A DNA stretch of 64,000 nucleotides, from IMG/VR virus record IMGVR_UViG_3300031994_005355; one strand, 5' to 3'. A program made the translations under genes and the position numbers. The notes under the pieces were generated by a model that saw only the letters and a list, made by a program, of their open reading frames with translations, did not search any database and had not been told where the DNA came from. This document shows, piece after piece, positions 1 to 64,000 of the stretch (within the stretch, counting starts at the first letter, position 1; the number at the start of each line of letters is the position of its first letter). Source of the DNA: a virus. Taxonomy: Duplodnaviria; Heunggongvirae; Uroviricota; Caudoviricetes.

Positions 1-321
1 ATGGAGGTCAGTAAATTGAAGGATAATAAAGTAAAACTTTACTACACTGTACAACCACGTAAAGTTTTAGATAATCTTCAGAAGACAGGAATTTATGAAT
101 TAACGGATCCTCATAATTACATGAATGTATTAGCAAATAAATTTAGGGAAGAAGCAAAGACGTCTCTTGGTTACTACCCTATATACTGCCGACCTTATGT
201 CGATGCATTACATTTATGGTTTGATTTGTTATGGTTATCACCACAGTATCCGGATGATATATTGTTCTTTAAATCTAATAATATTGAAAATATTGCATAT
301 AAAGAGATGAGAAGAATTTAG
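1..321 (+). CDS. hypothetical protein (5-prime partial, runs off window start)
   Basis: ORF track; open from position 1, TAG stop at 319-321. Confidence 0.4.
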   Translation: MEVSKLKDNKVKLYYTVQPRKVLDNLQKTGIYELTDPHNYMNVLANKFREEAKTSLGYYPIYCRPYVDALHLWFDLLWLSPQYPDDILFFKSNNIENIAYKEMRRI

Positions 322-360
322 AATGGTGGTACATCAATAGATGCTACAATTACAGATGAA

Positions 361-690
361 ATGTACGAATGTATCACACCAAACATAACGCGTAGTAGTA
401 TAATACATGTATTATCTATTATGGAAAAAGGTGCAGAAGATGCTGATCAAGCTTGTGTGAATATGGCAAACGCACTATTCTCTGGATTATTATATTTACA
501 TACATGTGATACATTTAATGAAAAGCCTATCATACCAAGAAAACTTAATTTATTAGAAGCAAATCAAGTGCATGGTTTCTTTGATAAAAAGACTCTTGAT
601 AATTTCATTGATTACAACTTTACGTTAAAAGAATATAAGCGTGCATTTTATCACTTTAAATGTATGCTATATGACATGTTTGGGGAGTGA
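361..690 (+). CDS. hypothetical protein
   Basis: ORF track; overlaps next gene start, weak support. Confidence 0.3.
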   Translation: MYECITPNITRSSIIHVLSIMEKGAEDADQACVNMANALFSGLLYLHTCDTFNEKPIIPRKLNLLEANQVHGFFDKKTLDNFIDYNFTLKEYKRAFYHFKCMLYDMFGE

Positions 691-733
691 CATCAATTAT
701 TTTAATTCAATTATTAAAAAAGGAGCGTTAAAT

Positions 734-1243
734 ATGAAACTTACACCTGCAGAACTTCAGAAACTCATTAAAGAGACAAACCTTGAACTTCAAGGTTTAA
801 TGCTTCAGGAAAAGTATGGAGTTTACTATACGGCATCTATATCTGAAGATGCTGAGAAACTTAAACCGGATTATGATTTGTTAACTAATCTCAATGAGCA
901 GCATGAAATGATGAAGAAGCTTACACACTATAAGCATGCACTTAACGAGTTTAATCAGAATACAGTAATTCCTGAGTTCAATCTTACAATTGATGAATTG
1001 CTTGTTCAAATGCCTATAATGAAAGAGCGAGTAAAGAGGCTCCGTGAATATAAAGACTCTATGGGACGACAGCGTGTAGAGAGTTCTTATTTACGTTCAT
1101 CAAATGAACCTGAATATAAGTATGCGAATTTTGACAGAGCAGTTGCAGAGGAACAGTATAAATTATACAATGACTTGCTAAAGAAGATGCAGCTTGCTAT
1201 AGATAATATTAATTCTACTCGCAAGATTAAAATAGAGGATTAA
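734..1243 (+). CDS. hypothetical protein
   Basis: Internal ATG at 734 (M32 of track ORF 641..1243) preceded by AAAAAGGAG RBS. Confidence 0.5.
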   Translation: MKLTPAELQKLIKETNLELQGLMLQEKYGVYYTASISEDAEKLKPDYDLLTNLNEQHEMMKKLTHYKHALNEFNQNTVIPEFNLTIDELLVQMPIMKERVKRLREYKDSMGRQRVESSYLRSSNEPEYKYANFDRAVAEEQYKLYNDLLKKMQLAIDNINSTRKIKIED

Positions 1244-1430
1244 ACGATTTAGAAGATTATAATATATGTATTAAAACTACTAATACAATTATTATATCAG
1301 ATGTAGGTAAGTCATTATGACAGATAGAGAACTAACAGAACAATATGTTAATTATAAATAATAAACGCCGGGTCCCACGGATATCCGCGGAGCTTCAGCT
1401 CCGCGGGAGTGGGAGGCATCAAAGGACAAA

Positions 1431-1838
1431 ATGAACAATTATCATTCACATAATCGACACAAATATCTTCTACAGTTTCATTTGATATTTGTAGTGAAAT
1501 ATCGTAAAGCATTACTAAATATTAAGAAGATTGACGAAGATATTAAACAATTATTATTTGACAGTTGTCAGAAATACAATGTAGAAATTAAGTACATGGA
1601 AACAGATAAAGATCACTGTCACATGATGATCTCTACAGATCCAACAATCAGATTGTCTGACTTAGTCAGGTCTATGAAGTCATTTTCAGCATTTCATATT
1701 TGGAAAAAGCACGAAGGTATCCTTAAGAACTTCTTTTGGAAAGAACGTACATTCTGGACAGATGGCTACTTCATATCCTCTATTGGAGAAGTATCAGAAG
1801 AGACATTAAAGCAATATATAGAAAATCAAGGAAAATAA
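1431..1838 (+). CDS. tnpA: IS200/IS605 Y1 (HuH) transposase TnpA
   Basis: 135 aa; HuH-like HSHNRH motif near N-term, conserved KYRK, C-terminal TDGYFISSIG catalytic-Tyr region typical of IS200/IS608 TnpA. Confidence 0.85.
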   Translation: MNNYHSHNRHKYLLQFHLIFVVKYRKALLNIKKIDEDIKQLLFDSCQKYNVEIKYMETDKDHCHMMISTDPTIRLSDLVRSMKSFSAFHIWKKHEGILKNFFWKERTFWTDGYFISSIGEVSEETLKQYIENQGK

Positions 1839-1861
1839 GAATAAGAAAGGAGGTAGTATAC

Positions 1862-3475
1862 ATGGCAGACAGATATGAATTTTTACAAATTGTTGATAAT
1901 GTTCTTTATTATAAAAACTTTGGTTATGATAGCAAATTAAATGTTCTACATTATTTACTTAATGCTATTACTCTACAACATGAGCTACTTCCTATCTTTC
2001 ACAAAGTTAGCTCTGAAGAAGGTTTTTATTCTATTTACTGTACATTAAATAGTAAATACTATAATGTATTTCTAAATGGACACAGACAAAAGCTATTAGT
2101 CTCTAATGGTAAGAAGAGATTTCTAAATCAAATAATGGGTAACTGTAGATTACTCTACAATCGTATGGTAGCTAGAAACAATTACTGCATAGATCATAAA
2201 GAAGATACATTTGTGAAAAAATATGCTGAGTATACCAATCGTGGTTATAAGAATTATCATGATGGATATACATTACAATATGGTGAATATTTAACCTATG
2301 GTAGATATGATAAGAAGACTGAATCTTACTCACTATTAGTTTCTTATCCCAAAGAAGAAACTTTCTTTAATGGTTATTCCAGTATGTACTACAATTGCGT
2401 ATTACAACATTTTTTAGAAGCACGTAACCGTGCTTTTAAGGGACTTGGTAAGAGACCAACCTTTAAGAGTAAACATGGAAGTCAGAGTTGCCAGTTATCT
2501 TGTAACTGCTCAACTGATAGTTATGGATATAAAAACTTCAATTATTTCCAGCTCTTTAGTGTAGGGTACAATATGCATGATTATTCAGGCAGTAACAGAA
2601 CTAAGGTAGCTAAACTTTTTAGAGTAAATGAGGAGAATAATTGGAGAAAACCTAGATGTCAACACAGATTAGGTCTAAATCTAAACAAATCATGTACTAC
2701 TATTCAATCAAGAGATAAGTCTTATGAAATCAACACACTGACATTTACTATGTCTAAAAATCGTAAACCTGTATCTGCATATCTTAAGGATGATAACTTT
2801 GGAGCTAAGACAGTAACAATAACACGGGAGCCAAATGGTAAGTATTATGTATCTTTTCCAGTATGGGATTGTGTCGAAGTTCCTGAACCTAATGATAATG
2901 TAGTAGCATTTGACTTTGGAGTTAAAACTTTTCTTACATATTCAGATGGCTCTACAGAGGAAATGCCCAAATTCTTCGATGTCTACAAGAAACATCTTGA
3001 CAGAGTAAACACTGCTCTCCAAGGTACAACTAAGAACTCTAAGAAACACAAGAAGCTTCAATGTAAATTGGCTAATATTCATGCAAAGATCAAAAATTCC
3101 AGACGCAATTTCCATCATCAACTGACTCACAAAATGGTAAGTGAAAACCAAGTTATCATTAGTGAGGATCTTGATATTAAGGAAATGCTTCAGAATAAAT
3201 CTTTGCCTGCAGAGTTCCATCGTCATGTCGCTGACGCTTCTTGGTACGAGTTCACAAGACAATTAGAGTACAAATCTAAACGCTATGGAAGAACTTACAT
3301 CAAAGTTCCAAGACACTTTGCCTCATCTCAAATTTGCTCTAAATGTGGTAAGATCCATACTGAGATGAAAGATCTTTCCAATCGTCAAATGATTTGTAGT
3401 TGTGGAAACAACATCGATCGAGATCACAATGCTGCAATCAATATTGAGCAATTAGGTCTCTTAATGATATCGTAA
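1862..3475 (+). CDS. tnpB: TnpB (OrfB) RuvC-like RNA-guided nuclease, 537 aa
   Basis: ATG 1862 (M43 of track ORF) after GGAGGT RBS; RuvC-I VVAFDFGVKTF, RuvC-II IISEDLDIKEM, zinc finger CSKCGK...CSCGN, RuvC-III DRDHNAAINI. Confidence 0.85.
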   Translation: MADRYEFLQIVDNVLYYKNFGYDSKLNVLHYLLNAITLQHELLPIFHKVSSEEGFYSIYCTLNSKYYNVFLNGHRQKLLVSNGKKRFLNQIMGNCRLLYNRMVARNNYCIDHKEDTFVKKYAEYTNRGYKNYHDGYTLQYGEYLTYGRYDKKTESYSLLVSYPKEETFFNGYSSMYYNCVLQHFLEARNRAFKGLGKRPTFKSKHGSQSCQLSCNCSTDSYGYKNFNYFQLFSVGYNMHDYSGSNRTKVAKLFRVNEENNWRKPRCQHRLGLNLNKSCTTIQSRDKSYEINTLTFTMSKNRKPVSAYLKDDNFGAKTVTITREPNGKYYVSFPVWDCVEVPEPNDNVVAFDFGVKTFLTYSDGSTEEMPKFFDVYKKHLDRVNTALQGTTKNSKKHKKLQCKLANIHAKIKNSRRNFHHQLTHKMVSENQVIISEDLDIKEMLQNKSLPAEFHRHVADASWYEFTRQLEYKSKRYGRTYIKVPRHFASSQICSKCGKIHTEMKDLSNRQMICSCGNNIDRDHNAAINIEQLGLLMIS

Positions 3476-3672
3476 CAAACTAACAAAGTCAGTTACGGTA
3501 CGACATACCGAAACTATAAACCCGCCCCGCTAAAAGTCAAGTGACAGGGGTAACACGGACTTAACGTCCCTCAGCGATAAAATTGGATTAACGACCCAAG
3601 ACTAAATCTCTCTCCTTCCCAACCAGGAATCAGCGGAGCTTTAGCTCCGCTGTATGTCAAAAATATTAAATA
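3476..3672 (+). ncRNA. putative omega RNA (reRNA) scaffold of TnpB copy 1
   Basis: ~190 nt noncoding between tnpB stop and IS right end containing RE hairpin; positional analogy to known TnpB omega RNAs; not folded. Confidence 0.4.
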
Positions 3673-3813
3673 ATTCAGCACGTTTAACACCAGTTGGTCA
3701 AATTAAGTTTGACATACTAACAAGCCTGCATAAAGACACATCAGATTACTTCACAAGTCAGTAAGTATTGAGTAACTAGCAGAATTTATGCAACTCGAAA
3801 GTGAGGAATAAAC

Positions 3814-4797
3814 ATGACAGTAGATCAACAAATAAAAAATGACTTAGCAGCTTATTTTATAAGCAACAGTGTTACAGATGCTACAAAAGGAGTTGAAAAC
3901 CTAAGGTCTCTTCTAACACCTGCGATAATGCAAAATAATAATATTACAGATGCTACACCAGTTAATGTGCAAGCTTGGATAGCTCTTCAGATATTTAGTA
4001 ATAGTCCTATGCGTTACCATTCATCTGCGATACTTGGAACATTCATCTATGACTCGAGAATGTATAGTGTACAAGAACAAGAAACAAATACTTTAGTGAC
4101 CTATTATAGACTACACTATAATTCGGATTGTGGATTGAAACCTGTACTTCCTGAAGGATGTAGTTCTTGCGTAGAAATGTTTGCATTTTGTAAATTACCT
4201 GATAACTTCTCTTTAGATGATAGTTTCTATAAAGCAAACATTATGCATGCACATAATATGTTTTGTGGATGTACATTACCTTCTGGGTTTGTATTTCCAA
4301 TGTACAAAACAAAAGAAGAGTTACTAAACTATGTAAAAGAACTGCAGAGCAAGCCATACGGTCATACAGTCAAGGCTGAAAAGAAAGGAATTGTTATAGC
4401 AAGAGAAGCAAAAGAAAATGAAGAATTAGATGTTTACACCAAAAATGGAAATTTTGAAGGACACGAAACTGCTCAAAAAGGTGATATGATACTCACACGT
4501 GCGAATGATGATGGAACTCCATATGTAGATGATTATAGTCATATTAACAGTTGGAAAGTCTCAAGAGAAACGTTTGAGAAAAAGTACGACACAGCAAATC
4601 CTATAAAAGAAGGTGTCTACAAACCTGCTAGTGGAGTACAATTATTCATCCAAATAAATGATGATATTTCTTTTGATGCTCCCTGGGGTGAAAGACAGAA
4701 TATTCGCACACATGGTTATCTCAATATTACAGATCTTAATGATTTGTATGGTATTGCAGAAGAAGAATTCAAAGAAACATACAAGTATATAGAATAA
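3814..4797 (+). CDS. hypothetical protein, member 1 of shared-N-terminal-module family (IKxDLAxYF...AWxALQ...P.RY)
   Basis: 327 aa; N-terminal ~65 aa alignable to 22275..23798 and to aa ~90-160 of 45223..47241. Confidence 0.55.
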   Translation: MTVDQQIKNDLAAYFISNSVTDATKGVENLRSLLTPAIMQNNNITDATPVNVQAWIALQIFSNSPMRYHSSAILGTFIYDSRMYSVQEQETNTLVTYYRLHYNSDCGLKPVLPEGCSSCVEMFAFCKLPDNFSLDDSFYKANIMHAHNMFCGCTLPSGFVFPMYKTKEELLNYVKELQSKPYGHTVKAEKKGIVIAREAKENEELDVYTKNGNFEGHETAQKGDMILTRANDDGTPYVDDYSHINSWKVSRETFEKKYDTANPIKEGVYKPASGVQLFIQINDDISFDAPWGERQNIRTHGYLNITDLNDLYGIAEEEFKETYKYIE

Positions 4798-4885
4798 AAT
4801 AAACTTTCCAGATTAGTAGACCTTTAAACAGCAAGTCTTTGGTGACTCCAAAAGTTAAAGTTTAAGGTTTGGGATTGTCGTTGAA

Positions 4886-4914
4886 TTGTTTGGTTATAGG
4901 TTCACGTTACTGTA
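4886..4914 (+). promoter_or_regulatory. sigma-70-like promoter (ttggtt -35, 17-bp spacer, TGtataat extended -10)
   Basis: Read directly in 4880-4915; followed by near-palindrome aatgttacgttacatt (possible operator). Confidence 0.4.
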
Positions 4915-4989
4915 TAATGTAAATGTTACGTTACATTTTAGGATCCTGAAAATCCGTACACATAGTGTTTACTAATCGAAAACCCACAA

Positions 4990-5016
4990 GGCGGGCTGGG
5001 TCGGTTGACGTCCGCC
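4990..5016 (+). promoter_or_regulatory. conserved hairpin motif copy 1 (7-bp stem, 13-nt loop TGGGTCGGTTGAC) in 5-prime leader
   Basis: ggcgggc/gcgtccgcc stem; loop 12/13 identical to copy at ~48600 with fully different stem sequence (covariation). Confidence 0.45.
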
Positions 5017-5027
5017 ATCAAAAGAAA

Positions 5028-5525
5028 ATGATAACATTAATTATATCTAATGCTTTATCACTAATAGGTGAAATTTCAAATACTATACTTCCTTTCCTTT
5101 CAACAAAGAAAAGAATGTTGTTATTACAAGCAATTACTCAAATAGTATTTGTAGTTGCCTATGCAGTGAATGGAAGTTATGTTTTGGTTGCACTTTGTCT
5201 AATTGTAGGACTACGTAATTTATATAATGCTTACTTGAAGTCAAATCTTATAGTCAATATATTATTTCTAATCATTGGTACATTAATTAGTGTTGTAGTA
5301 AATACAAACGGCTGGTTAGGTGTACTTCCGATTATTTGTTATGTTGACTATACTGTTTCGATTATGATAACAGAAAATCCTCAAATATTACGTTGGGTAT
5401 TATTAATGAACACAATACTTTATATAATATTTGATTTTGGTATAATGATGTATGTTTGTTTTGCATTTGATGTATTTCACATAGTAACTAATAGTATTGC
5501 TATTTGGAAATACAGAAAGGAGTAA
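5028..5525 (+). CDS. integral membrane protein (multi-TM)
   Basis: ATG 5028 (M22 of track ORF 4965); hydrophobic helices throughout; upstream part of track ORF is the structured leader. Confidence 0.5.
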   Translation: MITLIISNALSLIGEISNTILPFLSTKKRMLLLQAITQIVFVVAYAVNGSYVLVALCLIVGLRNLYNAYLKSNLIVNILFLIIGTLISVVVNTNGWLGVLPIICYVDYTVSIMITENPQILRWVLLMNTILYIIFDFGIMMYVCFAFDVFHIVTNSIAIWKYRKE

Positions 5526-5637
5526 TAATGCACATACAACACACATTAACAAAAGAAGAAATAAAAATGTTTTGCTGGCTTATTGGTATGTTACTTGGTG
5601 CTATCATTGCAATACCACTAAAACTGTTAGGAGTAAT

Positions 5638-6498
5638 ATGAAACTATTTGCAAAATGTATATGTAACGCAGATCAATATAATGATCGCATATCAAAACCA
5701 CATGATGGTATTGAACTTCAATTACTTAATACTGATACATATAAAACAATTGAGCAATTTCTAACAGAGGAAGTGGATGTAGTGCACTCACCTCTCGCTT
5801 TAGGATTAACGCATAACAAAACACGTGGACTTCATCCAGACTATCCTGTGGACTTTCCTAATACTTGGAAAACACATGATTATTTCATTAATATTGTACA
5901 CTCAATTGTAACAAAACAACAGCGTACAATAAAGTATGTAATGCATATCGAACAGTCATATGATATTCTAAACTGGGATGGAACAATCTTTGACCTTGTT
6001 CACTACCTCAGACAGATAGCAGACCAGAACCCTAATATAATATTCTGTCTTGAGAATACGACGTATAGTTTTACAGAGCCTGTTACACATCAGTTGATTG
6101 CTCAGGATGTGAATAGATCTAATGTAGGCACCTGTCTTGATATTTGTCATGCACAGGAAGTTGTTTATGCAGTATCAGCGATTAAAGGTACAGATGAACA
6201 TGTGAGTGGTTTTCCTGATGTGTGTTCACTTGAAAACTTCTTTGCTATGAATAGACATCATTGTAAGTTAATTCATCTCAATCAAGCAGTTGATGTCGGG
6301 ACAGGATACGGACGTGGTAAAGGTCATGGTTATCCATTTGATGGAAGTAAGAAAGATACTGCACTTCTTAAAATGATATTAGGATTTTATGATACCTATG
6401 AGTATAAATGTCCTATGACAATAGAAGTGCGTGAAGATGATCACACAGATGCAAAGAATTATTTGATGACGTATAATGTAGTACAGAAAGTGTTATAA
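5638..6498 (+). CDS. xylose-isomerase-like TIM-barrel / AP endonuclease family 2 (Endo IV-like) protein
   Basis: ATG 5638 with GGAG RBS; CLENTTYSF and GTCLDICHAQE resemble LENT... and GVCxDTCHAF blocks of endonuclease IV family. Confidence 0.45.
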   Translation: MKLFAKCICNADQYNDRISKPHDGIELQLLNTDTYKTIEQFLTEEVDVVHSPLALGLTHNKTRGLHPDYPVDFPNTWKTHDYFINIVHSIVTKQQRTIKYVMHIEQSYDILNWDGTIFDLVHYLRQIADQNPNIIFCLENTTYSFTEPVTHQLIAQDVNRSNVGTCLDICHAQEVVYAVSAIKGTDEHVSGFPDVCSLENFFAMNRHHCKLIHLNQAVDVGTGYGRGKGHGYPFDGSKKDTALLKMILGFYDTYEYKCPMTIEVREDDHTDAKNYLMTYNVVQKVL

Positions 6499-6518
6499 CA
6501 ATAATTGGAGGACAAACA

Positions 6519-7121
6519 ATGAGTCACAATAAGAGAACTTACGTTTTACACACAATCTATTACAAAAGAATACTTGGTGGTTATGAAGTGACAGGTACAT
6601 ATACTACAAAGTTCACACGTCATGAACTTGCAGTAGAATTAAATAGCTGTTCTACAATACTTGAGTCATATGATAAACTTGATGATTGTGATGTTATTGT
6701 TGATAACATTCATATACGTAGATTTAGTTCACGATACGGAAATGAACATCGTTCAACCTATGTAACTCGTGGGAACAAACGCTACACTAAGAATGAAATC
6801 ATCAAACTCAAATCTGAGACTGAGCAGATAAAACATTACCATAGTAGATGGAATAATACTTATCATCATCCTAAGACATTCCGTGACTTACCGATACCAC
6901 ATGTTCATCATTGTAGTTCAGGAAATTGGTATCGTCATCCTAAACTCGGTCGTCAGCGTAAGCAGAATAATGCAGGTCGTTATGACGAATACTATACATT
7001 CAATAATACTAAGTACGCTTGGAAAGCTCTTCCTACTTGGGACGATAGACCACGTCCTTATGGTAAGAGTTGGAAAGACTGTACAAAACGTAAACATCAG
7101 TATAAGGAGAATGCTGCATGA
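6519..7121 (+). CDS. hypothetical basic protein
   Basis: ORF track; RBS GGAGGA upstream; His/Arg/Lys-rich. Confidence 0.45.
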   Translation: MSHNKRTYVLHTIYYKRILGGYEVTGTYTTKFTRHELAVELNSCSTILESYDKLDDCDVIVDNIHIRRFSSRYGNEHRSTYVTRGNKRYTKNEIIKLKSETEQIKHYHSRWNNTYHHPKTFRDLPIPHVHHCSSGNWYRHPKLGRQRKQNNAGRYDEYYTFNNTKYAWKALPTWDDRPRPYGKSWKDCTKRKHQYKENAA

Positions 7122-7226
7122 GAATACTAATCCTACATATGTTTAACACACTATTTTTCACTCAATAACTGTATATATCTTTAGAAGATATAAAACAATT
7201 TTATAACCATGAAAGGAGCTGATTCT

Positions 7227-7850
7227 ATGGGTAATACATTCTATTACTGTCACATTTGTGGCAACATTCTGGAAAGAGAAGATGTTTATCGTTTGGTAAT
7301 CAGAGATCATGAGAATAACAAAAGAAAGACTCTGTATCAGATTTGTGGTAAATGTCTTCACAATCTACAGCACAGACGTTTTAAGTTAGGTTTCTTCGCT
7401 AAGAAAGAACTTCATTTGTATAGGTTATTTGCTGAACCTATCACAGGTGGAAAGTCAACGCAGCTTTATGATCTGATGCCTGCACATCTTGAAACGGTAC
7501 AGAATCTCGAAATGAAGAAGGAAAAACTCGTACTTAAAACTAAAGACAACAAACGTATCTGGACAGTTTTCAATGTGCGAGATCTTATTGAGAAAAATGA
7601 TGTAGAAATGCTTAAACTTATGAGTCAGTTGTTTGAGTATCAGACAGATGATGAAAAGAAAGCACGTTGCACAAAGTGGCAGAACGCAGTTGGTTTCAAT
7701 CAGGCAGATGCAAGTTTTCTTACAGGTATGTCTGAAAAATATAATAAGCAGGGCAAAACAAAAGATGTCTTCACTGATAGACAGCTATATGCTATTCGTA
7801 AACGTATGTTGAAATATTCACAGCAGATTACGATAATTTTAAACTCTTGA
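7227..7850 (+). CDS. hypothetical protein with N-terminal CxxC...CxxC zinc-finger
   Basis: ATG 7227 after AAAGGAG; CHICGN...CGKC. Confidence 0.5.
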   Translation: MGNTFYYCHICGNILEREDVYRLVIRDHENNKRKTLYQICGKCLHNLQHRRFKLGFFAKKELHLYRLFAEPITGGKSTQLYDLMPAHLETVQNLEMKKEKLVLKTKDNKRIWTVFNVRDLIEKNDVEMLKLMSQLFEYQTDDEKKARCTKWQNAVGFNQADASFLTGMSEKYNKQGKTKDVFTDRQLYAIRKRMLKYSQQITIILNS

Positions 7851-7952
7851 AAATTATAAATCACATAAAACAAGAAACAGCCATGACACATGTTTCTCCT
7901 ATTGTTGTTTTAGCGAATCTGGTTGTGGGTTCTATGCCTTAAACCCTCACCT

Positions 7953-8036
7953 GCAGGTATGGCGTAATTGGTAGGCGCAAAGGACTTAAAATCCTTTGGA
8001 AGTAATTCCGTGCCGGTTCAAGTCCGGCTACCTGTA
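7953..8036 (+). tRNA. tRNA-Leu (anticodon TAA), type II with long variable arm
   Basis: Acceptor gcaggta/tacctgt, D-arm with GG, anticodon stem aagga/tcctt with loop cttaaaa, variable hairpin ggaa-gtaa-ttcc, T-arm gccgg-ttcaagt-ccggc. Confidence 0.75.
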
Positions 8037-8118
8037 TTGCTACATATTTTTACTATATTTATTATATAATAATAGTAAGAAATAAATTATTTTTATATCA
8101 CTGAAAGGAGCTGTTAGA

Positions 8119-8466
8119 ATGTTTGTAAAGATCAGAGTTATGGAAATTGGTAGTGAAAAAGAGTATGTTGAGATAGGCAAGTTCAAAACTATTTTCTATG
8201 ATGAAGATACTGACTGTGCTTTATTATCTCTCAAAGGTCTGAATGACATCTACATACCTTGTAGCAAATTACCGTGTGACTATGATACGTTCTGTGATAG
8301 GTTGTTTAATGGTATTCAGAATGGTGTCGAAGCAATAGAAATTATAGCACCTGCACTTGATGTTGATGATTCATTCTTTGATTCTATTGGTGACAATACT
8401 GACTTAGTTGAACTGTTCAGTGAAGCTGCTCCTGTTATTTCAGGAGATATACGAATATCGTTTTAA
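8119..8466 (+). CDS. hypothetical protein
   Basis: ORF track; RBS AAAGGAG. Confidence 0.45.
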   Translation: MFVKIRVMEIGSEKEYVEIGKFKTIFYDEDTDCALLSLKGLNDIYIPCSKLPCDYDTFCDRLFNGIQNGVEAIEIIAPALDVDDSFFDSIGDNTDLVELFSEAAPVISGDIRISF

Positions 8467-8536
8467 AAACGATAGAAGAACAAGTAATGAAGGTATTTCA
8501 TCTTTCCATACGTGGGGTACAGAAAGGTGAATAATT

Positions 8537-8788
8537 ATGTCAGAAATAGTATTACAGAATTCAGATGCAGTAGTGAAGCCTAAAAAGAAGGTTGACACTA
8601 AAATTATGTTACGTAATAAGAATGATTTAAAATTCTTAATTGATGTTCTCATAATGGCTATGTTTAATGTAATGCTTATTGTTTGGTACCCTGTAGTGGA
8701 AATACCTATTACTGTCGGGTTAATGGCAGTATCTGTAGTAATGCATTTACACATTAAAAAGTTTAAGTTTAATAATGATTTAGAATGA
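8537..8788 (+). CDS. small membrane protein
   Basis: ORF track; hydrophobic C-terminal half. Confidence 0.4.
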   Translation: MSEIVLQNSDAVVKPKKKVDTKIMLRNKNDLKFLIDVLIMAMFNVMLIVWYPVVEIPITVGLMAVSVVMHLHIKKFKFNNDLE

Positions 8789-9035
8789 TGGATTGGAGGT
8801 GATACCATTGGGAGATGGACTTGAGTTAAATTGCGAATGTGAACATCGTGTTGAAAAATATGATTGTGACGGCGATAAAGATTTCTATTGTCACAATAAT
8901 CATAATGACTGTATGTATAAGAAACATGTTATTGACGTCGATGGTGATTGTGTAACTCTTTGTAGAAAAGGAATGTGGTAAACATGTTAAAATGCTCTAA
9001 GTGAAAGAGCTCTTCTAAATGAAAGGAGAAAATTT

Positions 9036-9551
9036 ATGTATTATAAGTATCATTGTGGTAATGAAATATTAAGAGTATTTTCTTATGCAGCATCAAATCC
9101 ATTCAATAAGACAGTTGTAGTTGAAGTCGGTCCAAGAGATTATACACGCTCTATTCGTGAAGATGAAAAAGGTGAATTCTTCACATGGAACAAACAGAAG
9201 ATCTACGTTAATGATTGGATCCGAATGACTATGGCTGAACTGAGAGATAATCTACATAATGATGACTACTGGATGGTTAGTGATGACTTATGTATCGCCA
9301 TAGCTACTGATGGTCCGGAGAATGTGAGACTAGCAGTACCTAATAAACTTTTATACTTAGATGGAGACGATGTAAGTATCTGTCATATAGAAGAGGAATT
9401 TAATAGAAAGGTGCTTCAGAACTACAAGTTAAATCTTGTATTTGAAGATGAGTATGGGGATAGAAGAGTTAGGGATTTCTACACTTCTGATCTCTTCTCT
9501 ATGATACGTTCTGGTTTAATAACTATTGAGGACTCTGTGAAAAATACTTAA
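9036..9551 (+). CDS. hypothetical protein
   Basis: ORF track; AAAGGAG RBS. Confidence 0.5.
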   Translation: MYYKYHCGNEILRVFSYAASNPFNKTVVVEVGPRDYTRSIREDEKGEFFTWNKQKIYVNDWIRMTMAELRDNLHNDDYWMVSDDLCIAIATDGPENVRLAVPNKLLYLDGDDVSICHIEEEFNRKVLQNYKLNLVFEDEYGDRRVRDFYTSDLFSMIRSGLITIEDSVKNT

Positions 9552-9566
9552 AGGAGACTGACTAAA

Positions 9567-9896
9567 ATGAAAATTTGGTATTTATACTACAATGAAAAGA
9601 CTAAGCAAATAGATTATGCTGAGCATTCTGTGAAAGACTTTCGTAGCGATTGGGAAACACCAAGTAATGTTGATGAATTCAAGCATCAATGTAACACAGC
9701 AGTAGATCACGCAATTAAGGCTGCTGAATGTTACAATAGAGATTTACAGTCTTTTGAATTACAGATTCATAAGTGCAAGGACTGTGGTATCTATTTCTTC
9801 ACAAGCACCAATGAAGAACTGTGGTTCAAAGCAAACAACCTATCAGTCCCTAAGCGCTGCAATAAATGCAGAGCAAAGAGACGCAAGTCTGCATGA
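9567..9896 (+). CDS. zinc-ribbon protein with basic KRRKSA tail (paralog of 12435..12764)
   Basis: CKDCGIYFFT...PKRCxxCRxKRRKSA conserved between the two copies. Confidence 0.55.
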   Translation: MKIWYLYYNEKTKQIDYAEHSVKDFRSDWETPSNVDEFKHQCNTAVDHAIKAAECYNRDLQSFELQIHKCKDCGIYFFTSTNEELWFKANNLSVPKRCNKCRAKRRKSA

Positions 9897-9910
9897 AAGG
9901 AAGTGATGTA

Positions 9911-10123
9911 ATGGAAAAGAAATATGAAGTACGTGCATTTGGCGTTGAAGAAATAATAGCAGCAAATAGTGCAAAAGAAGCAGCTTGTATAATAGCGCGT
10001 AAACATGGATACACATCAGTAAATAGAAAATATACAAATATAGGTTATGGAATAGAAATAGATGTACAGAGATATGATGCAGCTAATCATAATAGAGTAT
10101 ATTTCTATTCTGTAAAAGATTGA
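9911..10123 (+). CDS. hypothetical protein
   Basis: ATG 9911 (M16 of track ORF) after GAAAGGAAG. Confidence 0.4.
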   Translation: MEKKYEVRAFGVEEIIAANSAKEAACIIARKHGYTSVNRKYTNIGYGIEIDVQRYDAANHNRVYFYSVKD

Positions 10124-10137
10124 AAGGAGTTGATAAA

Positions 10138-10425
10138 ATGGTATGGCATAGGATACATGAAGAATTGTATAATCCTAATCTCACTATAGCACAGAATATT
10201 GCTAATGGTTGTGATATACCACCAGAGGATAGCGTACCTGTTCTTGTGCTTGAGTGTGATAAGCCTAAACCTTTTGTAGGAAGATTGCATTATGATGAAG
10301 AAGTGAAAATGTTGAGGTGGTATGAATCATTACATGGTTACCCCTATTGTGACACAAAATTCACTTTATGGACACCTATAGATTTTCCTTCACAAGATGA
10401 ACAGGAAGCTCTATACAAAAATTAA
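10138..10425 (+). CDS. hypothetical protein; stop codon coincides with IS left end
   Basis: ATG 10138 after GAAAGGAG; TAA stop at 10423-10425 is the first 3 nt of the IS end TAAACGCC. Confidence 0.45.
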   Translation: MVWHRIHEELYNPNLTIAQNIANGCDIPPEDSVPVLVLECDKPKPFVGRLHYDEEVKMLRWYESLHGYPYCDTKFTLWTPIDFPSQDEQEALYKN

Positions 10426-10517
10426 ACGCCGGGTCCCGTGGATAGCAGCGGAGCTTTAGCTCCGCTGGAGCGGGAGGCATCAAATGATAAAATAAATCTT
10501 CAAGAAAGGAGGCAATT

Positions 10518-12044
10518 ATGAGAAAAACTTGTCTTGTAAAACAAGTTGTGCGTATACGACTTTATCCAAATAAAACTCAACAGATATGGCTTGACTGTAA
10601 TTTTCAAAATGCAATTGACTATCATAATTATCTCCTTGCAAATATTTATGAAGATGACGTGGAAATTGATGAAGAAACTGGTGAAGAAAAAGATGTTATT
10701 AGAATAAACTGGGATACTATAAATAGTAAATATGGATTGGCAACATTACAATCTAAATTCCATTATGCTCTTAGAAATGTTACAGAAGATAGAATACGTA
10801 CAGATCGAAATAATTTAAAGATTACACAGTATTATCGTGGACGTACTATTGAAAATATTTATGATCAAGTATGCAATGACGTTAAAAAGAACTTTTGTAC
10901 ATTTTATCGTGATGGTAAAGGGAAACCAAGATTTAAATCAAACCGTGGTAGAGTAACATTTAGGATGCCACAAAATAGCCGTGACTTACATTTAGTAAGA
11001 CGCAAAGATGAAATGAATCATGATAATGGTTTTGATTTCAAAATTAATAGAATTGAGAAGAAACACAGCTCTAAATTATCTCATAATTTAGGTTGGTTAC
11101 ATATACCATCTTGCGGTGCTGGTAATGATAATGCTGATGATTTTATAAAGTGCTTTGCACCATGTAACATAAGTAAGGAAGATATCAGTTCTATCACATT
11201 TATACGTGAAGCATCTGGAAAGTATTACGCCACTATTGTATTACGTATAGGAAGAGTCTATTTATTTAAAAAGCAAGCACTTGATGATATGTTATGTGAA
11301 AAACAAGTAGGTGTTGACATAAATCTTTCACCTAAAACAAGAGTAGTTACTAGTACTTTTCAGGGTGATGTTACTGAGTTCAAGTTCGAACAAAAAGAAG
11401 AGATAATACAAGCACCAACACCATATAAAGATTATTTCTCCAAACTACGTAAAGAGCAACGTTCACTCTCTCGCAAAGTAAAGTTTTCTAAGAATTGGTT
11501 TAAGCAAAAACAAAAGGTTGCTCACATTCATGAAAAGATTGCAAATATACGATTGAATTTCAATAGACAAACAGCAGCCTATCTAACCAAGAATTACCAA
11601 TCAATCGCAATCGAAGATTTGAGTATTACTCAAATGAAACGTGGTCAACCACGTTGGTTCCAGAAGCTCTACAATGATGCTAACCTATACCAGTTACGAC
11701 AGTGTATTCGCTGGTCTTGTCTTAAGACAGGAAGAGAACTAAACTACGTTTCACCAGAGCATACCTCAAAAACTTGTCATGATTGTTGGTACACTAATCA
11801 TGATTTGAAACTAGGACAGAGTTCCTGGGTATGCCCTAACTGTGGGGTAATCCATCATCGAGATAGGAATGCTGCTAGGAATATCTACAGCCTTGCATGG
11901 GCCTATGACGAGGTTGAAGGTGAATTATTAGAGAATCAAGTAACCTATGATCCATTCGAAGAGCGACAGCCAGTAAATAATCTCTATTTCCTAGAAAATC
12001 TTTCAAAACGTATTGGAGAAGAAGTAACAACAGTTTCAGCTTAA
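10518..12044 (+). CDS. tnpB: TnpB (OrfB) RuvC-like nuclease, 508 aa
   Basis: RuvC-I VGVDINLSP, RuvC-II IAIEDLSITQM, Zn finger CHDCW...CPNCG, RuvC-III HRDRNAARNI. Confidence 0.85.
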   Translation: MRKTCLVKQVVRIRLYPNKTQQIWLDCNFQNAIDYHNYLLANIYEDDVEIDEETGEEKDVIRINWDTINSKYGLATLQSKFHYALRNVTEDRIRTDRNNLKITQYYRGRTIENIYDQVCNDVKKNFCTFYRDGKGKPRFKSNRGRVTFRMPQNSRDLHLVRRKDEMNHDNGFDFKINRIEKKHSSKLSHNLGWLHIPSCGAGNDNADDFIKCFAPCNISKEDISSITFIREASGKYYATIVLRIGRVYLFKKQALDDMLCEKQVGVDINLSPKTRVVTSTFQGDVTEFKFEQKEEIIQAPTPYKDYFSKLRKEQRSLSRKVKFSKNWFKQKQKVAHIHEKIANIRLNFNRQTAAYLTKNYQSIAIEDLSITQMKRGQPRWFQKLYNDANLYQLRQCIRWSCLKTGRELNYVSPEHTSKTCHDCWYTNHDLKLGQSSWVCPNCGVIHHRDRNAARNIYSLAWAYDEVEGELLENQVTYDPFEERQPVNNLYFLENLSKRIGEEVTTVSA

Positions 12045-12237
12045 TATAGTAACTCATAAATAAAAGCAAATCGCTGATAACGTCAACTATCCGTTTGTTT
12101 CGTACAACACGTGCTGGCATTGAGAGTGCCCACGTAAACGCCTATTCTTAAGAGTAAGCTAACACTCAACGTGCTCTACTTACTCTACGGGGTAGGAATC
12201 TCACGAGCTTTAGCTCGTGAGTACATTTCAAGATTAA
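12045..12237 (+). ncRNA. putative omega RNA scaffold of TnpB copy 2
   Basis: ~190-nt noncoding tnpB-distal segment ending in RE hairpin; by analogy. Confidence 0.4.
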
Positions 12238-12434
12238 ACAGTCATGTGAGATAGTTTGCATTCATGATCATGCTATTAATGCAAATAGTAATAAATGTAG
12301 TTCATTCCAGTGGGGTATCGATGTTCGCCCATTAGAAGCACACTGATTAATATAAGTAATAGTATGAATTTTCTTGAGTAGCATAAAATGTAAGACAAAT
12401 GGAGTCCAATAGACAGATGAAAGGAGTATGAGTC

Positions 12435-12764
12435 ATGAAAGTTTGGTATCTGTACTTTAATGAAGAAGAACAGAAAGTTGCATATGCAGAGTCGTCAATA
12501 CCCAGTATCAATGCAGACTGGTCAATGCCTAGCAACATTGACGAATGTAAATATGCATGTAATACAAATCTTGAGACAACATTTAAAGCAGTAGAAGGTT
12601 ACAATGATGATCTACGGTCTAGTATGCTTACTTTACATAAGTGCAAAGACTGTGGAATCTACTTCTTCACAAATGTAGATGAAGAAGAGTGGTACAAAGG
12701 AAGAGGTATGTCAATACCTAAGCGTTGTGAAACCTGTCGTCGTAAGAGACGTAAGTCTGCATGA
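12435..12764 (+). CDS. zinc-ribbon protein with KRRKSA tail (paralog of 9567..9896)
   Basis: Same length (109 aa) and conserved C-terminal zinc ribbon. Confidence 0.55.
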   Translation: MKVWYLYFNEEEQKVAYAESSIPSINADWSMPSNIDECKYACNTNLETTFKAVEGYNDDLRSSMLTLHKCKDCGIYFFTNVDEEEWYKGRGMSIPKRCETCRRKRRKSA

Positions 12765-12777
12765 AAGGAGATGAAAA

Positions 12778-13218
12778 ATGATAAATTTGAGATTAGATGA
12801 AAACAATGTTGATGAACTTCTTGATTTTGTGAAGGAAAAATATCCATTAACAAAAGAAGTTGCTTACAATATCTGTGTAGGAACACAACCTGTTTATCCT
12901 TGTACACAGGTATATGGTGCATTTTGTAATGAAGATGGTAAAAGTGAACTTGTAGCAATAATGACTGCAACATATTGTATTGTATTTCCGCACAAAGATG
13001 GTACTCGAATGGTTCATCTCAGCGGAGCATATACAAAAGATAATTTCAGACATCGAGGATATGCATCTGCTCTACTAAAGGCTATTGAAAGAGATGCAAG
13101 AGAATATTTCCGTGCAGATTATATATGTTGTGACTCAAAAGCAAATCAGTTATTCGAGAAAAATGGATTTCAAGAAGCACCAGCTGATGAATCACGATTA
13201 TGGAAACGATTGTCTTAA
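12778..13218 (+). CDS. GNAT-family N-acetyltransferase
   Basis: RHRGYASALLKAIE acetyl-CoA-binding motif A (R/QxxGxG/A). Confidence 0.6.
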   Translation: MINLRLDENNVDELLDFVKEKYPLTKEVAYNICVGTQPVYPCTQVYGAFCNEDGKSELVAIMTATYCIVFPHKDGTRMVHLSGAYTKDNFRHRGYASALLKAIERDAREYFRADYICCDSKANQLFEKNGFQEAPADESRLWKRLS

Positions 13219-13238
13219 CTTAATAAAAACGAAAGTAG

Positions 13239-13571
13239 TTGAGTATGACAAATGAAGAAGCTTATAACTTTGGAAAAATGTGGATGGAGATAAATGACGA
13301 TTCCAAAAACTCAAAAACATATAAATTCTTTGAACTTGCAGTTAAAACTCTTGAAGAACAGAAAACTAGTAAAGTATTACATGAGTTGTATCAGGAAATA
13401 AAAGAACAGTATAGAGTTGTATTTAAACATGACAGTCCTGATGATTGGTGTGTGAAATGGAATGAGTGTGTTGATGTTTGTTTAAATATAATTGATAAGT
13501 ATATGAAAGACTTTGCAGAAGAAAACGAGCAGCCTTTAAAGTTGTGCAGAAAGGATAGTGAAACAGAATGA
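13239..13571 (+). CDS. hypothetical protein
   Basis: ORF track. Confidence 0.45.
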   Translation: MSMTNEEAYNFGKMWMEINDDSKNSKTYKFFELAVKTLEEQKTSKVLHELYQEIKEQYRVVFKHDSPDDWCVKWNECVDVCLNIIDKYMKDFAEENEQPLKLCRKDSETE

Positions 13572-13870
13572 AATATACAGCAATCATTGATACAGACAAA
13601 TTTTCAAATTTTAAGTTCTTTGAGGATGCAGATGGAAAATATTTAGTAGCAAGGGACGCAAATGCAGAACCAGCTGAATGGTTACCTTTACATTTTACAG
13701 AAACATCTAATAATATCATAACAAGTGTCTTAAACAAATTGAGAGAAAGAATGGAAGAACGGGATAAGGATAATGGTGGAGAACCATTAAATATGGCAGA
13801 TAAAGGTTATCATCTAGCTGTTGAACACTTGAGTAAAGAAATAGATACAATACTCAATGAATCTAATTGA
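13568..13870 (+). CDS. hypothetical protein
   Basis: ORF track; ATGA overlap with upstream gene. Confidence 0.45.
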   Translation: MKYTAIIDTDKFSNFKFFEDADGKYLVARDANAEPAEWLPLHFTETSNNIITSVLNKLRERMEERDKDNGGEPLNMADKGYHLAVEHLSKEIDTILNESN

Positions 13871-13884
13871 AAGGAGATAAATGA

Positions 13885-14070
13885 ATGGCATTCATAAAGA
13901 ACAAAACACCAAAGATTGGTGATTGGGTAATAACAACTAGAGAATTTTCAAACTGTGCAGGTACTATGGAAATTGATACTAGAGTAAAGATAATAGACAT
14001 AGGTGAACGTGGTTATGATATTGTTGATGAAGAAGGTAACAGAGTTCTTGAAATAGGTTGGATAATTTGA
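13885..14070 (+). CDS. hypothetical small protein
   Basis: ORF track; AAAGGAG RBS. Confidence 0.4.
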   Translation: MAFIKNKTPKIGDWVITTREFSNCAGTMEIDTRVKIIDIGERGYDIVDEEGNRVLEIGWII

Positions 14071-14277
14071 ATGAAAGGAGATATCTAAATGTTCCATATT
14101 CAGATGATAAAGGATAACATGTATATAGATATGCCTAAGGATACAAAATTGGATTTGTTCGAGGCTTGTCATAGAGCAGAAATCTACAAGAAGAAAAATC
14201 CTTCAGCAATGTTTCGTGTTATCAATTCAGACAACCTTGATATCGAAATGGAAATCTAATTGAAAGGAGCTGATTAA

Positions 14278-14685
14278 ATGTCACAAATACATGTTAAGCT
14301 CGTGTCATACTCTGCATTAGATAATAGAATATGTGTGGAATCCAGTAAAGTTCTTGAACGTCAGAATATTGAAAAATATATTCTTGATGATAACAGCATC
14401 TATCATCTACAAGCACATGCTGGTGGTAATCACTATGGATATGGTGTTGTATTAAATGATACATGTATAATACTTACTCCATATGCATTTCCGCTTAGTA
14501 GACTAAGTTATTTCGACCTAAAAGAAATTTTAAAAGACTTAGTAGTAACTTGTGAAAAAGTATTAAGTACGGATATGGAGTCACTTGTGGACACAGTATC
14601 GATGCTTGGTCCTGGATCAAAAGAGTTAGAGTATCATGTAGCCTATACTAAAAATTCATTATATAATCAATGGGCAAAGTTATGA
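14278..14685 (+). CDS. hypothetical protein
   Basis: ORF track; AAAGGAG RBS. Confidence 0.45.
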   Translation: MSQIHVKLVSYSALDNRICVESSKVLERQNIEKYILDDNSIYHLQAHAGGNHYGYGVVLNDTCIILTPYAFPLSRLSYFDLKEILKDLVVTCEKVLSTDMESLVDTVSMLGPGSKELEYHVAYTKNSLYNQWAKL

Positions 14686-14717
14686 TGTAGTAATTCTTAA
14701 ACAGTTAAGGAGATATT

Positions 14718-15182
14718 ATGCAACATTATATTCACTATGGATCTGATGTATATGAGCCAGATATCATGGTTGCAAAACTTAATACTGAGATTAATAAATT
14801 GAATGTACGTGGTAAAGACTATCTTTCTATGTATAGAAAACCAGGAGGTTTATGGGCTTCTCCAATAGATGCTTCTTATGGTTGGAAATCTTTTTGTGAA
14901 GATGCTGACCTAGATAAAACAGATTTTGCTAGCTACTTCAAGTTCAGATTAAGTAAGAAAGCAAGAATATTGCATATACACTGTCTTAATGATATCCGTA
15001 AATATTTAACGGAAGGTAACATTGAAGGTGATAAAGCACTTAACTTTAAAAAGATTTATCGTAAATTTGATGGCATGGAAGTACATATGTCAGAGCATTT
15101 TGGTGAATTAAGAGATCAGTTTTACACTTGGGATTGTGACTCAATATGTATTTGGAATCCTAATATTATACAAATAATATAA
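14718..15182 (+). CDS. hypothetical protein
   Basis: ORF track; AAGGAG RBS. Confidence 0.45.
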   Translation: MQHYIHYGSDVYEPDIMVAKLNTEINKLNVRGKDYLSMYRKPGGLWASPIDASYGWKSFCEDADLDKTDFASYFKFRLSKKARILHIHCLNDIRKYLTEGNIEGDKALNFKKIYRKFDGMEVHMSEHFGELRDQFYTWDCDSICIWNPNIIQII

Positions 15183-15199
15183 TGAAAGGAGTTCATTAA

Positions 15200-15529
15200 A
15201 TGTCAGAAACAACAGTAAGATGCATTTATTGTGGAGCTGAGATAGATGAAGAACATTCTAACAATCCTTGGGACAATGGATTGCATCCTGATTATGACAA
15301 ATACACAGATGATAATCCCAAATATTGTTGTGGTAAATGTAATGTAGTTACAAGTATAAACCGTGCCTTGGCTGATATGATACATGCTGAAGAACCAACA
15401 CGAATTATACGTGTATTAAGACGAGAGGCAGACTGGATAGAAGAAAATATTAACGAGTTAACAGAATATTACAGAAAACGAAAAGATGATTGTGACAGAG
15501 CTAAACTTAATAAAATTGAAAGGAAGTGA
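15200..15529 (+). CDS. hypothetical zinc-ribbon protein
   Basis: CIYCGA...CCGKCN. Confidence 0.45.
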   Translation: MSETTVRCIYCGAEIDEEHSNNPWDNGLHPDYDKYTDDNPKYCCGKCNVVTSINRALADMIHAEEPTRIIRVLRREADWIEENINELTEYYRKRKDDCDRAKLNKIERK

Positions 15530-15534
15530 TAAAT

Positions 15535-16056
15535 ATGTTTGATATACGTTGTTTTGATATGAGCAAACTTGCAGCAAAAGTACAGTCACATATTGATGTT
15601 TTCTATGTAACACCTTCTAATGTTGTAGTAGGTGTGACTACCGGGCACACTATGCCGTATAGAGTAAATGAGGTTGATAAGCTTGACACAATAAGTCAGC
15701 CATATGATAATATTATCTTCATTAACATTCAGCCAGATAAAATATGTGTATTCAGTGATATGTACAGTAGTGACATGAAAGAGATAGCTGAATTTCTTGA
15801 GAGAGAACTGTGCATTTTCCGTACCAAGAGCTATTCACAGGACAAAGCATGTAATGTGGTAAAAGCCACAGTAGAGAATTTCTCGGCAAGAACACTCACT
15901 GAGCTTGCAGAAGCACTTACTAAAAAGCCCAATCTTGATATGCGTGATGGTTATTATGGAACTCTAGGTGAGAGAGCTTTCTTCCGTCTTGTTGAACTTG
16001 GACGTGTCAATATAGATGATGCTTTTGAAGATGTATTTGATGTAAAAGAAGACTGA
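15535..16056 (+). CDS. hypothetical protein (paralog of 17741..18235; shared C-terminal DGYYxTxGERAFFxLVE)
   Basis: ATG 15535 after GAAAGGAAG; C-terminal conservation with 17741 ORF. Confidence 0.5.
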   Translation: MFDIRCFDMSKLAAKVQSHIDVFYVTPSNVVVGVTTGHTMPYRVNEVDKLDTISQPYDNIIFINIQPDKICVFSDMYSSDMKEIAEFLERELCIFRTKSYSQDKACNVVKATVENFSARTLTELAEALTKKPNLDMRDGYYGTLGERAFFRLVELGRVNIDDAFEDVFDVKED

Positions 16057-16108
16057 CACAATTACTATATTAGTATTTGAATGATCATAATTGAAAGGAC
16101 GTGATGAT

Positions 16109-16813
16109 ATGTTAAAGACAAAATTCAGACTTACAGAGTGTGTATGGTATTATGGCACAGAATATCAGGAGATTGCAAAAACTGCAATCACTGAAGATGG
16201 TAAACGTCACAAGATACAGATAATGGATGATGGTACAGAATATTTCACAATAGACAATCCCTATTCAGAGGAAGAACGCTATGATGGTTTCTATGGTCGT
16301 ATAAAAGATGCAGTAAATGCAGTAAAGGAACACTATGCTGATTGCATCAAGGGAAACCCAGTACCATTAAGTATATTTCAGTCTGGGATATTTCCAATAG
16401 TACTTCTTGATCGTGATAAAGGCGAAGAGTTCTGGAAGAAGTCTATGGAAGGCTGGAAGAATGCCAAGTTCGGATATCAGATCAAATGTGGTGGAAAGAA
16501 CTCATTCTCTGGCTATCAACCTATAGACAAAGATGGTAACTTTAATATTAAAAATACCGAGTATTTTGAAACAAAAGATGCAGCTGAAGAAAAGATAAAC
16601 AAATTCATCGAAAAAAGCAAAAACGCTTATGAAAAATATAATGAAGCTAAAACTGAAGGTGAAAAGGATAAGATATGTGAATCACTATTCCCATGCTCTA
16701 TTGCATTCCATTTTTTAATAGAAATGCTTGATAATCCAGAAATAACAGACTTTCAGAAATTTCCAAACTTTGGATATGAAATCCAACAGTCACTACTACC
16801 AGCTGAAGCATGA
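16109..16813 (+). CDS. hypothetical protein
   Basis: ATG 16109 (M7 of track ORF which starts at TTG) after GAAAGGA. Confidence 0.5.
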   Translation: MLKTKFRLTECVWYYGTEYQEIAKTAITEDGKRHKIQIMDDGTEYFTIDNPYSEEERYDGFYGRIKDAVNAVKEHYADCIKGNPVPLSIFQSGIFPIVLLDRDKGEEFWKKSMEGWKNAKFGYQIKCGGKNSFSGYQPIDKDGNFNIKNTEYFETKDAAEEKINKFIEKSKNAYEKYNEAKTEGEKDKICESLFPCSIAFHFLIEMLDNPEITDFQKFPNFGYEIQQSLLPAEA

Positions 16814-16855
16814 TATGATAGGAACAAACTGACTATAAATAGAAAGGAATGTCTA

Positions 16856-17542
16856 ATGCGTATTATAGATAAGAACTATGACTTCTATGATTACCTATCT
16901 GACAATTCAGATACAATCGTATTTGACAGACGTGGTTCCTATATACTTAAAAGAGACACTGTCAAAAACGCATTGTATAACTTTGAGCGCTTCAAGAACA
17001 ACACTGAATACAGTTTCATACTGATACAAGCTGGAAACACCTTTTGGCTTATGTTAGTCACTCTCATGCTTACAATAGGTGGTCAGTGGCGTTACTGGCA
17101 TATTGATGATTGGTCTCCAGAATTACTGATTAAGTGGAAGAACTACAATAAGCCAAGCACGACTCTGAATGTCTCAGTTATCGAGCTTCACTATTTATAC
17201 AAGCTCTATGATAGAAAGACACATACTATAGTTCGTGACAATATAGTGAATAACGTCAATGATATAGTTGAAGCCATCAACAATAATGACTACAAAGTAA
17301 TAGCTGACTTGAATAAGAATCTTAACTATTATGGTCAGAAAAATAAGAATGCTATTCTAATACTGAGAGAATCCGGACTGTCAACTTCAATCGATCCTCA
17401 GGATATGTTCCTTGCTATTGAAGAACACCTTTCTCAAGAGATTACCAAAAATGAAAGGAGAGACCCGATAGGTATGACAAATGATATGAAGGTCACTAGT
17501 CATGGATTTGACACTGTTTATTCATTCAGGAATAAAAAGTAA
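16856..17542 (+). CDS. hypothetical protein
   Basis: ORF track. Confidence 0.5.
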   Translation: MRIIDKNYDFYDYLSDNSDTIVFDRRGSYILKRDTVKNALYNFERFKNNTEYSFILIQAGNTFWLMLVTLMLTIGGQWRYWHIDDWSPELLIKWKNYNKPSTTLNVSVIELHYLYKLYDRKTHTIVRDNIVNNVNDIVEAINNNDYKVIADLNKNLNYYGQKNKNAILILRESGLSTSIDPQDMFLAIEEHLSQEITKNERRDPIGMTNDMKVTSHGFDTVYSFRNKK

Positions 17543-17740
17543 TTTACAGTAATAAGGAGAAAAACAATATGGAAGATCCAAGAGGCTGGTTATGGGTTAT
17601 GCTTGGTTGGATTATAATTGGATTCGGTCCTTTTATTGTTGGTGGTATAATTTGCATAGTAATATTAATATTAGAGTTCAAGAATAAAAGGAAGAGAGAC
17701 AATTCTAAACGAAATACACAATGATAAGGAGGTAATACTA

Positions 17741-18235
17741 ATGTCACTGTTTAAAATTCTCGATGAGTATCAGATGGCAACACTACTTGGCCGCACAATA
17801 GCAGTTAGAATATTTGATGAAGCAAAGCTGATGCTTGTATATGTAACATCTAACGGATGTGTGAATGTAGTTCCATTTGATGAGTTATATGACTATGGTA
17901 CATGCAAAGGAGTAGTATGTATTGAATTGACACCAAGTGGTATAAAATTCTCAGGAACTGATGAATATTGCACTACAGAATTCAATCACTATGTAACTGT
18001 AGCACTACGTCCATATGCAAGAAGAATCTATCATCAGGACCTAGCTCTAGAAGCAGCTAAGAAAGCTGTGAAGAATGATACAGTCAGACTCTATAACGAT
18101 GCAAACTCTTTAACTACAAATGTAGGACTTACAGAGAGTGATGGTTATTATGATACTATCGGTGAAAGAGCATTCTTTGCACTCGTTGAACAGGGTGTAC
18201 TTGATGTTAATGTAGCTTACACACTAGGATACTAA
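17741..18235 (+). CDS. hypothetical protein (paralog of 15535..16056)
   Basis: Shared C-terminal block. Confidence 0.5.
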   Translation: MSLFKILDEYQMATLLGRTIAVRIFDEAKLMLVYVTSNGCVNVVPFDELYDYGTCKGVVCIELTPSGIKFSGTDEYCTTEFNHYVTVALRPYARRIYHQDLALEAAKKAVKNDTVRLYNDANSLTTNVGLTESDGYYDTIGERAFFALVEQGVLDVNVAYTLGY

Positions 18236-18442
18236 GTAGTTGATCAAATAGAGTTCAACATATACTCATTGGAAGGAGGTGATAAATCTATAATTTCAAA
18301 GAGATACGTAGTCTTATATGATTACAGCTATTTGTCACAATGAGATATCATCTAATAACTGCAGTGAATAAATCGTAATCAAGTAGATTTATGAGTGCAG
18401 TGAATGGTATTCACAATATTACCTTAAAGGAGGTATAAACTT

Positions 18443-19984
18443 ATGTTAATACAGTACGCAATGTTACCTGTAATCCTTATCATTCTTGGAGTTATAATCC
18501 TACTTACTATTTTAGCTTCTGGATATGTCAAGGCTCCACCTGACATGGCTTTTATCATTTCAGGTATGCATAAGAATCCACGTATTCTTATAGGACGAGC
18601 AGGAATAAAAATTCCGTTCTTTGAGAGAGTCGATCGTCTATATCTTGGACAGATGACAGTTGACATTAAAACTGAACAGCCGGTACCTACAAATGATTTT
18701 ATCAATGTAAATGTGGATGCTGTCGCTAAGATCAGAATTATCACGGATACAGAAGTTGAACTAAACGTGAATGGAAACGTAGTAAAGGAAAAAGGAATAC
18801 TCCTCGCATCGAAGAACTTCCTTAATATGTCACCTGATCGTATTGCAAACGAACTTATGGACTCCCTACAGGGTAACATGAGAGAAATCATCGGAACACT
18901 CGACCTACGTTCTATAAACACAGACAGAGATAGTTTCTCAGACCAGGTTATGGAGAAAGCTAGCAAGGACATGGCTAAGCTTGGTATCGAGATAATCTCA
19001 TGTAACATTCAGAACGTTACCGATGAGAATGGTCTAATCAAAGATCTCGGTGCAGACAATACCTCTAGGATTAAGAAGGATGCAGCCATAGCAAAAGCAA
19101 ACGCCGACAAGGAAGTTGAAGTAGCACAGGCTGAAGCAAGTAAAGAAGCTAATGATGCACGTGTCAGTGCTGAAGCTGAAATAGCTCAGAAGAACACAGA
19201 CCTTGAAATCAAGAAAGCTGAACTAAAGAAAATGTCTGAAACAAAGCGTGCAGAAGCAGAAGCAGCTTTTGAGATTCAGAATCAGATACAGCAGAAGTCT
19301 ATAAAGACAGAGACCGTTAATGCAGAGATCGCACAGGCGGAAAGAGAAGCAGAGCTGAAAGAGAGACAGGTTCTTGTGCGTCAGCAGGAGTTAGCTGCTA
19401 CTGTTGAAAGAGAAGCAGATGCTAAGAAGTATGCAGCTGAAAAAGAAGCAGAAGCAAAACTCATACAGACACAGAAAGAAGCAGAGGCAATCCTCTACAA
19501 GCAGATGAAAGAAGCTGAAGCAATCAAGGCACAGGGTGAAGCTGAAGCTGCAGCCATCAGTGCTAAGGGTAAGGCTGAAGCAGATGCAATAGCAGCAAAG
19601 GGTCTGGCGGAAGCTGAAGCAATGGATAAGAAAGCAGAAGCTTACAAGAAGTACAATGGAGCCGCTATGGTTGAGATGTTTATCAATATTATGCCACAGA
19701 TGGCTGCTGAGATCGCTAAGCCGCTGTCCACGATTGATAAGGTAAATATCTATGGAGGAAGTGGAGCTGACAATGGTGTGTCTTCTATGTCTGGGAACCT
19801 TCCACTTGTGATGCAGCAGGTGATGGATACTATGACTGAAGCTACAGGTGTTGACATGCGGGAGATCATCAAGGCAGGAACATATGATGCTAAGGTCAAC
19901 AAGAACGTGAATGTGAATGGTCTTGACAATCTGGTCAAAATTGAAGAGACAAAGGTTGAGAGTCCTGTGGAAGAAAAGAAATAA
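18443..19984 (+). CDS. flotillin-like SPFH/Band-7 protein (FloT/YuaG family) with EA-repeat coiled coil
   Basis: N-terminal TM, PPDMAFIISG, SPFH core, long EA/AEAEA repeat region, C-terminal GAAMVEMFINIMPQMAAEIAKPLSTIDKVNIYGGSG closely matching B. subtilis FloT C-terminus. Confidence 0.85.
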   Translation: MLIQYAMLPVILIILGVIILLTILASGYVKAPPDMAFIISGMHKNPRILIGRAGIKIPFFERVDRLYLGQMTVDIKTEQPVPTNDFINVNVDAVAKIRIITDTEVELNVNGNVVKEKGILLASKNFLNMSPDRIANELMDSLQGNMREIIGTLDLRSINTDRDSFSDQVMEKASKDMAKLGIEIISCNIQNVTDENGLIKDLGADNTSRIKKDAAIAKANADKEVEVAQAEASKEANDARVSAEAEIAQKNTDLEIKKAELKKMSETKRAEAEAAFEIQNQIQQKSIKTETVNAEIAQAEREAELKERQVLVRQQELAATVEREADAKKYAAEKEAEAKLIQTQKEAEAILYKQMKEAEAIKAQGEAEAAAISAKGKAEADAIAAKGLAEAEAMDKKAEAYKKYNGAAMVEMFINIMPQMAAEIAKPLSTIDKVNIYGGSGADNGVSSMSGNLPLVMQQVMDTMTEATGVDMREIIKAGTYDAKVNKNVNVNGLDNLVKIEETKVESPVEEKK

Positions 19985-20060
19985 AGTAAGCCAGGTAGAG
20001 TAGGCTTCCTAGCCTACTCTATACTACAAACTATATATTAGTTAAGAAAGGATACTCCCT

Positions 20061-21107
20061 ATGATTAACTACAAACCAGTAAAACTGTCTGAACACAAAA
20101 ATATACTAGATATGGTACTAAAGATGGATGTACCATTTTTGAAGGAGGTGTATGCTAAGTATCAGGATAGAGTCTTATATGAGTTCTATCGTGCATCAGA
20201 GTTTGATGATGATAACTTATTCAAGGACGACTATAAAAAGTATGCAGAAGACTATGATCTTGCTATGCGTACATACGCTTGGTCTAAAGAAAATCCTAAG
20301 TTGTTCTTGACACGATCTCCAGATCCTCTGCGTATAGGAACAGATAACATCTGCGCCTACTTTATGGTACAGGACTGGTTAAAGTGGAAGAGAATGTATC
20401 GTATTTCTACGGACTTGTCAGAAGTGTTAGTAGATTCTGATATTGATAAAGTGGATTCTGAATATTTCACAAATCTTCCATTTGATCCTTGTTACATAGA
20501 GTTCGAAGGAATCAATGACCCTGCTGGTGTATTTGTAAGCATCTGTCACAATGAAGCTGTCAAGGAGCCTACAGGAATAACAATAAACATTTGTGCTGTT
20601 AGAACTGGTTACACATGGTTTAACTCTATGTTATATATCGATATTCCATTTAAAGGTTCAAAGTCACTGTGGGAAATCGTAAATGAATCTATGGTGAAAG
20701 ATTGCTCAGATGATACTAAGACATGGTTATTCTTGATACTACAATCTCTAGTATATCTACAGTCAGCTAAGCCTGATGTAGAAGAGGGTAAAGAAGTAGA
20801 GTCTACTGTGTTTCAGTATTCAACAAAGCAGCACAAAGCAGTAAGAACAACAGATAAGGTCAGAAGCTGGGATGTTGGATTCCGTTTCAATGTCTATGAC
20901 AAGAATGGTAAGCCTGCAAGTAAAGCTGATACTGACTCAACAACTATGCATGCAAAGAAGCGTCCTCATGTTCGTAAACGCCATTGGCACAAGTACTGGT
21001 GTGGACCTAAAGGCAGTCAGCATCTTGAACTCAGACTCATTGAGATGACATACGTAAACTGCAACAATTCAGAGTCTATTCCAGTCCTAAGTAGTAAAGT
21101 GGTTTGA
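20061..21107 (+). CDS. hypothetical protein
   Basis: ORF track; 3-prime end lies in 50-bp direct repeat. Confidence 0.5.
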   Translation: MINYKPVKLSEHKNILDMVLKMDVPFLKEVYAKYQDRVLYEFYRASEFDDDNLFKDDYKKYAEDYDLAMRTYAWSKENPKLFLTRSPDPLRIGTDNICAYFMVQDWLKWKRMYRISTDLSEVLVDSDIDKVDSEYFTNLPFDPCYIEFEGINDPAGVFVSICHNEAVKEPTGITINICAVRTGYTWFNSMLYIDIPFKGSKSLWEIVNESMVKDCSDDTKTWLFLILQSLVYLQSAKPDVEEGKEVESTVFQYSTKQHKAVRTTDKVRSWDVGFRFNVYDKNGKPASKADTDSTTMHAKKRPHVRKRHWHKYWCGPKGSQHLELRLIEMTYVNCNNSESIPVLSSKVV

Positions 21108-21130
21108 TATGAAAGGAGGTACATTGTGTT
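21082..21130 (+). repeat. ~50-bp direct repeat copy 1 (gene 3-prime end + RBS + start)
   Basis: ttccagtcctaagtagtaaagtggtttgatatgaaaggaggtacattgtg vs copy at 21621. Confidence 0.5.
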
Positions 21131-21349
21131 GCTATCAGACTTAGATATAAACAGATATTCATCAATGGTTACAAATGCTGTATGTGAAGCACATGGTGTA
21201 TCTCCTACAGATAAGATACAACGTGCAATCTTAGCTTGGAATATATTGAATCCAAAGGATCCAGTATTGAATAATTCTCCTAACTATACGAACTAATATC
21301 AACATTCGATGAATGTAAAGTGGCTAGAGCAGGAAGTGAGGAATGAGAC

Positions 21350-21637
21350 ATGAAAGCTACAACAGTATCTTTATTATGTTTGGTTGTTTTAGTAACTGGT
21401 TTGGTTTTTCTTTTAACAGGATGCAATACCAGTAAATCTTCAAATAAGGGAGATGAAAGGTTTATAGAAGTAAACGGAGCATCAGGTACTATCGTGGGTA
21501 ATGAATACAGAATTGTTTACGACAGGACAACAAAAGTTATGTACTACATGTCAGATAGCCTTTATAATAAAGGCAGTCTGTGTCCATTATACAATGAAGA
21601 TGGTTCAATAATGATATATTCCAGTCCTAAGCAGTAA
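21350..21637 (+). CDS. lipoprotein
   Basis: Signal peptide with LLTGC lipobox. Confidence 0.55.
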   Translation: MKATTVSLLCLVVLVTGLVFLLTGCNTSKSSNKGDERFIEVNGASGTIVGNEYRIVYDRTTKVMYYMSDSLYNKGSLCPLYNEDGSIMIYSSPKQ

Positions 21638-21668
21638 AGTGGTTTGATATAAAAGGAGATACATTATG
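21621..21668 (+). repeat. ~50-bp direct repeat copy 2
   Basis: ttccagtcctaagcagtaaagtggtttgatataaaaggagatacattatg; read in different frame than copy 1. Confidence 0.5.
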
Positions 21669-21995
21669 TTACTCATATACTTATTCATTGGCGGTCTTAT
21701 TTATATTTTTGTTAAAAGTGCAATTATAGCATATACAGACTGGCGAGAAAAGGGATTTTTACCTACATTATTTTTAAGCATTCTCTGTGCAATTCTTGCA
21801 ATAGTAAATGTTTATATTTTATACGATGTTTATACATCAGCAGTAAACCATGATAAAGAAGTACAGACAAAAATAGAATCTGGAGATTATCAGATTTATT
21901 ATAATGGTATCTTAGTAAGTGCCAATGATATAGAAAACATCAATAATTATGATGTTGAGATATTTGAAGATTCACACAAGATAGTTTTAAAATGA
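21666..21995 (+). CDS. membrane protein (paralog of 31826..32161; shared C-terminal YQIYYxxxLxSANDIxxIxxYxxExFxDSHKIVL)
   Basis: N-terminal TM helices and conserved C-terminal block. Confidence 0.5.
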   Translation: MLLIYLFIGGLIYIFVKSAIIAYTDWREKGFLPTLFLSILCAILAIVNVYILYDVYTSAVNHDKEVQTKIESGDYQIYYNGILVSANDIENINNYDVEIFEDSHKIVLK

Positions 21996-22043
21996 GAGGA
22001 TATTTCACTAATTGTACAAGGTATAGAAGGATGGTGAAATTAT

Positions 22044-22238
22044 ATGGATAATTCTGTAAATATAAATGAACGTTCACTGATAGAATATTATAATGCAAAT
22101 AATATAGATTATGATTCTCAGATAGAAATTGATGCTAGTCTAGTCACTGACACTACTTGCGAAATTTATGGTGTAGATAAAACAAATAAAACGCAACGTG
22201 CATTACTAACACTTAGACTACTTGGAAAGATATGTTAG
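22044..22238 (+). CDS. hypothetical small protein
   Basis: ORF track. Confidence 0.35.
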   Translation: MDNSVNINERSLIEYYNANNIDYDSQIEIDASLVTDTTCEIYGVDKTNKTQRALLTLRLLGKIC

Positions 22239-22274
22239 TAAACGTGACAACTTGGTAAAGAAAGGAGATGTTGT

Positions 22275-23798
22275 ATGAAAGCATCTGAAAGAATCAAATC
22301 AGATTTAGCTACATACTTTTCAAAGAATGGTATTACAGATGCTGAAAAGAGTATTGTTAAATTAAAAGGACTTCTTCATCAAAGTGTATTAGAGGCTGAA
22401 GGATTGACGCAAGAGAGTGAGTTAGTTAAAGCATGGACAGCTCTACAGTTACAAGAAGGTTTACCTTTTAGGTATGATGTTAAAACCAATAGTATTTATA
22501 ATATTGACACTGTTGTGGAGTTTAAAACTAAACGTTTTTTATACAATATTATAACTACAAGTGTTTTAAATAAAACAGGATGCTTTGCAATAACTGGTTC
22601 GAGAAGAGTGGGTAAAACAATTCTCTTAAAGCAGCTGTATAATGATAATATGTCTTCATCAGAATTCTTAGACTGTTCGGTACGATATCCTATGAACTTC
22701 AATGAATATTATAATACTATTATACAAGCGGGTAAAAAGTATGTATTTATAGATGAAGTTTGTAAGCTTACTGACAATCATTGTGAATTTGTAAGTGCTA
22801 CTAAAGCTGCAGCATCTAAGCTATGCATTATCATAACAGGAAGTACAAGTTTCGTAATTGAAGACATGTGTGAGGATATTGGAAGGGGTGAAATTTACAC
22901 ATTACCGCCATTTATGTATATAGAGACTTTGAGTTGGCAAAAAGATGCCACATTAAATGATGTTATGCAGTATGTATCTAATGAATCATTCATAACATAT
23001 TTGAAAAGTCAGTTCATGTCAAATATGGAATTGATAGATTATATGCGTGGTGTTGTACACGATACCATAGCATCATATAGAAATCATTCGACTCTGGAGG
23101 GAGAGATTTCGTTATCAACTAAAGAGTTAGATAAGTGTTTAATTTACATATCAGTGTGTCAATTATTATACCGTAGGAGTACTGATAATCAGTTTATAGA
23201 TATGCCAAATATAGGTCCTGTAGTAAAAGAGTGTCTTAGAAGTAAAGACATTTTTAGTGTAACAGAGCGTCTTGGTTTGAAGAATAATACAATAGAAACT
23301 GTACTTGACATTTTATGTAGTTGTAATCTTGCTAAGAAAATAAGAGTATTAAAGGATACACATAATACAAGTATTGATGCATTTTTATTTGAGTATCCAT
23401 GGTACGTTAGCTATTGTTTAAGCCCGAGTATACAGGACAGTGAAATTTTATTAGATTTATGGGTTGAATATTATATTCTTATGAAAGCATACTATGTATA
23501 CTCTGATATTGCAAAGTTTAGAACTGGAGCTCAAGAAGAGATTGATGTGTTATACAGAATTAACGGATGGTTAGGATTAGAAATAAAAAATAGACCTGAT
23601 ACAAACTTAACAAGAAAATATAAAGCAAAGCTACAAGAATTATCTAATACATATAGTATTTCAGATATATTTATTTCAAATAAGTCATGTAATGCTAAAA
23701 TAGCAGCAAGTCTGGAACTAGAATACATTAGGTTGCTTAATGAAGGATTAACATATTCAACATTTAATATTCAGGATCTTTTAAATAAATACTTTTGA
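22275..23798 (+). CDS. AAA+ P-loop ATPase (COG1373/DUF4143-like) with shared N-terminal family module
   Basis: Walker A GSRRVGKT, Walker B VFIDEV; N-terminal IKSDLATYF...VKAWTALQ...PFRY homologous to 3814 and 45223 ORFs. Confidence 0.6.
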   Translation: MKASERIKSDLATYFSKNGITDAEKSIVKLKGLLHQSVLEAEGLTQESELVKAWTALQLQEGLPFRYDVKTNSIYNIDTVVEFKTKRFLYNIITTSVLNKTGCFAITGSRRVGKTILLKQLYNDNMSSSEFLDCSVRYPMNFNEYYNTIIQAGKKYVFIDEVCKLTDNHCEFVSATKAAASKLCIIITGSTSFVIEDMCEDIGRGEIYTLPPFMYIETLSWQKDATLNDVMQYVSNESFITYLKSQFMSNMELIDYMRGVVHDTIASYRNHSTLEGEISLSTKELDKCLIYISVCQLLYRRSTDNQFIDMPNIGPVVKECLRSKDIFSVTERLGLKNNTIETVLDILCSCNLAKKIRVLKDTHNTSIDAFLFEYPWYVSYCLSPSIQDSEILLDLWVEYYILMKAYYVYSDIAKFRTGAQEEIDVLYRINGWLGLEIKNRPDTNLTRKYKAKLQELSNTYSISDIFISNKSCNAKIAASLELEYIRLLNEGLTYSTFNIQDLLNKYF

Positions 23799-23830
23799 GT
23801 AGGTGTGATGCCTGCATAAGGAGGTGTTGT

Positions 23831-24250
23831 ATGATAAAAGTTGAACGTTACTCAATTTCTGGGTTCAAGACTCAGAAGCAAATACATCATCTCCAAAATT
23901 TTGTATATCCTCATATGTATGAATGGAAGGAGTTTTATAAAGAGTATCCAGTACTTTACAGGCACTTGCTACTGGAACGCCATAAAAAGCTTCTTCCATT
24001 CTATAAAGAAAATTTTGAGGACTTTACAGAAGGATTGTGGGTATTCATTGCAGGACACAAAAACAGACAATCACTTAATCATCTGAAGCATAAAGTTCCA
24101 TGTTGGACTGCAGAACTCCCGGATGATACGATTGTCTATGACGTGAACTGGGAAGAGCAGTTAAGTCTGAGTGATCCAATCAATGAATGCTTTGGTTGTT
24201 ATGTTCCAAAACGTTCACTAAAACAAATACAAAACATTGAAAGGAAGTGA
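23831..24250 (+). CDS. hypothetical protein
   Basis: ATG 23831 (M13 of track ORF) after AAGGAGGTG. Confidence 0.5.
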   Translation: MIKVERYSISGFKTQKQIHHLQNFVYPHMYEWKEFYKEYPVLYRHLLLERHKKLLPFYKENFEDFTEGLWVFIAGHKNRQSLNHLKHKVPCWTAELPDDTIVYDVNWEEQLSLSDPINECFGCYVPKRSLKQIQNIERK

Positions 24251-24254
24251 GTTA

Positions 24255-24428
24255 ATGAGTGCATCGAATCCAAAGTGTCATGAGAAAGGTTGTCAATGTG
24301 CAACCTGTACAGTAAAGTGCAACATATGTTGCGTACTCAGTAAATGCACGAATGATGAGTGCAGTTCCTCTACAGGTAAAAGAAACTGTCCAGATTATCG
24401 ATATACAAACAATAGAGGAGAACACTAA
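24255..24428 (+). CDS. cysteine-rich small protein (10 Cys in 57 aa)
   Basis: ATG 24255 after GAAAGGAAG; CHEKGCQCATCTVKCNICCVLSKCTNDEC. Confidence 0.4.
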   Translation: MSASNPKCHEKGCQCATCTVKCNICCVLSKCTNDECSSSTGKRNCPDYRYTNNRGEH

Positions 24429-24453
24429 AACATTGAAAGAAGGTGATAACTTT

Positions 24454-24912
24454 ATGAAGATTATTGATTTTGAGAAACATGGTAATGTATTACGGTTTAT
24501 TCTTGGTGACGACACTGATACTTACTATCATGGTGATGATTGGAATAAAGCTCCTTATGAACATAATGCTGGAAGAGTGTATAAACACTATTTCAGATGT
24601 TTTACAGAAATAGCATTACCGTTACGTTATCATATTGCTGAACCTGCAGATGACTGGCATTATAAAGGTAATTCTCCATATTGTAAGAATGACTTCAAAG
24701 AAAGAAAAGTACCTTGCTTAATTGTAAGTAATTTAACAGGTGTTGAGTATTTTGATCTGGTAAATAAAAACTATGCTGAAGAATATCCAGATGCAGATGT
24801 TTTTGGTATTTATTTTGGTGAAGATTATGAAGTCGTTAAGAATAAATTACTTAAGACTTTCGGTGGGTATGAACTCACTTACGAGGGCAATCCTGAGTGG
24901 ATGGATGCTTAA
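24454..24912 (+). CDS. hypothetical protein
   Basis: ATG 24454 (M35 of track ORF) after GAAAGAAGG. Confidence 0.5.
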   Translation: MKIIDFEKHGNVLRFILGDDTDTYYHGDDWNKAPYEHNAGRVYKHYFRCFTEIALPLRYHIAEPADDWHYKGNSPYCKNDFKERKVPCLIVSNLTGVEYFDLVNKNYAEEYPDADVFGIYFGEDYEVVKNKLLKTFGGYELTYEGNPEWMDA

Positions 24913-24923
24913 TGAGGTGATGT

Positions 24924-25361
24924 ATGTATTTATCAAAAGTAGAAACTGATGTTGACGAATTCATTGAAAAGTTCATGACTGGAACTCCAGAACAGCAGGA
25001 GTTCCTACGCTCAAAGTTTCGTGGTGGTTACTGCTACTATTTTGCTCATATGTTACAAACGGCTTTCGAGAGAGGTCTTGTATGTTGGACTTCACCCTTT
25101 GGTCATTTTGTGTGGGTAGATACAGATGTACAATTCAACAAATTTAGTCCGAGATTATACGAACACTATAAGGCATATGATATAGAAGGACGATATAACT
25201 TCTGGGACAATGAAGTAAAATATTTGATACCAGAACAATTTCTTGGCAATCATATTTATGACTTCTTCCATTCGTCTTTAGAAAAGAATGTTAAGCCAGC
25301 AACTGAACGTGACATACTTAATATTATAGATACATATAAAATACTAGTAGGTGTAAAATGA
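24924..25361 (+). CDS. hypothetical protein (paralog of 34663..35259)
   Basis: Shared block GGYCYYFAHMLQTAFERGLVCWTSPFGHFVWVD vs YSWHYAHILQDTFQRGSVCLAYPKNHWVWMD. Confidence 0.5.
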   Translation: MYLSKVETDVDEFIEKFMTGTPEQQEFLRSKFRGGYCYYFAHMLQTAFERGLVCWTSPFGHFVWVDTDVQFNKFSPRLYEHYKAYDIEGRYNFWDNEVKYLIPEQFLGNHIYDFFHSSLEKNVKPATERDILNIIDTYKILVGVK

Positions 25362-25362
25362 T

Positions 25363-25620
25363 ATGAAGAAACCAACTAAAGAACGACGCCAAAACGACTA
25401 CATACGAATGAAAAGAGAATATGAGAAACTTCACAATATTAAGCCTTATGAGTTAGGTGATACAGAGTTCATAATTAAGGCTTCTCATAATGAATACAAA
25501 GAAATAGGTGAATCACTTGGTATAACTTATATTGATTGTCAAGTACCTAACGGTTCATTCTCAATACGTGCAGATATGTCACATATTCTGAAAGGTAAAC
25601 AGTATCTATTTCATGATTGA
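25363..25620 (+). CDS. hypothetical protein
   Basis: ORF track. Confidence 0.4.
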   Translation: MKKPTKERRQNDYIRMKREYEKLHNIKPYELGDTEFIIKASHNEYKEIGESLGITYIDCQVPNGSFSIRADMSHILKGKQYLFHD

Positions 25621-25640
25621 AAGGAAATTGGAGAAAAGCA

Positions 25641-25886
25641 ATGAAAGAGGCTACAATAAAAACTTATGTTACTTATGATGCAGAAGAAGATAAGCTTGAG
25701 GTACTGATTAAAGATAGAACAAAGACATTTGAGATACTTCTATCAAACAAAAATGGCATAACACCAGAAGTTATGAGACTTCAGATAGGAAACTGGATAA
25801 TGAACGAGGTAGAGGAAATAGTAGAAGAAGCGAAAAAGGAACTTCAAGTACTAAATGGTGAAAATACTGATGTTGAAAGGAAGTGA
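25641..25886 (+). CDS. hypothetical protein
   Basis: ATG at M9 of track ORF (track start is TTG) after GGAG. Confidence 0.4.
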   Translation: MKEATIKTYVTYDAEEDKLEVLIKDRTKTFEILLSNKNGITPEVMRLQIGNWIMNEVEEIVEEAKKELQVLNGENTDVERK

Positions 25887-26086
25887 AAGAATTGAGCATT
25901 AACTTTAGTGATAAAATAGAAAGTTATGCTGACACTCGTGCTACTTGTCCGTATGTAGAAAATAAACTTATTGATGATGGTTTTGGTGGACAGACTCTTG
26001 AAACATTTTGCTCTAAGGATGACTGTGAAAATCAGGATGAAATCTATGCTGAAAATGATGGATACAGAAAGGTTTGTAGAGTATGA
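25883..26086 (+). CDS. hypothetical protein (GTG start)
   Basis: ORF track; AAGGAAG RBS. Confidence 0.35.
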   Translation: MKELSINFSDKIESYADTRATCPYVENKLIDDGFGGQTLETFCSKDDCENQDEIYAENDGYRKVCRV

Positions 26087-26331
26087 ATAGAGATGAATTC
26101 TTAAGCAAACTTGATGAAGTAAGTGATACACTTGACTTTGAATATGTTGATGATGTACTATTAAGGTCGCTATCTCCTAAGGGTGAAAAATTCAAAGGGT
26201 TTATGAACCTTGTTATTGCAATAGAGGAATTTGTGGAATGTCAACAAGAAGTGACAAAGTATTTGAGGAATAAAGGAAGTCATATTGCTCTACTTGAAGA
26301 AACTGCTGATGCCTTAATAAGTATAAATTAA
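26083..26331 (+). CDS. hypothetical protein
   Basis: ORF track. Confidence 0.4.
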   Translation: MNRDEFLSKLDEVSDTLDFEYVDDVLLRSLSPKGEKFKGFMNLVIAIEEFVECQQEVTKYLRNKGSHIALLEETADALISIN

Positions 26332-26591
26332 TAGGCAATCGGATAGACTTGCCGTAAAGTGAATGATCTTGATAATTGATAAAGGAGATTGTACACATAA
26401 GTAAAGGAGACAAACTATTATGAAAGAAATAACTGCTACAATGAAATTCACTGTTGATGACGATAATGCAGAAGACTTAAAGAAAGCATTATCACATCAT
26501 TCAGAGTGGTTAATAGACTTTGAAAGTTGGAAAGGCATACACGATTATTCGACAATACAGATCGAAGAACATGACATAGAGGAGAATTAAA

Positions 26592-26984
26592 ATGAGCAGT
26601 ATTGGTATAGCATTAAGCTATGATATGAAAGCGCAGATAGCTAGAGACTTAGCATTAGAAGCACCAACAATAGATGAACAAACAGCATTGGTAGATTCTC
26701 TACCATTAACTGTATTACAAAATTATATTAGTGTAAATATATCTAAAACACACTCTTTATTTGTAGTACAAGGGCATAATATATTAATATCAAATGCAAC
26801 TATTGATATGTTTAAAAAATATGTTGGATATGATTTGGGACAAGAAAATGTAGAACAAGCTACTTATATAGGATATGGCGATACAGACTTGACTGAATGT
26901 ACATTAACAGATACAGAATTATCAAGACGTGCTGAATATTCTTTAAATGTAGAAATAGAAGGTAGACGTAATGAGCTCTTTTAA
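26592..26984 (+). CDS. hypothetical protein (tandem paralog of 27524..27913)
   Basis: MSSIGIALSYDMKAQIARDLALEAPTIDEQTALVD vs MSSISAALSYDIKAQIARDLSLNAPTIDDQTALVD; both end EGRRN(E/G)LF. Confidence 0.5.
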   Translation: MSSIGIALSYDMKAQIARDLALEAPTIDEQTALVDSLPLTVLQNYISVNISKTHSLFVVQGHNILISNATIDMFKKYVGYDLGQENVEQATYIGYGDTDLTECTLTDTELSRRAEYSLNVEIEGRRNELF

Positions 26985-27531
26985 TATTTTAAACTTAAAA
27001 GTAGAGACAACTGCTAAATTAGATATAAATATAAAAGAGTTAAATAAACTATTAGAACAATTTCAAACTACAGATAATTTTATACTAACTGTCAATTTCA
27101 CAAATGATAAGTTTCTTAGTTTATTTTATAACTATAAATATAAACAACTTGCCATGCTATTATTAAACACTAAGGGTAACACATTAGTTGATAATATAGT
27201 TTTAACAGACAAAGAATATAAATTATTTAAAATATCATTACGCATATTACTTTCACGATTAAAACTGAAACAATATGACTATTCAGACACAAGAGGTATA
27301 GTAAAACTCTGGTTAACAAAATTAGGTGAAATCAAAACTAAGCATAAATTAGAGTTGTTATTATTTTATAAAAATAATAACATGAACTTTGATGAACAGT
27401 CACAATTAGATGCTAAAAACATTTCAAAAGGTGTCTGTAAAGAGCATAAAATAAGTAGTACCGATATAATGGAACGTGCTTACTTATATAGAACAATACA
27501 AGGAGATATAAAGGAGGTGTATTATGAGTAG
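26971..27531 (+). CDS. hypothetical protein (between tandem paralogs)
   Basis: ORF track. Confidence 0.45.
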   Translation: MSSFNILNLKVETTAKLDINIKELNKLLEQFQTTDNFILTVNFTNDKFLSLFYNYKYKQLAMLLLNTKGNTLVDNIVLTDKEYKLFKISLRILLSRLKLKQYDYSDTRGIVKLWLTKLGEIKTKHKLELLLFYKNNNMNFDEQSQLDAKNISKGVCKEHKISSTDIMERAYLYRTIQGDIKEVYYE

Positions 27532-27913
27532 TATTAGTGCAGCATTAAGTTATGACATTAAAGCCCAAATAGCTCGTGATTTATCTTTAAATGCACCAAC
27601 TATCGATGATCAAACTGCTTTAGTCGATGCCTTACCTGTTAATATTATAGAGCGTTACTTTTTAGTAAATATATTCAAGTCACATATATTATATGATGTA
27701 CATGGACATAAAATCATTATTCCTAAGAGGCTACTTAATACTGTTAAGGAATTATTTGGTACCCCGTATGATTATGATGATATTGAACATTTTACATATA
27801 TTGCTGCTGATGCTGACTTTGAGAATTGTGAATTCGATGATGACGATTTATCATACAGAGTAGAAGCAGTAATAAATAAGAATATAGAAGGCAGACGTAA
27901 TGGTCTATTTTAA
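27524..27913 (+). CDS. hypothetical protein (tandem paralog of 26592..26984)
   Basis: See 26592 entry. Confidence 0.5.
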   Translation: MSSISAALSYDIKAQIARDLSLNAPTIDDQTALVDALPVNIIERYFLVNIFKSHILYDVHGHKIIIPKRLLNTVKELFGTPYDYDDIEHFTYIAADADFENCEFDDDDLSYRVEAVINKNIEGRRNGLF

Positions 27914-28303
27914 TATTTTAAATTTAAATAAAGGAGGATTAAAATGAGTAATCTTAAAATCAATCTTAGTGAAAAAGAGATCAATTATATTGACAAAGGT
28001 ATAGGTACTTTGACTAAGCAGCATACTGAGTCTGGAAGAAACTATCAGGTAAAGATAAGCTCATTCAAACCACCGATTGTGAATGAAGCTTTTATGGCAA
28101 TCAATATAAGAGAACTGAACTAGGAGAAACATTATGGATTATATTATTATAAAGTGTAGTAAAGAAGATCTTGATAAACTTACTGCGGCTAAGATATCTT
28201 GGTATCCACATGCTTTGACAAAAGATGATGTGCATGTAAAAACTGAAAGTGATTACTTCAAAGCACTAGATCTGCTAGAAAGGAAATAAAAGGAGGACTA
28301 ACT

Positions 28304-28636
28304 ATGAATAACAAACTAGATGCAACACTACAGACTTATAATGACAAAACTGTTCCTGCAACATGGGTTATGGATAATGCTGTTGATTTTCATGTTGGCT
28401 TTGTGCATGGGATTCGTAAGGCTATTGAGGAACTTCGCTCCCAGAAGAAGTATTGGTATGAAGTAACACAGTCAGCTGAGGATGAATCACATGGTTGGAT
28501 ACAGCTGACAGAAGACGAAGCAGCACTAATCAGCAAAGTAACTGATTCTGATAATTGGACAAATACAGAAATGGGATCATGGACTGGATGGTTCGGTATT
28601 GATCTTGAAAGTAAATGCGAAACAAAACCAGAGTGA
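28304..28636 (+). CDS. hypothetical protein
   Basis: ORF track; AAGGAGGA RBS. Confidence 0.45.
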   Translation: MNNKLDATLQTYNDKTVPATWVMDNAVDFHVGFVHGIRKAIEELRSQKKYWYEVTQSAEDESHGWIQLTEDEAALISKVTDSDNWTNTEMGSWTGWFGIDLESKCETKPE

Positions 28637-28650
28637 AAGGAGTTGTTTGT

Positions 28651-28833
28651 ATGAACATATCAATGTTAGTTGGTGTAATATTATTTGGACTCGCAGGAAC
28701 AGTTTGTGGAACAGTAGCAATAGGAATGTTTAATGAAAAAGAATATGCCTTAGGTATTGCTATAATACCTATTACATTGACATGGTATTGGATGATAGCA
28801 TTAACATTCACAGGACATTTACAGTGGTGGTAA
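28651..28833 (+). CDS. small membrane protein
   Basis: ATG at M13 of track ORF after GAAAGGAG; two hydrophobic helices. Confidence 0.4.
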   Translation: MNISMLVGVILFGLAGTVCGTVAIGMFNEKEYALGIAIIPITLTWYWMIALTFTGHLQWW

Positions 28834-29049
28834 GAAAGGAGCAATATAATTATGTTTCGTTTTGAATGTCAGGAAGACAGAGGTGGTTTTGGCTTTACAG
28901 GTAAGGCAGGTGACATACTTGCTGAAGTGCGTATGGAGTATGGATTTACACTACTCGCAAAAGTAAAGGCTTGGATTGCAGGTAATTCAAAAACTTTCCA
29001 GACTAAGAGTTTCACTATCTACAGATTATGATTGAAAGGAAGTGATGAA

Positions 29050-29631
29050 ATGTTAGCAGTAATGCATCTCTATAAAGTAGTTCCTAATTTAACTGTTGTA
29101 CCTGCTAAATACTTTTATCTATCAAAAGAAGATCAGTATGACATTGATGTACAATTTAATAAAGGGGATGATGAGACTCAGAGTTTACTGGATAAAATGT
29201 ATTATAATAATCAGTATTCTGACAATAAGCAGCATACAGAAATTTACCTATGGAACCGTATAGGTAAGTATTGTGGTTGCAGAAAATGTAGAAGTCATAG
29301 AGAACTGAAATACTTCAATCAGATGCGGAAAAGATTTTCAAATGCTGTACGGAAATTACAAATGACACCAGGATTTTCTGTTGATATAATTCCTGTAGAT
29401 GAAATTAAATATGCAGAAGGTAAATTTGGACATAAAGATTTTTATCGTAAATCTAACCCACAGTTTTATGCAACAACTCTACAAGATATGTTAGAATTAC
29501 TTAATAGACACATAATACCTAGTGAAAATGTATCGACTAGTGATGTACTTAAAATAAGAGAAGAGTTTAAACAGGCTTGGATCGATAATTATGATGTAGA
29601 GTCTGGACTCATATTCTTACTAACATATTGA
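29050..29631 (+). CDS. hypothetical protein
   Basis: ATG 29050 (M7 of track ORF) after GAAAGGAAG. Confidence 0.5.
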   Translation: MLAVMHLYKVVPNLTVVPAKYFYLSKEDQYDIDVQFNKGDDETQSLLDKMYYNNQYSDNKQHTEIYLWNRIGKYCGCRKCRSHRELKYFNQMRKRFSNAVRKLQMTPGFSVDIIPVDEIKYAEGKFGHKDFYRKSNPQFYATTLQDMLELLNRHIIPSENVSTSDVLKIREEFKQAWIDNYDVESGLIFLLTY

Positions 29632-29644
29632 ATGAATAGTATTA

Positions 29645-29782
29645 GCTGTGGTGGCGGAAAAGGTAGACGCTTATTCTAATAAGGAAAGTTACGACACATT
29701 GCCTCTTTTATTAGGGGCCTGAAGTATGACCGTTGGAATACTTTTCATGCGAGGTGACAGAAATACAAATCCTCGTCCACAG
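29645..29782 (+). ncRNA. non-canonical tRNA-like RNA X1
   Basis: Canonical tRNA 5-prime half (acceptor gctgtgg, U8, D-arm gcg-gaaaaGGtaga-cgc with A14/G18G19/A21), ~80-nt variable insert, conserved 3-prime module atgcgaggtgacagaaatacaaatcctcgtc (6-bp stem, 16-nt loop) then acceptor complement ccacagt; paralog of X2. Confidence 0.4.
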
Positions 29783-29801
29783 TGATTTTGAAAGGTAAGT
29801 A

Positions 29802-30395
29802 ATGAAGCATATAATAAAATGTATAGTAACATTACTGTTACTTGTAATAGTAAATACGACCAGTTGCTTTGCAGCAACTAAATATAGAGTTTCTTTTCCT
29901 AAAGACTACAATGTTCTTCTAGTAGGGGACTCTCGGACTGTCGGAACAATGAAGACAGTTGATGTTGATAACATAGCCTACGTATGTGAGGTAGGTCAAG
30001 GTTATAAATGGCTGAACAATAAAGCTCAATATGATATTATTCAAAAAACAAAACCAGGTACAAAAGTTGTTTTTAACCTTGGTGTTAATGATGTGAGTAA
30101 TAAAGAATGGTACAAGCACATGTATAATTACTTAGCAAGGACACTACAAGATAGAGGTTGTCTAGTGTATTTCGAAACTGTTAATCCAGTATCGGAGAAA
30201 TGCAATCACCCATCAAATAAGGACATTGATGAATTCAATAGTTACATGTTCAAGTATCTTGAAGGTGTATCATTTATCAACACAAATGACTACTTGAAGA
30301 ATAACGGTTATGAAACAGTTGACGGTCTACACTACACCGAGGATACAACACAAAAGACATTTGACTATGTCAGTGAAGTGCTTGCACTCGAGTAA
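29802..30395 (+). CDS. secreted SGNH/GDSL-family hydrolase (esterase/lipase-like)
   Basis: Signal peptide; block I LLVGDSRTVG (GDS), block III LGVNDV, block V DGLHYT. Confidence 0.65.
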   Translation: MKHIIKCIVTLLLLVIVNTTSCFAATKYRVSFPKDYNVLLVGDSRTVGTMKTVDVDNIAYVCEVGQGYKWLNNKAQYDIIQKTKPGTKVVFNLGVNDVSNKEWYKHMYNYLARTLQDRGCLVYFETVNPVSEKCNHPSNKDIDEFNSYMFKYLEGVSFINTNDYLKNNGYETVDGLHYTEDTTQKTFDYVSEVLALE

Positions 30396-30415
30396 CTGTA
30401 GAGATAAGTGGAGGT

Positions 30416-30640
30416 GTGCCTATGGATAAGAAAGAACTGTATAAAGAGAACCTTCTACGTGAATATCGTAGTATGTTCAGAGCTCTTTGCCGTATGACAT
30501 CTTACTATGAGAAACTCACTACAGACGGTTTTGTATTAAATGATGAAGATAAAACGTTTATAAATACAGTTATAGATAAAACTGAAAATCATTTCATTAA
30601 ACGAATAAATAATTGGGTATCTAAAGGAAGGCTAAAATAA
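30416..30640 (+). CDS. small protein translationally coupled to downstream nucleotidyltransferase
   Basis: 74 aa; stop TAA overlaps next ATG (TAATG). Confidence 0.4.
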   Translation: MPMDKKELYKENLLREYRSMFRALCRMTSYYEKLTTDGFVLNDEDKTFINTVIDKTENHFIKRINNWVSKGRLK

Positions 30641-31134
30641 TGACATATAGAGGTGAAATTGTAGGTGCACTTAATAGAGTTAATAATCTACTAAAAGGTC
30701 ATAATTTATATGCTGATTTAACTATAGTTGGTGGTTCAGCATTAATATTGAATGGTATAAACTCTATAGAAACTATTGATATTGATACTTGTAATACGTT
30801 AAGTAGAGAAGTTAAAGAAATATTTGAAGATTGTTCAGTAGATATAAATGATGATGCAAGAGAATATGAAAGTAATTATGAAGGTTTAGATTTTATAGAA
30901 CCAGACTGGTTACAGTTCAGTAATATCACGACACGTTATTTAGACATTGGCGGTGTTGTAGTAACAAAAATGAAAGATACAAATCCGGATAAATTGAACA
31001 ATCTAGCTTATGTTTTGAACGAAGAATTGGGTGTAGATTTAACTGTTGATTCTATCAGCAAATGGTTTGAAGATCAAAATGTAGATTATGATACTACTGA
31101 TATAGAAAACTTTTTGACTGAAATTGATTACTAA
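30640..31134 (+). CDS. nucleotidyltransferase-fold (Pol-beta-like/MNT-like) protein
   Basis: IVGGSALILNGINSIETIDID matches hG[GS]x9-13DxD NTase motif. Confidence 0.5.
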   Translation: MTYRGEIVGALNRVNNLLKGHNLYADLTIVGGSALILNGINSIETIDIDTCNTLSREVKEIFEDCSVDINDDAREYESNYEGLDFIEPDWLQFSNITTRYLDIGGVVVTKMKDTNPDKLNNLAYVLNEELGVDLTVDSISKWFEDQNVDYDTTDIENFLTEIDY

Positions 31135-31348
31135 AAATCAAATATGTGGGTAGAAACTTATAATGGGAGGATGTTATGAGCACAAAATATGATGAAATAA
31201 GAGTATGCAAGTGTGCAGTATGTGGTAAAGACTACGAAGTTAAGATAGTCGACAACAATAAAATATGTGATACACTTCTAAAACAGATCACTCTAAATAT
31301 GTGTGATAAGTGCTTCACAGATTATCTACTTAAGGTGGAGGACGCTAA

Positions 31349-31693
31349 ATGATTACAGTACTTTCAGTCTTCTGGTACTACAAGGATAAATTCTACGGGG
31401 TAGAAGCACCAATGCAATCAAAACATGCAATAGCATATGGTGACTACTTACAGTTAGACTATGATCATATAAATATTTGGGACAAAGCAAAACGTGATAT
31501 GGGAATACGAGATTCTTTCGTTGATTATATACATGTACCGAGAGGTCGTATTCTTTTTCACATACCCACACATCATTATATAGTTATTGGATCAAAAGCA
31601 ATAATAAATAATGAAAAAGTAAAAGACGCTTTATTACGTTGGTACAATCTGCCTGCTAATACAGAGTTTCGTGGTGATGAACACTATGGTTGA
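31349..31693 (+). CDS. hypothetical protein
   Basis: ORF track. Confidence 0.45.
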   Translation: MITVLSVFWYYKDKFYGVEAPMQSKHAIAYGDYLQLDYDHINIWDKAKRDMGIRDSFVDYIHVPRGRILFHIPTHHYIVIGSKAIINNEKVKDALLRWYNLPANTEFRGDEHYG

Positions 31694-31825
31694 AAGGAGC
31701 TATAAATGAAACAAACACAAAATGTAAAATATCCATGTAGAAACTGCATATATTTCAGTCAGTGTGGAGATAATCAACGCACAAAACCTTGTGCAGGAAG
31801 AAAAACTAAAACTGGGAGATAATTT

Positions 31826-32161
31826 ATGTTCACTCATAGTATATCCATAATAACAGTCATCTTACTAGTAGTTCTTGTGTGTATTACCTGCTCATTTATA
31901 AAAACTGGTATTCAGGATAGGGATATTTTTGCATTAGGAGCAGCTTCTATTTTCATAACTATAATCATATTAATTGCACGCTGGCATATCAATACAGACA
32001 GTGCATATGAAGAATATATAACTGATTTATCTAATAAAATACAATCAAATGAATATCAGATTTATTATGACAATGTTCTTATAAGTGCTAATGATATAAC
32101 TGATATTGAAAAGTATAAAGCCGAGGTATTTGATGATTCACATAAAATAGTTTTGCATTAG
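31826..32161 (+). CDS. membrane protein (paralog of 21666..21995)
   Basis: Shared C-terminal block. Confidence 0.5.
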   Translation: MFTHSISIITVILLVVLVCITCSFIKTGIQDRDIFALGAASIFITIIILIARWHINTDSAYEEYITDLSNKIQSNEYQIYYDNVLISANDITDIEKYKAEVFDDSHKIVLH

Positions 32162-32175
32162 AAAGAAGGTACACT

Positions 32176-32859
32176 ATGTATGATGAATTAGCACACATTG
32201 AACGTATTTATGGTTCAGTTGCTGAGTATAACCGTGTAAAAGAGGAAGAAGCTTATAGTAATTACGAACCTTCACAAACAGAACTTATAGAAGAAGAGAT
32301 ACAACATAAAGTCTATAATAAGAAAATTGAATTACTAAATGGAACACCAAGTGAATTAGCACAACAGATAAAAGAAAAAATAAAGAATAAACGTCCAAAA
32401 CAGGCAGGTGAATTCTGGTCAAGTGCAGATCACTACAATGCCTGCCAGTATGATAGAAAAGTGAAATTCCTAGTTTTAAAAGAACTATGTGACGTGTATG
32501 GAGCAACTTTCTCTAACGATAAGAATTATTTTGCAACTGCACCTGGGACTTTTGGATTTGCACTGGAGTACGAAAAAGATTCACGTATATTGACTTTATC
32601 TGTGAAGGATTTAGACTACGAAACTTTTAAGAAACTTTACAGAGATATACAACACATTTTCACTTGGGTTTCAGTATGTTATAGAGATGAGAGTAATAAT
32701 TCACACCTTGTATCTAATACAAGTTTAGGTGGTTTACGTATTGCAGATTTTAAATGGTGGGGATTAGAAACTGTAGAAAACTTAAATAAAGAACTTACTA
32801 ATTTAGGATTTAATGAAGAGAACTATATTGAGCAACTCAGAAAGGAACTACATGAATAA
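32176..32859 (+). CDS. hypothetical protein
   Basis: ORF track. Confidence 0.5.
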   Translation: MYDELAHIERIYGSVAEYNRVKEEEAYSNYEPSQTELIEEEIQHKVYNKKIELLNGTPSELAQQIKEKIKNKRPKQAGEFWSSADHYNACQYDRKVKFLVLKELCDVYGATFSNDKNYFATAPGTFGFALEYEKDSRILTLSVKDLDYETFKKLYRDIQHIFTWVSVCYRDESNNSHLVSNTSLGGLRIADFKWWGLETVENLNKELTNLGFNEENYIEQLRKELHE

Positions 32860-33265
32860 ACCTATTACAGTTCGTTGGAAAAGTGAATTATCTAATATAG
32901 GCGAACATATGATACCTAATAGTGGTTTATGGTACACACAGGACTTTGGAAATAAATGTATACATTACTATGATATTCACGGCAATTATAAACATGCTAA
33001 TCCATATAAACCTGAAGAAATACAACTGATGCCAAACTCTGGGATTGAGTTAGAAATGACTGCCGCAAAAGAAACAAGTAGTATAAAATTATTTCTAACT
33101 AACACTGGATGGGAAATTCATAGTATAGGATTAAAGTACAATCACATAATTCTTTACTACAAGCCTACTACAGATATAGAATTAGTATTAAGTTCTGATG
33201 AACAGTTAAATGACAAACAGGTTGACTGGAATTTAATGGTCTATGAAACTATTGAAAGAAGGTGA
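32852..33265 (+). CDS. hypothetical protein
   Basis: ATG at M14 of track ORF 32813; ATGA overlap with upstream stop. Confidence 0.45.
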   Translation: MNKPITVRWKSELSNIGEHMIPNSGLWYTQDFGNKCIHYYDIHGNYKHANPYKPEEIQLMPNSGIELEMTAAKETSSIKLFLTNTGWEIHSIGLKYNHIILYYKPTTDIELVLSSDEQLNDKQVDWNLMVYETIERR

Positions 33266-33306
33266 TGCAGTTTATCACAAGTAAGATTTGAGCATGTATA
33301 TGAAAT

Positions 33307-33427
33307 ACTTGGGTGACGGAATAGGTAGACGTTTTAAGGTCAAAAGTAAAGTTCCAGTGTTGAGAACGCACAATGAAACTAGGGCTGACTATGCGAGGTG
33401 ACAGAAATGCAAATCCTCGCCCCAAGT
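33307..33427 (+). ncRNA. non-canonical tRNA-like RNA X2 (immediately upstream of tmRNA)
   Basis: acceptor acttggg/cccaagt, D-arm acg-gaataGGtaga-cgt, variable ~60 nt, conserved module atgcgaggtgacagaaatgcaaatcctcgcc; acceptor stems of X1 and X2 differ but both pair (covariation). Confidence 0.4.
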
Positions 33428-33431
33428 ATAA

Positions 33432-33810
33432 GGGCCTGTACTGGTTTCGACGGGGATATAAAAGTACAACTTGCATCGGGTGGTCACCTATAACCAACTT
33501 AAATACAGACGCTAAGCCTGTAGCTATGGCTGCTTAATCTTAAGATTAAGTAGTTCCGACTTGTTCGGCTCTGTTAGAGATGTTGCACACTAACTCAACT
33601 CTACAGTGACTAAAGTAATTACGTGTGATGTCGGCAACTCAACAAGCGTGAGATACAGTCAATCCGATGAAACTGTGATATCGCTAACCCTATCGGTAAT
33701 GGTTTGTTGTATGCCTAGTAACAAGGGTAAATGTTACTGAAATATGAATAAGATGTAGATGGTTGTATGACTAGTATTTTCGGACAGGGGTTCGACTCCC
33801 CTCAGGTCCA
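33432..33810 (+). ncRNA. ssrA: tmRNA (ssrA)
   Basis: 5-prime GGGCCUGUACUGGUUUCGACGGGG matches tmRNA 5-prime consensus; 3-prime T-arm aggggttcgactcccct and acceptor caggtcc pairing with 5-prime gggcctg; internal ACUUAAAUA followed by frame ...D A K P V A M A A TAA (tag-like); terminal CTA instead of CCA. Confidence 0.75.
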
Positions 33811-33826
33811 CTACAAGGAGGAAGCT

Positions 33827-34201
33827 ATGAATATTAAGAAAAATTATACATATTTATTTGTTAGATTTATGTCATCAGATGCACTACTGGCATTCCTAGA
33901 TAGAATGCCTAATAGCGTTCAAGGAAATATGCAATATGACGACATTACAGATTCATATGTCTTTGCAGTAAAAGGATACCTACGTGTAGGTAATGCTATA
34001 AACAGTAATGTTGTACGGTTTTATACAACAGCATGTGACTATGGTAATATAGTTATGATAGATGATTCTATTGGATATAATATAGGTTACATAAAACACA
34101 TGTTTAAAGTACCGCATAATAATCTGTTTGATGAAGTTAATCGCACAATATTACTGACTCAGAAAATGTTTGAAATGTTGAAACGACATTCTGAGAATTA
34201 A
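33827..34201 (+). CDS. hypothetical protein
   Basis: ATG 33827 (M21 of track ORF) after AAGGAGG that lies just 3-prime of tmRNA. Confidence 0.45.
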   Translation: MNIKKNYTYLFVRFMSSDALLAFLDRMPNSVQGNMQYDDITDSYVFAVKGYLRVGNAINSNVVRFYTTACDYGNIVMIDDSIGYNIGYIKHMFKVPHNNLFDEVNRTILLTQKMFEMLKRHSEN

Positions 34202-34338
34202 AAATACTACAAAATTTTTATAAGTCAGTCATATACATATGAAAGTGAAATAAATATTTGGGGTAGAAGTTGTAACAAAATAAAATAACAGAAAGGAGTA
34301 AGTAACTAAACAATTTGTAAATACTTTGAAAGGAAGTG

Positions 34339-34641
34339 ATGAAAATGAAAGCAATTTGCCCTTTTTGTAAGAAAGAATTTGAGTATGATTATGACAGCAC
34401 AATAATACAGGCAGCTGCTGAGCGTAATGAAAACAAAGGTGCTTGGATGAAGTTACCTGCATATGTTCGTGAAGTATTCATGACAGGTATGTGTTATGGA
34501 TGTCAGAGTATGACATTCCATGTAAGCACACCTGGATTTGATTTAGGGGAGCCTCTGGGTAATTGTCCATGTTGTGATACACCTTTCTATAAAGGTGAGA
34601 CTGTTTGTAGTTGTTGTCATGAAGATTTGCCGGAAGTCTAA
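34339..34641 (+). CDS. cysteine-rich zinc-binding protein
   Basis: CPFCKK...CYGCQ...CPCCDT...CSCCH. Confidence 0.45.
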   Translation: MKMKAICPFCKKEFEYDYDSTIIQAAAERNENKGAWMKLPAYVREVFMTGMCYGCQSMTFHVSTPGFDLGEPLGNCPCCDTPFYKGETVCSCCHEDLPEV

Positions 34642-34662
34642 TTAAGAAGGGAGAAATGTGTT

Positions 34663-35259
34663 ATGGAGTATGCAGAATTAGAGAAAGTTGTAGATGAGGA
34701 TATAAGGCAGAAGCGTAATTTGGTTCTGCCTTTTAAGTTGTTATATTACATCCTTGGAAATCCAAAGAGGTATGCCAACTATGTATCTGATGCTTATACC
34801 GAGCTTGATAAGTTGAAGATAGATACTGATGTGAATGAATTTGCATATCATATGAATTATCCAAAAGATGCTGGAGATGAAGTCGCAGAGTCTTTGTATA
34901 AAGTATTCTACCGTAACTATTCCTGGCATTATGCACATATATTACAGGATACATTTCAACGGGGTTCAGTGTGCTTAGCATATCCTAAAAACCATTGGGT
35001 CTGGATGGACGTGAATGGTGTATGCGTAGACGCACTTGGTACTTTTCATATGTCAACGAATCCTGTGTTAATGTTCATACCTGAACACTATTTAGGAAAC
35101 TTCACAGATGTGTGTAAAATGGTTAAGTCTTTTGATGAACCTAACTACTCAACTGAATATTTGTTGAGACTTGGTAAAACATTTACTCATGACATGGGCT
35201 ATGAGTATAATGAAGAAGACATAATCAAAGCCATTAACACACCTCTGGAGGTTGAATAA
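34663..35259 (+). CDS. hypothetical protein (paralog of 24924..25361)
   Basis: See 24924 entry. Confidence 0.5.
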   Translation: MEYAELEKVVDEDIRQKRNLVLPFKLLYYILGNPKRYANYVSDAYTELDKLKIDTDVNEFAYHMNYPKDAGDEVAESLYKVFYRNYSWHYAHILQDTFQRGSVCLAYPKNHWVWMDVNGVCVDALGTFHMSTNPVLMFIPEHYLGNFTDVCKMVKSFDEPNYSTEYLLRLGKTFTHDMGYEYNEEDIIKAINTPLEVE

Positions 35260-35465
35260 TGATTGAAGTTTACACTGTAAAAGTTAATATACAGAGGGGT
35301 GGTAATATCACCCCTCATGTACTGACTATGTCAGCAGACGCACGTGATGTAATTCCTTATAAAGTAAAAGAGTGGTTACGAGCTACGCAAATCTGTAGAG
35401 GTTATCATATTAAGGACTACAAGATTTTACACAAAGAACGTCCAAAAGAGGAAAGGTTACTATGA
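35259..35465 (+). CDS. hypothetical small protein
   Basis: ORF track; ATGA-type overlap. Confidence 0.35.
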   Translation: MIEVYTVKVNIQRGGNITPHVLTMSADARDVIPYKVKEWLRATQICRGYHIKDYKILHKERPKEERLL

Positions 35466-35944
35466 ATAATGATACTCTAACATTTGACGAACTTATTGAA
35501 GACAGTGTTTTTAATAAGTTAGTTAAAAATATAGGAAATGTGAAACTTGAAGATATAACTGCAATTCTGGATATATCTAATGAGATTATATTTGCAATTA
35601 TTGAAATGGACAATAATGTAAGTTATATCGCACATCATAAAGATAAGCAGTTCATATCACATATTCCAATGGATTACAAGACCTTTATGCTTACAGTATA
35701 TCAGGACTTTGGTTTTCCAACCGCGGAGGAATGGCTCAGCAATAATGTATATAAAATAATACCTTATCATATGTACAACGAGTCAATGATATTTGACGTA
35801 TGTAATATACTAGACAATGAAATAACTCCAATCAATGTTCGTATGCTAAACGCATTACGGATATTAGAAATCTATAAGTTATTCGATAAAACAAGTCCTC
35901 ACATATCATATGTAAAACGATTGTGTACTGAAATGGAGGTATGA
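35462..35944 (+). CDS. hypothetical protein
   Basis: ORF track. Confidence 0.45.
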   Translation: MNNDTLTFDELIEDSVFNKLVKNIGNVKLEDITAILDISNEIIFAIIEMDNNVSYIAHHKDKQFISHIPMDYKTFMLTVYQDFGFPTAEEWLSNNVYKIIPYHMYNESMIFDVCNILDNEITPINVRMLNALRILEIYKLFDKTSPHISYVKRLCTEMEV

Positions 35945-36130
35945 ATGTTGATGAATGAAAAAGACTTAGAGAAAGTTACAGGTGGTGTACTAGGAAAGAA
36001 TAATAAGTCTGAGTTATTAAAGAAGCGTGACGACTTAAAGGAAAGACTCAAATATCAGAGTTACACCAAAGAGATACAGAAAGATCTTGAAGACCAGTTA
36101 AGAGAGGTTGAAGAGCAACTAAAAGGATAA
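35945..36130 (+). CDS. small coiled-coil protein
   Basis: ORF track; charged heptad-like sequence. Confidence 0.35.
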   Translation: MLMNEKDLEKVTGGVLGKNNKSELLKKRDDLKERLKYQSYTKEIQKDLEDQLREVEEQLKG

Positions 36131-36133
36131 CAT

Positions 36134-36649
36134 ATGTATAAATTTAAGTTACTTTTAATTGCTTTGCTTGCTTGCTTATTCTGCACTGCTTGTTCAAAAA
36201 CGTATGACTTAGATATAAGTGATACACAAACAATTAAAGTATCTGTCCCTAGTTCATATAAAGACTGTATAAAAGTTGATGAAATAAATTGTGGTCTGGA
36301 TTATACTCCTAATGTTGAGTATGCAGATACAACTTCATTGTACTTTCTAAAAGATGCAAATAGTATGATGAATACCCCAGAGTCATGGAAACTTGGTCAC
36401 TACAAAGAAATGTGTGGAATGCACGGAATAGCATTTATGGACAGTGAAGCAAGTCTAGAGTCTGCGGATTATGATGCTTTCAATTTTCAGGCTTATATTC
36501 CGGGATATGGTGGAAACATAATTTTATGGTATTTTGGAAAAGAAGCCGAAGTGAAAAAACTTGCAAGCAAAGTTAAGATAAAGGTTGAGAATCATGAGAG
36601 CAAAGTTAAAACTAATACTAATAAGTCTACTGACACTAATACTAATTAG
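36134..36649 (+). CDS. lipoprotein
   Basis: Signal peptide with lipobox (LFCTAC). Confidence 0.5.
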   Translation: MYKFKLLLIALLACLFCTACSKTYDLDISDTQTIKVSVPSSYKDCIKVDEINCGLDYTPNVEYADTTSLYFLKDANSMMNTPESWKLGHYKEMCGMHGIAFMDSEASLESADYDAFNFQAYIPGYGGNIILWYFGKEAEVKKLASKVKIKVENHESKVKTNTNKSTDTNTN

Positions 36650-37496
36650 TGCGTGTGGTTCAGATAATGAAGTTTACTCATATAGTGGACCTATTGTAAA
36701 TACTAAAGGTGGAATTAGTAGTACGCCTAATAATGTTATTGCAGATGAAACATTTGAATTAGATGCTATACCTGGAATAACATACATATGTGACAAGGAG
36801 AATTTACATCTATATTTAGATGTAGTAAGAATTTCCTCAGAACAAATATACTGCAACGGTGGTGCTTATCATTTTGATAAGTTTGTAAATTCAATGATGA
36901 TAAAGCACCTACTTACAAAAGGAGATGATGGTAATTATCATTCTTCAGATGGTAAATTTACTGTAAGATTTAGTACTAATCGATTATCTACGATTGATAA
37001 ACGTAATACGTCTTTAATGCCATTTGAAGGTATTTTCAAACCAATTGAAAATGTTGTTGATAAAAAGAAAAACACAGAAGATGATATAGTAGACAACACT
37101 GAAGAAGTTGTAGATGATACATTAGGAGAAGAAGAAGAAGTATCTGAAGATCAGACTGCGAATGTTGAGTTCACAGATAGAGAAGGATATACTTCAATAC
37201 GTAATGGAAGTGACTTCTTAAGCTTCACAAGCCAACCTACTAATGAACATCAGTATGTCAGAATATGTGGAAAGTTCATACAGAATATTGATAATAATGG
37301 TATGGAATTCCGAACACTAGATGGTAAAACATTTTATGTATTTGGTGGACAATATACTTCAGATGATAAATCTACAGTAATACTAGATCTTGAATTTAGA
37401 GGTATAAACCCTAAATATAATGGACATGTATTTGACACAGATTCAATTTGCTTCAACTTAGATAAAATGTATCATCAAGGAGACAGTAATGATTAA
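36594..37496 (+). CDS. lipoprotein
   Basis: ATG at M4 of track ORF; LISAC lipobox. Confidence 0.5.
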   Translation: MRAKLKLILISLLTLILISACGSDNEVYSYSGPIVNTKGGISSTPNNVIADETFELDAIPGITYICDKENLHLYLDVVRISSEQIYCNGGAYHFDKFVNSMMIKHLLTKGDDGNYHSSDGKFTVRFSTNRLSTIDKRNTSLMPFEGIFKPIENVVDKKKNTEDDIVDNTEEVVDDTLGEEEEVSEDQTANVEFTDREGYTSIRNGSDFLSFTSQPTNEHQYVRICGKFIQNIDNNGMEFRTLDGKTFYVFGGQYTSDDKSTVILDLEFRGINPKYNGHVFDTDSICFNLDKMYHQGDSND

Positions 37497-38931
37497 ACCG
37501 GATATCGATACTTTCTGTGATAAGTTTGGACTAACTAATATAAATAAAGATAGTCTAAACACAAAAGAATTTGTAGATAACTTGCCTATCATTTGTGAAG
37601 AGTATGCTAAATACTTGAAGACATTACCTACAATAAATGATATTGTGAAAACTATTTTCACTAATTCAAATGCCTGCCCTGACTCACGTATAAAAAATTA
37701 TGAGTTAGGCTTTTTAGCTGCTGCAGAGTATGCATTCGCAACATTGAACAACGTTGATACTACAAATATTATATCTTTTAAAGAAAGTCCTGAAATACTA
37801 TCAGGATTGACTTTAGCAACTAGAGAAAACTTTGTAGTAGATAAAGATCACACTCTTATCTTCATACATGGAGATGTTGAAATAACTTCAGCAATTCCAA
37901 TAAATATAACAGATAATGTAAAGAGTATCCTTATATACGGAAATGGTACTCTAACATTAAATTGTAAAGAAAATCAGCAGCCATGTATAGGAAGTCTTAC
38001 ACATACTGGTATGTCATTTGGACGTTGGTCACCTATACCTTGTAGTTTACAGACGATCTACATACGTGGCAATGTTACAGTCAAGTGTAATAGTCTGGAA
38101 GAGAACTTCTCTATTGGAGCATATGGTTATGAAGAATATCCGGAAATAGATTTAGGAAAACGTGCAAGCATAATATGTCCAGAGGCTACTGGACGTAGAA
38201 TGCCTAGATATCTTCCTGAACCTCCATCTGGGTCAACCAAAATAAGTGAAAGTGCTTCATACATTATAGTTGATGATATAAGTAAACTGGATGATGAAGA
38301 CTTAATTCCAGATGAAATAAAAAAGATACGAGATGACTTCCCTGAGAAGTATAGACATCTATTCAAATATAACACACCTTATAGGCGAGCATCAAAAGCA
38401 GCAAAACTATACGACATGTATGGAGATGATATTGATATAGAGCCCATACTGAGATGTAAAGATTCGGCTGTCGGAACTGCCGCTGCAATATTACACATTG
38501 ATGCAAAAGATGTGAAAAATATGAACGAAGCTCAGTTCGAGTTGCTCACAAGAAAATGTGATGTACTAAAAAATTACATAGTAGATAATATATATTCAGA
38601 AGATGAAATAATAGTAAAACTGTTTTATACAGTAATACTTTTCATCATAACGAATTGTTATCTTACACCCTATGTAATAAGATTCTGTTATGAAATGATA
38701 CCTGCTTACTGTTTCTGTTTTAACTCAAGTGATTCAATCACTAAAAATGTAACCAAGTATCTAGAAGCAACTTCTGCTGAAACAACGCCATATTCGTTCT
38801 CTCATTTATTTGTAGATGAACGCAAGTTCTTTAAGGATAAGAACTTACCTACAAACTCTACTTTTACACAACCTTATAATGATCTTGATGTTCAAGAATT
38901 ATATGAGAAGGCTCTTGAACTAATAAGATAA
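37489..38931 (+). CDS. hypothetical protein (480 aa)
   Basis: ORF track. Confidence 0.5.
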   Translation: MIKPDIDTFCDKFGLTNINKDSLNTKEFVDNLPIICEEYAKYLKTLPTINDIVKTIFTNSNACPDSRIKNYELGFLAAAEYAFATLNNVDTTNIISFKESPEILSGLTLATRENFVVDKDHTLIFIHGDVEITSAIPINITDNVKSILIYGNGTLTLNCKENQQPCIGSLTHTGMSFGRWSPIPCSLQTIYIRGNVTVKCNSLEENFSIGAYGYEEYPEIDLGKRASIICPEATGRRMPRYLPEPPSGSTKISESASYIIVDDISKLDDEDLIPDEIKKIRDDFPEKYRHLFKYNTPYRRASKAAKLYDMYGDDIDIEPILRCKDSAVGTAAAILHIDAKDVKNMNEAQFELLTRKCDVLKNYIVDNIYSEDEIIVKLFYTVILFIITNCYLTPYVIRFCYEMIPAYCFCFNSSDSITKNVTKYLEATSAETTPYSFSHLFVDERKFFKDKNLPTNSTFTQPYNDLDVQELYEKALELIR

Positions 38932-38974
38932 ACAACTAATTCATTTTCACTCTACATAATTAGGAGGTATTAAA

Positions 38975-39799
38975 ATGAAACACAAACTACTTGTTACACT
39001 TCTGATTGCCGCTATGGTGATCACATTTGCTGGAACTCAGATTTCAGCAGAACCTGATGACACTATAGTCATCACACCACCTGAAATAGTGGCACCACCT
39101 GAACCTGTTATTGGTCAGACTAATGTGATGTACAGTACAATCAATGGTGCATTTGCAATTGATGCAAAATTGATACAGTCATTTATGGCTGCTGGAATTG
39201 ATCCTAATTACTCAGTATCACTTGCAGCATTGTACACAAAATTATCACAGGATCCTACCTATACAGAAGATTTAAAGATTGGCTTCCTGGCTCAAGTATT
39301 AGCAGAGGCCCCAGCTGGAATGTATGAGTTACCTGGAACTCCTGGAACATTGTCATACACGCATTGGCATACTTCCACTATAAATGATAGTCAGCGTATA
39401 TTAGCGGGCACTACTATAACTAAGCCTGAAGATATAAGCATGGGTTTGACAATACCAAGCGATGCTCTTATCGGCTGTGGCATGATGCAATGGACTGCTA
39501 CGCGTCGTACGGTATTGTTAAACTACATGACAATGATTGGCATGAATGAGATGCCTTACATATCAATTTATGATGCAGCAATAGCCGAAGCTAACTACTG
39601 TTGGTTAGAGATGCAGAACCCTTACTATAATCGTATAATAGGTTGGAGTCAAGGTAAAGATGTGTATGGTATAACAAAACTCGTATGCCGTGTTTATATC
39701 GGACAATCAAGTGAGTCAGAACAGGAATATAGATGCGCGTTCATTCCTGTTATACAGGATGCTTTAACTTTATATAATTCTACATTGCTTCAGGGTTGA
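38975..39799 (+). CDS. secreted protein, possibly lytic-transglycosylase-like
   Basis: Signal peptide; weak SLT-like GMMQ / IIGWSQG blocks, speculative. Confidence 0.4.
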   Translation: MKHKLLVTLLIAAMVITFAGTQISAEPDDTIVITPPEIVAPPEPVIGQTNVMYSTINGAFAIDAKLIQSFMAAGIDPNYSVSLAALYTKLSQDPTYTEDLKIGFLAQVLAEAPAGMYELPGTPGTLSYTHWHTSTINDSQRILAGTTITKPEDISMGLTIPSDALIGCGMMQWTATRRTVLLNYMTMIGMNEMPYISIYDAAIAEANYCWLEMQNPYYNRIIGWSQGKDVYGITKLVCRVYIGQSSESEQEYRCAFIPVIQDALTLYNSTLLQG

Positions 39800-39812
39800 G
39801 GAGGACACTATA

Positions 39813-40139
39813 ATGAATAGAATAAAATTTTTACTTTGCACAACTTCATGTGCTTTAATGATAACTAATAATGCCATGGCTGCATCAAAAGATGCTCTTA
39901 TATACAAGCACGCAACTTATAAAGGAGTGTCAGCAGATGAAGTCATTGAACTTATAAAAGCAGATAGCCCTAAAGGAATTGTCACTGTTAGTGATAAGGC
40001 ATTGATCACTGATATGGTTAGTAATATTCCGGAAGAAGACTCACAGGATACTGTGCAGGTTATGCATATTCCTGGAGCAACTTATTGGGTTGTCTACAAT
40101 CCTACTTTGAATGTTGCTTATGCATTCAAGACTAACTAA
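39813..40139 (+). CDS. small secreted protein
   Basis: Signal peptide ending AMAAS. Confidence 0.45.
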   Translation: MNRIKFLLCTTSCALMITNNAMAASKDALIYKHATYKGVSADEVIELIKADSPKGIVTVSDKALITDMVSNIPEEDSQDTVQVMHIPGATYWVVYNPTLNVAYAFKTN

Positions 40140-40169
40140 TCACACTTAATCTCGAAAGGAGAACTAAAA

Positions 40170-40853
40170 ATGAAATTTGAATCTATGCGTGTAAAACTTA
40201 CTTTTATTGACGAACTACTTGGAAGTGCTTCATCAGATCCGGAAGTACATAAGACCTTCATCGCATCAAAAGCACCTGATGCACCTAGCAAGGAAGAAGA
40301 GATTGCTGCACTTGGTGTAGACGAAGTAACACAGAAAGGTATGACAGTGTTCTCACGTGATGAAGAAGGTAACCCTATTCTTTGGGGATATCAGATTCGT
40401 GGTTTCTTTAAGGCTGCTTGTGCTGCTTGTGCAAAGATGAATGACTCTATCTCAGTAAATATTAAAGCCTACAAGAAGATGGTTGATCGTGAGATCTTCG
40501 TTGTACCTCATAAAGAAGATATGGCTGGACGTAAACTTAAGATAAACATATCTGGTGAAATGGGTAACTGCCAGCGTCCCTTGAGAGCACAGACAATGCA
40601 GGGTGAACGTATAGCACTTGCTGATTCAGAGACTATTCCTGCTGGTTCCACCATAGAGTTCGATATTGTTTCTATCGAGTCAGGACTTCATGACCTTGTC
40701 AAGGAGTGGCTTGACTATGGTGCGTTTAATGGTCTCGGTCAGTGGCGTAATTCAGGCAAAGGGGCATTCACCTATGAGATACTTGATGATCAGATGACTA
40801 CTAAGTCTCTCAAGAAAAAGAAGACTAAGAAAGAAGAAAGCACAGAAGAATAA
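40170..40853 (+). CDS. hypothetical protein with Lys-rich tail
   Basis: ORF track; AAGGAGAA RBS. Confidence 0.5.
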   Translation: MKFESMRVKLTFIDELLGSASSDPEVHKTFIASKAPDAPSKEEEIAALGVDEVTQKGMTVFSRDEEGNPILWGYQIRGFFKAACAACAKMNDSISVNIKAYKKMVDREIFVVPHKEDMAGRKLKINISGEMGNCQRPLRAQTMQGERIALADSETIPAGSTIEFDIVSIESGLHDLVKEWLDYGAFNGLGQWRNSGKGAFTYEILDDQMTTKSLKKKKTKKEESTEE

Positions 40854-40859
40854 AACTTC

Positions 40860-41500
40860 TGTACATCGACCGTAAGGTTCAAAGTAAAGGTAGAGTGTGG
40901 TGAGACGCCGTTACGCAGAGGTATGGTTGGGAAGAGAAAAGCTAAGGTATAGTAGAGTTTAGTAAAGCTCAGTCTAGTAATGGTACAGCTCGGTGAGGTG
41001 TAGTTTAGCGATGGCATCGCGAGGTGTGGTCCTGTATGGTAATGGCATTGTATGGTATTGTGATGTAGGGTAAAGTAATGGCATGGTGATGTATTGTTCC
41101 GCTATGGTATTGTGCAGTCCGGTTATGTCATGTAGTGGCAAGGTGCGGTCTTGTATGGTAATGGTGCCGTTCAGTACTGTCCAGTCAGGTTACGTCTAGG
41201 TATAGTGTAGCTGAGTCTCGTGATAGTATAGTGTGGTATCGTGATGGCATAGTCATGTCCAGAGTCGTTACGTAACGGAAAGGTATTGTAAGCAAAGTGA
41301 CGTCATGGTAACGTAGCGCCAGGTCCGGTTATGCCCTGCTTTGGTATGGTTGAGAAAAGAAAAGCTAAGCCGAGGCAAAGTAAAGCAACACACAGCAGTG
41401 GTATTGTGACGCAGTGTTTTGCAGAGGTAATGCCTAGTATCGCTAGGTAATGAAACAATGTGGGAAAGTAGTATGCCATGCTTTCCCACATACAAAAAGA
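40860..41500. repeat. C-poor GT/A-rich noncoding island with >20 irregularly spaced ATGG(T/C)A / TGGTA short repeats and longer degenerate repeats
   Basis: No plus-strand ORF (dense TAG/TAA/TGA); repeated ggtatggttgRgaaRagaaaagctaag (40920, 41342) and tcYtgtatggtaatggYRYYg (41028, 41150); ends with 11-bp perfect hairpin atgtgggaaag...ctttcccacat (41458-41492). Confidence 0.5.
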
Positions 41501-41518
41501 AATGGGAGATTGTAGTAA

Positions 41519-41851
41519 ATGAGTCAAGAACAATTAGTACCCATACCTGTAGCACGTAAGGAGTGCTTGTATGGGAGCTCTCCTAGTTTGGAGAATGTAC
41601 TTGAACTATATGACTTCTTTCGTCATCAAGTTTTAATTACTGCTAAAAAGATAGCAAAGAAGTCTGAAGAGATAAAAGGAGATATTCCTAACTCTCAAAA
41701 ACAGACATTGAATATGCAGTTAAAGTTTCTAAAATTCTATGTCAAAAAGAAGGCTAAGATCATGCATCAGTGTCATAGAAGTGTGAATGATATCTATCTA
41801 TCTGAAAGTGATAAGCCATTCAAATTGTTTCAAGATTTAACTACTTCATGA
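41519..41851 (+). CDS. hypothetical protein
   Basis: ORF track. Confidence 0.45.
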   Translation: MSQEQLVPIPVARKECLYGSSPSLENVLELYDFFRHQVLITAKKIAKKSEEIKGDIPNSQKQTLNMQLKFLKFYVKKKAKIMHQCHRSVNDIYLSESDKPFKLFQDLTTS

Positions 41852-41858
41852 TAACTCC

Positions 41859-41876
41859 TAGTTCACAAGAACTAGT
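41859..41876 (+). terminator. intrinsic terminator-like hairpin (ctagttc-acaa-gaactag + T-rich)
   Basis: Read directly. Confidence 0.4.
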
Positions 41877-41963
41877 TGTTATAGTAACCAAACCACGTAT
41901 TGCAACCCTACGGTAATGTACAATATAGTATGTTACCCTAGTGTTGTAAGAAAGGAGAAACAA

Positions 41964-43199
41964 ATGAATTTATCAGAACTATTAAACAATCCACAGTTTG
42001 CAGACCTTCCGGAAGAGAAAGAGGAAAAGAAAGCAAACCACCGTCACACAGACATGAAGCGTCCTGAAGAGGAAGTCAATCTTCTATCTCTTGCTTTAGA
42101 GGACACGGAATATCGTCGTCACACTGCTGACCCTACACCTGACCTCATAGAAGTTAAAAATGGACTTACTCCTGACGAGCTTCCTAAAGCTACTGAGGAC
42201 GCATATCTAGTTTGGTGTGAATGGTCAAGGCAGACATGGTTCTGTCCCACGAAGAAGTGCCTCAATCAAAACTTTATCTATCGAGAAGATCTTCTCATTG
42301 AAAAGACTGACACACAGGAAGCTCTGGAAAACTTCTATCATGATCATGGTGGGATACACAATCCTGGTATCATTTCTACCCGCAAGTGTTACATCCTTGA
42401 CGATCCTGCAAACGAGAGCTACGAGGTCTACTATGATTCAGCGATGCCAAGCCTTAAGTATGGAAAAGCAACACCGAACGGCATGTTTGTTCATTGCTAC
42501 GACAACCGATTCCACAGAGACATGGCAATCCTTGAACTTGATGACCTCTACAGTAACCAGTCATCAAAGAAAGCTGGACGCCTTGTTAGTAGACCATATG
42601 GAGCTGATGAAGCAATCATAGTTTCAGATGGTGCATGGATGAAAGACTCATGCTCAGCTTCTTTTGTCTACCTTGACAATACTCTTGTCATTGATCACAC
42701 AGTTGGCTTCTGTCCTAGTGAACCTGATCAGGCAGTCCTCATCGCTGAGATCACAGGTGCGACTGAAGCTCTCAAGATGTGTGCACAGAACAATAAAACC
42801 AACATCAAATACTACTATGACAACACATCTATACTGAATGTTTTCAAGAATCACAAGACAGAGTATATTCGTGAAATCAAGGAGTACAAAGACTTGCTTG
42901 CAGATATGGACAAGCAGGGTTATAAGATCGAGTTCATCGAGCTTCATCCTAAGACAGGTGAAGAACGTAATAAAGATAACAAAGCTTTAATGTTCTTCCA
43001 TAACAAGTGTGATCAGAACTGTCGCAACATGGCTGACATTTTCACAAAAGACTACCGTGTTTTCGCTACAGACTCTAAGCGTGATGGCTCCACATATGAA
43101 GATGTGAAGAACTCTATGCCTAAGCCGAAAAACAAGAATGTTGGTAACTTCAAAGCTGGAGCACACGGTGGTAACAATAAGTATGGACGAAGATTCTAA
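41964..43199 (+). CDS. RNase H (type 1) domain protein with ~200-aa N-terminal domain of unknown function
   Basis: ATG 41964 after AAAGGAG; IIVSDGAW (D), LIAEITGATEALK (E), YYYDNTSI (D), HNKCDQNCRNMAD (H..D) order as in RNase HI. Confidence 0.65.
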   Translation: MNLSELLNNPQFADLPEEKEEKKANHRHTDMKRPEEEVNLLSLALEDTEYRRHTADPTPDLIEVKNGLTPDELPKATEDAYLVWCEWSRQTWFCPTKKCLNQNFIYREDLLIEKTDTQEALENFYHDHGGIHNPGIISTRKCYILDDPANESYEVYYDSAMPSLKYGKATPNGMFVHCYDNRFHRDMAILELDDLYSNQSSKKAGRLVSRPYGADEAIIVSDGAWMKDSCSASFVYLDNTLVIDHTVGFCPSEPDQAVLIAEITGATEALKMCAQNNKTNIKYYYDNTSILNVFKNHKTEYIREIKEYKDLLADMDKQGYKIEFIELHPKTGEERNKDNKALMFFHNKCDQNCRNMADIFTKDYRVFATDSKRDGSTYEDVKNSMPKPKNKNVGNFKAGAHGGNNKYGRRF

Positions 43200-43226
43200 C
43201 TAACACAAAAGTAAAGGAACATAAAT

Positions 43227-43586
43227 ATGAATAATAAAGTAGTAGAAGAAGGAACAGCATGGTTTGATATAGCAATGCATAACAATTTAATGAGACTTGC
43301 TATTAAAAGAGTGATTGTAAGTAATCACCATACAATAGTATTATGGAATGATAATACAAAAACAATAGTTACTTGTCGTGAAGATGATGAAGATAACTAC
43401 TCAATTGAGACAGCAGTCATGGCAGCATTTCTTAAGAAGATTTTGGGAGCACATGCTTTTCATAAGAAACTTGAGAATGGCTTAAATCGTGTAGTAGTAC
43501 AGGATCAGTTTATTAAAGTAAAGAAACCTGTGACAAGAGATTCTAAAGGTAAGTTTGTAAAGAAAAAGACTACCAAAACAAACTAA
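43227..43586 (+). CDS. hypothetical protein
   Basis: ORF track; AAAGGAAC RBS. Confidence 0.45.
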   Translation: MNNKVVEEGTAWFDIAMHNNLMRLAIKRVIVSNHHTIVLWNDNTKTIVTCREDDEDNYSIETAVMAAFLKKILGAHAFHKKLENGLNRVVVQDQFIKVKKPVTRDSKGKFVKKKTTKTN

Positions 43587-43597
43587 TATTTTACGGA

Positions 43598-43624
43598 TCG
43601 GAGTAGTGTCAAAAGCTACTCCGG
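43598..43624 (+). terminator. terminator-like hairpin cggagtag-tgtcaaaag-ctactccg
   Basis: 8-bp perfect stem after gene stop, short U tract. Confidence 0.4.
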
Positions 43625-43645
43625 TCTTAATATGAAACATAAATA

Positions 43646-43717
43646 ATGCCCCGTAGTCAAGAGGTAAGGCATCGGACTTTGACTCCGTCATTCGCGGGTT
43701 CGAATCCCGCCGGGGTA
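43646..43717 (+). tRNA. tRNA-Gln (anticodon TTG)
   Basis: Acceptor tgccccg/cggggta, anticodon loop ctttgac, T-arm gcggg-ttcgaat-cccgc; resembles bacterial tRNA-Gln. Confidence 0.8.
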
Positions 43718-43737
43718 GTTTATTAAAGGATTAAATC

Positions 43738-45198
43738 ATGACTACATTAAATATTGAGGAACTGCTTTATTCAAATAGTATATGGGAATCAGTACTGGGT
43801 GAAATGTGGGTACGTAAAGTAGAACCTGAAACGGTTGCAAGAATTACTATGTTAGATTATCGCTACGATATTTGTAATAAACTTATTACAGGTAGTTATA
43901 AATTTAATCCACCTAAATTAGTACATATACCGAAAGATGATGGAACACTGCGTGATCTTCTTATTTTAGAGGACCAAGATAGGATAGTCATGCAGGTTCT
44001 ATATAAAATATATTATAGTTTATACAAAAGCAATATTCATTCATCATGTATGAGTTATCAGACTGGAGTATCTGTAAAAGATATTGCTGTACAAATACGT
44101 AACGGACTTAAATCAGAGTTACAGCGTTATAAACTTGATATATCAAAATATTTCGACTCTGTGCCTCAAGATGTAATAAACAGAGAATTGAATAATATGG
44201 ATCCTACATCTGGACCAACAGTATCTCTTTATAATTTCTATAATGATAACCGTATCATTGTGCATGGTAAAGAAGTTGAGCATTTCAAATCATTATGTCA
44301 AGGTTGTTCATTTAGTGCATTACTAGCAAATGTTATACTCTATGATATTGATGAATATTTATCAGCGCACGCTGATATGTATATCCGTTATTCTGACGAT
44401 ATGTACATTCAAGATGCTAATGTTAATGCATTAATTGTTAAAGCAAAAGAGATGCTTGCTCATAAAGGTCTCATACTAAAAGACTCTAAGGTTCAGCAAC
44501 TTGCAACCTCATTTGATTTTGTTGGTGTACATATTTCACCTACTAGACTATCCATAGGTAAAAAAGGATTAAGAAATATATGCAATAATATCAAACAAAA
44601 GTTGAAGAATAAAACTAGTCTTGAAAGAGCAATACGTGCAGTGCAGAGTTATTTATTATCTTCTGATACTAATGGTTATTCAGCACTAAGTTATTGGTTT
44701 AATATTTGTACAAATGTGGATGACATTATAAAGTTGGACAGAATGATTAAAGATGAAATAAGATATCACTTCACCAACAAACATAATATTGTACATAATA
44801 TACATCAGTTACCTAATCAAGCTTTCAAAGAAAGTGGTTGGGTGTCACTTGAATATTTATACAGATTGTACAAACACGATAAGAATGCATATAAAGCATA
44901 TAGTGCTTACATTCTGCATAAGTATATGCTTACACCTAGTAAGATACGTTCGTATATGACAATTGATAAGATATCTAGTGATTTACTCAAATTTTGGGAA
45001 ACAGCAAAATATGCTAAGCATAGTCCATTTATAACGTATGAAAAACCACTAGATGTTGATTTCAATATCTCATCGTATGAAAGTAATACTGCACGAGAAT
45101 ATATGTGTAACATCATTAAAAATGCAACAATTGATTTTGGTGAGGATAAGTTCATAAAAGTAACTGATGAGTTATTTTTATTTAAAGATTGGTTTTGA
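43738..45198 (+). CDS. reverse transcriptase (group II intron/retron/Abi-UG lineage) with thumb-like C-terminal extension
   Basis: RT1-2 LVHIPKDDGTLRDLLILEDQDRIVMQVL, RT3 YKLDISKYFDSV, RT4 QGCSFSALLANVIL, RT5 YIRYSDDMYI, RT6 GLILKDSKV, RT7 FDFVGVHI; ~190 aa after RT7. Confidence 0.85.
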   Translation: MTTLNIEELLYSNSIWESVLGEMWVRKVEPETVARITMLDYRYDICNKLITGSYKFNPPKLVHIPKDDGTLRDLLILEDQDRIVMQVLYKIYYSLYKSNIHSSCMSYQTGVSVKDIAVQIRNGLKSELQRYKLDISKYFDSVPQDVINRELNNMDPTSGPTVSLYNFYNDNRIIVHGKEVEHFKSLCQGCSFSALLANVILYDIDEYLSAHADMYIRYSDDMYIQDANVNALIVKAKEMLAHKGLILKDSKVQQLATSFDFVGVHISPTRLSIGKKGLRNICNNIKQKLKNKTSLERAIRAVQSYLLSSDTNGYSALSYWFNICTNVDDIIKLDRMIKDEIRYHFTNKHNIVHNIHQLPNQAFKESGWVSLEYLYRLYKHDKNAYKAYSAYILHKYMLTPSKIRSYMTIDKISSDLLKFWETAKYAKHSPFITYEKPLDVDFNISSYESNTAREYMCNIIKNATIDFGEDKFIKVTDELFLFKDWF

Positions 45199-45222
45199 TA
45201 ACATAAGTGAAAGGTAAAATAA

Positions 45223-47241
45223 ATGAAAGAACTAGAGTTCGCTACAATAAGATATGCTCGTAATATTTTGCATAAGTACTATCTCACAATAGGTGACCTT
45301 GAAGGTTATTGTCGTACATCATGTACCTATGATACAACTGTTTTAGATTTATATAAGGAAAAGTATGATAAGATTTTAAAAGTAATTCCTAAGGCTTTAC
45401 CTGTAACAGAAGATTCATATACTTTTGAAAAAGAACAAAATATAGTAGAAGCAAGTAGAGCTCAATTTTTAAAAGTAATAAAAAAGGATGTAGCTCAGTA
45501 TGCATTAGATAATGGATATACTGATGTACCAAAAATGGTTAATGACTTAGCTTCAACAATAACTGATGGTGTGTTAAAATCTAAATATAAAGATATGTTA
45601 CCAGACCTTAGTGAATTAGAATCACCACTTATTAAGGCTTGGCTTGCTATACAGATAACTAATAATTCTCCCTACATTTATGTTCCGGTACAAAATGATC
45701 ATGGAAGATTAGTATATGGTCATTTCAAGAATACAGCTTCTAATGGGATATTTGATGATCAGACATTTAAGGATGTAATAAATCCTCATATAACATGTAA
45801 TGCGCATTCAAATAAACCAAGAATTTCGACAAATATAAGAACCATGCGTTATAATCCTTATCTTGTACGTAGATGGTTACCTAATCAGTTTCTTGAAGAA
45901 TTTATGAACATAGAGAATAATAAAGTACTTGGATTTAATGAAAAGTTATTTGAATCGTATAAAGAACTTGGATTTGAGTGGCGTCATTGTAAATCCTATG
46001 ACAAGGATAAGTATTACGTTAAAAGTATGGAAATTAAAGACCACACAAAACCTATTTATTCAAAGTTGTGTATTATAGGTGAATTTATAGGAGCTATAAG
46101 AGATAATTCAAATCTACGTGTTATAAAGAAAATAGATTATAAAGCTTATTCTAAAATACTAGATTACATACATGCATGTGTCTTAGATAATCACCAGGCT
46201 GACACAACAGTGTTAGAAAAATTATTACCAGATGTCGATCTATTTAAATTTATTGCTTTAGATAAAACTCCAGCAATGAAAGAGAGTATAAAAAGTGCTT
46301 ATGAGGTTCTTGAATATTTAGCTATAGATAAATTTGTAGGCTCTTCACGTGATGAAAAAGTGATTAAGGAAGTACGGGATTTTATACAAAGTGTGACATC
46401 TGATACCGAACTTTTACAACGACAACCTAGCGTAGCATTGATAAATGAAAATGATATGTTATCATTCTTTGATCTTCTTTATATGAAGTATGGTAATGGC
46501 TGGGTACAGGTATGTTATCCTGATGTATCACCTGAAGCAAAAGCTAGAAGTATAAGTAGACAGTACGAACGGAGAGCTCGTACCAATTATTTACCTCAGT
46601 ATGTACGTGAGTTACGTAGTAGAAAGTCAAAGAGAGCCTGGTCAAGGTATTTAAGTGCCATTACTAATATAATACAGAATCCTAATTATGTAACTGATAC
46701 GATCGCAGACATTAATGAAATCATTAATAATGCATTATTGAATAATGTTAAATATGCAGTAGACGAAGTAAAAGCTGCAAGTGATGAGTATCCCTATCTA
46801 AAAGAATTATTAGAGAGGAAACAAAATGTATTTAAGTGGCGCATATTCAACGGATTTACATATTATGGTTCTGATGCATATTATCGTATACACAGAGATA
46901 TGGTATTTACAAAGCGTCGTATAAAAGCACAAACACCAAACTGGTACCACATATTCAATAAAAAAGAAGATTTAAAGGTTGCTGAGTATTATACGGAGTT
47001 AGATAATCTTAACACATTTGAAGACTTCTTTAGACGTGGTGCTGTCTATACTGTGATACATTACCGTGTGTCATACAAACACGAGTCCCTTGACACAGTT
47101 TGTCGTGAGGTCACTAAAGCATTTTCAAAAGGTATGAGTGTAGTGGAGATCGAACACGAATTCTTAAACAACGTTGAAGATTGCACGGCTTATTACAATT
47201 ATATGCAAGAAGCACATTTTAATACACTTATAAAGAGATAA
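45223..47241 (+). CDS. 672-aa RT-associated protein containing the shared family module
   Basis: 25-nt gap after RT; aa ~90-160 IKKDVAQYA...IKAWLAIQITNNSPYIY homologous to N-termini of 3814 and 22275 ORFs. Confidence 0.55.
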   Translation: MKELEFATIRYARNILHKYYLTIGDLEGYCRTSCTYDTTVLDLYKEKYDKILKVIPKALPVTEDSYTFEKEQNIVEASRAQFLKVIKKDVAQYALDNGYTDVPKMVNDLASTITDGVLKSKYKDMLPDLSELESPLIKAWLAIQITNNSPYIYVPVQNDHGRLVYGHFKNTASNGIFDDQTFKDVINPHITCNAHSNKPRISTNIRTMRYNPYLVRRWLPNQFLEEFMNIENNKVLGFNEKLFESYKELGFEWRHCKSYDKDKYYVKSMEIKDHTKPIYSKLCIIGEFIGAIRDNSNLRVIKKIDYKAYSKILDYIHACVLDNHQADTTVLEKLLPDVDLFKFIALDKTPAMKESIKSAYEVLEYLAIDKFVGSSRDEKVIKEVRDFIQSVTSDTELLQRQPSVALINENDMLSFFDLLYMKYGNGWVQVCYPDVSPEAKARSISRQYERRARTNYLPQYVRELRSRKSKRAWSRYLSAITNIIQNPNYVTDTIADINEIINNALLNNVKYAVDEVKAASDEYPYLKELLERKQNVFKWRIFNGFTYYGSDAYYRIHRDMVFTKRRIKAQTPNWYHIFNKKEDLKVAEYYTELDNLNTFEDFFRRGAVYTVIHYRVSYKHESLDTVCREVTKAFSKGMSVVEIEHEFLNNVEDCTAYYNYMQEAHFNTLIKR

Positions 47242-47368
47242 ATAACTAAAGCTTTGTCCTAGGCTACACTAACTATGTTTCTTAATCCACAATACAAATC
47301 ACTACGTGATTCGTATTGATCTTAATCGTATTGTAGAAATAGGACAGTTAGAAACCAGGTTAGTGTAT

Positions 47369-47450
47369 GCACCGCTGATGGAATTGGCAGACATGCAAGA
47401 TTTAGGTTCTTGTGCCGGAAGGCGTGTGGGTTCAAGTCCCACGTGGTGCA
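47369..47450 (+). tRNA. tRNA-Leu (anticodon TAG), type II
   Basis: Acceptor gcaccgc/gtggtgc, anticodon stem caaga/tcttg loop tttaggt, variable hairpin gcc-ggaa-ggc, T-arm gtggg-ttcaagt-cccac. Confidence 0.75.
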
Positions 47451-47534
47451 TCGACATTGGTGTGTACACCTCCAGTATAATCCTGTTAACTAATCTTGCA
47501 TCACAAGTACACACCAATGTCATAAAGGAGCATT

Positions 47535-48182
47535 ATGGATATAATGACAATAATATCTTTTCTTACTGCACTGGGTAATACTATGACACACCCTGAGACA
47601 ATAGTAATATGTGGTGGTACTTCTATCGCATTGGAACATGGATTTAGACAATCGACTGAAGATATTGACTGCATAGAGTGCAGTGCTTATACAGCAAAGA
47701 TAGCACATATAATAGCACGACATTACACTTTGCATATAGCATTAAGTAGTCATGTTTGTGTAACTGACTCGTACAGTCCAAAGTTATTGTATTATGCAAC
47801 TACTTATGGTAAGTTTGGAAATCTTACTGTAAAAACAATATGTGGTGTACCATTACTTTGTATGAAGTTAAAGTCATATCGTCAAAATAGTAAAGATAGG
47901 ATTGACTGTGAATTTCTACTCAAAGAAGCAATTACTTATGGAAAGACGTACGACGATGTTCTTACTACGTTCAAAGACATTTATGGTAATGAAGCACTAA
48001 TGCCTATAGCTGCTGAGACAGCTTTACGTAGAGCATTCAACATACAAAATGTTGAAGAGATACAGGATAAACTTTCTAAGTTTTCAAAACTTATCAATGA
48101 TGGTCTTCTTAGTATAAATGACATTCCGGTAGAATATCGTAATCAAATTCTTGAATATACTTTGGAGAAGGCTGATGACTAA
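47535..48182 (+). CDS. nucleotidyltransferase-fold protein
   Basis: ICGGTSIALEHGFRQSTEDIDCIE matches GGxS...DxD NTase motif. Confidence 0.5.
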   Translation: MDIMTIISFLTALGNTMTHPETIVICGGTSIALEHGFRQSTEDIDCIECSAYTAKIAHIIARHYTLHIALSSHVCVTDSYSPKLLYYATTYGKFGNLTVKTICGVPLLCMKLKSYRQNSKDRIDCEFLLKEAITYGKTYDDVLTTFKDIYGNEALMPIAAETALRRAFNIQNVEEIQDKLSKFSKLINDGLLSINDIPVEYRNQILEYTLEKADD

Positions 48183-48588
48183 AAAAGTTTTAATAAAAGA
48201 TGTTTATGATAAGCTACGTAAAGCATATGACGACTTGCAAGATGTAATTGAATTAGAGCTAAAAGACAGTGAAGACATTGTATCGTACTTAAAACGTGAA
48301 GAAGAGATTTATGAGACAATAATTACCTATCAAAGTATTATAGATAACTTTGATATCAACACTACTGTTGAGGAATATGAATATACTGTATCCACTTTAA
48401 AGAATGCACTAGAATGGAAACGTGATCAACTAAGGCGTTTACACAAATTCAAACAAGCCTATCATGATGACACAAACATACTTAACAGATATAATGAAGT
48501 ACGTGATGATGTGATAAAAATGGAAAATGCATTACAGCGCATATATAACTCAAATTATGTATCAATAAACACTACCACTGAAATATGA
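48175..48588 (+). CDS. helical partner protein, possible HEPN-like (RDQLRRLH = Rx6H)
   Basis: ATG overlaps upstream stop (ATGACTAA); weak HEPN-motif guess. Confidence 0.35.
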   Translation: MTKKVLIKDVYDKLRKAYDDLQDVIELELKDSEDIVSYLKREEEIYETIITYQSIIDNFDINTTVEEYEYTVSTLKNALEWKRDQLRRLHKFKQAYHDDTNILNRYNEVRDDVIKMENALQRIYNSNYVSINTTTEI

Positions 48589-48599
48589 AAAACCAACAT

Positions 48600-48624
48600 G
48601 GAAGCTGGGTCGGTTGATGCTTCC
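48600..48624 (+). promoter_or_regulatory. conserved hairpin motif copy 2 (6-bp stem ggaagc/gcttcc, loop TGGGTCGGTTGAT)
   Basis: See copy 1 at 4990; followed at ~48643-48690 by second hairpin ggggagacat...atgtctcccc. Confidence 0.45.
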
Positions 48625-48713
48625 GAAGCTCAAACTAATTCTGTAACCGGGGAGACATAATGTGATTACCCCGTCACTATAATGTCTCCCCACCTCCTTC
48701 AAAGGGTAGTAAA

Positions 48714-49325
48714 ATGGTAAATAATGAAGCAATAATTTATTCATACTTAAATCATAAGTTGATGGTAGATACTAAGATTAAAGAACTAAAAAATAATAAT
48801 ACTTTAATCCTTGATATAGATGAGGATAAAACTATTTTAAGTAAAAAAGATTTGTATGAATTAGTCGTAATGTTAAATGATAGAAAAATGACATTACCTA
48901 ATATAATCATCGAAACTAAAGATGATACTTATGTATGCAATGTACCTGAATTTATGTTCACAGACTTACGTCGTAAAGAGCCACGATATGCACTAGAAGC
49001 AGAAGTGATAGTGCACCCTAATGATAGTACAGATATTTTCAGTGGTACTGTATTCGACGTTTCTGATACAGGTATAGGTATAATACTAAAAAATACAAAT
49101 GCTTTTAATTACGTTAATAAACAATCATTTATAAGTATCTGGGATGACGAAAAGATGGTTTGTGTTGAAGGTATATGTAAATATTCACAAGAAAATACAA
49201 GCACTCAGATGCGTATAGGATTCCAAGTAATAAAAATTTCAGAAGAATTCTTGGACTTAGTTACTAAAGCTAAAGTGAATAATGTTCATCAACAAGATGA
49301 TGAACATCTTGTAGCACTATTTTAG
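48714..49325 (+). CDS. PilZ-domain protein (putative c-di-GMP receptor)
   Basis: RRKEPR (RxxxR) followed ~24 aa later by DVSDTGIGI (DxSxxG). Confidence 0.55.
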   Translation: MVNNEAIIYSYLNHKLMVDTKIKELKNNNTLILDIDEDKTILSKKDLYELVVMLNDRKMTLPNIIIETKDDTYVCNVPEFMFTDLRRKEPRYALEAEVIVHPNDSTDIFSGTVFDVSDTGIGIILKNTNAFNYVNKQSFISIWDDEKMVCVEGICKYSQENTSTQMRIGFQVIKISEEFLDLVTKAKVNNVHQQDDEHLVALF

Positions 49326-49415
49326 GTGAGTAATAAAATATAAGTCTTCACAACTTATAAGTTACTCTAGGAATTTTCAAGATGTAGCATATAAAATTGT
49401 GAAGATTGAAAGGAG

Positions 49416-49910
49416 ATGATGTATAATGAGGTCACACGGTACTACGAAATGTTAGCTAATTCAGCTATAATAAATCACAATACTAAACGTAATTATTTGA
49501 AACATAATAGCATTTGTAAATTTTGTGGGGCTAAAGCTACAACTATAGATCATATAATACCGTGTCAGGTATTTGAAATGACAATGGAGTTTGAAGAGGA
49601 TTTCAGAAGTGCCATACGTGACAAGTCTAATTGGCAACCTGCATGTAAAGCATGTAATAAACGTAAACGAGCTGCATTTACAATAAAAGATATCCCTACA
49701 TATTTATATAATAAATATAAAGATTGTATTGATAAGTATATTGCATTACGTAAACAAGTATTAGAAATTCAAAATTATAAATGTGCAGGTTGTGGTAAAG
49801 AAGTAACAGAAGATACTACAGTATTAAGATATAAACGTAACTATAATGGAGAACGTGATAACATTCATGGAATGATTGTCACATGTATAGAGCATGAGAC
49901 TAGAAACTAA
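49416..49910 (+). CDS. HNH endonuclease
   Basis: CKFCGAKATTIDHIIP...NWQPACKACNKRK. Confidence 0.65.
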   Translation: MMYNEVTRYYEMLANSAIINHNTKRNYLKHNSICKFCGAKATTIDHIIPCQVFEMTMEFEEDFRSAIRDKSNWQPACKACNKRKRAAFTIKDIPTYLYNKYKDCIDKYIALRKQVLEIQNYKCAGCGKEVTEDTTVLRYKRNYNGERDNIHGMIVTCIEHETRN

Positions 49911-50178
49911 TAAGAAATCTGATGTTTATACAAAAGTTTTAGAAACATCGAAAACGTATGGTGTTCTATTTATGCTTTATTGTTTTACAGCACCTTTAGT
50001 TGCTGTACCATGTGTTATCACCTTAAACTCTTTATGGAATTATTGTAATACACATGATATTAAACATGTAAACATATGTAGCAAATGGCTTCAATTTTGG
50101 TGTGTACTAGGAAGTGTATTCACAGCATGTGAAGCTCTATTATTAATGTTATGGATAATTACAATCACTACTTCATAG
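49894..50178 (+). CDS. small membrane protein
   Basis: ORF track; hydrophobic. Confidence 0.35.
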   Translation: MRLETNKKSDVYTKVLETSKTYGVLFMLYCFTAPLVAVPCVITLNSLWNYCNTHDIKHVNICSKWLQFWCVLGSVFTACEALLLMLWIITITTS

Positions 50179-50675
50179 TTGCCTTATGTGCCTCGATAGT
50201 AATACATACAGTAGCAATTCTTATGATTGTAAATCCAATCTCATTACCTGATCAAAAACTATCACATAAACCACAAGTAGTTGCTGATTCACAACCAATA
50301 TATGTGAAAGTTGCAGACCCAAAACCAGTATCATCTAATACAACATTATTAGATATGATAAGTGGTAATAACTTACGTACAGTTAGCAGTTCCCAAATAG
50401 AAATACCGGAAGGCTCTATTATCAAGTATGTCAGTGATAATAGTATTCCTACAGGTGAAATATATTTTGTTTGCAAACCACGTGAAACAGGTGTAATATA
50501 TGTATATGCACAACAACATTTATTTCCTGTATATTTTGATGGACTTACTAATTATGCTGGACCATATATTTTAGATAACACATCATTCTATTTTTATAAT
50601 GATAGAAATGATTTTCATATTACGGTGAAAACAGGTATAAAAGATGGACATAAGAATGACTATGTTACTTACTAG
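50151..50675 (+). CDS. membrane-anchored hypothetical protein
   Basis: ORF track; N-terminal TM. Confidence 0.4.
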   Translation: MDNYNHYFIVALCASIVIHTVAILMIVNPISLPDQKLSHKPQVVADSQPIYVKVADPKPVSSNTTLLDMISGNNLRTVSSSQIEIPEGSIIKYVSDNSIPTGEIYFVCKPRETGVIYVYAQQHLFPVYFDGLTNYAGPYILDNTSFYFYNDRNDFHITVKTGIKDGHKNDYVTY

Positions 50676-50812
50676 TGTACAGTTTCCAGATGGTTATACT
50701 AATACAAATAAAATAGCAAGTCACACAGATTTATTTATGTGGGTTATACTTGCTGCTATTGTGATTGGTTACCTAATAAATTCAATCTGGGAACCAAACG
50801 GGAGCACAAACA

Positions 50813-51331
50813 ATGATAATAAACAAAAGAAAGATAATAGTATCAATACTATGTCTACTAATGCTGATATCACTCCTAATGGTGCTATCAACAACGGTGA
50901 CAGCAGTAATGACACCAGAACTTCTAGGACAGAAAGTAACACTTCCAAAGGGGTGGACAACAACAATTGATACTAACGAATATGGAACATACCAACGTAT
51001 AACAGATAAAGAAGGTAACTTGAAATTAGCTTGTGCTGATACAGAAGCTTCTTCTATAAATAAGTTTCAAGATATAACAGCATCAATGTATAAACAGATG
51101 TGTGATGAATTTATAAATGATAATGATTATAAAGCATTCACATCCACTATAGATGAAGATGAAAAATGGTTCATGTATCAAGCATATATTGATATGAATG
51201 AAGGAGACAGACAAGTATTATCAGTTTATGCTAATAAAGATGATAATAAGTTATATGAGATTGTAGAAGTTAATCCAGACTTAGATACACAAAATCTAAA
51301 GCATAAAGTGATAAGTAAATTAACGCAATGA
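50813..51331 (+). CDS. secreted/membrane-anchored hypothetical protein
   Basis: ORF track; N-terminal signal/TM; GGGAG RBS; overlapping ORF 50644..50970 considered less likely. Confidence 0.4.
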   Translation: MIINKRKIIVSILCLLMLISLLMVLSTTVTAVMTPELLGQKVTLPKGWTTTIDTNEYGTYQRITDKEGNLKLACADTEASSINKFQDITASMYKQMCDEFINDNDYKAFTSTIDEDEKWFMYQAYIDMNEGDRQVLSVYANKDDNKLYEIVEVNPDLDTQNLKHKVISKLTQ

Positions 51332-51873
51332 GTTTACAAGAAATAGGTTGTCTGGTACTAACATTATTTGAGATATTTTTCTTTTACAGCATTTGGGATT
51401 TAGATACTTCGAAATACATATTTCAAGTGTGTAATACTGCACTTATTTGTGTAGCTATGTCCCTTGCTTTTGACAGTAATAATTTACTCATGTTAGTAAT
51501 ATCTTTAATACTTTTATTCTTCTTGCAATTTTTAGAGCATTACAATCCACCGCTCTATACAATTCCTGAACACATAAAAGTATGTGACATCGATAATGCA
51601 CCTATCTACGCAGACTACAACATAGTAGATTTCATGTACTTATTCGATGACTTCGACTCCCAACATAAGATATTTCTAAATACAAAAACAGTACATGGTG
51701 ATACTTTTATAATAACTATAAAGTTTGACCAATATGGTACTTGGAAACAATTAAAACTACATAATGAACAAACTAATAAAGTACAAAGTGTGATAACAAA
51801 TGTACAAGAGGAAAATCGGGAGTCATCCTCAAACTTATTTCAAGACTTCTTTGAAAGTCTATGTAACTATTAA
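51328..51873 (+). CDS. membrane protein
   Basis: ORF track; ATGA overlap. Confidence 0.4.
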   Translation: MSLQEIGCLVLTLFEIFFFYSIWDLDTSKYIFQVCNTALICVAMSLAFDSNNLLMLVISLILLFFLQFLEHYNPPLYTIPEHIKVCDIDNAPIYADYNIVDFMYLFDDFDSQHKIFLNTKTVHGDTFIITIKFDQYGTWKQLKLHNEQTNKVQSVITNVQEENRESSSNLFQDFFESLCNY

Positions 51874-51914
51874 CCAATTTCTAACTACATTTTATTTAAA
51901 GGAGAACGATTACT

Positions 51915-52394
51915 ATGTTAATGGTAAACATCCAGTTACTCACAGACCGTGATTATGCACGCGCTATTCCGGAAGAATATGTTATTAATGTAAAAGACGT
52001 ACAGATGACAAGAGTAGTTGTGCAGATTGCAAAGAAGCTGGCATCTGACACATCTAAGGTTTTCCACTTCAATACTGAGAAATTTGCGAAGACACATGAA
52101 GATGCAATTGAAGGTGAACTTTCTTATATGAAAGACCCGGATACTGGTCACATCGAATTAATTGCTTCTGCACCTATGTCTGAAATCACAACTGATATTC
52201 TCACTCCTATACTTGGACGTATGCGTCATCGTACAATCGTGATGGCGAGCAAGATGGAGTCTGAAAAGAATGCTAAGAAGCGTGCTACCAGGAATAAGAA
52301 TAAAGAGAATACAAATGAGTCTCTTGCAGAAACAAATGCTGCAGAAGAGATCGCAGAAGCCAACGCAGAGGAAAACACGGACGCAACTGAATAA
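51915..52394 (+). CDS. hypothetical protein with acidic tail
   Basis: ORF track; AAAGGAGAA RBS. Confidence 0.45.
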   Translation: MLMVNIQLLTDRDYARAIPEEYVINVKDVQMTRVVVQIAKKLASDTSKVFHFNTEKFAKTHEDAIEGELSYMKDPDTGHIELIASAPMSEITTDILTPILGRMRHRTIVMASKMESEKNAKKRATRNKNKENTNESLAETNAAEEIAEANAEENTDATE

Positions 52395-52428
52395 CTACTA
52401 TAAATATATCTCTAAAGGAGCCTAGGTT

Positions 52429-52830
52429 ATGTATTCAATAAACTTATCTTTATCAAAGAAACTAATGAACATTTTACCTGATAACTACATTGTAAATCTA
52501 AAACAGCTGAGTGAAAATATTGTACGTATACAGCTTGCTCATCAGAATACAAATGATAAGATGCGTATAGTACATTCGAATAGTAAGACATTCCGTGAAA
52601 AGCATCCATTTGCATATACAGCTGATGTCAGTCTTCCAATAACAGAAGACTCTGCTGACGATGAAGGAATATGCATTTCACATGCACAGAACTGGGGAGC
52701 AAAAACAGTTCTTAAAATAAATGCCGAACAGATATCAATCTCTGATTTCTTCTTCAAAGCAATTACTATTCTAGCTCAAGCTAACGGACTTGCAATAGAC
52801 ACTGAGCAAAAGGAGATACTGTACAAATGA
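52429..52830 (+). CDS. hypothetical protein
   Basis: ORF track; AAAGGAG RBS. Confidence 0.45.
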   Translation: MYSINLSLSKKLMNILPDNYIVNLKQLSENIVRIQLAHQNTNDKMRIVHSNSKTFREKHPFAYTADVSLPITEDSADDEGICISHAQNWGAKTVLKINAEQISISDFFFKAITILAQANGLAIDTEQKEILYK

Positions 52831-53291
52831 GAAGTCCAAATACAGAAGAAGCAAAGCATATCCGTAAACTAAGTCCTGGATTACGTAATCACGTAATTCC
52901 ATCTTTACAGATAGCAATAGTTGGAACACTATTATTGTTTGTACTTGTGTGGATATTATGTGCACTACTGAAGTACAACTTGGTCTACAGTTTAATGTTT
53001 TGGACACTATTTTTCATTATAGGTATTGTTGTGAATTTCTGTGCTTCAATGTCAGTTCTTCAGATACCTATATTAAGAGAATTACGACATGGTAAGTATA
53101 AGATAGAACAGTGTACAATTACAGAAATGTCTGAACAAGGTATAATACTTGAAGCTTCTGCAAAGAATAAGTTTGCAGTTACAAATCCATATTTCATAGG
53201 AATAAATCCTAATGATTTAAAAGTAAATGATACTAAAGTAATATATCTTGTGACGGACTCTGGCAAATCTGCTATTTTACCTACAGTTTAA
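52827..53291 (+). CDS. membrane protein
   Basis: ORF track; two TM helices. Confidence 0.45.
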   Translation: MRSPNTEEAKHIRKLSPGLRNHVIPSLQIAIVGTLLLFVLVWILCALLKYNLVYSLMFWTLFFIIGIVVNFCASMSVLQIPILRELRHGKYKIEQCTITEMSEQGIILEASAKNKFAVTNPYFIGINPNDLKVNDTKVIYLVTDSGKSAILPTV

Positions 53292-53298
53292 GTTTAAC

Positions 53299-53345
53299 GG
53301 ACTCGTATTTACACATCAAATGCGGGTCCGTTTTCCCGTAATAAA
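53299..53345 (+). terminator. terminator-like hairpin acggactcg...cgggtccgt + TTTT
   Basis: 9-bp stem, 17-nt loop, T tract. Confidence 0.4.
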
Positions 53346-53364
53346 ATAGTAGAAAGGAGTTTTT

Positions 53365-53700
53365 ATGAAAGGTGTAAGTATTACTTTTATAATTATATTT
53401 GCAATTGTAGTAATAGTTTTTTGGAAAACAGGTAGTTTTGGAAAAGCTGCCAAAGCTGGTATTGGTGGTTGGTGGAAAGGCTTAATAACAGGTTTAGTAT
53501 TTGGTATTTTAGGTTGTTTATTTGGTGGTAAGAATGGCGCCGCAATAGGTGCAATTATTGGAACTTTTCTAGGTCTCCTTATATCATTAAGGAAAGCAAA
53601 TAAGTTACCTAATACAAATCCTGATACTAAAGATATACAGATGCCACAGCAACCACAAACACCTCCACCACATGATCTAACACACTTAAATCTTAAGTAA
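53365..53700 (+). CDS. glycine-zipper small membrane protein (holin-like?)
   Basis: GxxxG-rich TM segments. Confidence 0.4.
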   Translation: MKGVSITFIIIFAIVVIVFWKTGSFGKAAKAGIGGWWKGLITGLVFGILGCLFGGKNGAAIGAIIGTFLGLLISLRKANKLPNTNPDTKDIQMPQQPQTPPPHDLTHLNLK

Positions 53701-54098
53701 TGGGATTATTTGAGAAAAAGAAACTTTATTCATACATAGATGTAGATGATTCTACACCTATACAAAAGTTAAAGGTTTTGGATCAGATACGTATTTTAAT
53801 TAAGCAATGGACAACTGATCCTGCAAACGAATTACGTAATGAAGATTATGCTACAAACGAATTACTTACAATGAAAGCAAACCTTCAAGATTATATCTAT
53901 AAAGCCACCGCTCCTATAAGAAGTGGTCAAAAGAAAAATGTCGTGGTAACTGTTGATGCAAAATTTAAACCTGTACTAAAGGAAGTGTTATGCTCATCTG
54001 AAATAGCTAATTACTACATAGTACAAGTTGCTGAACCAAAGATTGATTATGATGTACCATATGACATAATGGTTAAACTCATTGTACGTGAGACCTAG
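53700..54098 (+). CDS. hypothetical protein
   Basis: ORF track; TAG stop used. Confidence 0.45.
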   Translation: MGLFEKKKLYSYIDVDDSTPIQKLKVLDQIRILIKQWTTDPANELRNEDYATNELLTMKANLQDYIYKATAPIRSGQKKNVVVTVDAKFKPVLKEVLCSSEIANYYIVQVAEPKIDYDVPYDIMVKLIVRET

Positions 54099-54106
54099 GA
54101 GGGAAT

Positions 54107-57100
54107 ATGAAATTCAAACGTACTATATTAGGTATTCTCACTTTCTTAACATTTATGTCAGTATCAGCACCGATCCCAGTTCATGGTGCAGTTCTTGGTA
54201 GACAGAGTGAACCTAACGGACCAGGTGCAGAACTTGTTCTACCTAGTAGGACAACTACAGAACCTATCGAAATGACAGATAGTAATGGTGTTAAATATAA
54301 AGGTAACATGAAAATCGAGTTTCCTATGTACTACAGTACATTACCTGTAGTAACAGCACTTCACTCAGTAAATGCTGCTCTTGCAGAGGAAGCTGATGTT
54401 TATTATATACCTAGATTGGAAGACTTTCCTACCGACATGAAGGCTTTAGTTTCTAAAACTACATTAACAAATGGTGACACTGAAGCTTTTGCAGCTGTAT
54501 ATGATGGATGGTTTGATCAAGAAGTCGTCTATAATAACATTGTTGGTGGTGCCGGCAGAGATGAAGCTGTTACTGAAAAGGGTAAGAAGAAGGATGACGA
54601 GTCAGTCGCCAGATATCAAACCTCTAAGAAAGTATATTCAAAAAATGAAAATTCCCGTTTATTCCAGACACTTGGTTATGATTTAATTCTTTCTGAAGAG
54701 AATGCAATCATACAGAAGGAAAGCGGTTCATTAGTCGCAACTTATGTTCCTAAGTTTGCAAGATCATCAACGTTTGATAAACCTCTTACAACACAAACAG
54801 TTGTAATGGATTTATATAAGGCTCTTGGTGAGTATCAATATGATATCAAAATATTATTCTGTGAAGATACTACACTTAATTTAAAAACAGCACCTTTTAA
54901 TGGTATGATAAGCCAGCCTATAAATCGTGATGACTCTGGTGGTATAGACCCGAGATGGGGTAGAGCTTGGATTTGGTGTACTAGAACAAACCCTAAATTA
55001 TATTGGGATACCATACAAAAAGACCGTGTATTTGGTGGTACGAAAAATGTTAAAACAATGCACACTTATCCGGGTGAAGCACAATCTGTAACGTTTAATA
55101 AAACACAACAGTCAGACATGACACTAGGTGAGTTCTGTGCAGTAGCACGTGCTATGATGGAACTGTACGGTGAGCCTGTAATGACAGAAGTTGAACAGTT
55201 ACAGATGATACAGGTTTATGGTTTTTCTCTACCTACAAATCTAACACAGGAACAAAGTGATGCAGTTAGATATCTTGCAGCTAAAGGTATTATTGACCCT
55301 ACTAATGTTAACTTCAATAAGCGTGTACACTTTGATGATATAAGTGAATTACTTTTACGTATTGGAGATCCATCATCAAGACTTACTTTCAAAGAGTCTG
55401 GATATAATTATAATTCAATACTATTCAAGAATGGTTATGTGCCCGCAACTATTGAAGGTGTAGCAGATATTGAGGATACAGCAGAAGAAACTGATTTAAA
55501 TAACGATCCTTACTATGATTACTTTGTAGAGTCTATAGATGGATTTTCTAATTTCTTACTTATTGAAAATTCAGAAAAAGGCAAGCGTGGTGACGTAGTA
55601 TGTGACCGGATAGGTATTATAGATGATAATATAAACAATGAAACAACTATCTCTATAAATGGTATAGATTACCCTATCTTTGTAAATGAAGGTATTACAT
55701 CTGAAGGTTACTATCATTTCAAAATACTTAAAAGTAAATTTGATGATAGTATGAATAACTCGTCTAAGAAAATCACACAGTCCGAAATAATAGATGACCT
55801 GTATAATGAAGTAGTACAAGGTATAAAAAAGGATGTTGAAACAGGTACTGGTGCTGAAGATCCAGAAGATGGAGATGAAGATGATTCGGATGGCGGTGAA
55901 GATAGTAATACAGATGAAGAAGTTGAATCCAATTATCTGACATGTGATCGGTATTATACCACTAAAAGTAAAGTAACCCTTAAAGGTAGTGAAGGTTTTG
56001 CTACTGATATACAATGTGTAAAAGGACCCAGTACACCTACTTGTAAGATAGATGAAAAGAATGGTAAAATAACTATTACAAAAATGAAATCCACTGGTAT
56101 ATACACCTTTGATGTATTACGTGGTACTAAACATGAGACGTTAATTATTGAACGTACAAAACATAAAAATATAGATCCATCTACTGGTAAAGTATCTAGT
56201 TTATTTGCATACACTGCTGGTTCAACTGATGACCATAAGAAGAAAAATAAAATAAACAGTGTAGGTAATAATGTAATATTTAATAATGATAATAAAGACA
56301 TAGTATGTTATTTAGATAATGCTAGTGGCATACAACTTGAATCTGGTGATACTGAAAGTGTGAGTGTAGGTAGTGATAGTGTAACTTTTGCTAAGAATCA
56401 ACCTATAGTAAATGTTGTATTGGTTATGACTATGTCGGATGGTTCTAGTCGTCGTGTAACATTCAATGGGTTACCTACTAAGAAACCAAAGACACCTAAA
56501 AAATCATCACAAATAAAAATAGGATATTTACCTAGTGAATCTGGTCAAGTTGATAAAGAAGGTAAACCTATTTATAATGCCTATTCAGATGCTGTGCTAT
56601 GGCTAACACCTGCAACAGTTAGTGGTAATTCTAAAAAAGGTAAGACAGATAGTTCATCACAAGAAACTGTGGGTGGTCAAGATGTATCACTAAAGACAAT
56701 CGAAGCAGATCGTAAACATTCAAATTATTATACTATCGAAGCAGGTGGTGGTATTTACAAATTATTAGTAGGTACTGATCCAACAACTGCAGAACCTGTT
56801 TCAACTGCAGAAGTAAATGCTTCTGACGAGTCAATTAACTACTATGTAGCACGTTACAACTTAGATGGACAATACTTATCAGCATATAAATGGGATAATA
56901 AAAACTGTAAGGTTGTTAAAGGAACTCCTGAGTCAAAACCTTCACGTACTGACGTAATGAATAATTTACGTATAAGTGCACTATTAAAAGCAATACAATT
57001 ACTTGAAGAAACTAATGGCATATCGCGTGAAGAAGTAATAGATAAGTTATGTGAAGGTAAGGAAATGCCTGAGAAACAGCGTGCACAGTTTGATAAAATG

Positions 57101-59347
57101 GAAACAACCTACGCAGACACATATGATAAAAATAATGCTTTAGGTATGTGTATGGATGCAAACTATGCTGACGGTTCCAGGTATTATCTAAGTGAACGCA
57201 CAAATGCTTATGTAAAATCTTTAGAAAAGATTTTTGGTAGAACAGTTACTGTATATACTGGTGCTGAAGATGAAAGTTATTATGCAATGCTTGATGATAA
57301 CACGTCTGCAGTAATGTTTCAAATTCCAAGGACAACTTGGGATAAAGGTAAATTTGGTAGCTACAAATTTTGTACAGTACCTGTGAGTGAACCACTAAAT
57401 GAATTAAAGACAAATGGTAAAATAGGTGCCAGGACTGACAGATACACATTTAAGTCTGGAACTACAGAATTCGTAACTGAATTTGTTTTACAAGATATAA
57501 CAGATGCTGTTGTAACAATAGTAGTACCAGGAGTAGATAGTGTTGACGCTTTTAGGACTAATTTCAAATGTCCTTCAAGTACAAACGTACATGCACAAGC
57601 AGCTTATTATAAAATAGGTGGTGGCGGAAATAATGACGTCATGATAGATGCACAATACCTAACAAAATGTGGACTTGCAAAATCTGTAAAGAAACAGAAA
57701 GATGGCACTATACATATCGTCACACCAAGTGACATAAATGTATACCTACAACAAAGCGGTTCTACTGGTAGAGTGTTTGTTGGTGATACAGTATTCCTAC
57801 TACCTGAAACGGAACAAGCCTATATAACTGCTAATTCAACATTTATTAATACACGTGCATTAATGGGTTGGAGTAGTCAGAATGTAAGTTTAGTAGATAC
57901 AGGTGGTAAAATACAATTATTATTCAGAGGTAATAAAAAATACTATAAAAATAAAATAAAGAGTCTTGAAGTGCACAATATGGATTCATCCCATGTTGCA
58001 ATGAATTTTATAAAAGCAGCTAAAGATGATTATGGACTCTTACTTGCCTCAAGTAATCCACTTTCTAACTATTTAGTTGTTATAGATCAGACAGATAAAA
58101 CATACACAGGTACATGGAAAAGCAAAGATTATATTTTCTGGGTATTACCTAATGGTGGCACAGAGAAAGAGCCACTTGGAATTTATTCGGAAGGTGATGC
58201 ATCAGGACAGTTATCTAAACTAGGTTTAAAGACTCCAAGTTTAGATGAAGGTAAGTATAAATTGTGTTACCGTACATTAAATAAAGCAACAAGCCCAACT
58301 ACAAATAATGGTAATGTTGCTTGGATACAACAAGATGTAACTAATCTTGATGGAGTCAAATCTGCAAAGGTAATACAAGGATATGCATTTTATCCTCCTA
58401 AAGGAAGTACTTTAAAAGACATATATAAATATATGTACTCCGGCAATGCTGTGTGTCCTATTGTAGTACATAAAAAGAAATACTATAATATGTTACCTAA
58501 TGTCTTCTGTGTAGACTCTTCTGATAGTAGTTTTCTACCTTTTGGTCAAGCACCAGCATCAGTAACTAAAGCTGAGTCAGCATCATCCAATAAGGTAGCT
58601 ACATATAAATTTGATACTCACACTTGGCAAGCTCCTAGTGAGCATGATAATAGTAATACAATTGATATTGAAAAAGGACATCTCACTCCAGCACCTGTTG
58701 GAGCGTTTTCATATTTGCACGGACAACCTGATGTTCGTTATTCCAAGGTTGGAAGCAGCACGGGCAATTCAGTTTTCTGTGGAACTATGCAGGCTACCAA
58801 AGATGGTAATACTATTAAATTAGGTAACCTGGTCATCTCAAAGAAAGCTGGGACAACGAGAGTTCGTCACGGCATTACACGTGCTAATAAAAACACTATC
58901 TATTTAACACCACTTACTTCTTATAAACTAAACGGAAATGCAGGAGCAGCATCTTCCATTTTCGAAACGTTGGGTGCAGCAAATAATTTAGTAGACTGGG
59001 ATGCTTACACCTTTACGCGCTTAATAAGAAATGTAGATTCCATATCTTCAATATTCTTAATATTTATTCTTAATTTGCTTCCTAGGCTGGGTATGTTCGC
59101 ATATCTAATATTGCTATTGCTTACAACCCTCCGTGGTAATCGAATTGCAGAGATTTTCTGCGAGCGTGTTTTTGACCCTGTCAAAATTTTGACATTCAAT
59201 AAACAAACGTTTCAGACTATGGAACTTGGTCGTACAGCTATCCAGGCAACATTGGCACTTGCAATATTCCTGATGATAATGGACAACCATTTAATTAACT
59301 TTATAGTTTGGTGCTCGAAGTTCTGGATCGTTATGGGACAAAGGTAA
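54107..59347 (+). CDS. very large (1746 aa) signal-peptide protein with C-terminal TM helices
   Basis: N-terminal signal peptide ...SAPIPVHGA; acidic DGDEDDSDGGEDS linker; C-terminal hydrophobic helices. Confidence 0.6.
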   Translation: MKFKRTILGILTFLTFMSVSAPIPVHGAVLGRQSEPNGPGAELVLPSRTTTEPIEMTDSNGVKYKGNMKIEFPMYYSTLPVVTALHSVNAALAEEADVYYIPRLEDFPTDMKALVSKTTLTNGDTEAFAAVYDGWFDQEVVYNNIVGGAGRDEAVTEKGKKKDDESVARYQTSKKVYSKNENSRLFQTLGYDLILSEENAIIQKESGSLVATYVPKFARSSTFDKPLTTQTVVMDLYKALGEYQYDIKILFCEDTTLNLKTAPFNGMISQPINRDDSGGIDPRWGRAWIWCTRTNPKLYWDTIQKDRVFGGTKNVKTMHTYPGEAQSVTFNKTQQSDMTLGEFCAVARAMMELYGEPVMTEVEQLQMIQVYGFSLPTNLTQEQSDAVRYLAAKGIIDPTNVNFNKRVHFDDISELLLRIGDPSSRLTFKESGYNYNSILFKNGYVPATIEGVADIEDTAEETDLNNDPYYDYFVESIDGFSNFLLIENSEKGKRGDVVCDRIGIIDDNINNETTISINGIDYPIFVNEGITSEGYYHFKILKSKFDDSMNNSSKKITQSEIIDDLYNEVVQGIKKDVETGTGAEDPEDGDEDDSDGGEDSNTDEEVESNYLTCDRYYTTKSKVTLKGSEGFATDIQCVKGPSTPTCKIDEKNGKITITKMKSTGIYTFDVLRGTKHETLIIERTKHKNIDPSTGKVSSLFAYTAGSTDDHKKKNKINSVGNNVIFNNDNKDIVCYLDNASGIQLESGDTESVSVGSDSVTFAKNQPIVNVVLVMTMSDGSSRRVTFNGLPTKKPKTPKKSSQIKIGYLPSESGQVDKEGKPIYNAYSDAVLWLTPATVSGNSKKGKTDSSSQETVGGQDVSLKTIEADRKHSNYYTIEAGGGIYKLLVGTDPTTAEPVSTAEVNASDESINYYVARYNLDGQYLSAYKWDNKNCKVVKGTPESKPSRTDVMNNLRISALLKAIQLLEETNGISREEVIDKLCEGKEMPEKQRAQFDKMETTYADTYDKNNALGMCMDANYADGSRYYLSERTNAYVKSLEKIFGRTVTVYTGAEDESYYAMLDDNTSAVMFQIPRTTWDKGKFGSYKFCTVPVSEPLNELKTNGKIGARTDRYTFKSGTTEFVTEFVLQDITDAVVTIVVPGVDSVDAFRTNFKCPSSTNVHAQAAYYKIGGGGNNDVMIDAQYLTKCGLAKSVKKQKDGTIHIVTPSDINVYLQQSGSTGRVFVGDTVFLLPETEQAYITANSTFINTRALMGWSSQNVSLVDTGGKIQLLFRGNKKYYKNKIKSLEVHNMDSSHVAMNFIKAAKDDYGLLLASSNPLSNYLVVIDQTDKTYTGTWKSKDYIFWVLPNGGTEKEPLGIYSEGDASGQLSKLGLKTPSLDEGKYKLCYRTLNKATSPTTNNGNVAWIQQDVTNLDGVKSAKVIQGYAFYPPKGSTLKDIYKYMYSGNAVCPIVVHKKKYYNMLPNVFCVDSSDSSFLPFGQAPASVTKAESASSNKVATYKFDTHTWQAPSEHDNSNTIDIEKGHLTPAPVGAFSYLHGQPDVRYSKVGSSTGNSVFCGTMQATKDGNTIKLGNLVISKKAGTTRVRHGITRANKNTIYLTPLTSYKLNGNAGAASSIFETLGAANNLVDWDAYTFTRLIRNVDSISSIFLIFILNLLPRLGMFAYLILLLLTTLRGNRIAEIFCERVFDPVKILTFNKQTFQTMELGRTAIQATLALAIFLMIMDNHLINFIVWCSKFWIVMGQR

Positions 59348-59386
59348 CTTAAACTAACTGCAAAGATTCAATGGAGGTAATTCATA

Positions 59387-60991
59387 ATGAATTCAAAGAT
59401 TAAACGTTTTATAGTGCTAGCTTTCTTAGCAGCCACATTGACTGTGTATAATTGCTCAATAGTAGCCTGGGCTTCAGAAGGTCTTGGAGGTCTTGGAGAT
59501 ACATTGGAACAAACACAGGAAGAAGATTCTTTAGGTCTCTCTGATACTGGTCTTAAGACATCAGAGGGTGGTGATGGTGAGCTTAATGCAAACGATTATA
59601 TGCCTGGTGTAAACGGTGGTGACGCCGGTACAAACACGCCTGTAGAAGAGACTGATAACTCTGCCGTTGCAGTTAAGGATACAGGTAATGCTATCAACGA
59701 TATTCTCAATAATAAGAGATATTCTGGTGCAATGTCGAGTATCCAGAAGCTCACAAACTTTGTTGATCAATACTTTATAATTATAATCTCAATTGTAGCA
59801 TTCTTCATAATTTCTGCAGCACTACTTAAGAACGCCTGTGCAGGTGCATACTGTGCAAACTCTAAGTTCTGGGATAAGGTAGCACTTGCTCACCAGAAAT
59901 CAGATGCTTATTCACTCAGTACTCTTAAAGATTATTTTGGTCAACAGAAATTCATGCAGACCAGTCCTGCTGGAATTCGTGATTTCTTATTAGGTCTCGT
60001 TCCTAATATCAAAGCCTTCACAGATTTTGAAGATGCTGATATCGAACCTAAACAATACTTTATGCGTTCTATACCTCAGATGATAGCATGTGTTATTATC
60101 GGTATATTCATTTATAATGGTTATTATCGTGATACTGCTGCAGTTGTTGGTTCTTTCGGCGCTGAAACATTTGAGCGTATTATGACGAACGCTGACCCTG
60201 TCGCACTTGCTGACAAACTCTACAATACAACAGGACGTCCTAAGACAGCATTTGATGTTGATAAGACTAATGTTGGACAGTTTGGTAAAGAAATATCAAC
60301 TAAAGCATATTCAGCTCAGGTTACCAAGTTTAGTGACATAAATGGTGCAACTGTTAAGAGTGCTATTATGAATGATATAGTAGCAAATACTAACTCCATT
60401 ATAGAAGTAGCCCAAAAGGGTGCTGACAACTATCTCGCTACAACTAATAAAACTGCTGACGGTGCTAAGTATGGATTTAATGTTGATGTGCTTCTTGGTA
60501 CAAGTTCATTCGCTAAGGTGCAAGATGCTAATGCACAGAAGAGTGAAGGTAAGGCTGGTAATGTAACTTATCAGATTGCTAAGTACAGTGACCGTACAAT
60601 ACTTAATGCTAGCTGGGAGATGGATGATTCCAAGTGGAAAGAATGGTCCCAGAAGTATGCAACAGATAGTAATGGTGAACACACTGTTAATGTAAGTATT
60701 ACATTTACTAAGAAGAACCAGACTATTGAGAATAATGCTGATGGTATTGTAAAACTTACAATACCTAAGGACGCTTCAAAGCGTAATAAAGATGCATTCC
60801 AGAAGGCTTGTAATGATGCTAAAGTACAGTTTGTAAATACTGGTATAACATCTGATTATGGCAACAACTTACAAGGTACTGAAGTAACTTATATTGGTAC
60901 TGATAATAAGGATATTCAGAATAAAACTTTTGCTATACAAGTAACAGAAGGTGACAAGTATGCATTCTCTGATTTCAAACTTACAAAATAA
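59387..60991 (+). CDS. secreted/membrane protein (534 aa)
   Basis: Signal peptide ...IVAWA; internal TM helices. Confidence 0.55.
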   Translation: MNSKIKRFIVLAFLAATLTVYNCSIVAWASEGLGGLGDTLEQTQEEDSLGLSDTGLKTSEGGDGELNANDYMPGVNGGDAGTNTPVEETDNSAVAVKDTGNAINDILNNKRYSGAMSSIQKLTNFVDQYFIIIISIVAFFIISAALLKNACAGAYCANSKFWDKVALAHQKSDAYSLSTLKDYFGQQKFMQTSPAGIRDFLLGLVPNIKAFTDFEDADIEPKQYFMRSIPQMIACVIIGIFIYNGYYRDTAAVVGSFGAETFERIMTNADPVALADKLYNTTGRPKTAFDVDKTNVGQFGKEISTKAYSAQVTKFSDINGATVKSAIMNDIVANTNSIIEVAQKGADNYLATTNKTADGAKYGFNVDVLLGTSSFAKVQDANAQKSEGKAGNVTYQIAKYSDRTILNASWEMDDSKWKEWSQKYATDSNGEHTVNVSITFTKKNQTIENNADGIVKLTIPKDASKRNKDAFQKACNDAKVQFVNTGITSDYGNNLQGTEVTYIGTDNKDIQNKTFAIQVTEGDKYAFSDFKLTK

Positions 60992-61013
60992 GTATACGTT
61001 CTAAATAATATAC

Positions 61014-61038
61014 TGGGGCTAGGTTGAACCTAGCCCCT
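61014..61038 (+). terminator. intrinsic terminator (ggggctagg-ttgaa-cctagcccc + TTATC)
   Basis: 9-bp GC-rich stem immediately after stop. Confidence 0.5.
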
Positions 61039-61069
61039 TATCAAAGGAGGTGTTGTAATATGAAAACAT

Positions 61070-64000
61070 TCCTTAAATGGAGAAAGCTGATTAGCTTTCT
61101 GGTTCTTGCAATATATTGTGTGACATGGATGACACCTGTATATGCGGCACCAAACTCAACAGCAGACGATGCTGATAATACTACACAAATAGATTCCATA
61201 TTAATCCAAGAAACGGAAAATATAATAGGACGTTGTTCTGGATTTAATGGAACCTTTACACACATAAATTCCGTAAACAGTGAAAATACTGCTGTTATTT
61301 TTATAGGAGATCCTAGCATATCCAATGTATCAATTAGATATGACTACACTTCTTATGAAGGTTCTGGAATAACATACCTCATATGCGTACCTGACAGTAA
61401 TAATCAGGCACAATGGTTACAACCAAATTCTGATGATGCATTATTTGCATTTAAATATGTAGATAGCGATGGTGACTCACATATTGTGACGCCAGTATAT
61501 AATGACGACCATGTTTGGACTGGTGAGTACTCTATTGATGTTGAAGATGAATCCTCTTATACTGCTTTAGAGGATAGAATGTATAATCCATATGATTACT
61601 ATTACTGGAATACAGAAGGTGATTCAGAAGGTGAATTGGAAGCTAATAATGTAGTCGGTACTAAGTCATGGGTGGATGACTGGATATTTACCGGATCTTC
61701 TGGCTCTAATGTATCAGATGTAGAACTTAAGAATTTAGCAAGACAAACTGGAAATAAACTTATAAAGATATCTCATGAACGTTCTAGAAATGGTCATATA
61801 GAGCATGGTTCAACTGCTGAATATAAGTTAAAAAGTGGTGATGCAATTTCAGTAGAAGAAATTAAAATACCAAGTGAAGGTGCAGCAATTACATTAAGCA
61901 ATCACACAGTATTTTATTGGCCTAATTCTGGAAGTAATGCACATGCAAGTGATTATTCATTCTATTGTCCCTACACAGAATATTTAAATAATATGTTTGA
62001 TCCAAAAGCTGAGTTTTATAGTAGAAATCCTGCTGTAAGTATTTCATGGCAAAAGAATGATATGATGAAAGCAGGAGAAGTCTTAGAACAACATATTGAT
62101 ACAGGTGACACACCAGCTACTGATACAACTAACTTGAATGACGTAACAACTAAATATTTACATAGCATGGCTCAAGCTGCATTTGATAAAGATGGACAGG
62201 CTATTGGTAACGATGATAATGAACTAGGTCATGTTGTTAATGATATGAAATACTCTGATATGAAAAATGGTATCAATAGTGTTGATAGTTGGTCTGACTG
62301 GGAATCTTTCGGAAATAATAAAGGTATAAATAAAGGATTACTTAAGAGCGGAATACTTATGCAAGGTTCAATGTTTGATAATAGTGATTCTACCTTTATG
62401 AAAGACCTTGGTGGTGATGATAAGTATTTCGACTTCGTGAAACAAATGACAGCATCTTCACAAGATGATAAACCTCAAGTAGATCCAGGCGACCAGGATA
62501 CTATAGAAAAGATATGGAAAGATAATGCAGAAAACACTACATTAAGAGACTATGCTGCAACTATCTATCCTCGTATGTCATTTATGGTACAGTTTGTATC
62601 AGATGCTAAGTTTATTGATAACTATACTTATACTGCTGATATAAGATCATGGATAAATAATACTTCAAGAATTGATTGGGGCACTAAGACATATATGTCT
62701 CTTGATGGTACTCCTATTATGATTGATGATACATACTTTAATAATAAGTATGTAGACCTACATGATGATAATAATGGTGGTTATAAAGCTCTTGGTAGAC
62801 TTAATCGTGTAGTAGGTGAATTTGGTGCCTATGCAACTACATGGCGTGAATCAATAAAAAATAATGTAGGTGCTGATGAAATGGAAATACTACAAAATAT
62901 GAAGAAGTGTGTCGACACTTATTCAAAGTATTTCCCGGCAATCAAAACTGCATGGGAGTATGGTGATCCTTCTCTTTCTAAGTTATGTAATGGTGGTTCT
63001 GATGATATGGACGAAGAAGGTGGCGATGTTGATATAGATCACCCTCAGCCTTTAGAGACTTTCTTTACTATAAATACTTTAGGTGTGAATGTACCTGGAC
63101 TTAACGACCCATGGAAGTGGTTTAATGAAGAAGCCCAAGGTAACACACCTGTATTACTTTCTGACTATATGAAACAAGGTATTGCATATTCTGCTGGTTA
63201 TGTACCTATGATGACTAATGTCTACACTAGTGATGTAATACTGAAACAAGATGATACATTTAATCGTGAATTCCACTACAAGTATGGTTTCATGCGTAAA
63301 GCTATATACATAGATACTTCTGCTACAAGTGTGCAAACGTATTATAATACACATGGACGTAGTACAGCTGCTAAGCGTATCTGTACATTAAAGAAGTTAT
63401 TTGAGTGTGCTAAGAATGATCAAGAAGTTCTTCTCACAATAGATGATAACTTCTATAATATGGATCAGATTGAAGATGCTATTTCAAAACGTACAACAGA
63501 GCAACAAGCACGCATTGAGAATGCATATGGATATGCCTTAGCTGCACAGAATACACCACAAGGAGCAGTTAGCAGTTTTATAAGTGACCCAATAGGTACT
63601 GCTGCAGGTGCATTAGGAAAAGCAGCGAATGCTGTTGGAAATGCATTAACTGGTGGTGGCGATGCTACTGATGCAGGAGATGCTAGTAATCTTTCTGAAG
63701 TAAATGGTGAGCAGTATGGTACAGGATATGCATCATCTAGTTATACTGATGCAATAGATGCATTATATGCTGTAACTCATTTGGAAAACATACAAGCAAA
63801 TTTTGATTTACCTAAATTTATACGAGCATTATCAGACCTTAAAGGTTCCTCTCCTCAGTATTCAGAAGAAGTATTAAAAACCGGAGATTTTACTCAATAT
63901 AAAGCAGATGTACGTAACTCTGTAAACTATCCAGATACTGACCAATTAAAGGGTGGTAATTATGTTGATGCAAATTCACCTTTCTTTGACGAAAACAATC
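61070..64000 (+). CDS. large secreted protein, 3-prime partial (>976 aa, runs off window end)
   Basis: ATG 61070 after AAAGGAGGTG; signal peptide ...PVYAAP; frame open to end of window by manual translation. Confidence 0.5.

What the first reader, a model, noticed from the sequence alone, without database searches (positions are those of the whole stretch)
40860..41500. 640-bp C-poor noncoding island densely packed with ATGG(T/C)A short repeats, ending in an 11-bp perfect hairpin
Between genes 40170-40853 and 41519-41851 no frame is open on the + strand, which is riddled with GTAG, GTAA and GTGA. The only ORFs there are implausible minus-strand ones. Base composition is strongly skewed: G+T+A rich with very few C on the top strand. 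The motif ATGGTA / ATGGCA / TGGTAT occurs more than 20 times at 10-25 bp spacing. Two longer imperfect repeats are also present (ggtatggttgRgaaRagaaaagctaag at 40920 and 41342; tcYtgtatggtaatgg at 41028 and 41150). Such iterated short sites are typical of replication origins, partition centromeres or packaging (pac) sites bound by an oligomerising protein. A strand this C-poor is unlikely to be a GC-paired structured RNA. The island sits about 2 kb upstream of the RT module.
Basis: seen in the sequence. Interest (0 to 1): 0.6.

Follow-up and report, generated by a model that had tools for sequence, protein, structure and literature searches.

The report
Phage VIPR guide-RNA repeat tract
The "island" is not a replication or packaging site: it is a run of about 110 five-base repeats lying next to a small CRISPR-like (RAMP) protein gene, matching the phage VIPR RNA-guided DNA-silencing system first described in 2026 preprints, here with an unusual long, punctuated layout.

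Summary
The island (40854-41518) is real and noncoding, but the pattern is not ATGGTA iterons. It is a strand-specific lattice: G followed by a pyrimidine every 5 nt, 111 units from 40884 to 41452. The chain score is 89; the shuffle maximum is 17.8 and the best elsewhere in the window is 7.9.

All 99 related loci checked carry the same kind of tract next to the homologous gene, on the gene's strand in 98. The tract sequence is not conserved between them.

This matches VIPR (bioRxiv 10.64898/2026.04.26.720920 and .720927). In VIPR, Vipr protomers polymerise one per pentanucleotide repeat on a vrRNA and read DNA through the variable bases.

This clade differs from the validated type II system. 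The consensus is YNNNG rather than YNNGG. The tract is continuous with no internal tails. A 6-nt CAANGG unit recurs every 26 or 31 nt, which I infer corresponds to one filament turn.

No natural target was found. The nearby RT (UG27 class) is unrelated. Verdict: a new member of a very recently described kind, possibly a new array variant.

The parts
40170..40853 (+). vipr gene: 227-aa single-RRM RAMP (Cas7-like) protein with alpha-bundle insertion, beta-hairpin thumb and C-terminal G-loop GLGQWRNSGKGAF
40884..41452 (+). vrRNA-type repeat tract: 111 units of YNNNG (92 x 5 nt) punctuated by 18 six-nt units (YNNNGG, here mostly ..ATGG); mean period 5.16 nt
   Evidence: Score 89 against a shuffle maximum of 17.8. 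Unique in the window. RNA fold z = -1.1. No Rfam match.
40920..40946 (+). first copy of a 27-nt internal repeat (GGTATGGTTGGGAAGAGAAAAGCTAAG), in phase with the pentamer lattice
   Evidence: family D6. Its role is unknown; it may be a duplicated guide segment or a processing or boundary element.
41343..41369 (+). second copy of the 27-nt internal repeat (93% identical)
   Evidence: family D6.
41458..41491 (+). terminal hairpin closing the tract (13-bp stem, 8-nt loop by RNAfold; no U-run after it)
   Evidence: Comparable strong hairpins follow downstream tracts in L002, L015 (with a T-run), L016 and L021. Probably a 3' end, terminator or protective cap.
40854..41518 (+). whole intergenic island containing the tract, flanked by vipr and an unrelated 110-aa ORF
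   Evidence: An independent assembly (SRR9006654) is identical over 3,684 bases including the island.

Best explanation
The island is the guide-RNA (vrRNA) repeat tract of a VIPR (Viral Interference Programmable Repeat) locus, and gene 40170-40853 is its Vipr RAMP protein.

Likely mechanism. Steps marked 'inferred' rest on the type II experiments in the two 2026 preprints, not on anything tested in this clade.
1. The tract is transcribed on the + strand, probably with or just after vipr, and ends at the 41458-41491 hairpin (inferred).
2. Vipr protomers polymerise along the RNA, one per 5-nt unit, forming a right-handed helical filament. The G-loop Trp and Arg (W192, R193, equivalent to W178 and R179 of SUSP1 Vipr) hold the conserved G and the following pyrimidine (inferred).
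3. The variable bases between anchors are displayed to base-pair discontinuously with double-stranded DNA of a competing phage, satellite or prophage. This represses its transcription (inferred).

Differences in this clade, shown directly by the sequence:
- Only G-Y is conserved (YNNNG), not GGY. The two SUSP1 residues reported to read the first G are substituted here: D177 to Q191 (local hhalign G-loop alignment) and H17 to S/T19 (only a low-confidence global alignment and by eye).
- The tract is one uninterrupted run of about 110 units, with no internal tails.
- A semi-conserved 6-nt unit (C-A-A-N-G-G) recurs every 5-6 units, that is every 26 or 31 nt. I infer this corresponds to one turn of the Vipr filament, reported as 5 subunits per turn when DNA-bound and 6 when free. 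It could be a once-per-turn register adjustment or a boundary between short guides.
For: 1. The lattice is overwhelmingly non-random and unique in the window.
3. Conserved linkage without sequence conservation:
   - All 19 IMG/VR loci with a homologue have a G period-5.2 tract directly beside the gene, upstream, downstream or both.
   - So do 72 of 80 bacterial-genome loci at score >= 30. The other 8 score 10-28, against a control maximum of 7.2.
   - The tract is on the gene's strand in 98 of 99 loci.
   - blastn of the island finds nothing in 50,697 phage records.
4. The published description of VIPR fits: a phage-encoded minimal RAMP plus flanking intergenic pentanucleotide repeats, with YNNNG listed as an alternative consensus.
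5. The validated SUSP1 locus, read directly, shows the same kind of G-rich pentamer tracts beside a 195-aa protein.
6. AF2 models of the window protein and of a SUSP1-type Vipr share secondary-structure order. They retrieve the same six BFVD entries. These include A0A8S5R426, which is 56% identical to the window protein and is hit by the SUSP1-type model at E = 1.2e-8.
7. The G-loop motif G-x-G-[DQ]-W-R...G-x-F is shared. W178 and R179 are the residues reported to contact G2 and Y3.
8. The tract is unstructured as RNA (z = -1.1), as expected for a protein-coated guide.
9. There is no CRISPR array and no other cas gene in the window.
Against: - Sequence homology to validated Vipr is weak. hhalign gives E = 0.0018 and probability 15%, over the G-loop only.
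- GGY is not conserved; the position before the anchor G is G in only 33% of units.
- There are no discrete ~100-nt vrRNAs with conserved 3' tails as in type II, and 111 units far exceeds the reported maximum of about 30 repeats.
- No conserved accessory (vap) gene was found.
- No natural target was found under NNx, NNN or NNNx decoding, although those searches had little power.
- There is no expression, RNP or targeting evidence for this clade.
- I could not see the preprint's figures or data files, so I cannot say which of its seven types this is.
Confidence: 0.85

Rival explanations
1. The RAMP protein coats this long periodic RNA, but the complex is not a DNA-targeting guide. It could be a decoy that soaks up host type III, IV or VII Cas7-family proteins (an RNA anti-CRISPR-like sponge), or a structural or regulatory ribonucleoprotein filament.
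For: - The tract is several times longer than any reported vrRNA: 111 units against about 30 or fewer.
- It has no internal tails.
- No target was found under any decoding rule tried.
- The once-per-turn punctuation is conserved in 93 arrays, which looks architectural.
Against: - The variable positions are highly diverse between even fairly close relatives. This is typical of guides under arms-race selection and not needed for a scaffold or decoy.
- The residues that hold G and Y in the validated system are conserved.
- The preprint reports guide function in types II, III and V and lists YNNNG tracts among vrRNAs.
- My target searches were too limited to count as a real negative.
Confidence: 0.08
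2. The island is a DNA-level cis element: iterons of a replication origin, a partition centromere or a pac site bound by an oligomerising DNA-binding protein.
For: - The short repeats are dense and the region is noncoding.
- The mean period of 5.16-5.2 is close to half a B-DNA helical turn.
Against: - The pattern is strand-specific and follows the orientation of the RAMP gene in 98 of 99 loci.
- It travels with that gene to unrelated genomic contexts, with no other conserved neighbour.
- The partner protein has an RNA-binding RAMP fold.
- Cumulative GC skew climbs without a change of direction from about 39100 to 41800; there is no switch at the island.
- No replication, partition or terminase gene is linked.
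Confidence: 0.03
3. The island is a compositional artefact, a decayed gene or a simple-sequence expansion with no function.
For: Individual units are degenerate, and Tandem Repeats Finder reports only two short arrays.
Against: - The score is 89 against a shuffle maximum of 17.8.
- The period is 5, not 3.
- The same lattice, with different sequence, lies beside the homologous gene in all 99 loci examined.
- The sequence is identical in an independent sample.
Confidence: 0.01

Closest known systems
VIPR type II (Escherichia phage SUSP1 and Pseudomonas fulva prophage; bioRxiv 10.64898/2026.04.26.720920 and 10.64898/2026.04.26.720927)
   Same: - Phage-encoded ~20-25 kDa single-RRM RAMP with alpha-bundle, thumb and a G-x-G-[DQ]-W-R G-loop.
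- Co-oriented intergenic tracts of G-rich pentanucleotide repeats beside the gene.
- No CRISPR array and no other cas genes.
- The repeat tract is unstructured.
   Different: - The consensus here is YNNNG (G-Y conserved), not YNNGG.
- SUSP1 has a strict 5-nt lattice with autocorrelation lags 5, 10, 15... 30. Here the mean period is 5.16, with a CAANGG unit every 26 or 31 nt.
- SUSP1 has separate tracts in which regex runs of 7-13 units were found (the preprint gives 9-16 repeats per vrRNA), each with a leader and a tail hairpin or pseudoknot. Here there is one continuous run of 111 units with only a terminal hairpin.
- No vap neighbour here.
- Protein similarity is detectable only at the G-loop and at fold level.
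Class 1 CRISPR Cas7 backbone on crRNA (type III Csm3/Cmr4, type VII Cas7, type IV Csf2)
   Different: - Cas7 uses a 6-nt (5+1) period, and spacers have no internal sequence periodicity.
- It needs a repeat-spacer array plus Cas5, Cas6, Cas10 or Cas8 partners.
- None of these is present here.
TRAP (trp RNA-binding attenuation protein) binding 11 (G/U)AG triplets at 5-nt spacing. Recalled from general knowledge, not tested.
   Same: An oligomeric protein reads a short conserved motif repeated about every 5 nt in an otherwise variable, unstructured RNA.
   Different: TRAP is a closed 11-mer ring of an unrelated fold. It has 11 sites, not about 110, it regulates attenuation, and it has no guide function.
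RNA anti-CRISPRs (Racr; solitary CRISPR-repeat mimics in phages). Recalled from general knowledge, not tested.
   Same: A phage-encoded noncoding RNA that engages Cas7-family proteins.
   Different: Racrs mimic host CRISPR repeats and hijack host Cas proteins. Here the phage encodes its own RAMP, and the RNA has a pentamer lattice rather than a CRISPR repeat.

Membership tests
VIPR system | Vipr protein: a small stand-alone RAMP with one RRM core, a glycine-rich loop, a thumb and an alpha-helical bundle | tested here: met
VIPR system | Relatedness to an experimentally validated Vipr (SUSP1) | tested here: inconclusive
   Sequence profiles give hhalign E = 0.0018 and probability 15%, over 44 G-loop columns only. 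Structure is supportive: the same secondary-structure order, and the two models retrieve the same six BFVD entries, including a 56%-identical relative of the window protein at E = 1.2e-8. No direct pairwise structural superposition or phylogeny was possible.
VIPR system | Intergenic tract of tandem pentanucleotide repeats beside vipr, with conserved GGY or a related consensus (NNNGG, YNNNG, NNNNG) | tested here: met
   111 units, with G at 108 anchors and Y next at 100. This is YNNNG, one of the alternatives the preprint lists. Strict GGY is not met: the preceding base is G in 37 of 111 units. The linkage holds in 99 of 99 related loci.
VIPR system | Discrete vrRNAs (9-16 repeats, up to about 30) each capped by a conserved 3' tail. 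Described for type II; other array architectures exist. | tested here: not met
   The chain is continuous over 569 nt with no tail-like interruptions. There is one terminal hairpin only. No hammerhead or other Rfam element is present. The preprint mentions 'staggered arrays' (fig. S18), which I could not inspect.
VIPR system | Minimal non-CRISPR locus: no CRISPR array and no other cas genes | tested here: met
   There are no repeat-spacer arrays in the 64 kb. Neighbouring proteins have no cas, Pfam or PADLOC hits.
VIPR system | Accessory vap gene next to vipr (typical, not universal) | tested here: not met
   None of 11 neighbouring window proteins has a homologue in the 21 related loci (tblastn, E <= 1e-3).
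VIPR system | Viral or proviral genomic context | tested here: met
   All genes in the window lie on one strand, with a tmRNA, tRNAs and a lysozyme-like gene. Homologues come from IMG/VR and human-faecal phage records. The family's BFVD relative is from 'Siphoviridae sp.'.
VIPR system | vrRNA is expressed and co-purifies with Vipr; the filament has one protomer per repeat | not testable with these tools
   Needs small-RNA sequencing, pull-down or cryo-EM.
VIPR system | Variable positions match natural DNA targets by a gapped (1-nt skip) code | tested here: inconclusive
   - blastn of NNN-decoded arrays against phages gave chance-level hits only.
- Five exact-pattern scans of IMG/VR gave 0 hits or 4 non-extending hits.
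- Spaced k-mer tests of 8 decoding rules against about 0.67 Mb of local loci showed no enrichment over shuffled units.
- Power was low.
Class 1 CRISPR-Cas effector (type III/VII-like) | CRISPR repeat-spacer array and a 6-nt (5+1) guide periodicity with Cas5, Cas6 or large-subunit partners | tested here: not met
   There is no array and there are no partner genes. The period is 5.16, not 6.
Replication-origin iterons / partition centromere / pac site | DNA repeats of a protein-binding site, linked replication, partition or terminase genes, and (for an origin) a GC-skew switch and an AT-rich unwinding element | tested here: not met
   - The lattice is strand-specific and co-oriented with a RAMP gene.
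- Cumulative GC skew does not change direction at the island.
- The island is GC-richer (about 46%) than its flanks.
- No linked gene of these classes was found.
Known large structured phage RNAs (ROOL, GOLLD, OLE and others in Rfam) | Match to the covariance model; stable conserved secondary structure | tested here: not met
   No Rfam match at gathering score or at E <= 1. Fold z = -1.1.

The most novel reading that the evidence does not exclude
This very large gut and rumen phage clade may use a VIPR array architecture that has not been described. The clade has more than 7,700 proteins, and 198 bacterial species genomes carry a copy.

The architecture would be a single long transcript of 40-210 YNNNG units, with three variable positions per unit rather than two. 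A semi-conserved CAANGG unit would punctuate it once per turn of the Vipr filament (26 or 31 nt, for 5 or 6 protomers).

That would mean one of two things. Either very long filaments cover hundreds of base pairs of target, or there is a 'one turn = one word' processing and decoding scheme with a pairing rule different from the published 1-nt skip.
Probability: 0.3. Interest if true: 0.6.

Novelty: new member of a known kind. Interest (0 to 1): 0.5.

Why it matters
VIPR was reported only in April-June 2026, as a minimal, PAM-free, programmable RNA-guided DNA-binding system and a proposed ancestor of CRISPR RAMPs.

This window shows that a sequence-only reader can pick such a locus out. The clade it belongs to is abundant in gut and rumen phages and prophages of Clostridia and Bacteroidales.

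The clade's features bear on three open questions about VIPR: how arrays are processed, how long filaments can get, and what the pairing code is outside type II. Those features are loss of the first conserved G together with substitution of the residues reported to read it, tracts of 100 or more units, and a conserved once-per-turn 6-nt punctuation.

If the punctuation is not already covered by the preprint's 'staggered arrays', it is a directly testable structural prediction.

Tried and rejected
- **Retron, group II intron or DGR RNA linked to the RT.** Rejected. The RT is UG27 class. It is not found near the RAMP gene in the 21 related loci searched. No TR/VR-like repeat lies in 41500-64000, and Rfam finds no intron or retron RNA.
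- **Origin, partition or pac site.** Rejected on strand specificity, the RAMP partner and the absence of a skew switch.
- **Half-helical-turn DNA signal (5.2 bp).** Considered because of the non-integer period. The 5/6-nt unit structure and the reported filament periodicity explain it better.
- **Target search.** No result under any rule tried.
  - The NNN-decoded arrays of the window and six loci, run by blastn against 50,697 phage records, gave only chance hits with E 0.3-0.9.
  - IMG/VR exact scans for one or two 'words' of the window array under NNN, NNx and NNNx gave 0 hits or 4 hits. The 4 did not extend into flanking units.
  - A local mismatch-tolerant scan and a spaced k-mer scan of 93 arrays under 8 rules showed no excess over shuffled controls. 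The only excess was trivial self-matches at period 5.
  - One heavier scan timed out.
- **Codon-like composition of the variable positions.** N2N3 against codon positions 1-2 gives r = 0.84, but this is driven largely by A-richness and stop triplets are not depleted. Not used as evidence.
- **afdb50 fold search.** Unavailable, so I could not check directly for the UniProt entries the preprint names as seeds.
- **Neighbouring 110-aa and 108-aa ORFs as vap candidates.** Not conserved even in a locus whose Vipr is 76% identical.

Full report
**1. What is in the sequence**

Between the stop of gene 40170-40853 and the start of ORF 41519-41851 there is no + strand ORF of 40 aa or more.

Two parts of the description need correcting.
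- The island is not C-poor. C is about 14.4% against 14.9% for the window. It is G-enriched (31% vs 19%).
- The ATGGTA, ATGGCA and TGGTAT motifs occur at 13 distinct sites, not more than 20.

The real signal is a lattice.
- GT, and G generally, autocorrelates at lags 5, 10/11, 15/16, 21 and 26. Writing the region in rows of 26 puts the G's in columns.
- A dynamic-programming chain that allows 5- or 6-nt steps finds 111 consecutive units from 40884 to 41452. G is at 108 anchors and a pyrimidine follows at 100. There are 92 five-nt steps and 18 six-nt steps.
- The chain score is 89.1. For 300 shuffles the mean is 8.4 and the maximum 17.8. The best chain elsewhere in the 64 kb, on either strand, scores 7.9.

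**2. The neighbouring gene**

The 227-aa product of 40170-40853 has no Pfam, PHROG or PADLOC hit. It belongs to a family with more than 7,700 metagenomic members.
- A family profile hits PDB chains of Csm4 (E 0.003), type VII Cas7 (E 0.007-0.02) and Csm3, all through the C-terminal glycine-rich loop GLGQWRNSGKGAF.
- The gene therefore encodes a stand-alone Cas7-like RAMP. The window has no CRISPR array and no other cas gene.

**3. Comparative evidence**

- Nineteen IMG/VR loci encode homologues at 43-61% identity. Every one has a G period-5.2 tract directly beside the gene: downstream, upstream or both.
- A scan of one genome per bacterial species found 198 loci, mostly gut and rumen Clostridia with some Bacteroidales. 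Of the 80 fetched, 72 have a flanking chain score of 30 or more. The other 8 score 10-28. The maximum in control windows is 7.2.
- The tract is on the gene's strand in 98 of 99 loci.
- The tract sequence is not conserved. blastn of the island against phage records finds nothing. A locus whose protein is 76% identical shares only one ~70-nt stretch. No other neighbouring gene is conserved.
- So the conserved unit is a RAMP gene plus a co-oriented pentamer lattice with variable content.

**4. Identification**

[quoted passage not shown] It describes VIPR systems as follows.
- A phage-encoded minimal RAMP (Vipr) is flanked by intergenic vrRNAs made of 9-16 YNNGG repeats plus a 3' tail.
- The NN bases pair with double-stranded DNA, skipping every third target base.
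- The complex represses competing phages.
- There are seven types. Alternative repeat consensus sequences (NNNGG, YNNNG, NNNNG) and alternative array layouts are reported.

The companion cryo-EM preprint, 10.64898/2026.04.26.720927, adds structural detail.
- One protomer binds per repeat.
- The filament is a right-handed helix with six subunits per turn when free and five when DNA-bound, with about 25 nt of vrRNA per turn.
- G1 is read by H17 and D177, G2 by R138 and W178, and Y3 by a pocket that includes R179.
- The longest natural vrRNAs have about 30 repeats.

**5. Membership tests**

I read the validated SUSP1 locus directly (KT454805.2). A 195-aa protein is flanked by G-rich pentamer tracts on its own strand, each followed by a tail hairpin. 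The lattice is strictly 5 nt, with autocorrelation lags 5, 10... 30.

Profile-profile comparison of the SUSP1 family with the window family aligns only the G-loop (E 0.0018, probability 15%). In that alignment D177 maps to Q191, W178 to W192 and R179 to R193.

An AF2 model of a SUSP1-type Vipr (pLDDT 94) has the same order of secondary-structure elements as the window model. It retrieves the same six BFVD entries. These include A0A8S5R426, which is 56% identical to the window protein and is annotated 'Cas system-associated RAMP', at E = 1.2e-8.

I therefore file the locus under VIPR on three grounds: fold, context and repeat type. Two caveats apply. Sequence-level homology to validated Vipr is weak, as the preprint says is usual for RAMPs. 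I also could not see which of the seven types this is.

**6. How this clade differs**

(a) Only G-Y is conserved. The base before the anchor G is G in 33% of units. This fits substitution of the two residues reported to read G1, while the residues reported to contact G2 and Y3 (W and R) are nearly invariant. D177 to Q191 rests on the local G-loop alignment. H17 to S/T19 rests only on a low-confidence global alignment and by-eye comparison. This link is an inference.

(b) The tract is continuous, with 111 units here and 39-214 in relatives. There are no internal tails, no ribozymes and no other Rfam element. A terminal hairpin follows the tract here and in several relatives.

(c) The 6-nt units are not random slips.
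- Across 15 arrays they read C(.72) A(.53) A(.64) N G(.84) G(.98).
- They are separated by 3-6 five-nt units in 211 of 276 cases. A geometric distribution predicts 83.
- An independent set of 78 arrays reproduces this: 857 of 1,325 cases against 400 expected. The median mean period is 5.163, with IQR 5.143-5.186.
- The resulting 26- or 31-nt superperiod equals 5 or 6 units. I infer that this corresponds to one turn of the reported Vipr filament.
- Whether it is a register adjustment in a very long filament, or a boundary between short guides, is unknown. The preprint's 'staggered arrays' (fig. S18) might be the same thing.

**7. What I could not show**

No natural target was found.
- NNN-decoded arrays gave only chance blastn hits in phage records.
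- Five exact-pattern scans of IMG/VR under NNx, NNN and NNNx gave either nothing or four hits that did not extend.
- Spaced k-mer tests of eight decoding rules against the loci in hand showed no excess over shuffled units.

These searches covered a tiny part of the possible space. They do not count against guide function, but the targeting step remains inferred from type II.

As RNA, the tract is no more structured than shuffles (z = -1.1). That fits a protein-coated guide.

**8. Rivals**

- A DNA origin, centromere or pac site is contradicted by the strand specificity, the RAMP partner, the lack of a skew switch and the lack of linked genes.
- A link to the RT is coincidental. The RT is UG27 class, it is absent from the 21 related loci searched, and no DGR-type repeats are present in 41500-64000.
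- A non-guide role for the RNP, as a decoy or scaffold, cannot be excluded for this clade. I give it about 8%.

**9. Verdict**

It is best explained as the vrRNA tract of a VIPR locus, a kind of system published only months ago. That makes this a new member of a known kind. It has an array layout (long, tail-less, punctuated once per 26 or 31 nt, YNNNG) that may be a new variant.

Noticed in passing
window 43738-45198 (+): The 'RT module' is a UG27-class reverse transcriptase of the defence-associated RT group (PADLOC RT_UG27, E = 3.5e-65; Pfam RVT_1). It is carried by a phage, preceded by tRNA-Gln (43647-43718) and followed by a 672-aa ORF with no family hit. No template/variable repeat pair lies in 41500-64000, and it is not linked to the RAMP gene in the 21 related loci searched.
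   Followed up: partly
window 33432-33813 (+): A phage-encoded tmRNA (Rfam 110.8 bits; ARAGORN tag peptide AKPVAMAA*). A 37-nt motif immediately upstream (33391-33427) is repeated at 29747-29783 with 89% identity. It may be a shared promoter or processing signal.
   Followed up: no
window 1338-1435 and 10399-10496 (+): A 98-nt repeat (80% identical) contains a GC-rich hairpin (CCGCGGAGCTTCAGCTCCGCGG with flanking pairing) just upstream of two genes. It could be a structured regulatory element or small RNA. Rfam has no match at gathering score.
   Followed up: no
window 7952-8037, 43647-43718, 47368-47452 (+): Three tRNA genes: Leu-TAA, Gln-TTG and Leu-TAG. The exact Vipr protein also occurs on a 293,727-bp contig, so the window may come from a jumbo phage.
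   Followed up: no
L052 and L053 (contig JAGCAN010000001.1, positions 70844-76467 and 22951-28574): One 86-kb Oscillospiraceae MAG contig carries two copies of the vipr homologue about 48 kb apart. In one of the 99 loci examined (not identified further), the strongest tract is on the opposite strand (score 118).
   Followed up: no
L020 4613-5077: Within one relative's array, two ~65-nt segments are diverged duplicates (..TAAAG CCATG AACGA ATTTG CGACGG.. and ..TAAAG CCACG AATGG ATTTG CGACGG..). This suggests arrays grow by internal duplication followed by divergence of the variable positions. The 27-nt repeat in the window (40920 and 41343) may be the same process.
   Followed up: partly
window 19442-19623 (+): A 33-nt tandem repeat (about 2.5-3.4 copies, 72-80% matches) lies inside ORF 18443-19984. 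It is an in-frame coding repeat rich in Glu, Ala and Lys codons.
   Followed up: no
BFVD entries A7WKN2 (Betalipothrixvirus) and A0A0A0P750 (Los Azufres archaeal virus 2): Both the window RAMP model and the SUSP1-type Vipr model hit uncharacterised proteins of archaeal viruses at E about 1e-3. This fits the preprint's statement that VIPR-like RAMPs occur in archaeal viruses.
   Followed up: no

What the first reader, a model, noticed from the sequence alone, without database searches (positions are those of the whole stretch)
41964..47450. Free-standing reverse transcriptase module bracketed by tRNA-Gln and tRNA-Leu, with a 672-aa partner and an upstream RNase H-domain gene
ORF 43738-45198 carries the full RT motif set RT1-RT7 of the group II intron / retron / Abi-UG lineage, with YSDD in place of YADD. 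A roughly 190-aa thumb-like tail follows RT7. It has no RT0/GIDG, no endonuclease domain and no flanking ribozyme domains: tRNA-Gln ends about 20 nt before its start codon and a coding gene follows. It is therefore not a group II intron. Its motif 4 is QGxxxS rather than the DGR-type SQ, so it is not a DGR RT. A 672-aa protein of unknown fold follows after a 25-nt gap. That protein contains the N-terminal module shared by two other proteins in this window, suggesting a modular effector. An RNase HI-fold protein fused to an unknown N-terminal domain sits about 0.5 kb upstream. tRNA-Leu(TAG) closes the block. This architecture (orphan RT, large partner, separate RNase H, tRNAs on both flanks, carried on a phage-like element) matches no retron, DGR or group II intron. 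It most resembles defence-associated Abi/UG/DRT RT systems, but with a distinct partner. It could be a phage-borne superinfection-exclusion or anti-defence RT system, possibly tRNA-primed.
Basis: partly seen in the sequence, partly recalled or inferred. Interest (0 to 1): 0.85.

Follow-up and report, generated by a model that had tools for sequence, protein, structure and literature searches.

The report
Divergent UG27-like phage reverse transcriptase module
A large uncultured phage carries a free-standing reverse transcriptase from a little-known, phage-borne family (UG27) in an unusual stripped-down form with its own partner protein, while the neighbouring RNase H gene and tRNAs turn out to be unrelated bystanders.

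The parts
43738..45198 (+). Reverse transcriptase, 486 aa, UG27-like sister clade. The RT domain and UG27-model match cover residues 8-351 (nt 43759-44790). YSDD is at residues 218-221 (nt 44389-44400). A clade-specific C-terminal extension covers residues 352-486 (nt 44791-45195).
   Evidence: PADLOC RT_UG27 scores 218.6 bits (E 3.5e-65) against UG26 at 101.7 bits. Pfam RVT_1 matches residues 64-266. The catalytic residues are invariant in alignment A1. The NJ tree places it in a sister clade with L001/L004, L002/L091 and L010. Sister-clade RTs score 183-246 bits and canonical RTs 510-760 bits.
45223..47241 (+). A 672-aa partner candidate that starts 24 nt after the RT stop codon. It has an internal shared module of about 70 aa at residues 84-160 (nt 45472-45702). 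The putative UG27-partner core domain ('YNPYLVRRWLPNQF...') lies at residues 209-283 (nt 45847-46071).
   Evidence: It has no homolog in two exhaustive searches. The shared module is shown. An N-block profile built without p672 ranks p672 as the top non-training hit among 14,118 ORFs (E 0.02); within the 211 window ORFs it scores E 3e-4. The family HMM matches residues 209-283 with E 0.0015 among window ORFs, and the next ORF scores 0.35. The single-sequence structure model is unusable (pLDDT 34).
43227..43586 (+). A 119-aa basic-tailed protein, a possible accessory of the RT. Its only detected homolog lies next to the RT of the related jumbo phage L001.
   Evidence: It is 41% identical to L001 11600-11956, which sits directly downstream of that RT. 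It is absent from L004 and from the other RT loci. It has no Pfam, PHROG or PADLOC hit and no profile match to the canonical UG27 neighbours.
43647..43718 (+). tRNA-Gln(UUG), ending 19 nt upstream of the RT start codon. It is adjacent to the RT and probably co-transcribed. It has not been shown to belong to the module.
   Evidence: ARAGORN and Rfam detect it. The adjacency is not conserved in the other RT loci.
47368..47452 (+). tRNA-Leu(UAG), downstream of p672. A bystander.
   Evidence: Searches detect it. No conserved association was found.
41964..43199 (+). [quoted passage not shown] It is a conserved backbone gene of this phage group and is not part of the RT module.
   Evidence: The structure and fold evidence is. 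It has at least 135 homologs at 44-66% identity. The three related loci L251-L253 have no RT within 10 kb.

Best explanation
The locus is a divergent UG27-type (class 2 UG/Abi) reverse-transcriptase module in the accessory region of an uncultured phage of about 294 kb.

Shown: the RT is intact and catalytically competent by sequence. It belongs to a sister clade of canonical UG27. That clade lacks the canonical tandem ncRNA array and the canonical 158-aa partner.

Shown with moderate support: in each of the sister-clade lineages sampled with enough flanking sequence, an RT-adjacent protein carries a 'G-x-WNP-x-x-F/I-R/H-R-x-L/V/I-P' core domain. These proteins are very variable (272 to 772 aa, sometimes several paralogs), and the family is marginally linked to the canonical 347-aa UG27 partner. 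The 672-aa protein right after the RT is this phage's version. It also carries a module of about 70 aa that recurs in two other proteins of the same phage.

Inferred from the characterised class 2 UG RTs (DRT2, DRT9, DRT10): the RT reverse-transcribes an RNA template, probably iteratively and possibly protein-primed. The resulting cDNA, or an RT-cDNA complex, acts together with the partner in phage-host or phage-phage conflict, as anti-defence or superinfection exclusion. It is unlikely to serve the core replication cycle, because closely related phages lack it. The template is unidentified.

The RNase HI-domain gene is a conserved gene of this phage group, probably involved in replication or primer removal. 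The two tRNAs are ordinary phage tRNAs. Their proximity to the RT is positional, not functional.
For: RT family: the curated UG27 model scores 218.6 bits, about twice the next family, and the same holds for all sister-clade RTs tested. Literature: UG27 is phage-encoded, is not enriched in defence islands, and comes with two accessory proteins of unknown function and a structured ncRNA (PMC9226505).

Canonical architecture, re-derived here from 80 IMG/VR loci: RT, a gap of about 890 nt, a 158-aa protein (77 loci) and a 347-aa protein (74 loci). The gap is an array of 3-7 units of about 175 nt with covariation-supported structure.

Absence in the window: the two partners by hmmsearch; the ncRNA by nhmmer and by covariance model R2, which does find untrained canonical loci at E 2e-7 and 1.6e-4.

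Sister clade: NJ tree.

Partner domain: L001, L004, L010, L002 and L091 are linked by this block. The independent locus L254 has three downstream paralogs that carry it (E 5e-7 to 3e-4). p672 is the top non-training hit. The family HMM matches p672 209-283 with E 0.0015 among window ORFs. The sister-clade partner family reaches canonical 347-aa proteins at E 0.004, and L008's 207-aa RT-adjacent protein is a true homolog of that partner's C-terminal half.

Accessory status: related jumbo-phage loci lack the RT, and the RT sits in a different context in L001.

Mechanistic precedent for class 2 UG RTs: PMC12632851.
Against: The assignment of p672 to the partner family rests on a short region. It scores 13.7 bits on the block and 10.3 bits over 75 residues, and E is only 0.02-0.1 against the 14,118-ORF set. 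hhalign gives low probabilities. The C-terminal block profile does not recover p672. No usable structure model could be made.

No RNA template was found. The mechanism is entirely by analogy. UG27 itself had no function assigned in the papers I could read.

The tree is a simple NJ tree without support values and without reference sequences for other UG groups. The phage nature of the contig is indirect.
Confidence: 0.6

Rival explanations
1. An integrated, previously undescribed RT system consists of the RNase H-domain protein, a tRNA primer (tRNA-Gln or tRNA-Leu), the RT and the 672-aa effector, all working together.
For: The parts are physically close and co-oriented. The tRNA-Gln ends 19 nt before the RT start codon. 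RNase HI activity would be useful for removing an RNA template. In L001 the RT module lies about 1 kb upstream of a tmRNA gene. Two related phages thus have a tRNA-like gene near the RT, whereas none of the canonical loci among the first 90 scanned does.
Against: p427 has at least 135 homologs but occurs with no RT in L251-L253, and no RT locus other than this phage's own has a p427 homolog. RNase H1 is a known conserved replication protein in several jumbo-phage groups (PMC7824862). tRNA adjacency rests on two related phages whose genomes carry scattered tRNAs. The RT belongs to a known family.
Confidence: 0.08
2. The RT is a solitary, selfish or decaying cargo gene that hops between variable regions of jumbo phages. 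The 672-aa ORF is an unrelated lineage-specific gene that merely sits downstream.
For: p672 is an ORFan. The RT lies in different contexts in the window and in L001. The window contains other mobile genes: two TnpB/IS605-like ORFs and an HNH endonuclease. The partner-domain evidence is only moderate.
Against: The RT's catalytic motifs are intact and conserved. Every sampled sister-clade lineage with enough flank has an adjacent protein with the same block, including an untrained test locus, and p672 is the best match among window ORFs by more than 200-fold. A 24-nt spacing with a GAAAGG Shine-Dalgarno-like sequence suggests co-expression.
Confidence: 0.17
3. The RT makes untemplated, protein-primed DNA, as AbiK and other class 1 Abi RTs do. 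That would explain why no ncRNA is found.
For: No ncRNA was detected by Rfam, nhmmer or the covariance model. Protein priming is common in this superfamily (PMC12632851).
Against: The RT scores far better on class 2 models (UG27, UG26, UG17) than on others. It lacks the HEAT-like repeat domain of class 1 RTs, since Pfam reports RVT_1 only. Its closest characterised relatives are templated.
Confidence: 0.1
4. It is a group II intron maturase, a retron RT or a DGR RT that has been misread.
For: The best solved-structure sequence matches are a group II intron RT (GsI-IIC, E 1.7e-16) and proteins deposited as retron-type RTs. This is expected for any bacterial RT.
Against: There are no intron or retron RNA families at E<=1. 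There is no template/variable repeat pair and there are no flanking inverted repeats. The retron and CRISPR-associated RT models score 46-102 bits against 218.6 for UG27. There is no endonuclease or maturase X domain.
Confidence: 0.02

Closest known systems
UG27 (class 2 UG/Abi reverse transcriptases; Mestre et al. 2022, NAR, PMC9226505)
   Same: It is the best-scoring curated RT model by a factor of two. Both are phage-encoded. Neither RT has a fused known domain. Both are accompanied by proteins of unknown fold. The adjacent partner shares a short core domain that is marginally linked to the canonical 347-aa partner.
   Different: The window RT matches only model positions 7-360 of 420, at 218.6 bits against 510-760 for canonical members. 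It has a clade-specific C-terminal extension of about 135 aa. It has no tandem array of 175-nt ncRNA units and no 158-aa partner. Its partner is 672 aa and an ORFan. The host genome is a jumbo phage of about 294 kb, not the 40-140 kb Bacteroidales and Firmicutes phages or prophages that make up most canonical loci.
DRT10 (UG17), DRT2 (UG2) and DRT9 (UG28): the characterised ncRNA-templated UG RTs
   Same: They belong to the same RT superfamily and, by PADLOC scores, are next-nearest relatives (UG17 76 bits, Drt9 69 bits). DRT10 likewise pairs an RT with a protein partner.
   Different: Those are bacterial anti-phage systems with defined ncRNA templates and, for DRT10, a SLATT partner. Here the element is carried by a phage, no ncRNA was found, and the partner is unrelated to SLATT.
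UG26
   Same: It is the second-best curated model (101.7 bits over 335 residues).
   Different: It scores less than half of UG27. Its function and context were called inconclusive in the literature.
Jumbo-phage RNase H1 (replication or primer-removal enzyme; Iyer et al. 2021, PMC7824862)
   Same: The p427 C-terminal domain has the type-1 RNase H fold and the DEDD residues. It is conserved across many large-phage contigs, independently of any RT.
   Different: p427 carries an additional conserved N-terminal domain of about 200 aa of unknown fold. No homolog was found in deposited phage genomes.

Membership tests
UG27 (class 2 UG/Abi RT system) | The RT best matches the UG27 profile | tested here: met
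   PADLOC RT_UG27 scores 218.6 bits (E 3.5e-65) over residues 8-351; the next family, UG26, scores 101.7 bits. The match is partial (model positions 7-360 of 420) and weaker than for canonical members, which score 510-760 bits.
UG27 (class 2 UG/Abi RT system) | The RT falls inside the UG27 clade in a phylogeny | tested here: inconclusive
   An NJ tree of 29 representatives puts it in a sister clade (window, L001/L004, L002/L091, L010) next to the canonical clade. There were no reference sequences for other UG groups and no support values.
UG27 (class 2 UG/Abi RT system) | Structured ncRNA between the RT and the accessory genes | tested here: not met
   The canonical region is an array of 3-7 units of about 175 nt. 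nhmmer finds nothing in the window at E<=10. Covariance model R2 finds untrained canonical loci (E 2e-7 and 1.6e-4) but nothing in the window (best E 0.22, inside coding sequence) or in the sister-clade loci.
UG27 (class 2 UG/Abi RT system) | Associated small accessory protein of about 158 aa | tested here: not met
   It is present in 77 of 80 IMG/VR loci. It is absent from the window by hmmsearch and jackhmmer. The only hint is a weak match between the RT's C-terminal tail and its C-terminus (hhalign P 0.006).
UG27 (class 2 UG/Abi RT system) | Associated accessory protein of about 347 aa | tested here: inconclusive
   There is no direct HMM hit. p672 209-283 matches the sister-clade partner family (E 0.0015 among window ORFs; block profile E 0.02 among 14,118 ORFs). 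That family in turn reaches canonical 347-aa proteins only at E 0.004.
UG27 (class 2 UG/Abi RT system) | Encoded on a phage; no additional known domain fused to the RT | tested here: met
   The contig is 293.7 kb and its relatives are jumbo-phage-like. Pfam finds only RVT_1.
Group II intron RT/maturase | Flanking ribozyme domains; maturase X or endonuclease domains | tested here: not met
   There are no intron RNA families at E<=1 in 40.7-47.7 kb. A tRNA and a coding gene abut the ORF. No X or En domain is present.
Retron | An msr/msd ncRNA with flanking inverted repeats next to the RT; a retron-type RT profile | tested here: not met
   No inverted repeats lie near the RT and there is no Rfam hit. 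Retron RT models score at most 53 bits.
Diversity-generating retroelement (DGR) | A template repeat / variable repeat pair near the RT | tested here: not met
   There are no direct repeats of 30 nt or more above chance in 36-52 kb, other than within the pentamer tract. Motif 4 reads QGxxxS.
DRT10 (UG17) / DRT2 / DRT9 | RT of that UG group plus its ncRNA (and a SLATT partner for DRT10) | tested here: not met
   UG17 scores 76 bits and Drt9 69 bits, well below UG27. The neighbours have no SLATT or other Pfam domain.
RNase HI (for the 427-aa protein) | Type-1 RNase H fold with the DEDD catalytic carboxylates | tested here: met

The most novel reading that the evidence does not exclude
The sister clade may be a distinct RT system that has dispensed with a dedicated ncRNA array and uses another RNA encoded nearby. 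One candidate is a tRNA-like RNA: tRNA-Gln lies 19 nt upstream of the RT here, and a tmRNA lies about 1 kb downstream in L001. Another is the transcript of the 580-nt tract with a phase-locked 5.17-nt period, which lies 2.3 kb upstream of the RT. In this reading the RT makes a cDNA that the large 'WNP..RR..P' partner uses. That would be a phage-borne counter-defence or exclusion device with a new template logic.
Probability: 0.07. Interest if true: 0.85.

Novelty: new variant of a known kind. Interest (0 to 1): 0.45.

Why it matters
UG27 is the one UG/Abi group that lives mainly on phages rather than in bacterial defence islands. No paper I could read assigns it a function. A sister clade that keeps the RT and a recognisable partner core, but lacks the ncRNA array and the small partner, helps define the minimal conserved unit: the RT plus a 'WNP..RR..P' protein. 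It also offers contrasting natural variants for experiments.

Two by-products may be useful. The canonical UG27 ncRNA is a tandem array of structured units of about 175 nt. Bacteroides phage BS-TP1, an isolated phage, carries a canonical UG27 RT that is annotated as a tail protein, which makes it a practical experimental entry point.

The finding does not open a new class of retroelement. The RNase H and tRNA elements that made it look exotic are incidental.

Tried and rejected
1. Close-relative searches. A megablast of the locus against deposited phages found nothing. A single-sequence pattern scan of IMG/VR also found nothing. An alignment-based scan was needed.

2. p672 homologs. A word-indexed search, an exhaustive phmmer search of 1.84 billion representatives and a search of PDB sequences returned only p672 itself. 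The AlphaFold single-sequence model was useless (pLDDT 34), so I ran no fold search on it.

3. p672 against the canonical 347-aa partner directly. hmmsearch gave nothing and hhalign gave P 0.09. A C-terminal motif that looked similar by eye ('FFRRGAVYTVIHY' against 'YWRAGLFYTLINH') was not supported by a block profile, so I dropped it.

4. The idea that the RT's C-terminal extension is a fused copy of the 158-aa partner. hhalign gave only P 0.006 over 43 columns, and jackhmmer did not recover it. I kept it as a weak lead.

5. The 119-aa protein as a disguised canonical neighbour. It matched none of 14 neighbour families.

6. The (GYNNN)n tract as the RT's ncRNA. It is absent from about 250 RT loci and from the p427-syntenic loci, so conservation gives no support for a link. 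A collection-wide pattern search was not possible, because variable-gap patterns must start with 4 plain bases and fixed runs are too short to be specific.

7. The first covariance model, built on the automatic RNAalifold structure, had only 5 pairs. I replaced it with R2.

8. The 2026 bioRxiv preprint that mentions UG27 74 times (10.64898/2026.09.22.753630) is indexed but could not be opened. Its results are not taken into account here.


Full report
OBSERVATION. The block is as described. ORFs lie on the + strand at 41916/41964-43199 (427/411 aa), 43227-43586 (119 aa), 43738-45198 (486 aa) and 45223-47241 (672 aa). tRNA-Gln(UUG) lies at 43647-43718 and tRNA-Leu(UAG) at 47368-47452. The tRNA-Gln ends 19 nt before the RT start codon. 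p672 starts 24 nt after the RT stop codon, behind a GAAAGG Shine-Dalgarno-like sequence. The 486-aa protein hits Pfam RVT_1 (residues 64-266, E 1.3e-15). It carries RYSDD and SLCQGCSFS, both invariant among its closest relatives. Rfam finds nothing but the two tRNAs in 40.7-47.7 kb, even at E<=1. There are no DGR-type repeats and no retron-type inverted repeats.

WHAT THE RT IS. Against PADLOC's curated RT models it matches RT_UG27 at 218.6 bits (E 3.5e-65, residues 8-351). The next models are a generic RT model (102.3 bits), UG26 (101.7), UG17 (76), Drt9 (69) and retron models (at most 53). UG27 is described in Mestre et al. 2022 (PMC9226505). It is a class 2 UG/Abi RT with no fused domain, not enriched in defence islands, and found in more than a thousand predicted gut phages of Bacteroidetes and Firmicutes. 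It is associated with two protein clusters of unknown function and a putative structured ncRNA.

CANONICAL UG27 ARCHITECTURE, RE-DERIVED. I collected about 250 RT loci from IMG/VR, metagenomes and genomes. In the 80 IMG/VR loci the architecture is RT (about 421 aa), a gap of about 890 nt, a protein of about 158 aa (77 of 80 loci) and a protein of about 347 aa (74 of 80). Most genome hits are Bacteroidales (Alistipes, Bacteroides, Prevotella, Muribaculaceae), with some Firmicutes. The gap is not one RNA with three hairpins. It is a tandem array of 3-7 related units of about 175 nt. Each unit has conserved boxes (ATAAAG..ATGTGYC, TGAGAAC, AGCAC) and a long three-segment hairpin. In that structure 89% of cells are paired and 13 pairs carry compensatory changes. 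None of 500 shuffles reaches the observed values for four of five measures (9 of 500 for the fifth), and all slid controls score far lower.

WHERE THE WINDOW RT SITS. Its nearest relatives are only 37-39% identical (P0002-P0004). An NJ tree places it with L001/L004, L002/L091 and L010 in a clade sister to canonical UG27. Canonical RTs score 510-760 bits end to end on the UG27 model. The tested RTs of the window's clade and related long-RT lineages score 183-246 bits over model positions 7-360 only, still well above UG26 in every case. Most of these RTs are longer, with a distinct C-terminal extension ending in a conserved 'F/LKDW' motif. None of these loci has the canonical 158-aa or 347-aa proteins. 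None has the canonical ncRNA unit either. nhmmer finds nothing in the window at E<=10. Covariance model R2 detects untrained canonical loci (L011 at 2e-7, L027 at 1.6e-4) but nothing in the window, where the best hit is E 0.22 inside coding sequence with filters off, and nothing in L001, L002, L004, L010 or L091.

THE 672-aa PARTNER. It has no homolog in 5.8 billion clustered proteins or in an exhaustive phmmer search of 1.84 billion representatives. It has no Pfam, PHROG, PADLOC or PDB match, and its single-sequence model is unusable. Residues 84-160 form a module shared at 32-33% identity with the N-termini of two other window proteins, 3814-4797 and the AAA_14 ATPase 22275-23798.

The RT-adjacent proteins of the other sister-clade lineages share a block, G-G-V-x-WNP-x-x-F-R-R-x-L/V-P-x-Q-F. 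These are L001 and L004 (284 and 275 aa, upstream of the RT), L002 and L091 (272 and 275 aa, downstream) and L010 (381 aa, downstream). p672 has YNPYLVRRWLPNQF at residues 210-223. As a prospective test I fetched an untrained lineage, L254 (P0012). Three large paralogs downstream of its RT (772, 435 and at least 380 aa) all carry the block (E 5e-7 to 3e-4).

A block profile built from these 8 sequences, without p672, ranks p672 first among all non-training ORFs in a set of 14,118 (E 0.02). Within the window's 211 ORFs it gives E 3e-4, and the next ORF scores 1.1. A jackhmmer run from the L254 772-aa protein unites the L254, L001, L004 and L010 partners at 1e-19 to 1e-34. Its next-best hits are canonical 347-aa proteins (E 0.004). 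Its final HMM aligns p672 residues 209-283 at E 0.0015 among window ORFs, and the next ORF scores 0.35. L008's 207-aa RT-adjacent protein is a clear homolog of the C-terminal half of the canonical 347-aa partner.

I conclude, with about 65% confidence, that p672 is a highly diverged and expanded member of a fast-evolving UG27 partner family. A C-terminal resemblance I saw by eye was not supported. A possible relic of the 158-aa partner at the RT's C-terminus is only a weak lead (P 0.006).

tRNA adjacency is likewise not a family trait. Among the first 90 loci, only this phage (the window and its own duplicate contig L005) and L001 (a tmRNA about 1 kb downstream) have a tRNA-like gene within 1.5 kb of the RT. 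The one neighbour that does recur is the 119-aa protein, which is 41% identical to a gene directly after the RT in L001. It is absent from L004 and from every other locus.

CONTEXT. The exact RT and p672 occur on a 293.7-kb contig. L001 comes from a related phage contig of 180 kb. Many of its genes are 40-95% identical to window genes but are rearranged, and its RT sits between a homolog of window gene 32813-33265 and the tmRNA gene. In the window that site holds no RT. The RT module is therefore accessory and has moved. The window also holds two TnpB/IS605-like genes, an HNH endonuclease and a DUF6036/AbiEii-like nucleotidyltransferase, which fits a variable conflict-gene region. No deposited phage has a p427 homolog. 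The best deposited-phage match to the RT is the canonical UG27 RT of Bacteroides phage BS-TP1 (28% identity), annotated there as a tail protein.

MECHANISM. Shown: an intact RT of the UG27 lineage; a downstream partner with the family's core block (moderate support); absence of the canonical ncRNA and the small partner; accessory status. Inferred: by analogy with the characterised class 2 UG RTs, which reverse-transcribe an ncRNA template iteratively into repetitive cDNA, with protein priming in DRT9 and DRT10 (PMC12632851), this RT probably makes a cDNA from an as yet unidentified RNA and acts with p672. Because it is phage-borne and dispensable among relatives, anti-defence or superinfection exclusion is the most plausible role, as Mestre et al. 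suggested for UG27. Overall confidence in the identity and architecture is about 0.85. Confidence in the mechanism is about 0.35.

AN UNEXPLAINED NEIGHBOUR. The 665-nt gene-free gap between 40853 and 41519 contains a G/T-rich tract (40872-41447, GC skew up to +0.53). It is made of about 111 degenerate units of the form G-[T/C]-N-N-N. Of 86 successive GT-to-GT spacings, 43 are exactly 5 nt, against 5% elsewhere in the window (binomial P 5e-32). The periodogram shows one sharp peak at 5.16 nt, with power 13.3 against a shuffle maximum of 2.5, and the peak is stable across sub-windows. The 6-nt units recur every 4-7 units. As a result, phase coherence over the whole tract is 0.85, against 0.55 +/- 0.08 when the order of unit lengths is permuted (0 of 3000 permutations reach it).

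A phase-locked non-integer period of 5.17 nt equals 31 nt per 6 units. Two units span 10.3 nt, about one turn of B-DNA. This points to helical geometry, either protein binding phased on double-stranded DNA or a helical nucleoprotein. The tract is absent from all RT loci and from the p427-syntenic loci, so nothing links it to the RT by conservation. Its closeness to the RNase H-domain gene and its G-rich RNA-like strand suggest an R-loop or origin function. That idea is untested.

VERDICT. This is a genuine, intact retroelement-type RT module, filed as a new variant (sister clade) of the known phage-borne UG27 family. It is not a categorically new system. Interest is moderate.

Noticed in passing
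window 40872-41447 (+ strand), in the gene-free gap 40854-41518: A G/T-rich tract of about 580 nt made of about 111 degenerate G-[T/C]-N-N-N units. Its period of 5.16-5.18 nt is phase-locked: 6-nt units recur every 4-7 units, and coherence is 0.85 against 0.55 for permuted unit orders (0 of 3000 permutations reach it). Two units span about 10.3 nt, roughly one B-DNA turn. It is not in Rfam. It is absent from all related loci examined, and its function is unknown. An origin, an R-loop site or a phased protein-binding site are possibilities.
   Followed up: partly
window 33432-33811; L001 12575-12956: A phage-encoded tmRNA with tag peptide AKPVAMAA. The same tag occurs in the related phage L001, where the RT module sits directly upstream of the tmRNA gene.
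   Followed up: partly
L006 9267-10107 and about 45 other canonical UG27 loci (for example L036, L049, L087): The canonical UG27 non-coding region is a tandem array of 3-7 related structured units of about 175 nt. The units have conserved boxes and a covariation-supported long hairpin. It is not a single three-hairpin RNA.
   Followed up: yes
window 3814-4797, 22275-23798, 45472-45702: A module of about 70 aa (I-K-x-D-L-A-x-Y...T-D...K-A-W-x-A-L-Q) is shared by three otherwise unrelated proteins of this phage. One of them is an AAA_14 ATPase. It may be a common targeting or interaction domain.
   Followed up: partly
window 1736-3475 and 10518-12044: Two TnpB/IS605 OrfB-like genes (Pfam OrfB_IS605 plus the Cas12f1-like TNB domain) sit inside the phage genome.
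   Followed up: no
window 47535-48182 (and the overlapping ORF 48151-48588): A DUF6036/AbiEii-like nucleotidyltransferase lies immediately after tRNA-Leu. The sister-clade RT locus L002 is also surrounded by several nucleotidyltransferase/HEPN gene pairs, which suggests conflict-gene neighbourhoods.
   Followed up: no
L252 8529-10000: In a related 290-kb phage contig, the 1.47-kb gene-free region upstream of the p427 homolog carries a different iteron-like repeat (GTAAGACA...CCTAT, about 8 copies). It occupies the same relative position as the window's pentamer tract.
   Followed up: no
L001 about 9310-9430 and L004 about 1190-1305: A conserved small ORF of about 37 aa with a CxxC...C...C pattern (MTKSSSPRYPCRGCIYYSQCGNSNRTLPCSGRK...) lies between the 284-aa partner and the 179-aa gene upstream of the RT. 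Gene callers did not annotate it.
   Followed up: no
L254 1-5926 and 8410-13533: Here a long-RT lineage sits next to a cluster of five TerD-domain genes and a Fic gene. It is followed by three paralogous partner genes, one of them with a Cys/Gly/Ser-rich tail.
   Followed up: partly
PQ571274.1 79363-80430 (Bacteroides phage BS-TP1, hit H1): An isolated Bacteroides phage encodes a UG27-type RT that is annotated as 'tail protein'. It is a misannotation and also a possible experimental model for UG27.
   Followed up: no
window 18443-19984 and 49416-49910: A phage-encoded SPFH/flotillin-like protein and an HNH endonuclease lie in the same variable region.
   Followed up: no

Follow-up and report, generated by a model that had tools for sequence, protein, structure and literature searches.

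Two genes of an uncultured huge phage are preceded by copies of a short element that, judged by its sequence, is real, selected, structured and borne on the sense strand, and represents a new motif of a familiar kind. In the window, by which we mean the whole 64,000-nt stretch of DNA analyzed here, the element is restricted to two sites that fold alike, covary with each other, carry a sense-strand polarity and match no known RNA family, and the sequence block around one of them is under purifying selection. The genes concerned encode an inner-membrane protein and a PilZ-domain protein. The window has a GC content of ~34% and ~85 genes, with all long ORFs on the + strand; it carries a tmRNA, three tRNAs and two TnpB genes, and most of its proteins are without a family assignment.

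The identical core of the element is the 16-mer GCTGGGTCGGTTGAYG, which occurs exactly twice in the 64-kb window, at 4995-5010 and 48604-48619, in both cases on the coding (+) strand and in intergenic, GC-rich sequence. An earlier note on this DNA had described a conserved 13-nt loop present twice, and this observation is borne out: the 13-mer is found at the same two sites only, and the shared core in fact extends over 16 nt. When up to three mismatches to the 16-mer were allowed, two or more matches were obtained in 0 of 100 shuffles. Copy 1 forms a hairpin at 4990..5016 (+ strand; minimum free energy fold of -15.2 kcal/mol, covariance-model score of 62.5 bits, with agreement from pair counts), composed of the 5' arm ggcgggc (4990-4996), the loop TGGGTCGGTTGAC (4997-5009) and the 3' arm gtccgcc (5010-5016), with one G.U pair in the stem. 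Its position and 5' arm are those given in the earlier note, whose 3' arm, gcgtccgcc, must be replaced by the shorter one. Copy 2 forms a hairpin at 48599..48625 (+ strand, recovered by folding and with a covariance-model score of 60.2 bits), in which the 5' arm ggaagc (48600-48605) and the 3' arm gcttcc (48619-48624) enclose the loop TGGGTCGGTTGAT (48606-48618); a seventh pair, U48599.G48625, lengthens this stem to 7 bp, as in copy 1. The hairpin of copy 2 is identical in a second assembly (L121).

The resemblance continues upstream of the hairpins. Copy 1 is preceded on the + strand by a conserved single-stranded tract, ACTAATCGAAAACCCACAA (4971..4989), which is kept in the orthologous contigs described below, and copy 2 by the tract GAAAAACCAACA (48587..48598, + strand), which overlaps the stop codon of an upstream gene for a 137-aa protein. 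Ungapped alignment shows that both tracts share GAAAA-CC-A (G-A-A-A-A-n-C-C-A) at a fixed spacing from the loop. The two sites, separated by 43.6 kb, repeat the element in direct orientation on one strand. The earlier note had warned that their similarity might belong to a longer ordinary duplicated segment; a long duplication is ruled out by comparison of the two 3-kb neighborhoods, where the only local match covers 30 nt and similarity ends beyond about 30-45 nt.

Folding of the two leaders gave the same shape for both hairpins, and RNAalifold, applied independently to five sequences, returned the same structure. Single-sequence folding further indicates that the '13-nt loop' is itself structured in both copies, with a 3-nt UGG bulge on the 5' side, a 3-bp helix GUC/GAY and a GGUU tetraloop, the upper helix being GUC/GAC in copy 1 and GUC/GAU, with a G.U pair, in copy 2. 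The copies agree throughout bulge, upper helix and loop except for this single C/U change, which preserves pairing and accounts for the one loop difference already reported in the earlier note. The 7-bp lower stem behaves quite differently from this invariant apex: four of its seven pairs differ in both partners between copies 1 and 2, one differs in a single partner (G.U against G-C) and the other two are unchanged, with pairing kept at all seven. The description of the stems as fully compensatory thus stands as regards the maintenance of every pair and the four two-sided changes, and has to be qualified for the one-sided and the two unchanged pairs. Pairing between copies is complete (20/20 cells, 100%) and falls to 30-60% when the partner strand is slid by 1-3 columns. 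This covariation evidence consists of a single comparison, copy 1 against copy 2, within a set that comprises these two paralogues and three orthologues closely related to one another.

The wobble pairs indicate which strand carries the structure. They account for 7 of 50 cells, stem from at least three separate changes, and are all G.U on the + strand; on the opposite strand the same positions become A.C mismatches and pairing drops to 84%. Because every wobble is G.U on the + strand, where all genes lie, an RNA element in the sense transcript is favored, and a role of the + DNA strand as a single strand is less likely. Other statistics are less telling. Fold-energy z-scores of these short hairpins are unremarkable (-1.2 and -0.4), and a blind count of hairpin pairs (stem of at least 6 bp, loops of 13-16 nt with at most one difference, different stems) found at least one pair meeting these loose criteria in 20 of 300 dinucleotide shuffles. 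Since such a pair is contained in ~7% of shuffled windows, the coincidence of two hairpins is by itself only moderately unlikely, and the case for the element is convincing only when the hairpin pair is combined with the strand and intergenic placement, the shared 5' tract and the conservation in orthologues.

A search for homologous leaders, as the earlier note had proposed, found three in which the element is nearly invariant. They lie on three ENA contigs (L126, L127 and L128) whose YgjV proteins are 85-87% identical to that of the window. The hairpin is identical at 26-27 of 27 positions, and the block that starts at ACTAATCG, 19 nt before the stem, and runs to the AUG at 52-54 of 57 positions (93%), compared with 77 of 138 aligned columns (56%) in the leader farther upstream; third codon positions of the ygjV-like gene are 82% identical. 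On this comparison the block is under strong purifying selection relative to the adjacent leader, which, along with stems that compensate between copies, agrees with the selection on structure postulated earlier. The single hairpin substitution in L128 is C-to-U and retains a U.G pair; that in L126, G-to-C, disrupts the 3-bp upper helix at its lowest pair and may be an error in a contig whose coverage is ~2.5. Between hairpin and AUG, 1 nt is deleted in each of the three orthologues. Because of this indel the region before the ygjV AUG must be non-coding, a 5' UTR, and an in-frame GTG-initiated extension of the ygjV ORF is ruled out. The PilZ locus offers no orthologue of copy 2 for comparison, its only relative (L122, 749 nt) beginning inside the second hairpin of that leader.

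Copy 1 starts 193 nt past a gene for a 327-aa protein and ends 11 nt before the AUG of a gene (5028..5525, + strand) for a 165-aa inner-membrane protein of the Imp-YgjV family (Pfam PF10688, E = 7.4e-15), in keeping with the multi-TM membrane protein read earlier from the translation. The A-rich 11-nt spacer between hairpin and AUG, ATCAAAAGAAA (5017..5027, + strand), is without a Shine-Dalgarno sequence and carries UCAAA, which is also present in copy 2. No GGAG-type Shine-Dalgarno motif is found at the ygjV-like start, and GGAG or GAGG precedes roughly half of the naive ORF calls in the window. The 'good promoter' that had been placed before copy 1 is weaker than described: the sigma-70-like site TTGGTT-17-TATAAT (4890-4918) has a perfect -10 box and a -35 box with 3 of 6 matches, and it is not conserved in the three orthologues. 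The promoter scan also picks TTGACG-16-AATGAT at 5005-5032.

Copy 2 starts 11 nt past the end of the 137-aa gene's stop codon and ends 88 nt before the AUG of a gene (48714..49325, + strand) for a 203-aa protein, whose assignment to the PilZ family is confirmed (Pfam PF07238, E = 4.4e-7). Its translation contains RKEPR (RxxxR) and DVSDTG (DxSxxG), the c-di-GMP-binding motifs of PilZ proteins. The best sigma-70-like site of the region, ATGACA-17-TATAAT (48467-48495, 11 of 12 matches), lies inside the preceding gene, ~105 nt upstream of copy 2. Of the earlier statement that both copies lie in 5' leaders, the part concerning copy 1 is upheld by the orthologue indel, and copy 2, with its best promoter inside the preceding gene, would presumably lie in one. 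A paralogous N-terminal domain is found upstream of both copies; the association is not exclusive, a third such protein (22275) being without a hairpin. The 137-aa protein has no homologue beyond near-identical copies.

The PilZ leader alone contains a second, longer hairpin, detected by folding and by hairpin search at 48649..48691 (+ strand), a few bases away from the 48643-48690 initially assigned to it. It does have the 10-bp perfect stem and 23-nt loop originally described, includes an inner 5-bp helix, is very stable, and is separated from copy 2 by a 24-nt spacer. It is followed by an anti-SD-like sequence, CACCUCCUU (48691-48699), a weak Shine-Dalgarno sequence and the PilZ AUG. L122, a relative of 94% identity, preserves the 3' half of the hairpin, with one C-to-U change that retains a G.U pair. 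This hairpin is probably a separate element outside the shared motif. The proposal that the two hairpins form a riboswitch-like platform is not sustained: they make up no shared unit, the second hairpin is absent at copy 1, and there is no Rfam match.

Searches beyond the two sites were negative. A covariance model built from the two copies and run with filters off on both strands of the 64 kb found no third copy, the next match (E = 0.18) being without a hairpin; together with the mismatch-tolerant 16-mer search (up to three mismatches), this agrees with the earlier impression by eye that there is no other copy. No further copy apart from the orthologues occurs in ~48 kb of related contigs. 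The bare 14-mer has 120 matches in IMG/VR, none in a hairpin context, and a pattern that included the 5' tract gave 0 matches in IMG/VR and JGI metagenomes. A stem-anchored pattern matched 18 times in GTDB genomes and 22 times in metagenomes, always in high-GC or coding sequence and without stems, in numbers that chance predicts. Deposited phage genomes gave no nucleotide or protein match (megablast, tblastn). The exact YgjV and 137-aa proteins are found on a 293,727-bp contig, relatives of the YgjV protein are limited to those of 85-87% identity from the same lineage, and the PilZ protein has near-identical copies only; a host origin of leader and gene together finds no support, the relatives being confined to near-identical or same-lineage proteins. 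Literature searches with the motif sequence and for ygjV riboswitches found nothing, and those for RNA-binding repressors of jumbo phages were uninformative. The element is, as far as these searches reach, confined to one huge-phage lineage and matches no described RNA family.

Several specific identities could be rejected. Rfam 15 (4227 covariance models), applied to the whole window at gathering thresholds, reports only a tmRNA and two tRNAs, and for the two leaders alone, at E up to 10, only spurious matches of 12-13 bits to miRNAs, snoRNAs and sRNAs; the models covered include riboswitches, T-boxes, leaders and phage RNAs. Neither hairpin is an intrinsic terminator: no U-tract follows (the 3' flanks are AUCAAAAG and GAAGCUCA), and a scan of the + strand found none. 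The element does not act as coding sequence, since the motif lies in different frames in the two copies and the orthologue indel before the AUG shifts the frame; a 10-codon mini-ORF (48585-48617) exists at copy 2 only. A SECIS-like recoding signal after the UGA stop upstream of copy 2 is excluded by copy 1, which has no upstream ORF or UGA. Pairing of the loop in trans with another RNA of the window is discounted, its best site (3117-3129, in tnpB, -18.4 kcal/mol) being no better than those of shuffled loops. An IS200/IS605 end or TnpB omega-RNA is ruled out, as the hairpins flanking the TnpB genes belong to a different family and no transposase adjoins 4990 or 48600. An N4-type hairpin promoter, which has a 5-7-bp stem and a 3-nt loop on the template strand, disagrees with a loop of 13 nt and with wobbles that are A.C on the template. 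A T-box riboswitch is excluded by the lack of an RF00230 match, a bulge of 3 nt and folds with no alternative terminator, and a lambda-type nut site is excluded at the level of sequence, GAAAA-CC-A and UGG/GUC-GGUU-GAY differing from the boxA and boxB consensus. A protein-binding operator hairpin of a generic kind, by comparison, agrees with the invariant apex, the covarying scaffold stem and the purifying selection alike.

We therefore lean, with rather less than even confidence, towards a cis-acting sense-RNA hairpin that serves as an operator on which a putative sequence-specific trans-acting factor docks. Protein-bound hairpins show the same combination of an invariant apex with a variable scaffold, and this analogy favors such a reading; sequence-specific RNA-binding proteins leave patterns of this kind in coat-protein operators, PyrR loops, TAR and boxB. 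The factor, whose binding, identity and direction of effect we infer, would most likely be a protein of the phage or of its host. Its recognition surface would comprise the invariant apex (UGG bulge, GUC/GAY helix and GGUU tetraloop) together with the single-stranded 5' GAAAA-CC tract, and the 7-bp lower stem would be a mere scaffold, free in sequence as long as pairing is kept. Binding would co-regulate two accessory genes, those of the YgjV-type membrane protein and of the c-di-GMP-binding PilZ protein. We propose a translational block at ygjV because the hairpin ends 11 nt before an AUG that lacks a Shine-Dalgarno sequence, inside the 30S footprint: an occupied hairpin would prevent initiation and repress translation of the ygjV-like mRNA. 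One translational mechanism cannot serve both sites, since the distances to the AUG differ (11 versus 88 nt), and in the PilZ leader the factor may act through mRNA fate or through the neighboring structure.

The closest rival to this operator is control of elongation of the nut or TAR type, because it does not depend on distance and so fits both 11 and 88 nt with a single mechanism. The linear GAAAA-CC tract (boxA-like) and the hairpin apex (boxB-like) would then recruit an antitermination or termination factor to RNA polymerase, a reading that we consider unlikely although it deserves serious weight. A conserved tract, a short spacer and a hairpin with an invariant apex and a variable stem reproduce the two-part layout of lambdoid sites, there are exactly two copies in the window, each ~65-110 nt downstream of the best nearby sigma-70-like site, and the very stable hairpin after copy 2 could be a pause or termination signal. 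However, no intrinsic terminator-like site is present on the + strand within ~1.5 kb downstream of either copy, neither boxA nor boxB is resembled in sequence, no N-like or Q-like protein is recognized among the neighbors (which give no informative family matches), and promoter-like matches are no commoner than in shuffles, that of copy 1 being absent from the orthologues. A passive role, in which the transcript would be cut or started in the A-rich tract and the GC-rich hairpin would shield the mRNA from 5'-dependent decay, seems to us quite improbable. It would account for an A-rich single-stranded tract immediately 5' of a stable GC-rich hairpin in a genome of 34% GC, and the orthologue site TTGGTC-17-TTTAAT would put a transcription start at the beginning of the conserved block; but a passive protective hairpin needs neither an invariant 13-nt apex nor a conserved bulge, and the other intergenic hairpins of the window have unrelated loops.

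A signal at the level of DNA is a shade less probable again. It could be a promoter recognized by an alternative or phage-type sigma factor or polymerase (GAAAAC serving as a -35-like and GTC as a -10-like box 15-16 nt apart, or TTGAC of the loop as a -35 box), a hairpin-type promoter, or an HUH or integrase nick or recombination site, at which conserved loops on variable stems are also typical. The conserved tract and loop flank a variable segment of fixed length, as in promoters, the site at 5005-5032 picked by the promoter scan overlaps copy 1, the copies are same-strand direct repeats 43.6 kb apart, and single-stranded DNA hairpins also tolerate G.T pairs. Yet a promoter offers no reason for the downstream arm to pair with the spacer, with compensation, in both copies; on the template, on which N4-type hairpin promoters rely, the wobbles turn into A.C mismatches; candidates for a -10 box are poor, and the start site of copy 1 would fall inside the ORF. 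Two copies per 64 kb and ~85 genes are few for such a signal, no HUH or TnpA gene is adjacent, and the TnpB elements of the window have a different hairpin family. We give little credence to a minimal ligand-sensing pseudoknot of the riboswitch type, in which the 5' AACC or the 3' UCAA would pair with GGUUGA of the loop and a metabolite would select the conformation, and equally little to its more specific form, a ~45-nt unit (AACC, hairpin and UCAA) acting as a new tiny sensor that would respond to a small molecule or use the UGG bulge to detect a tRNA 3' end. Both AACC (5') and UCAA(A) (3') are found in five of five sequences and are complementary to the invariant GGUUGA, the element abuts the start of a transporter-family gene, and its size and layout recall the smallest pseudoknot riboswitches. 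The proposed tertiary pairings, however, span 4 bp and are invariant, hence beyond the reach of covariation; the spacing of the 3' UCAA differs between the copies (1 versus 5 nt); no Rfam riboswitch matches at E up to 10; and the element belongs to one phage lineage, unlike typical riboswitches. That the whole is a chance resemblance or the neutral, functionless remnant of an old short duplication appears to us the least credible reading of all. Loose hairpin pairs with near-identical 13-16-nt loops do turn up in 7% of shuffled windows, and exact 15-16-mers recurring in 64 kb are in principle not extremely rare; against this, the 16-mer is GC-rich in a genome of 34% GC and was never matched twice in the 100 shuffles, both copies are intergenic on the same strand with 7-bp stems that differ in compensatory fashion, the 5' tract is also shared, and the orthologue block is under strong purifying selection compared with the adjacent leader.

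Huge phages carry many host-like accessory genes whose regulation is almost unexplored, and a shared, selected RNA element before two such genes would define a small regulon, here in a lineage without cultured or deposited relatives, whose proteins are nearly all unannotated. As a candidate cis-regulatory motif of a familiar type and narrow distribution, it would be of modest general importance unless it proved to be a ligand sensor or a new antitermination system. A pseudoknot sensor, if that reading were true, would mean that a huge phage couples the expression of transporter-like and c-di-GMP receptor genes to host physiology.

Comparison with known systems places the candidate operator among several well-described elements. 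The lambda nut site consists of boxA and of boxB, a 15-nt hairpin that ends in a GNRA-like pentaloop and is bound by the N protein, and nutR lies after cro; copy 2 likewise follows closely on the stop codon of the gene before it. The phage element resembles lambdoid nut sites in joining a short conserved single-stranded tract to a hairpin whose apex would bear the specificity, and in its two sense-strand, promoter-proximal copies (per genome there, per window here), but it differs in its 13-nt apex, with bulge, 3-bp helix and tetraloop in place of a GNRA-like pentaloop, and in having no N-like gene and no intrinsic terminators seen downstream. Resemblance to the T-box antiterminator lies in the GC-rich lower helix (..GGGC), the 5'-side bulge starting with UGG, the short upper helix and the small loop. 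The T-box bulge UGGN pairs with the NCCA end of tRNA; the present bulge has 3 nt rather than 7, and the leaders are too short and lack Stem I, a specifier and a competing terminator. Similarities also exist inside the window itself, where the TnpB (IS605 OrfB) genes at 1736-3475 and 10518-12044 (+ strand) are flanked by their own end or omega-RNA hairpins at 1385, 3631, 10446 and 12200. These too combine a conserved apex (GAGC-TTTA-GCTC) with compensatory outer stems on the same strand, but they form a different sequence family, whereas the present motif has no transposase neighbor and stands directly upstream of cellular-type genes. The MS2 and PP7 coat-protein operators, PyrR loops and HIV TAR share with our element an architecture in which bulge, short upper helix and loop together confer specificity, the lower stem being free in sequence. 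Their sequences are unrelated to it, its own partner is putative, and copy 2 is far from its start codon; unlike PyrR attenuation, no competing terminator or antiterminator is present. Copy 1, on the other hand, lies within the ribosome-binding region as the MS2 operator does, and PyrR sites, like the two hairpins described here, turn up in a small number of leaders and set one loop on stems of differing sequence.

In the PilZ leader, which lies between the stop codon of a 137-aa gene and the AUG of the 203-aa PilZ gene (48714-49325, + strand), the copy of the conserved-loop hairpin at 48599-48625 is entered by a 10-codon mini-ORF, MKNQHGSWVG (48585-48617), whose start codon overlaps the preceding gene's stop codon as ATGA and whose own TGA falls within the hairpin loop. 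No counterpart is present at the other copy of the hairpin (4990-5016), and the mini-ORF therefore does not belong to the shared motif. Reading of this short frame could couple translation to unfolding of the neighbour of the long hairpin (48649-48691) found in this leader only. Directly 3' of the long hairpin, at 48691-48713, CACCUCCUU is followed by CAAAGGG. The former, an anti-SD mimic, matches the 16S rRNA 3' end exactly, and the latter is the only SD-like sequence ahead of the PilZ AUG. Since the two are predicted to pair in the modelled fold, this arrangement suggests local masking of the PilZ ribosome-binding site.

The PilZ protein itself retains both c-di-GMP-binding signatures, RKEPR and DVSDTG, and its sequence suggests a phage-borne c-di-GMP receptor. 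Among 5.8 billion proteins it has no relatives except one, which is 94% identical.

Upstream of this leader, the huge phage carries a reverse transcriptase gene of the defence-associated UG27 class (43738-45198; PADLOC RT_UG27, E = 3.5e-65; Pfam RVT_1), directly preceded by a tRNA-Gln (43647-43718). Downstream of the reverse transcriptase gene come an unannotated 672-aa protein, a tRNA-Leu (47368-47452) and a DUF6036/AbiEii-like nucleotidyltransferase (47535-48182). The 672-aa protein is one of three otherwise different proteins in the window that have in common an N-terminal domain of ~70-80 residues that carries the motif AW(I/L)A(L/I)QI-(S/N)NSP, encoded at 45478-45726 in this case, at 3814-4044 in a 327-aa protein and at 22275-22475 in a 507-aa AAA_14 ATPase.

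An ORF-less tract of 665 nt (40854-41518, 45% GC) is made up of ~90 pentamer units, NNNGT. It contains 93 GT dinucleotides, compared with a mean of 57 and a maximum of 70 in shuffled sequences, and the spacing from one GT to the next is exactly 5 nt in 43 of 92 cases. No ordinary tandem repeat was seen there by TRF, the period of 5 is not a coding one, and an 11-bp hairpin (41458-41491) stands at the end of the tract. Possible readings are an array of multiple binding sites and a template related to the RT.

A 37-nt repeat with an internal hairpin, GCGAGG...CCTCGC, is present twice (29747-29783 and 33391-33427, 89% identity). Its second copy directly precedes the gene for the tmRNA (33432-33811), whose tag is AKPVAMAA, and its first falls within a 170-nt gap (29632-29801), which might hold another small RNA.

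A second hairpin family in the window occurs on both sides of each of two TnpB (IS605 OrfB/Cas12f-like) genes: at 1385-1406 and 3631-3652 around the gene at 1736-3475 (region 1338-3660), and at 10446-10467 and 12200-12221 around that at 10518-12044 (region 10399-12230). In these hairpins a stem of 9 bp is capped by a TTTA/TTCA loop; their apex, GAGC-TTTA-GCTC, is conserved and their outer stem is compensatory. The TnpB elements also share a 98-nt 5' repeat (80% identity). These features are likely element ends or omega-RNA hairpins.
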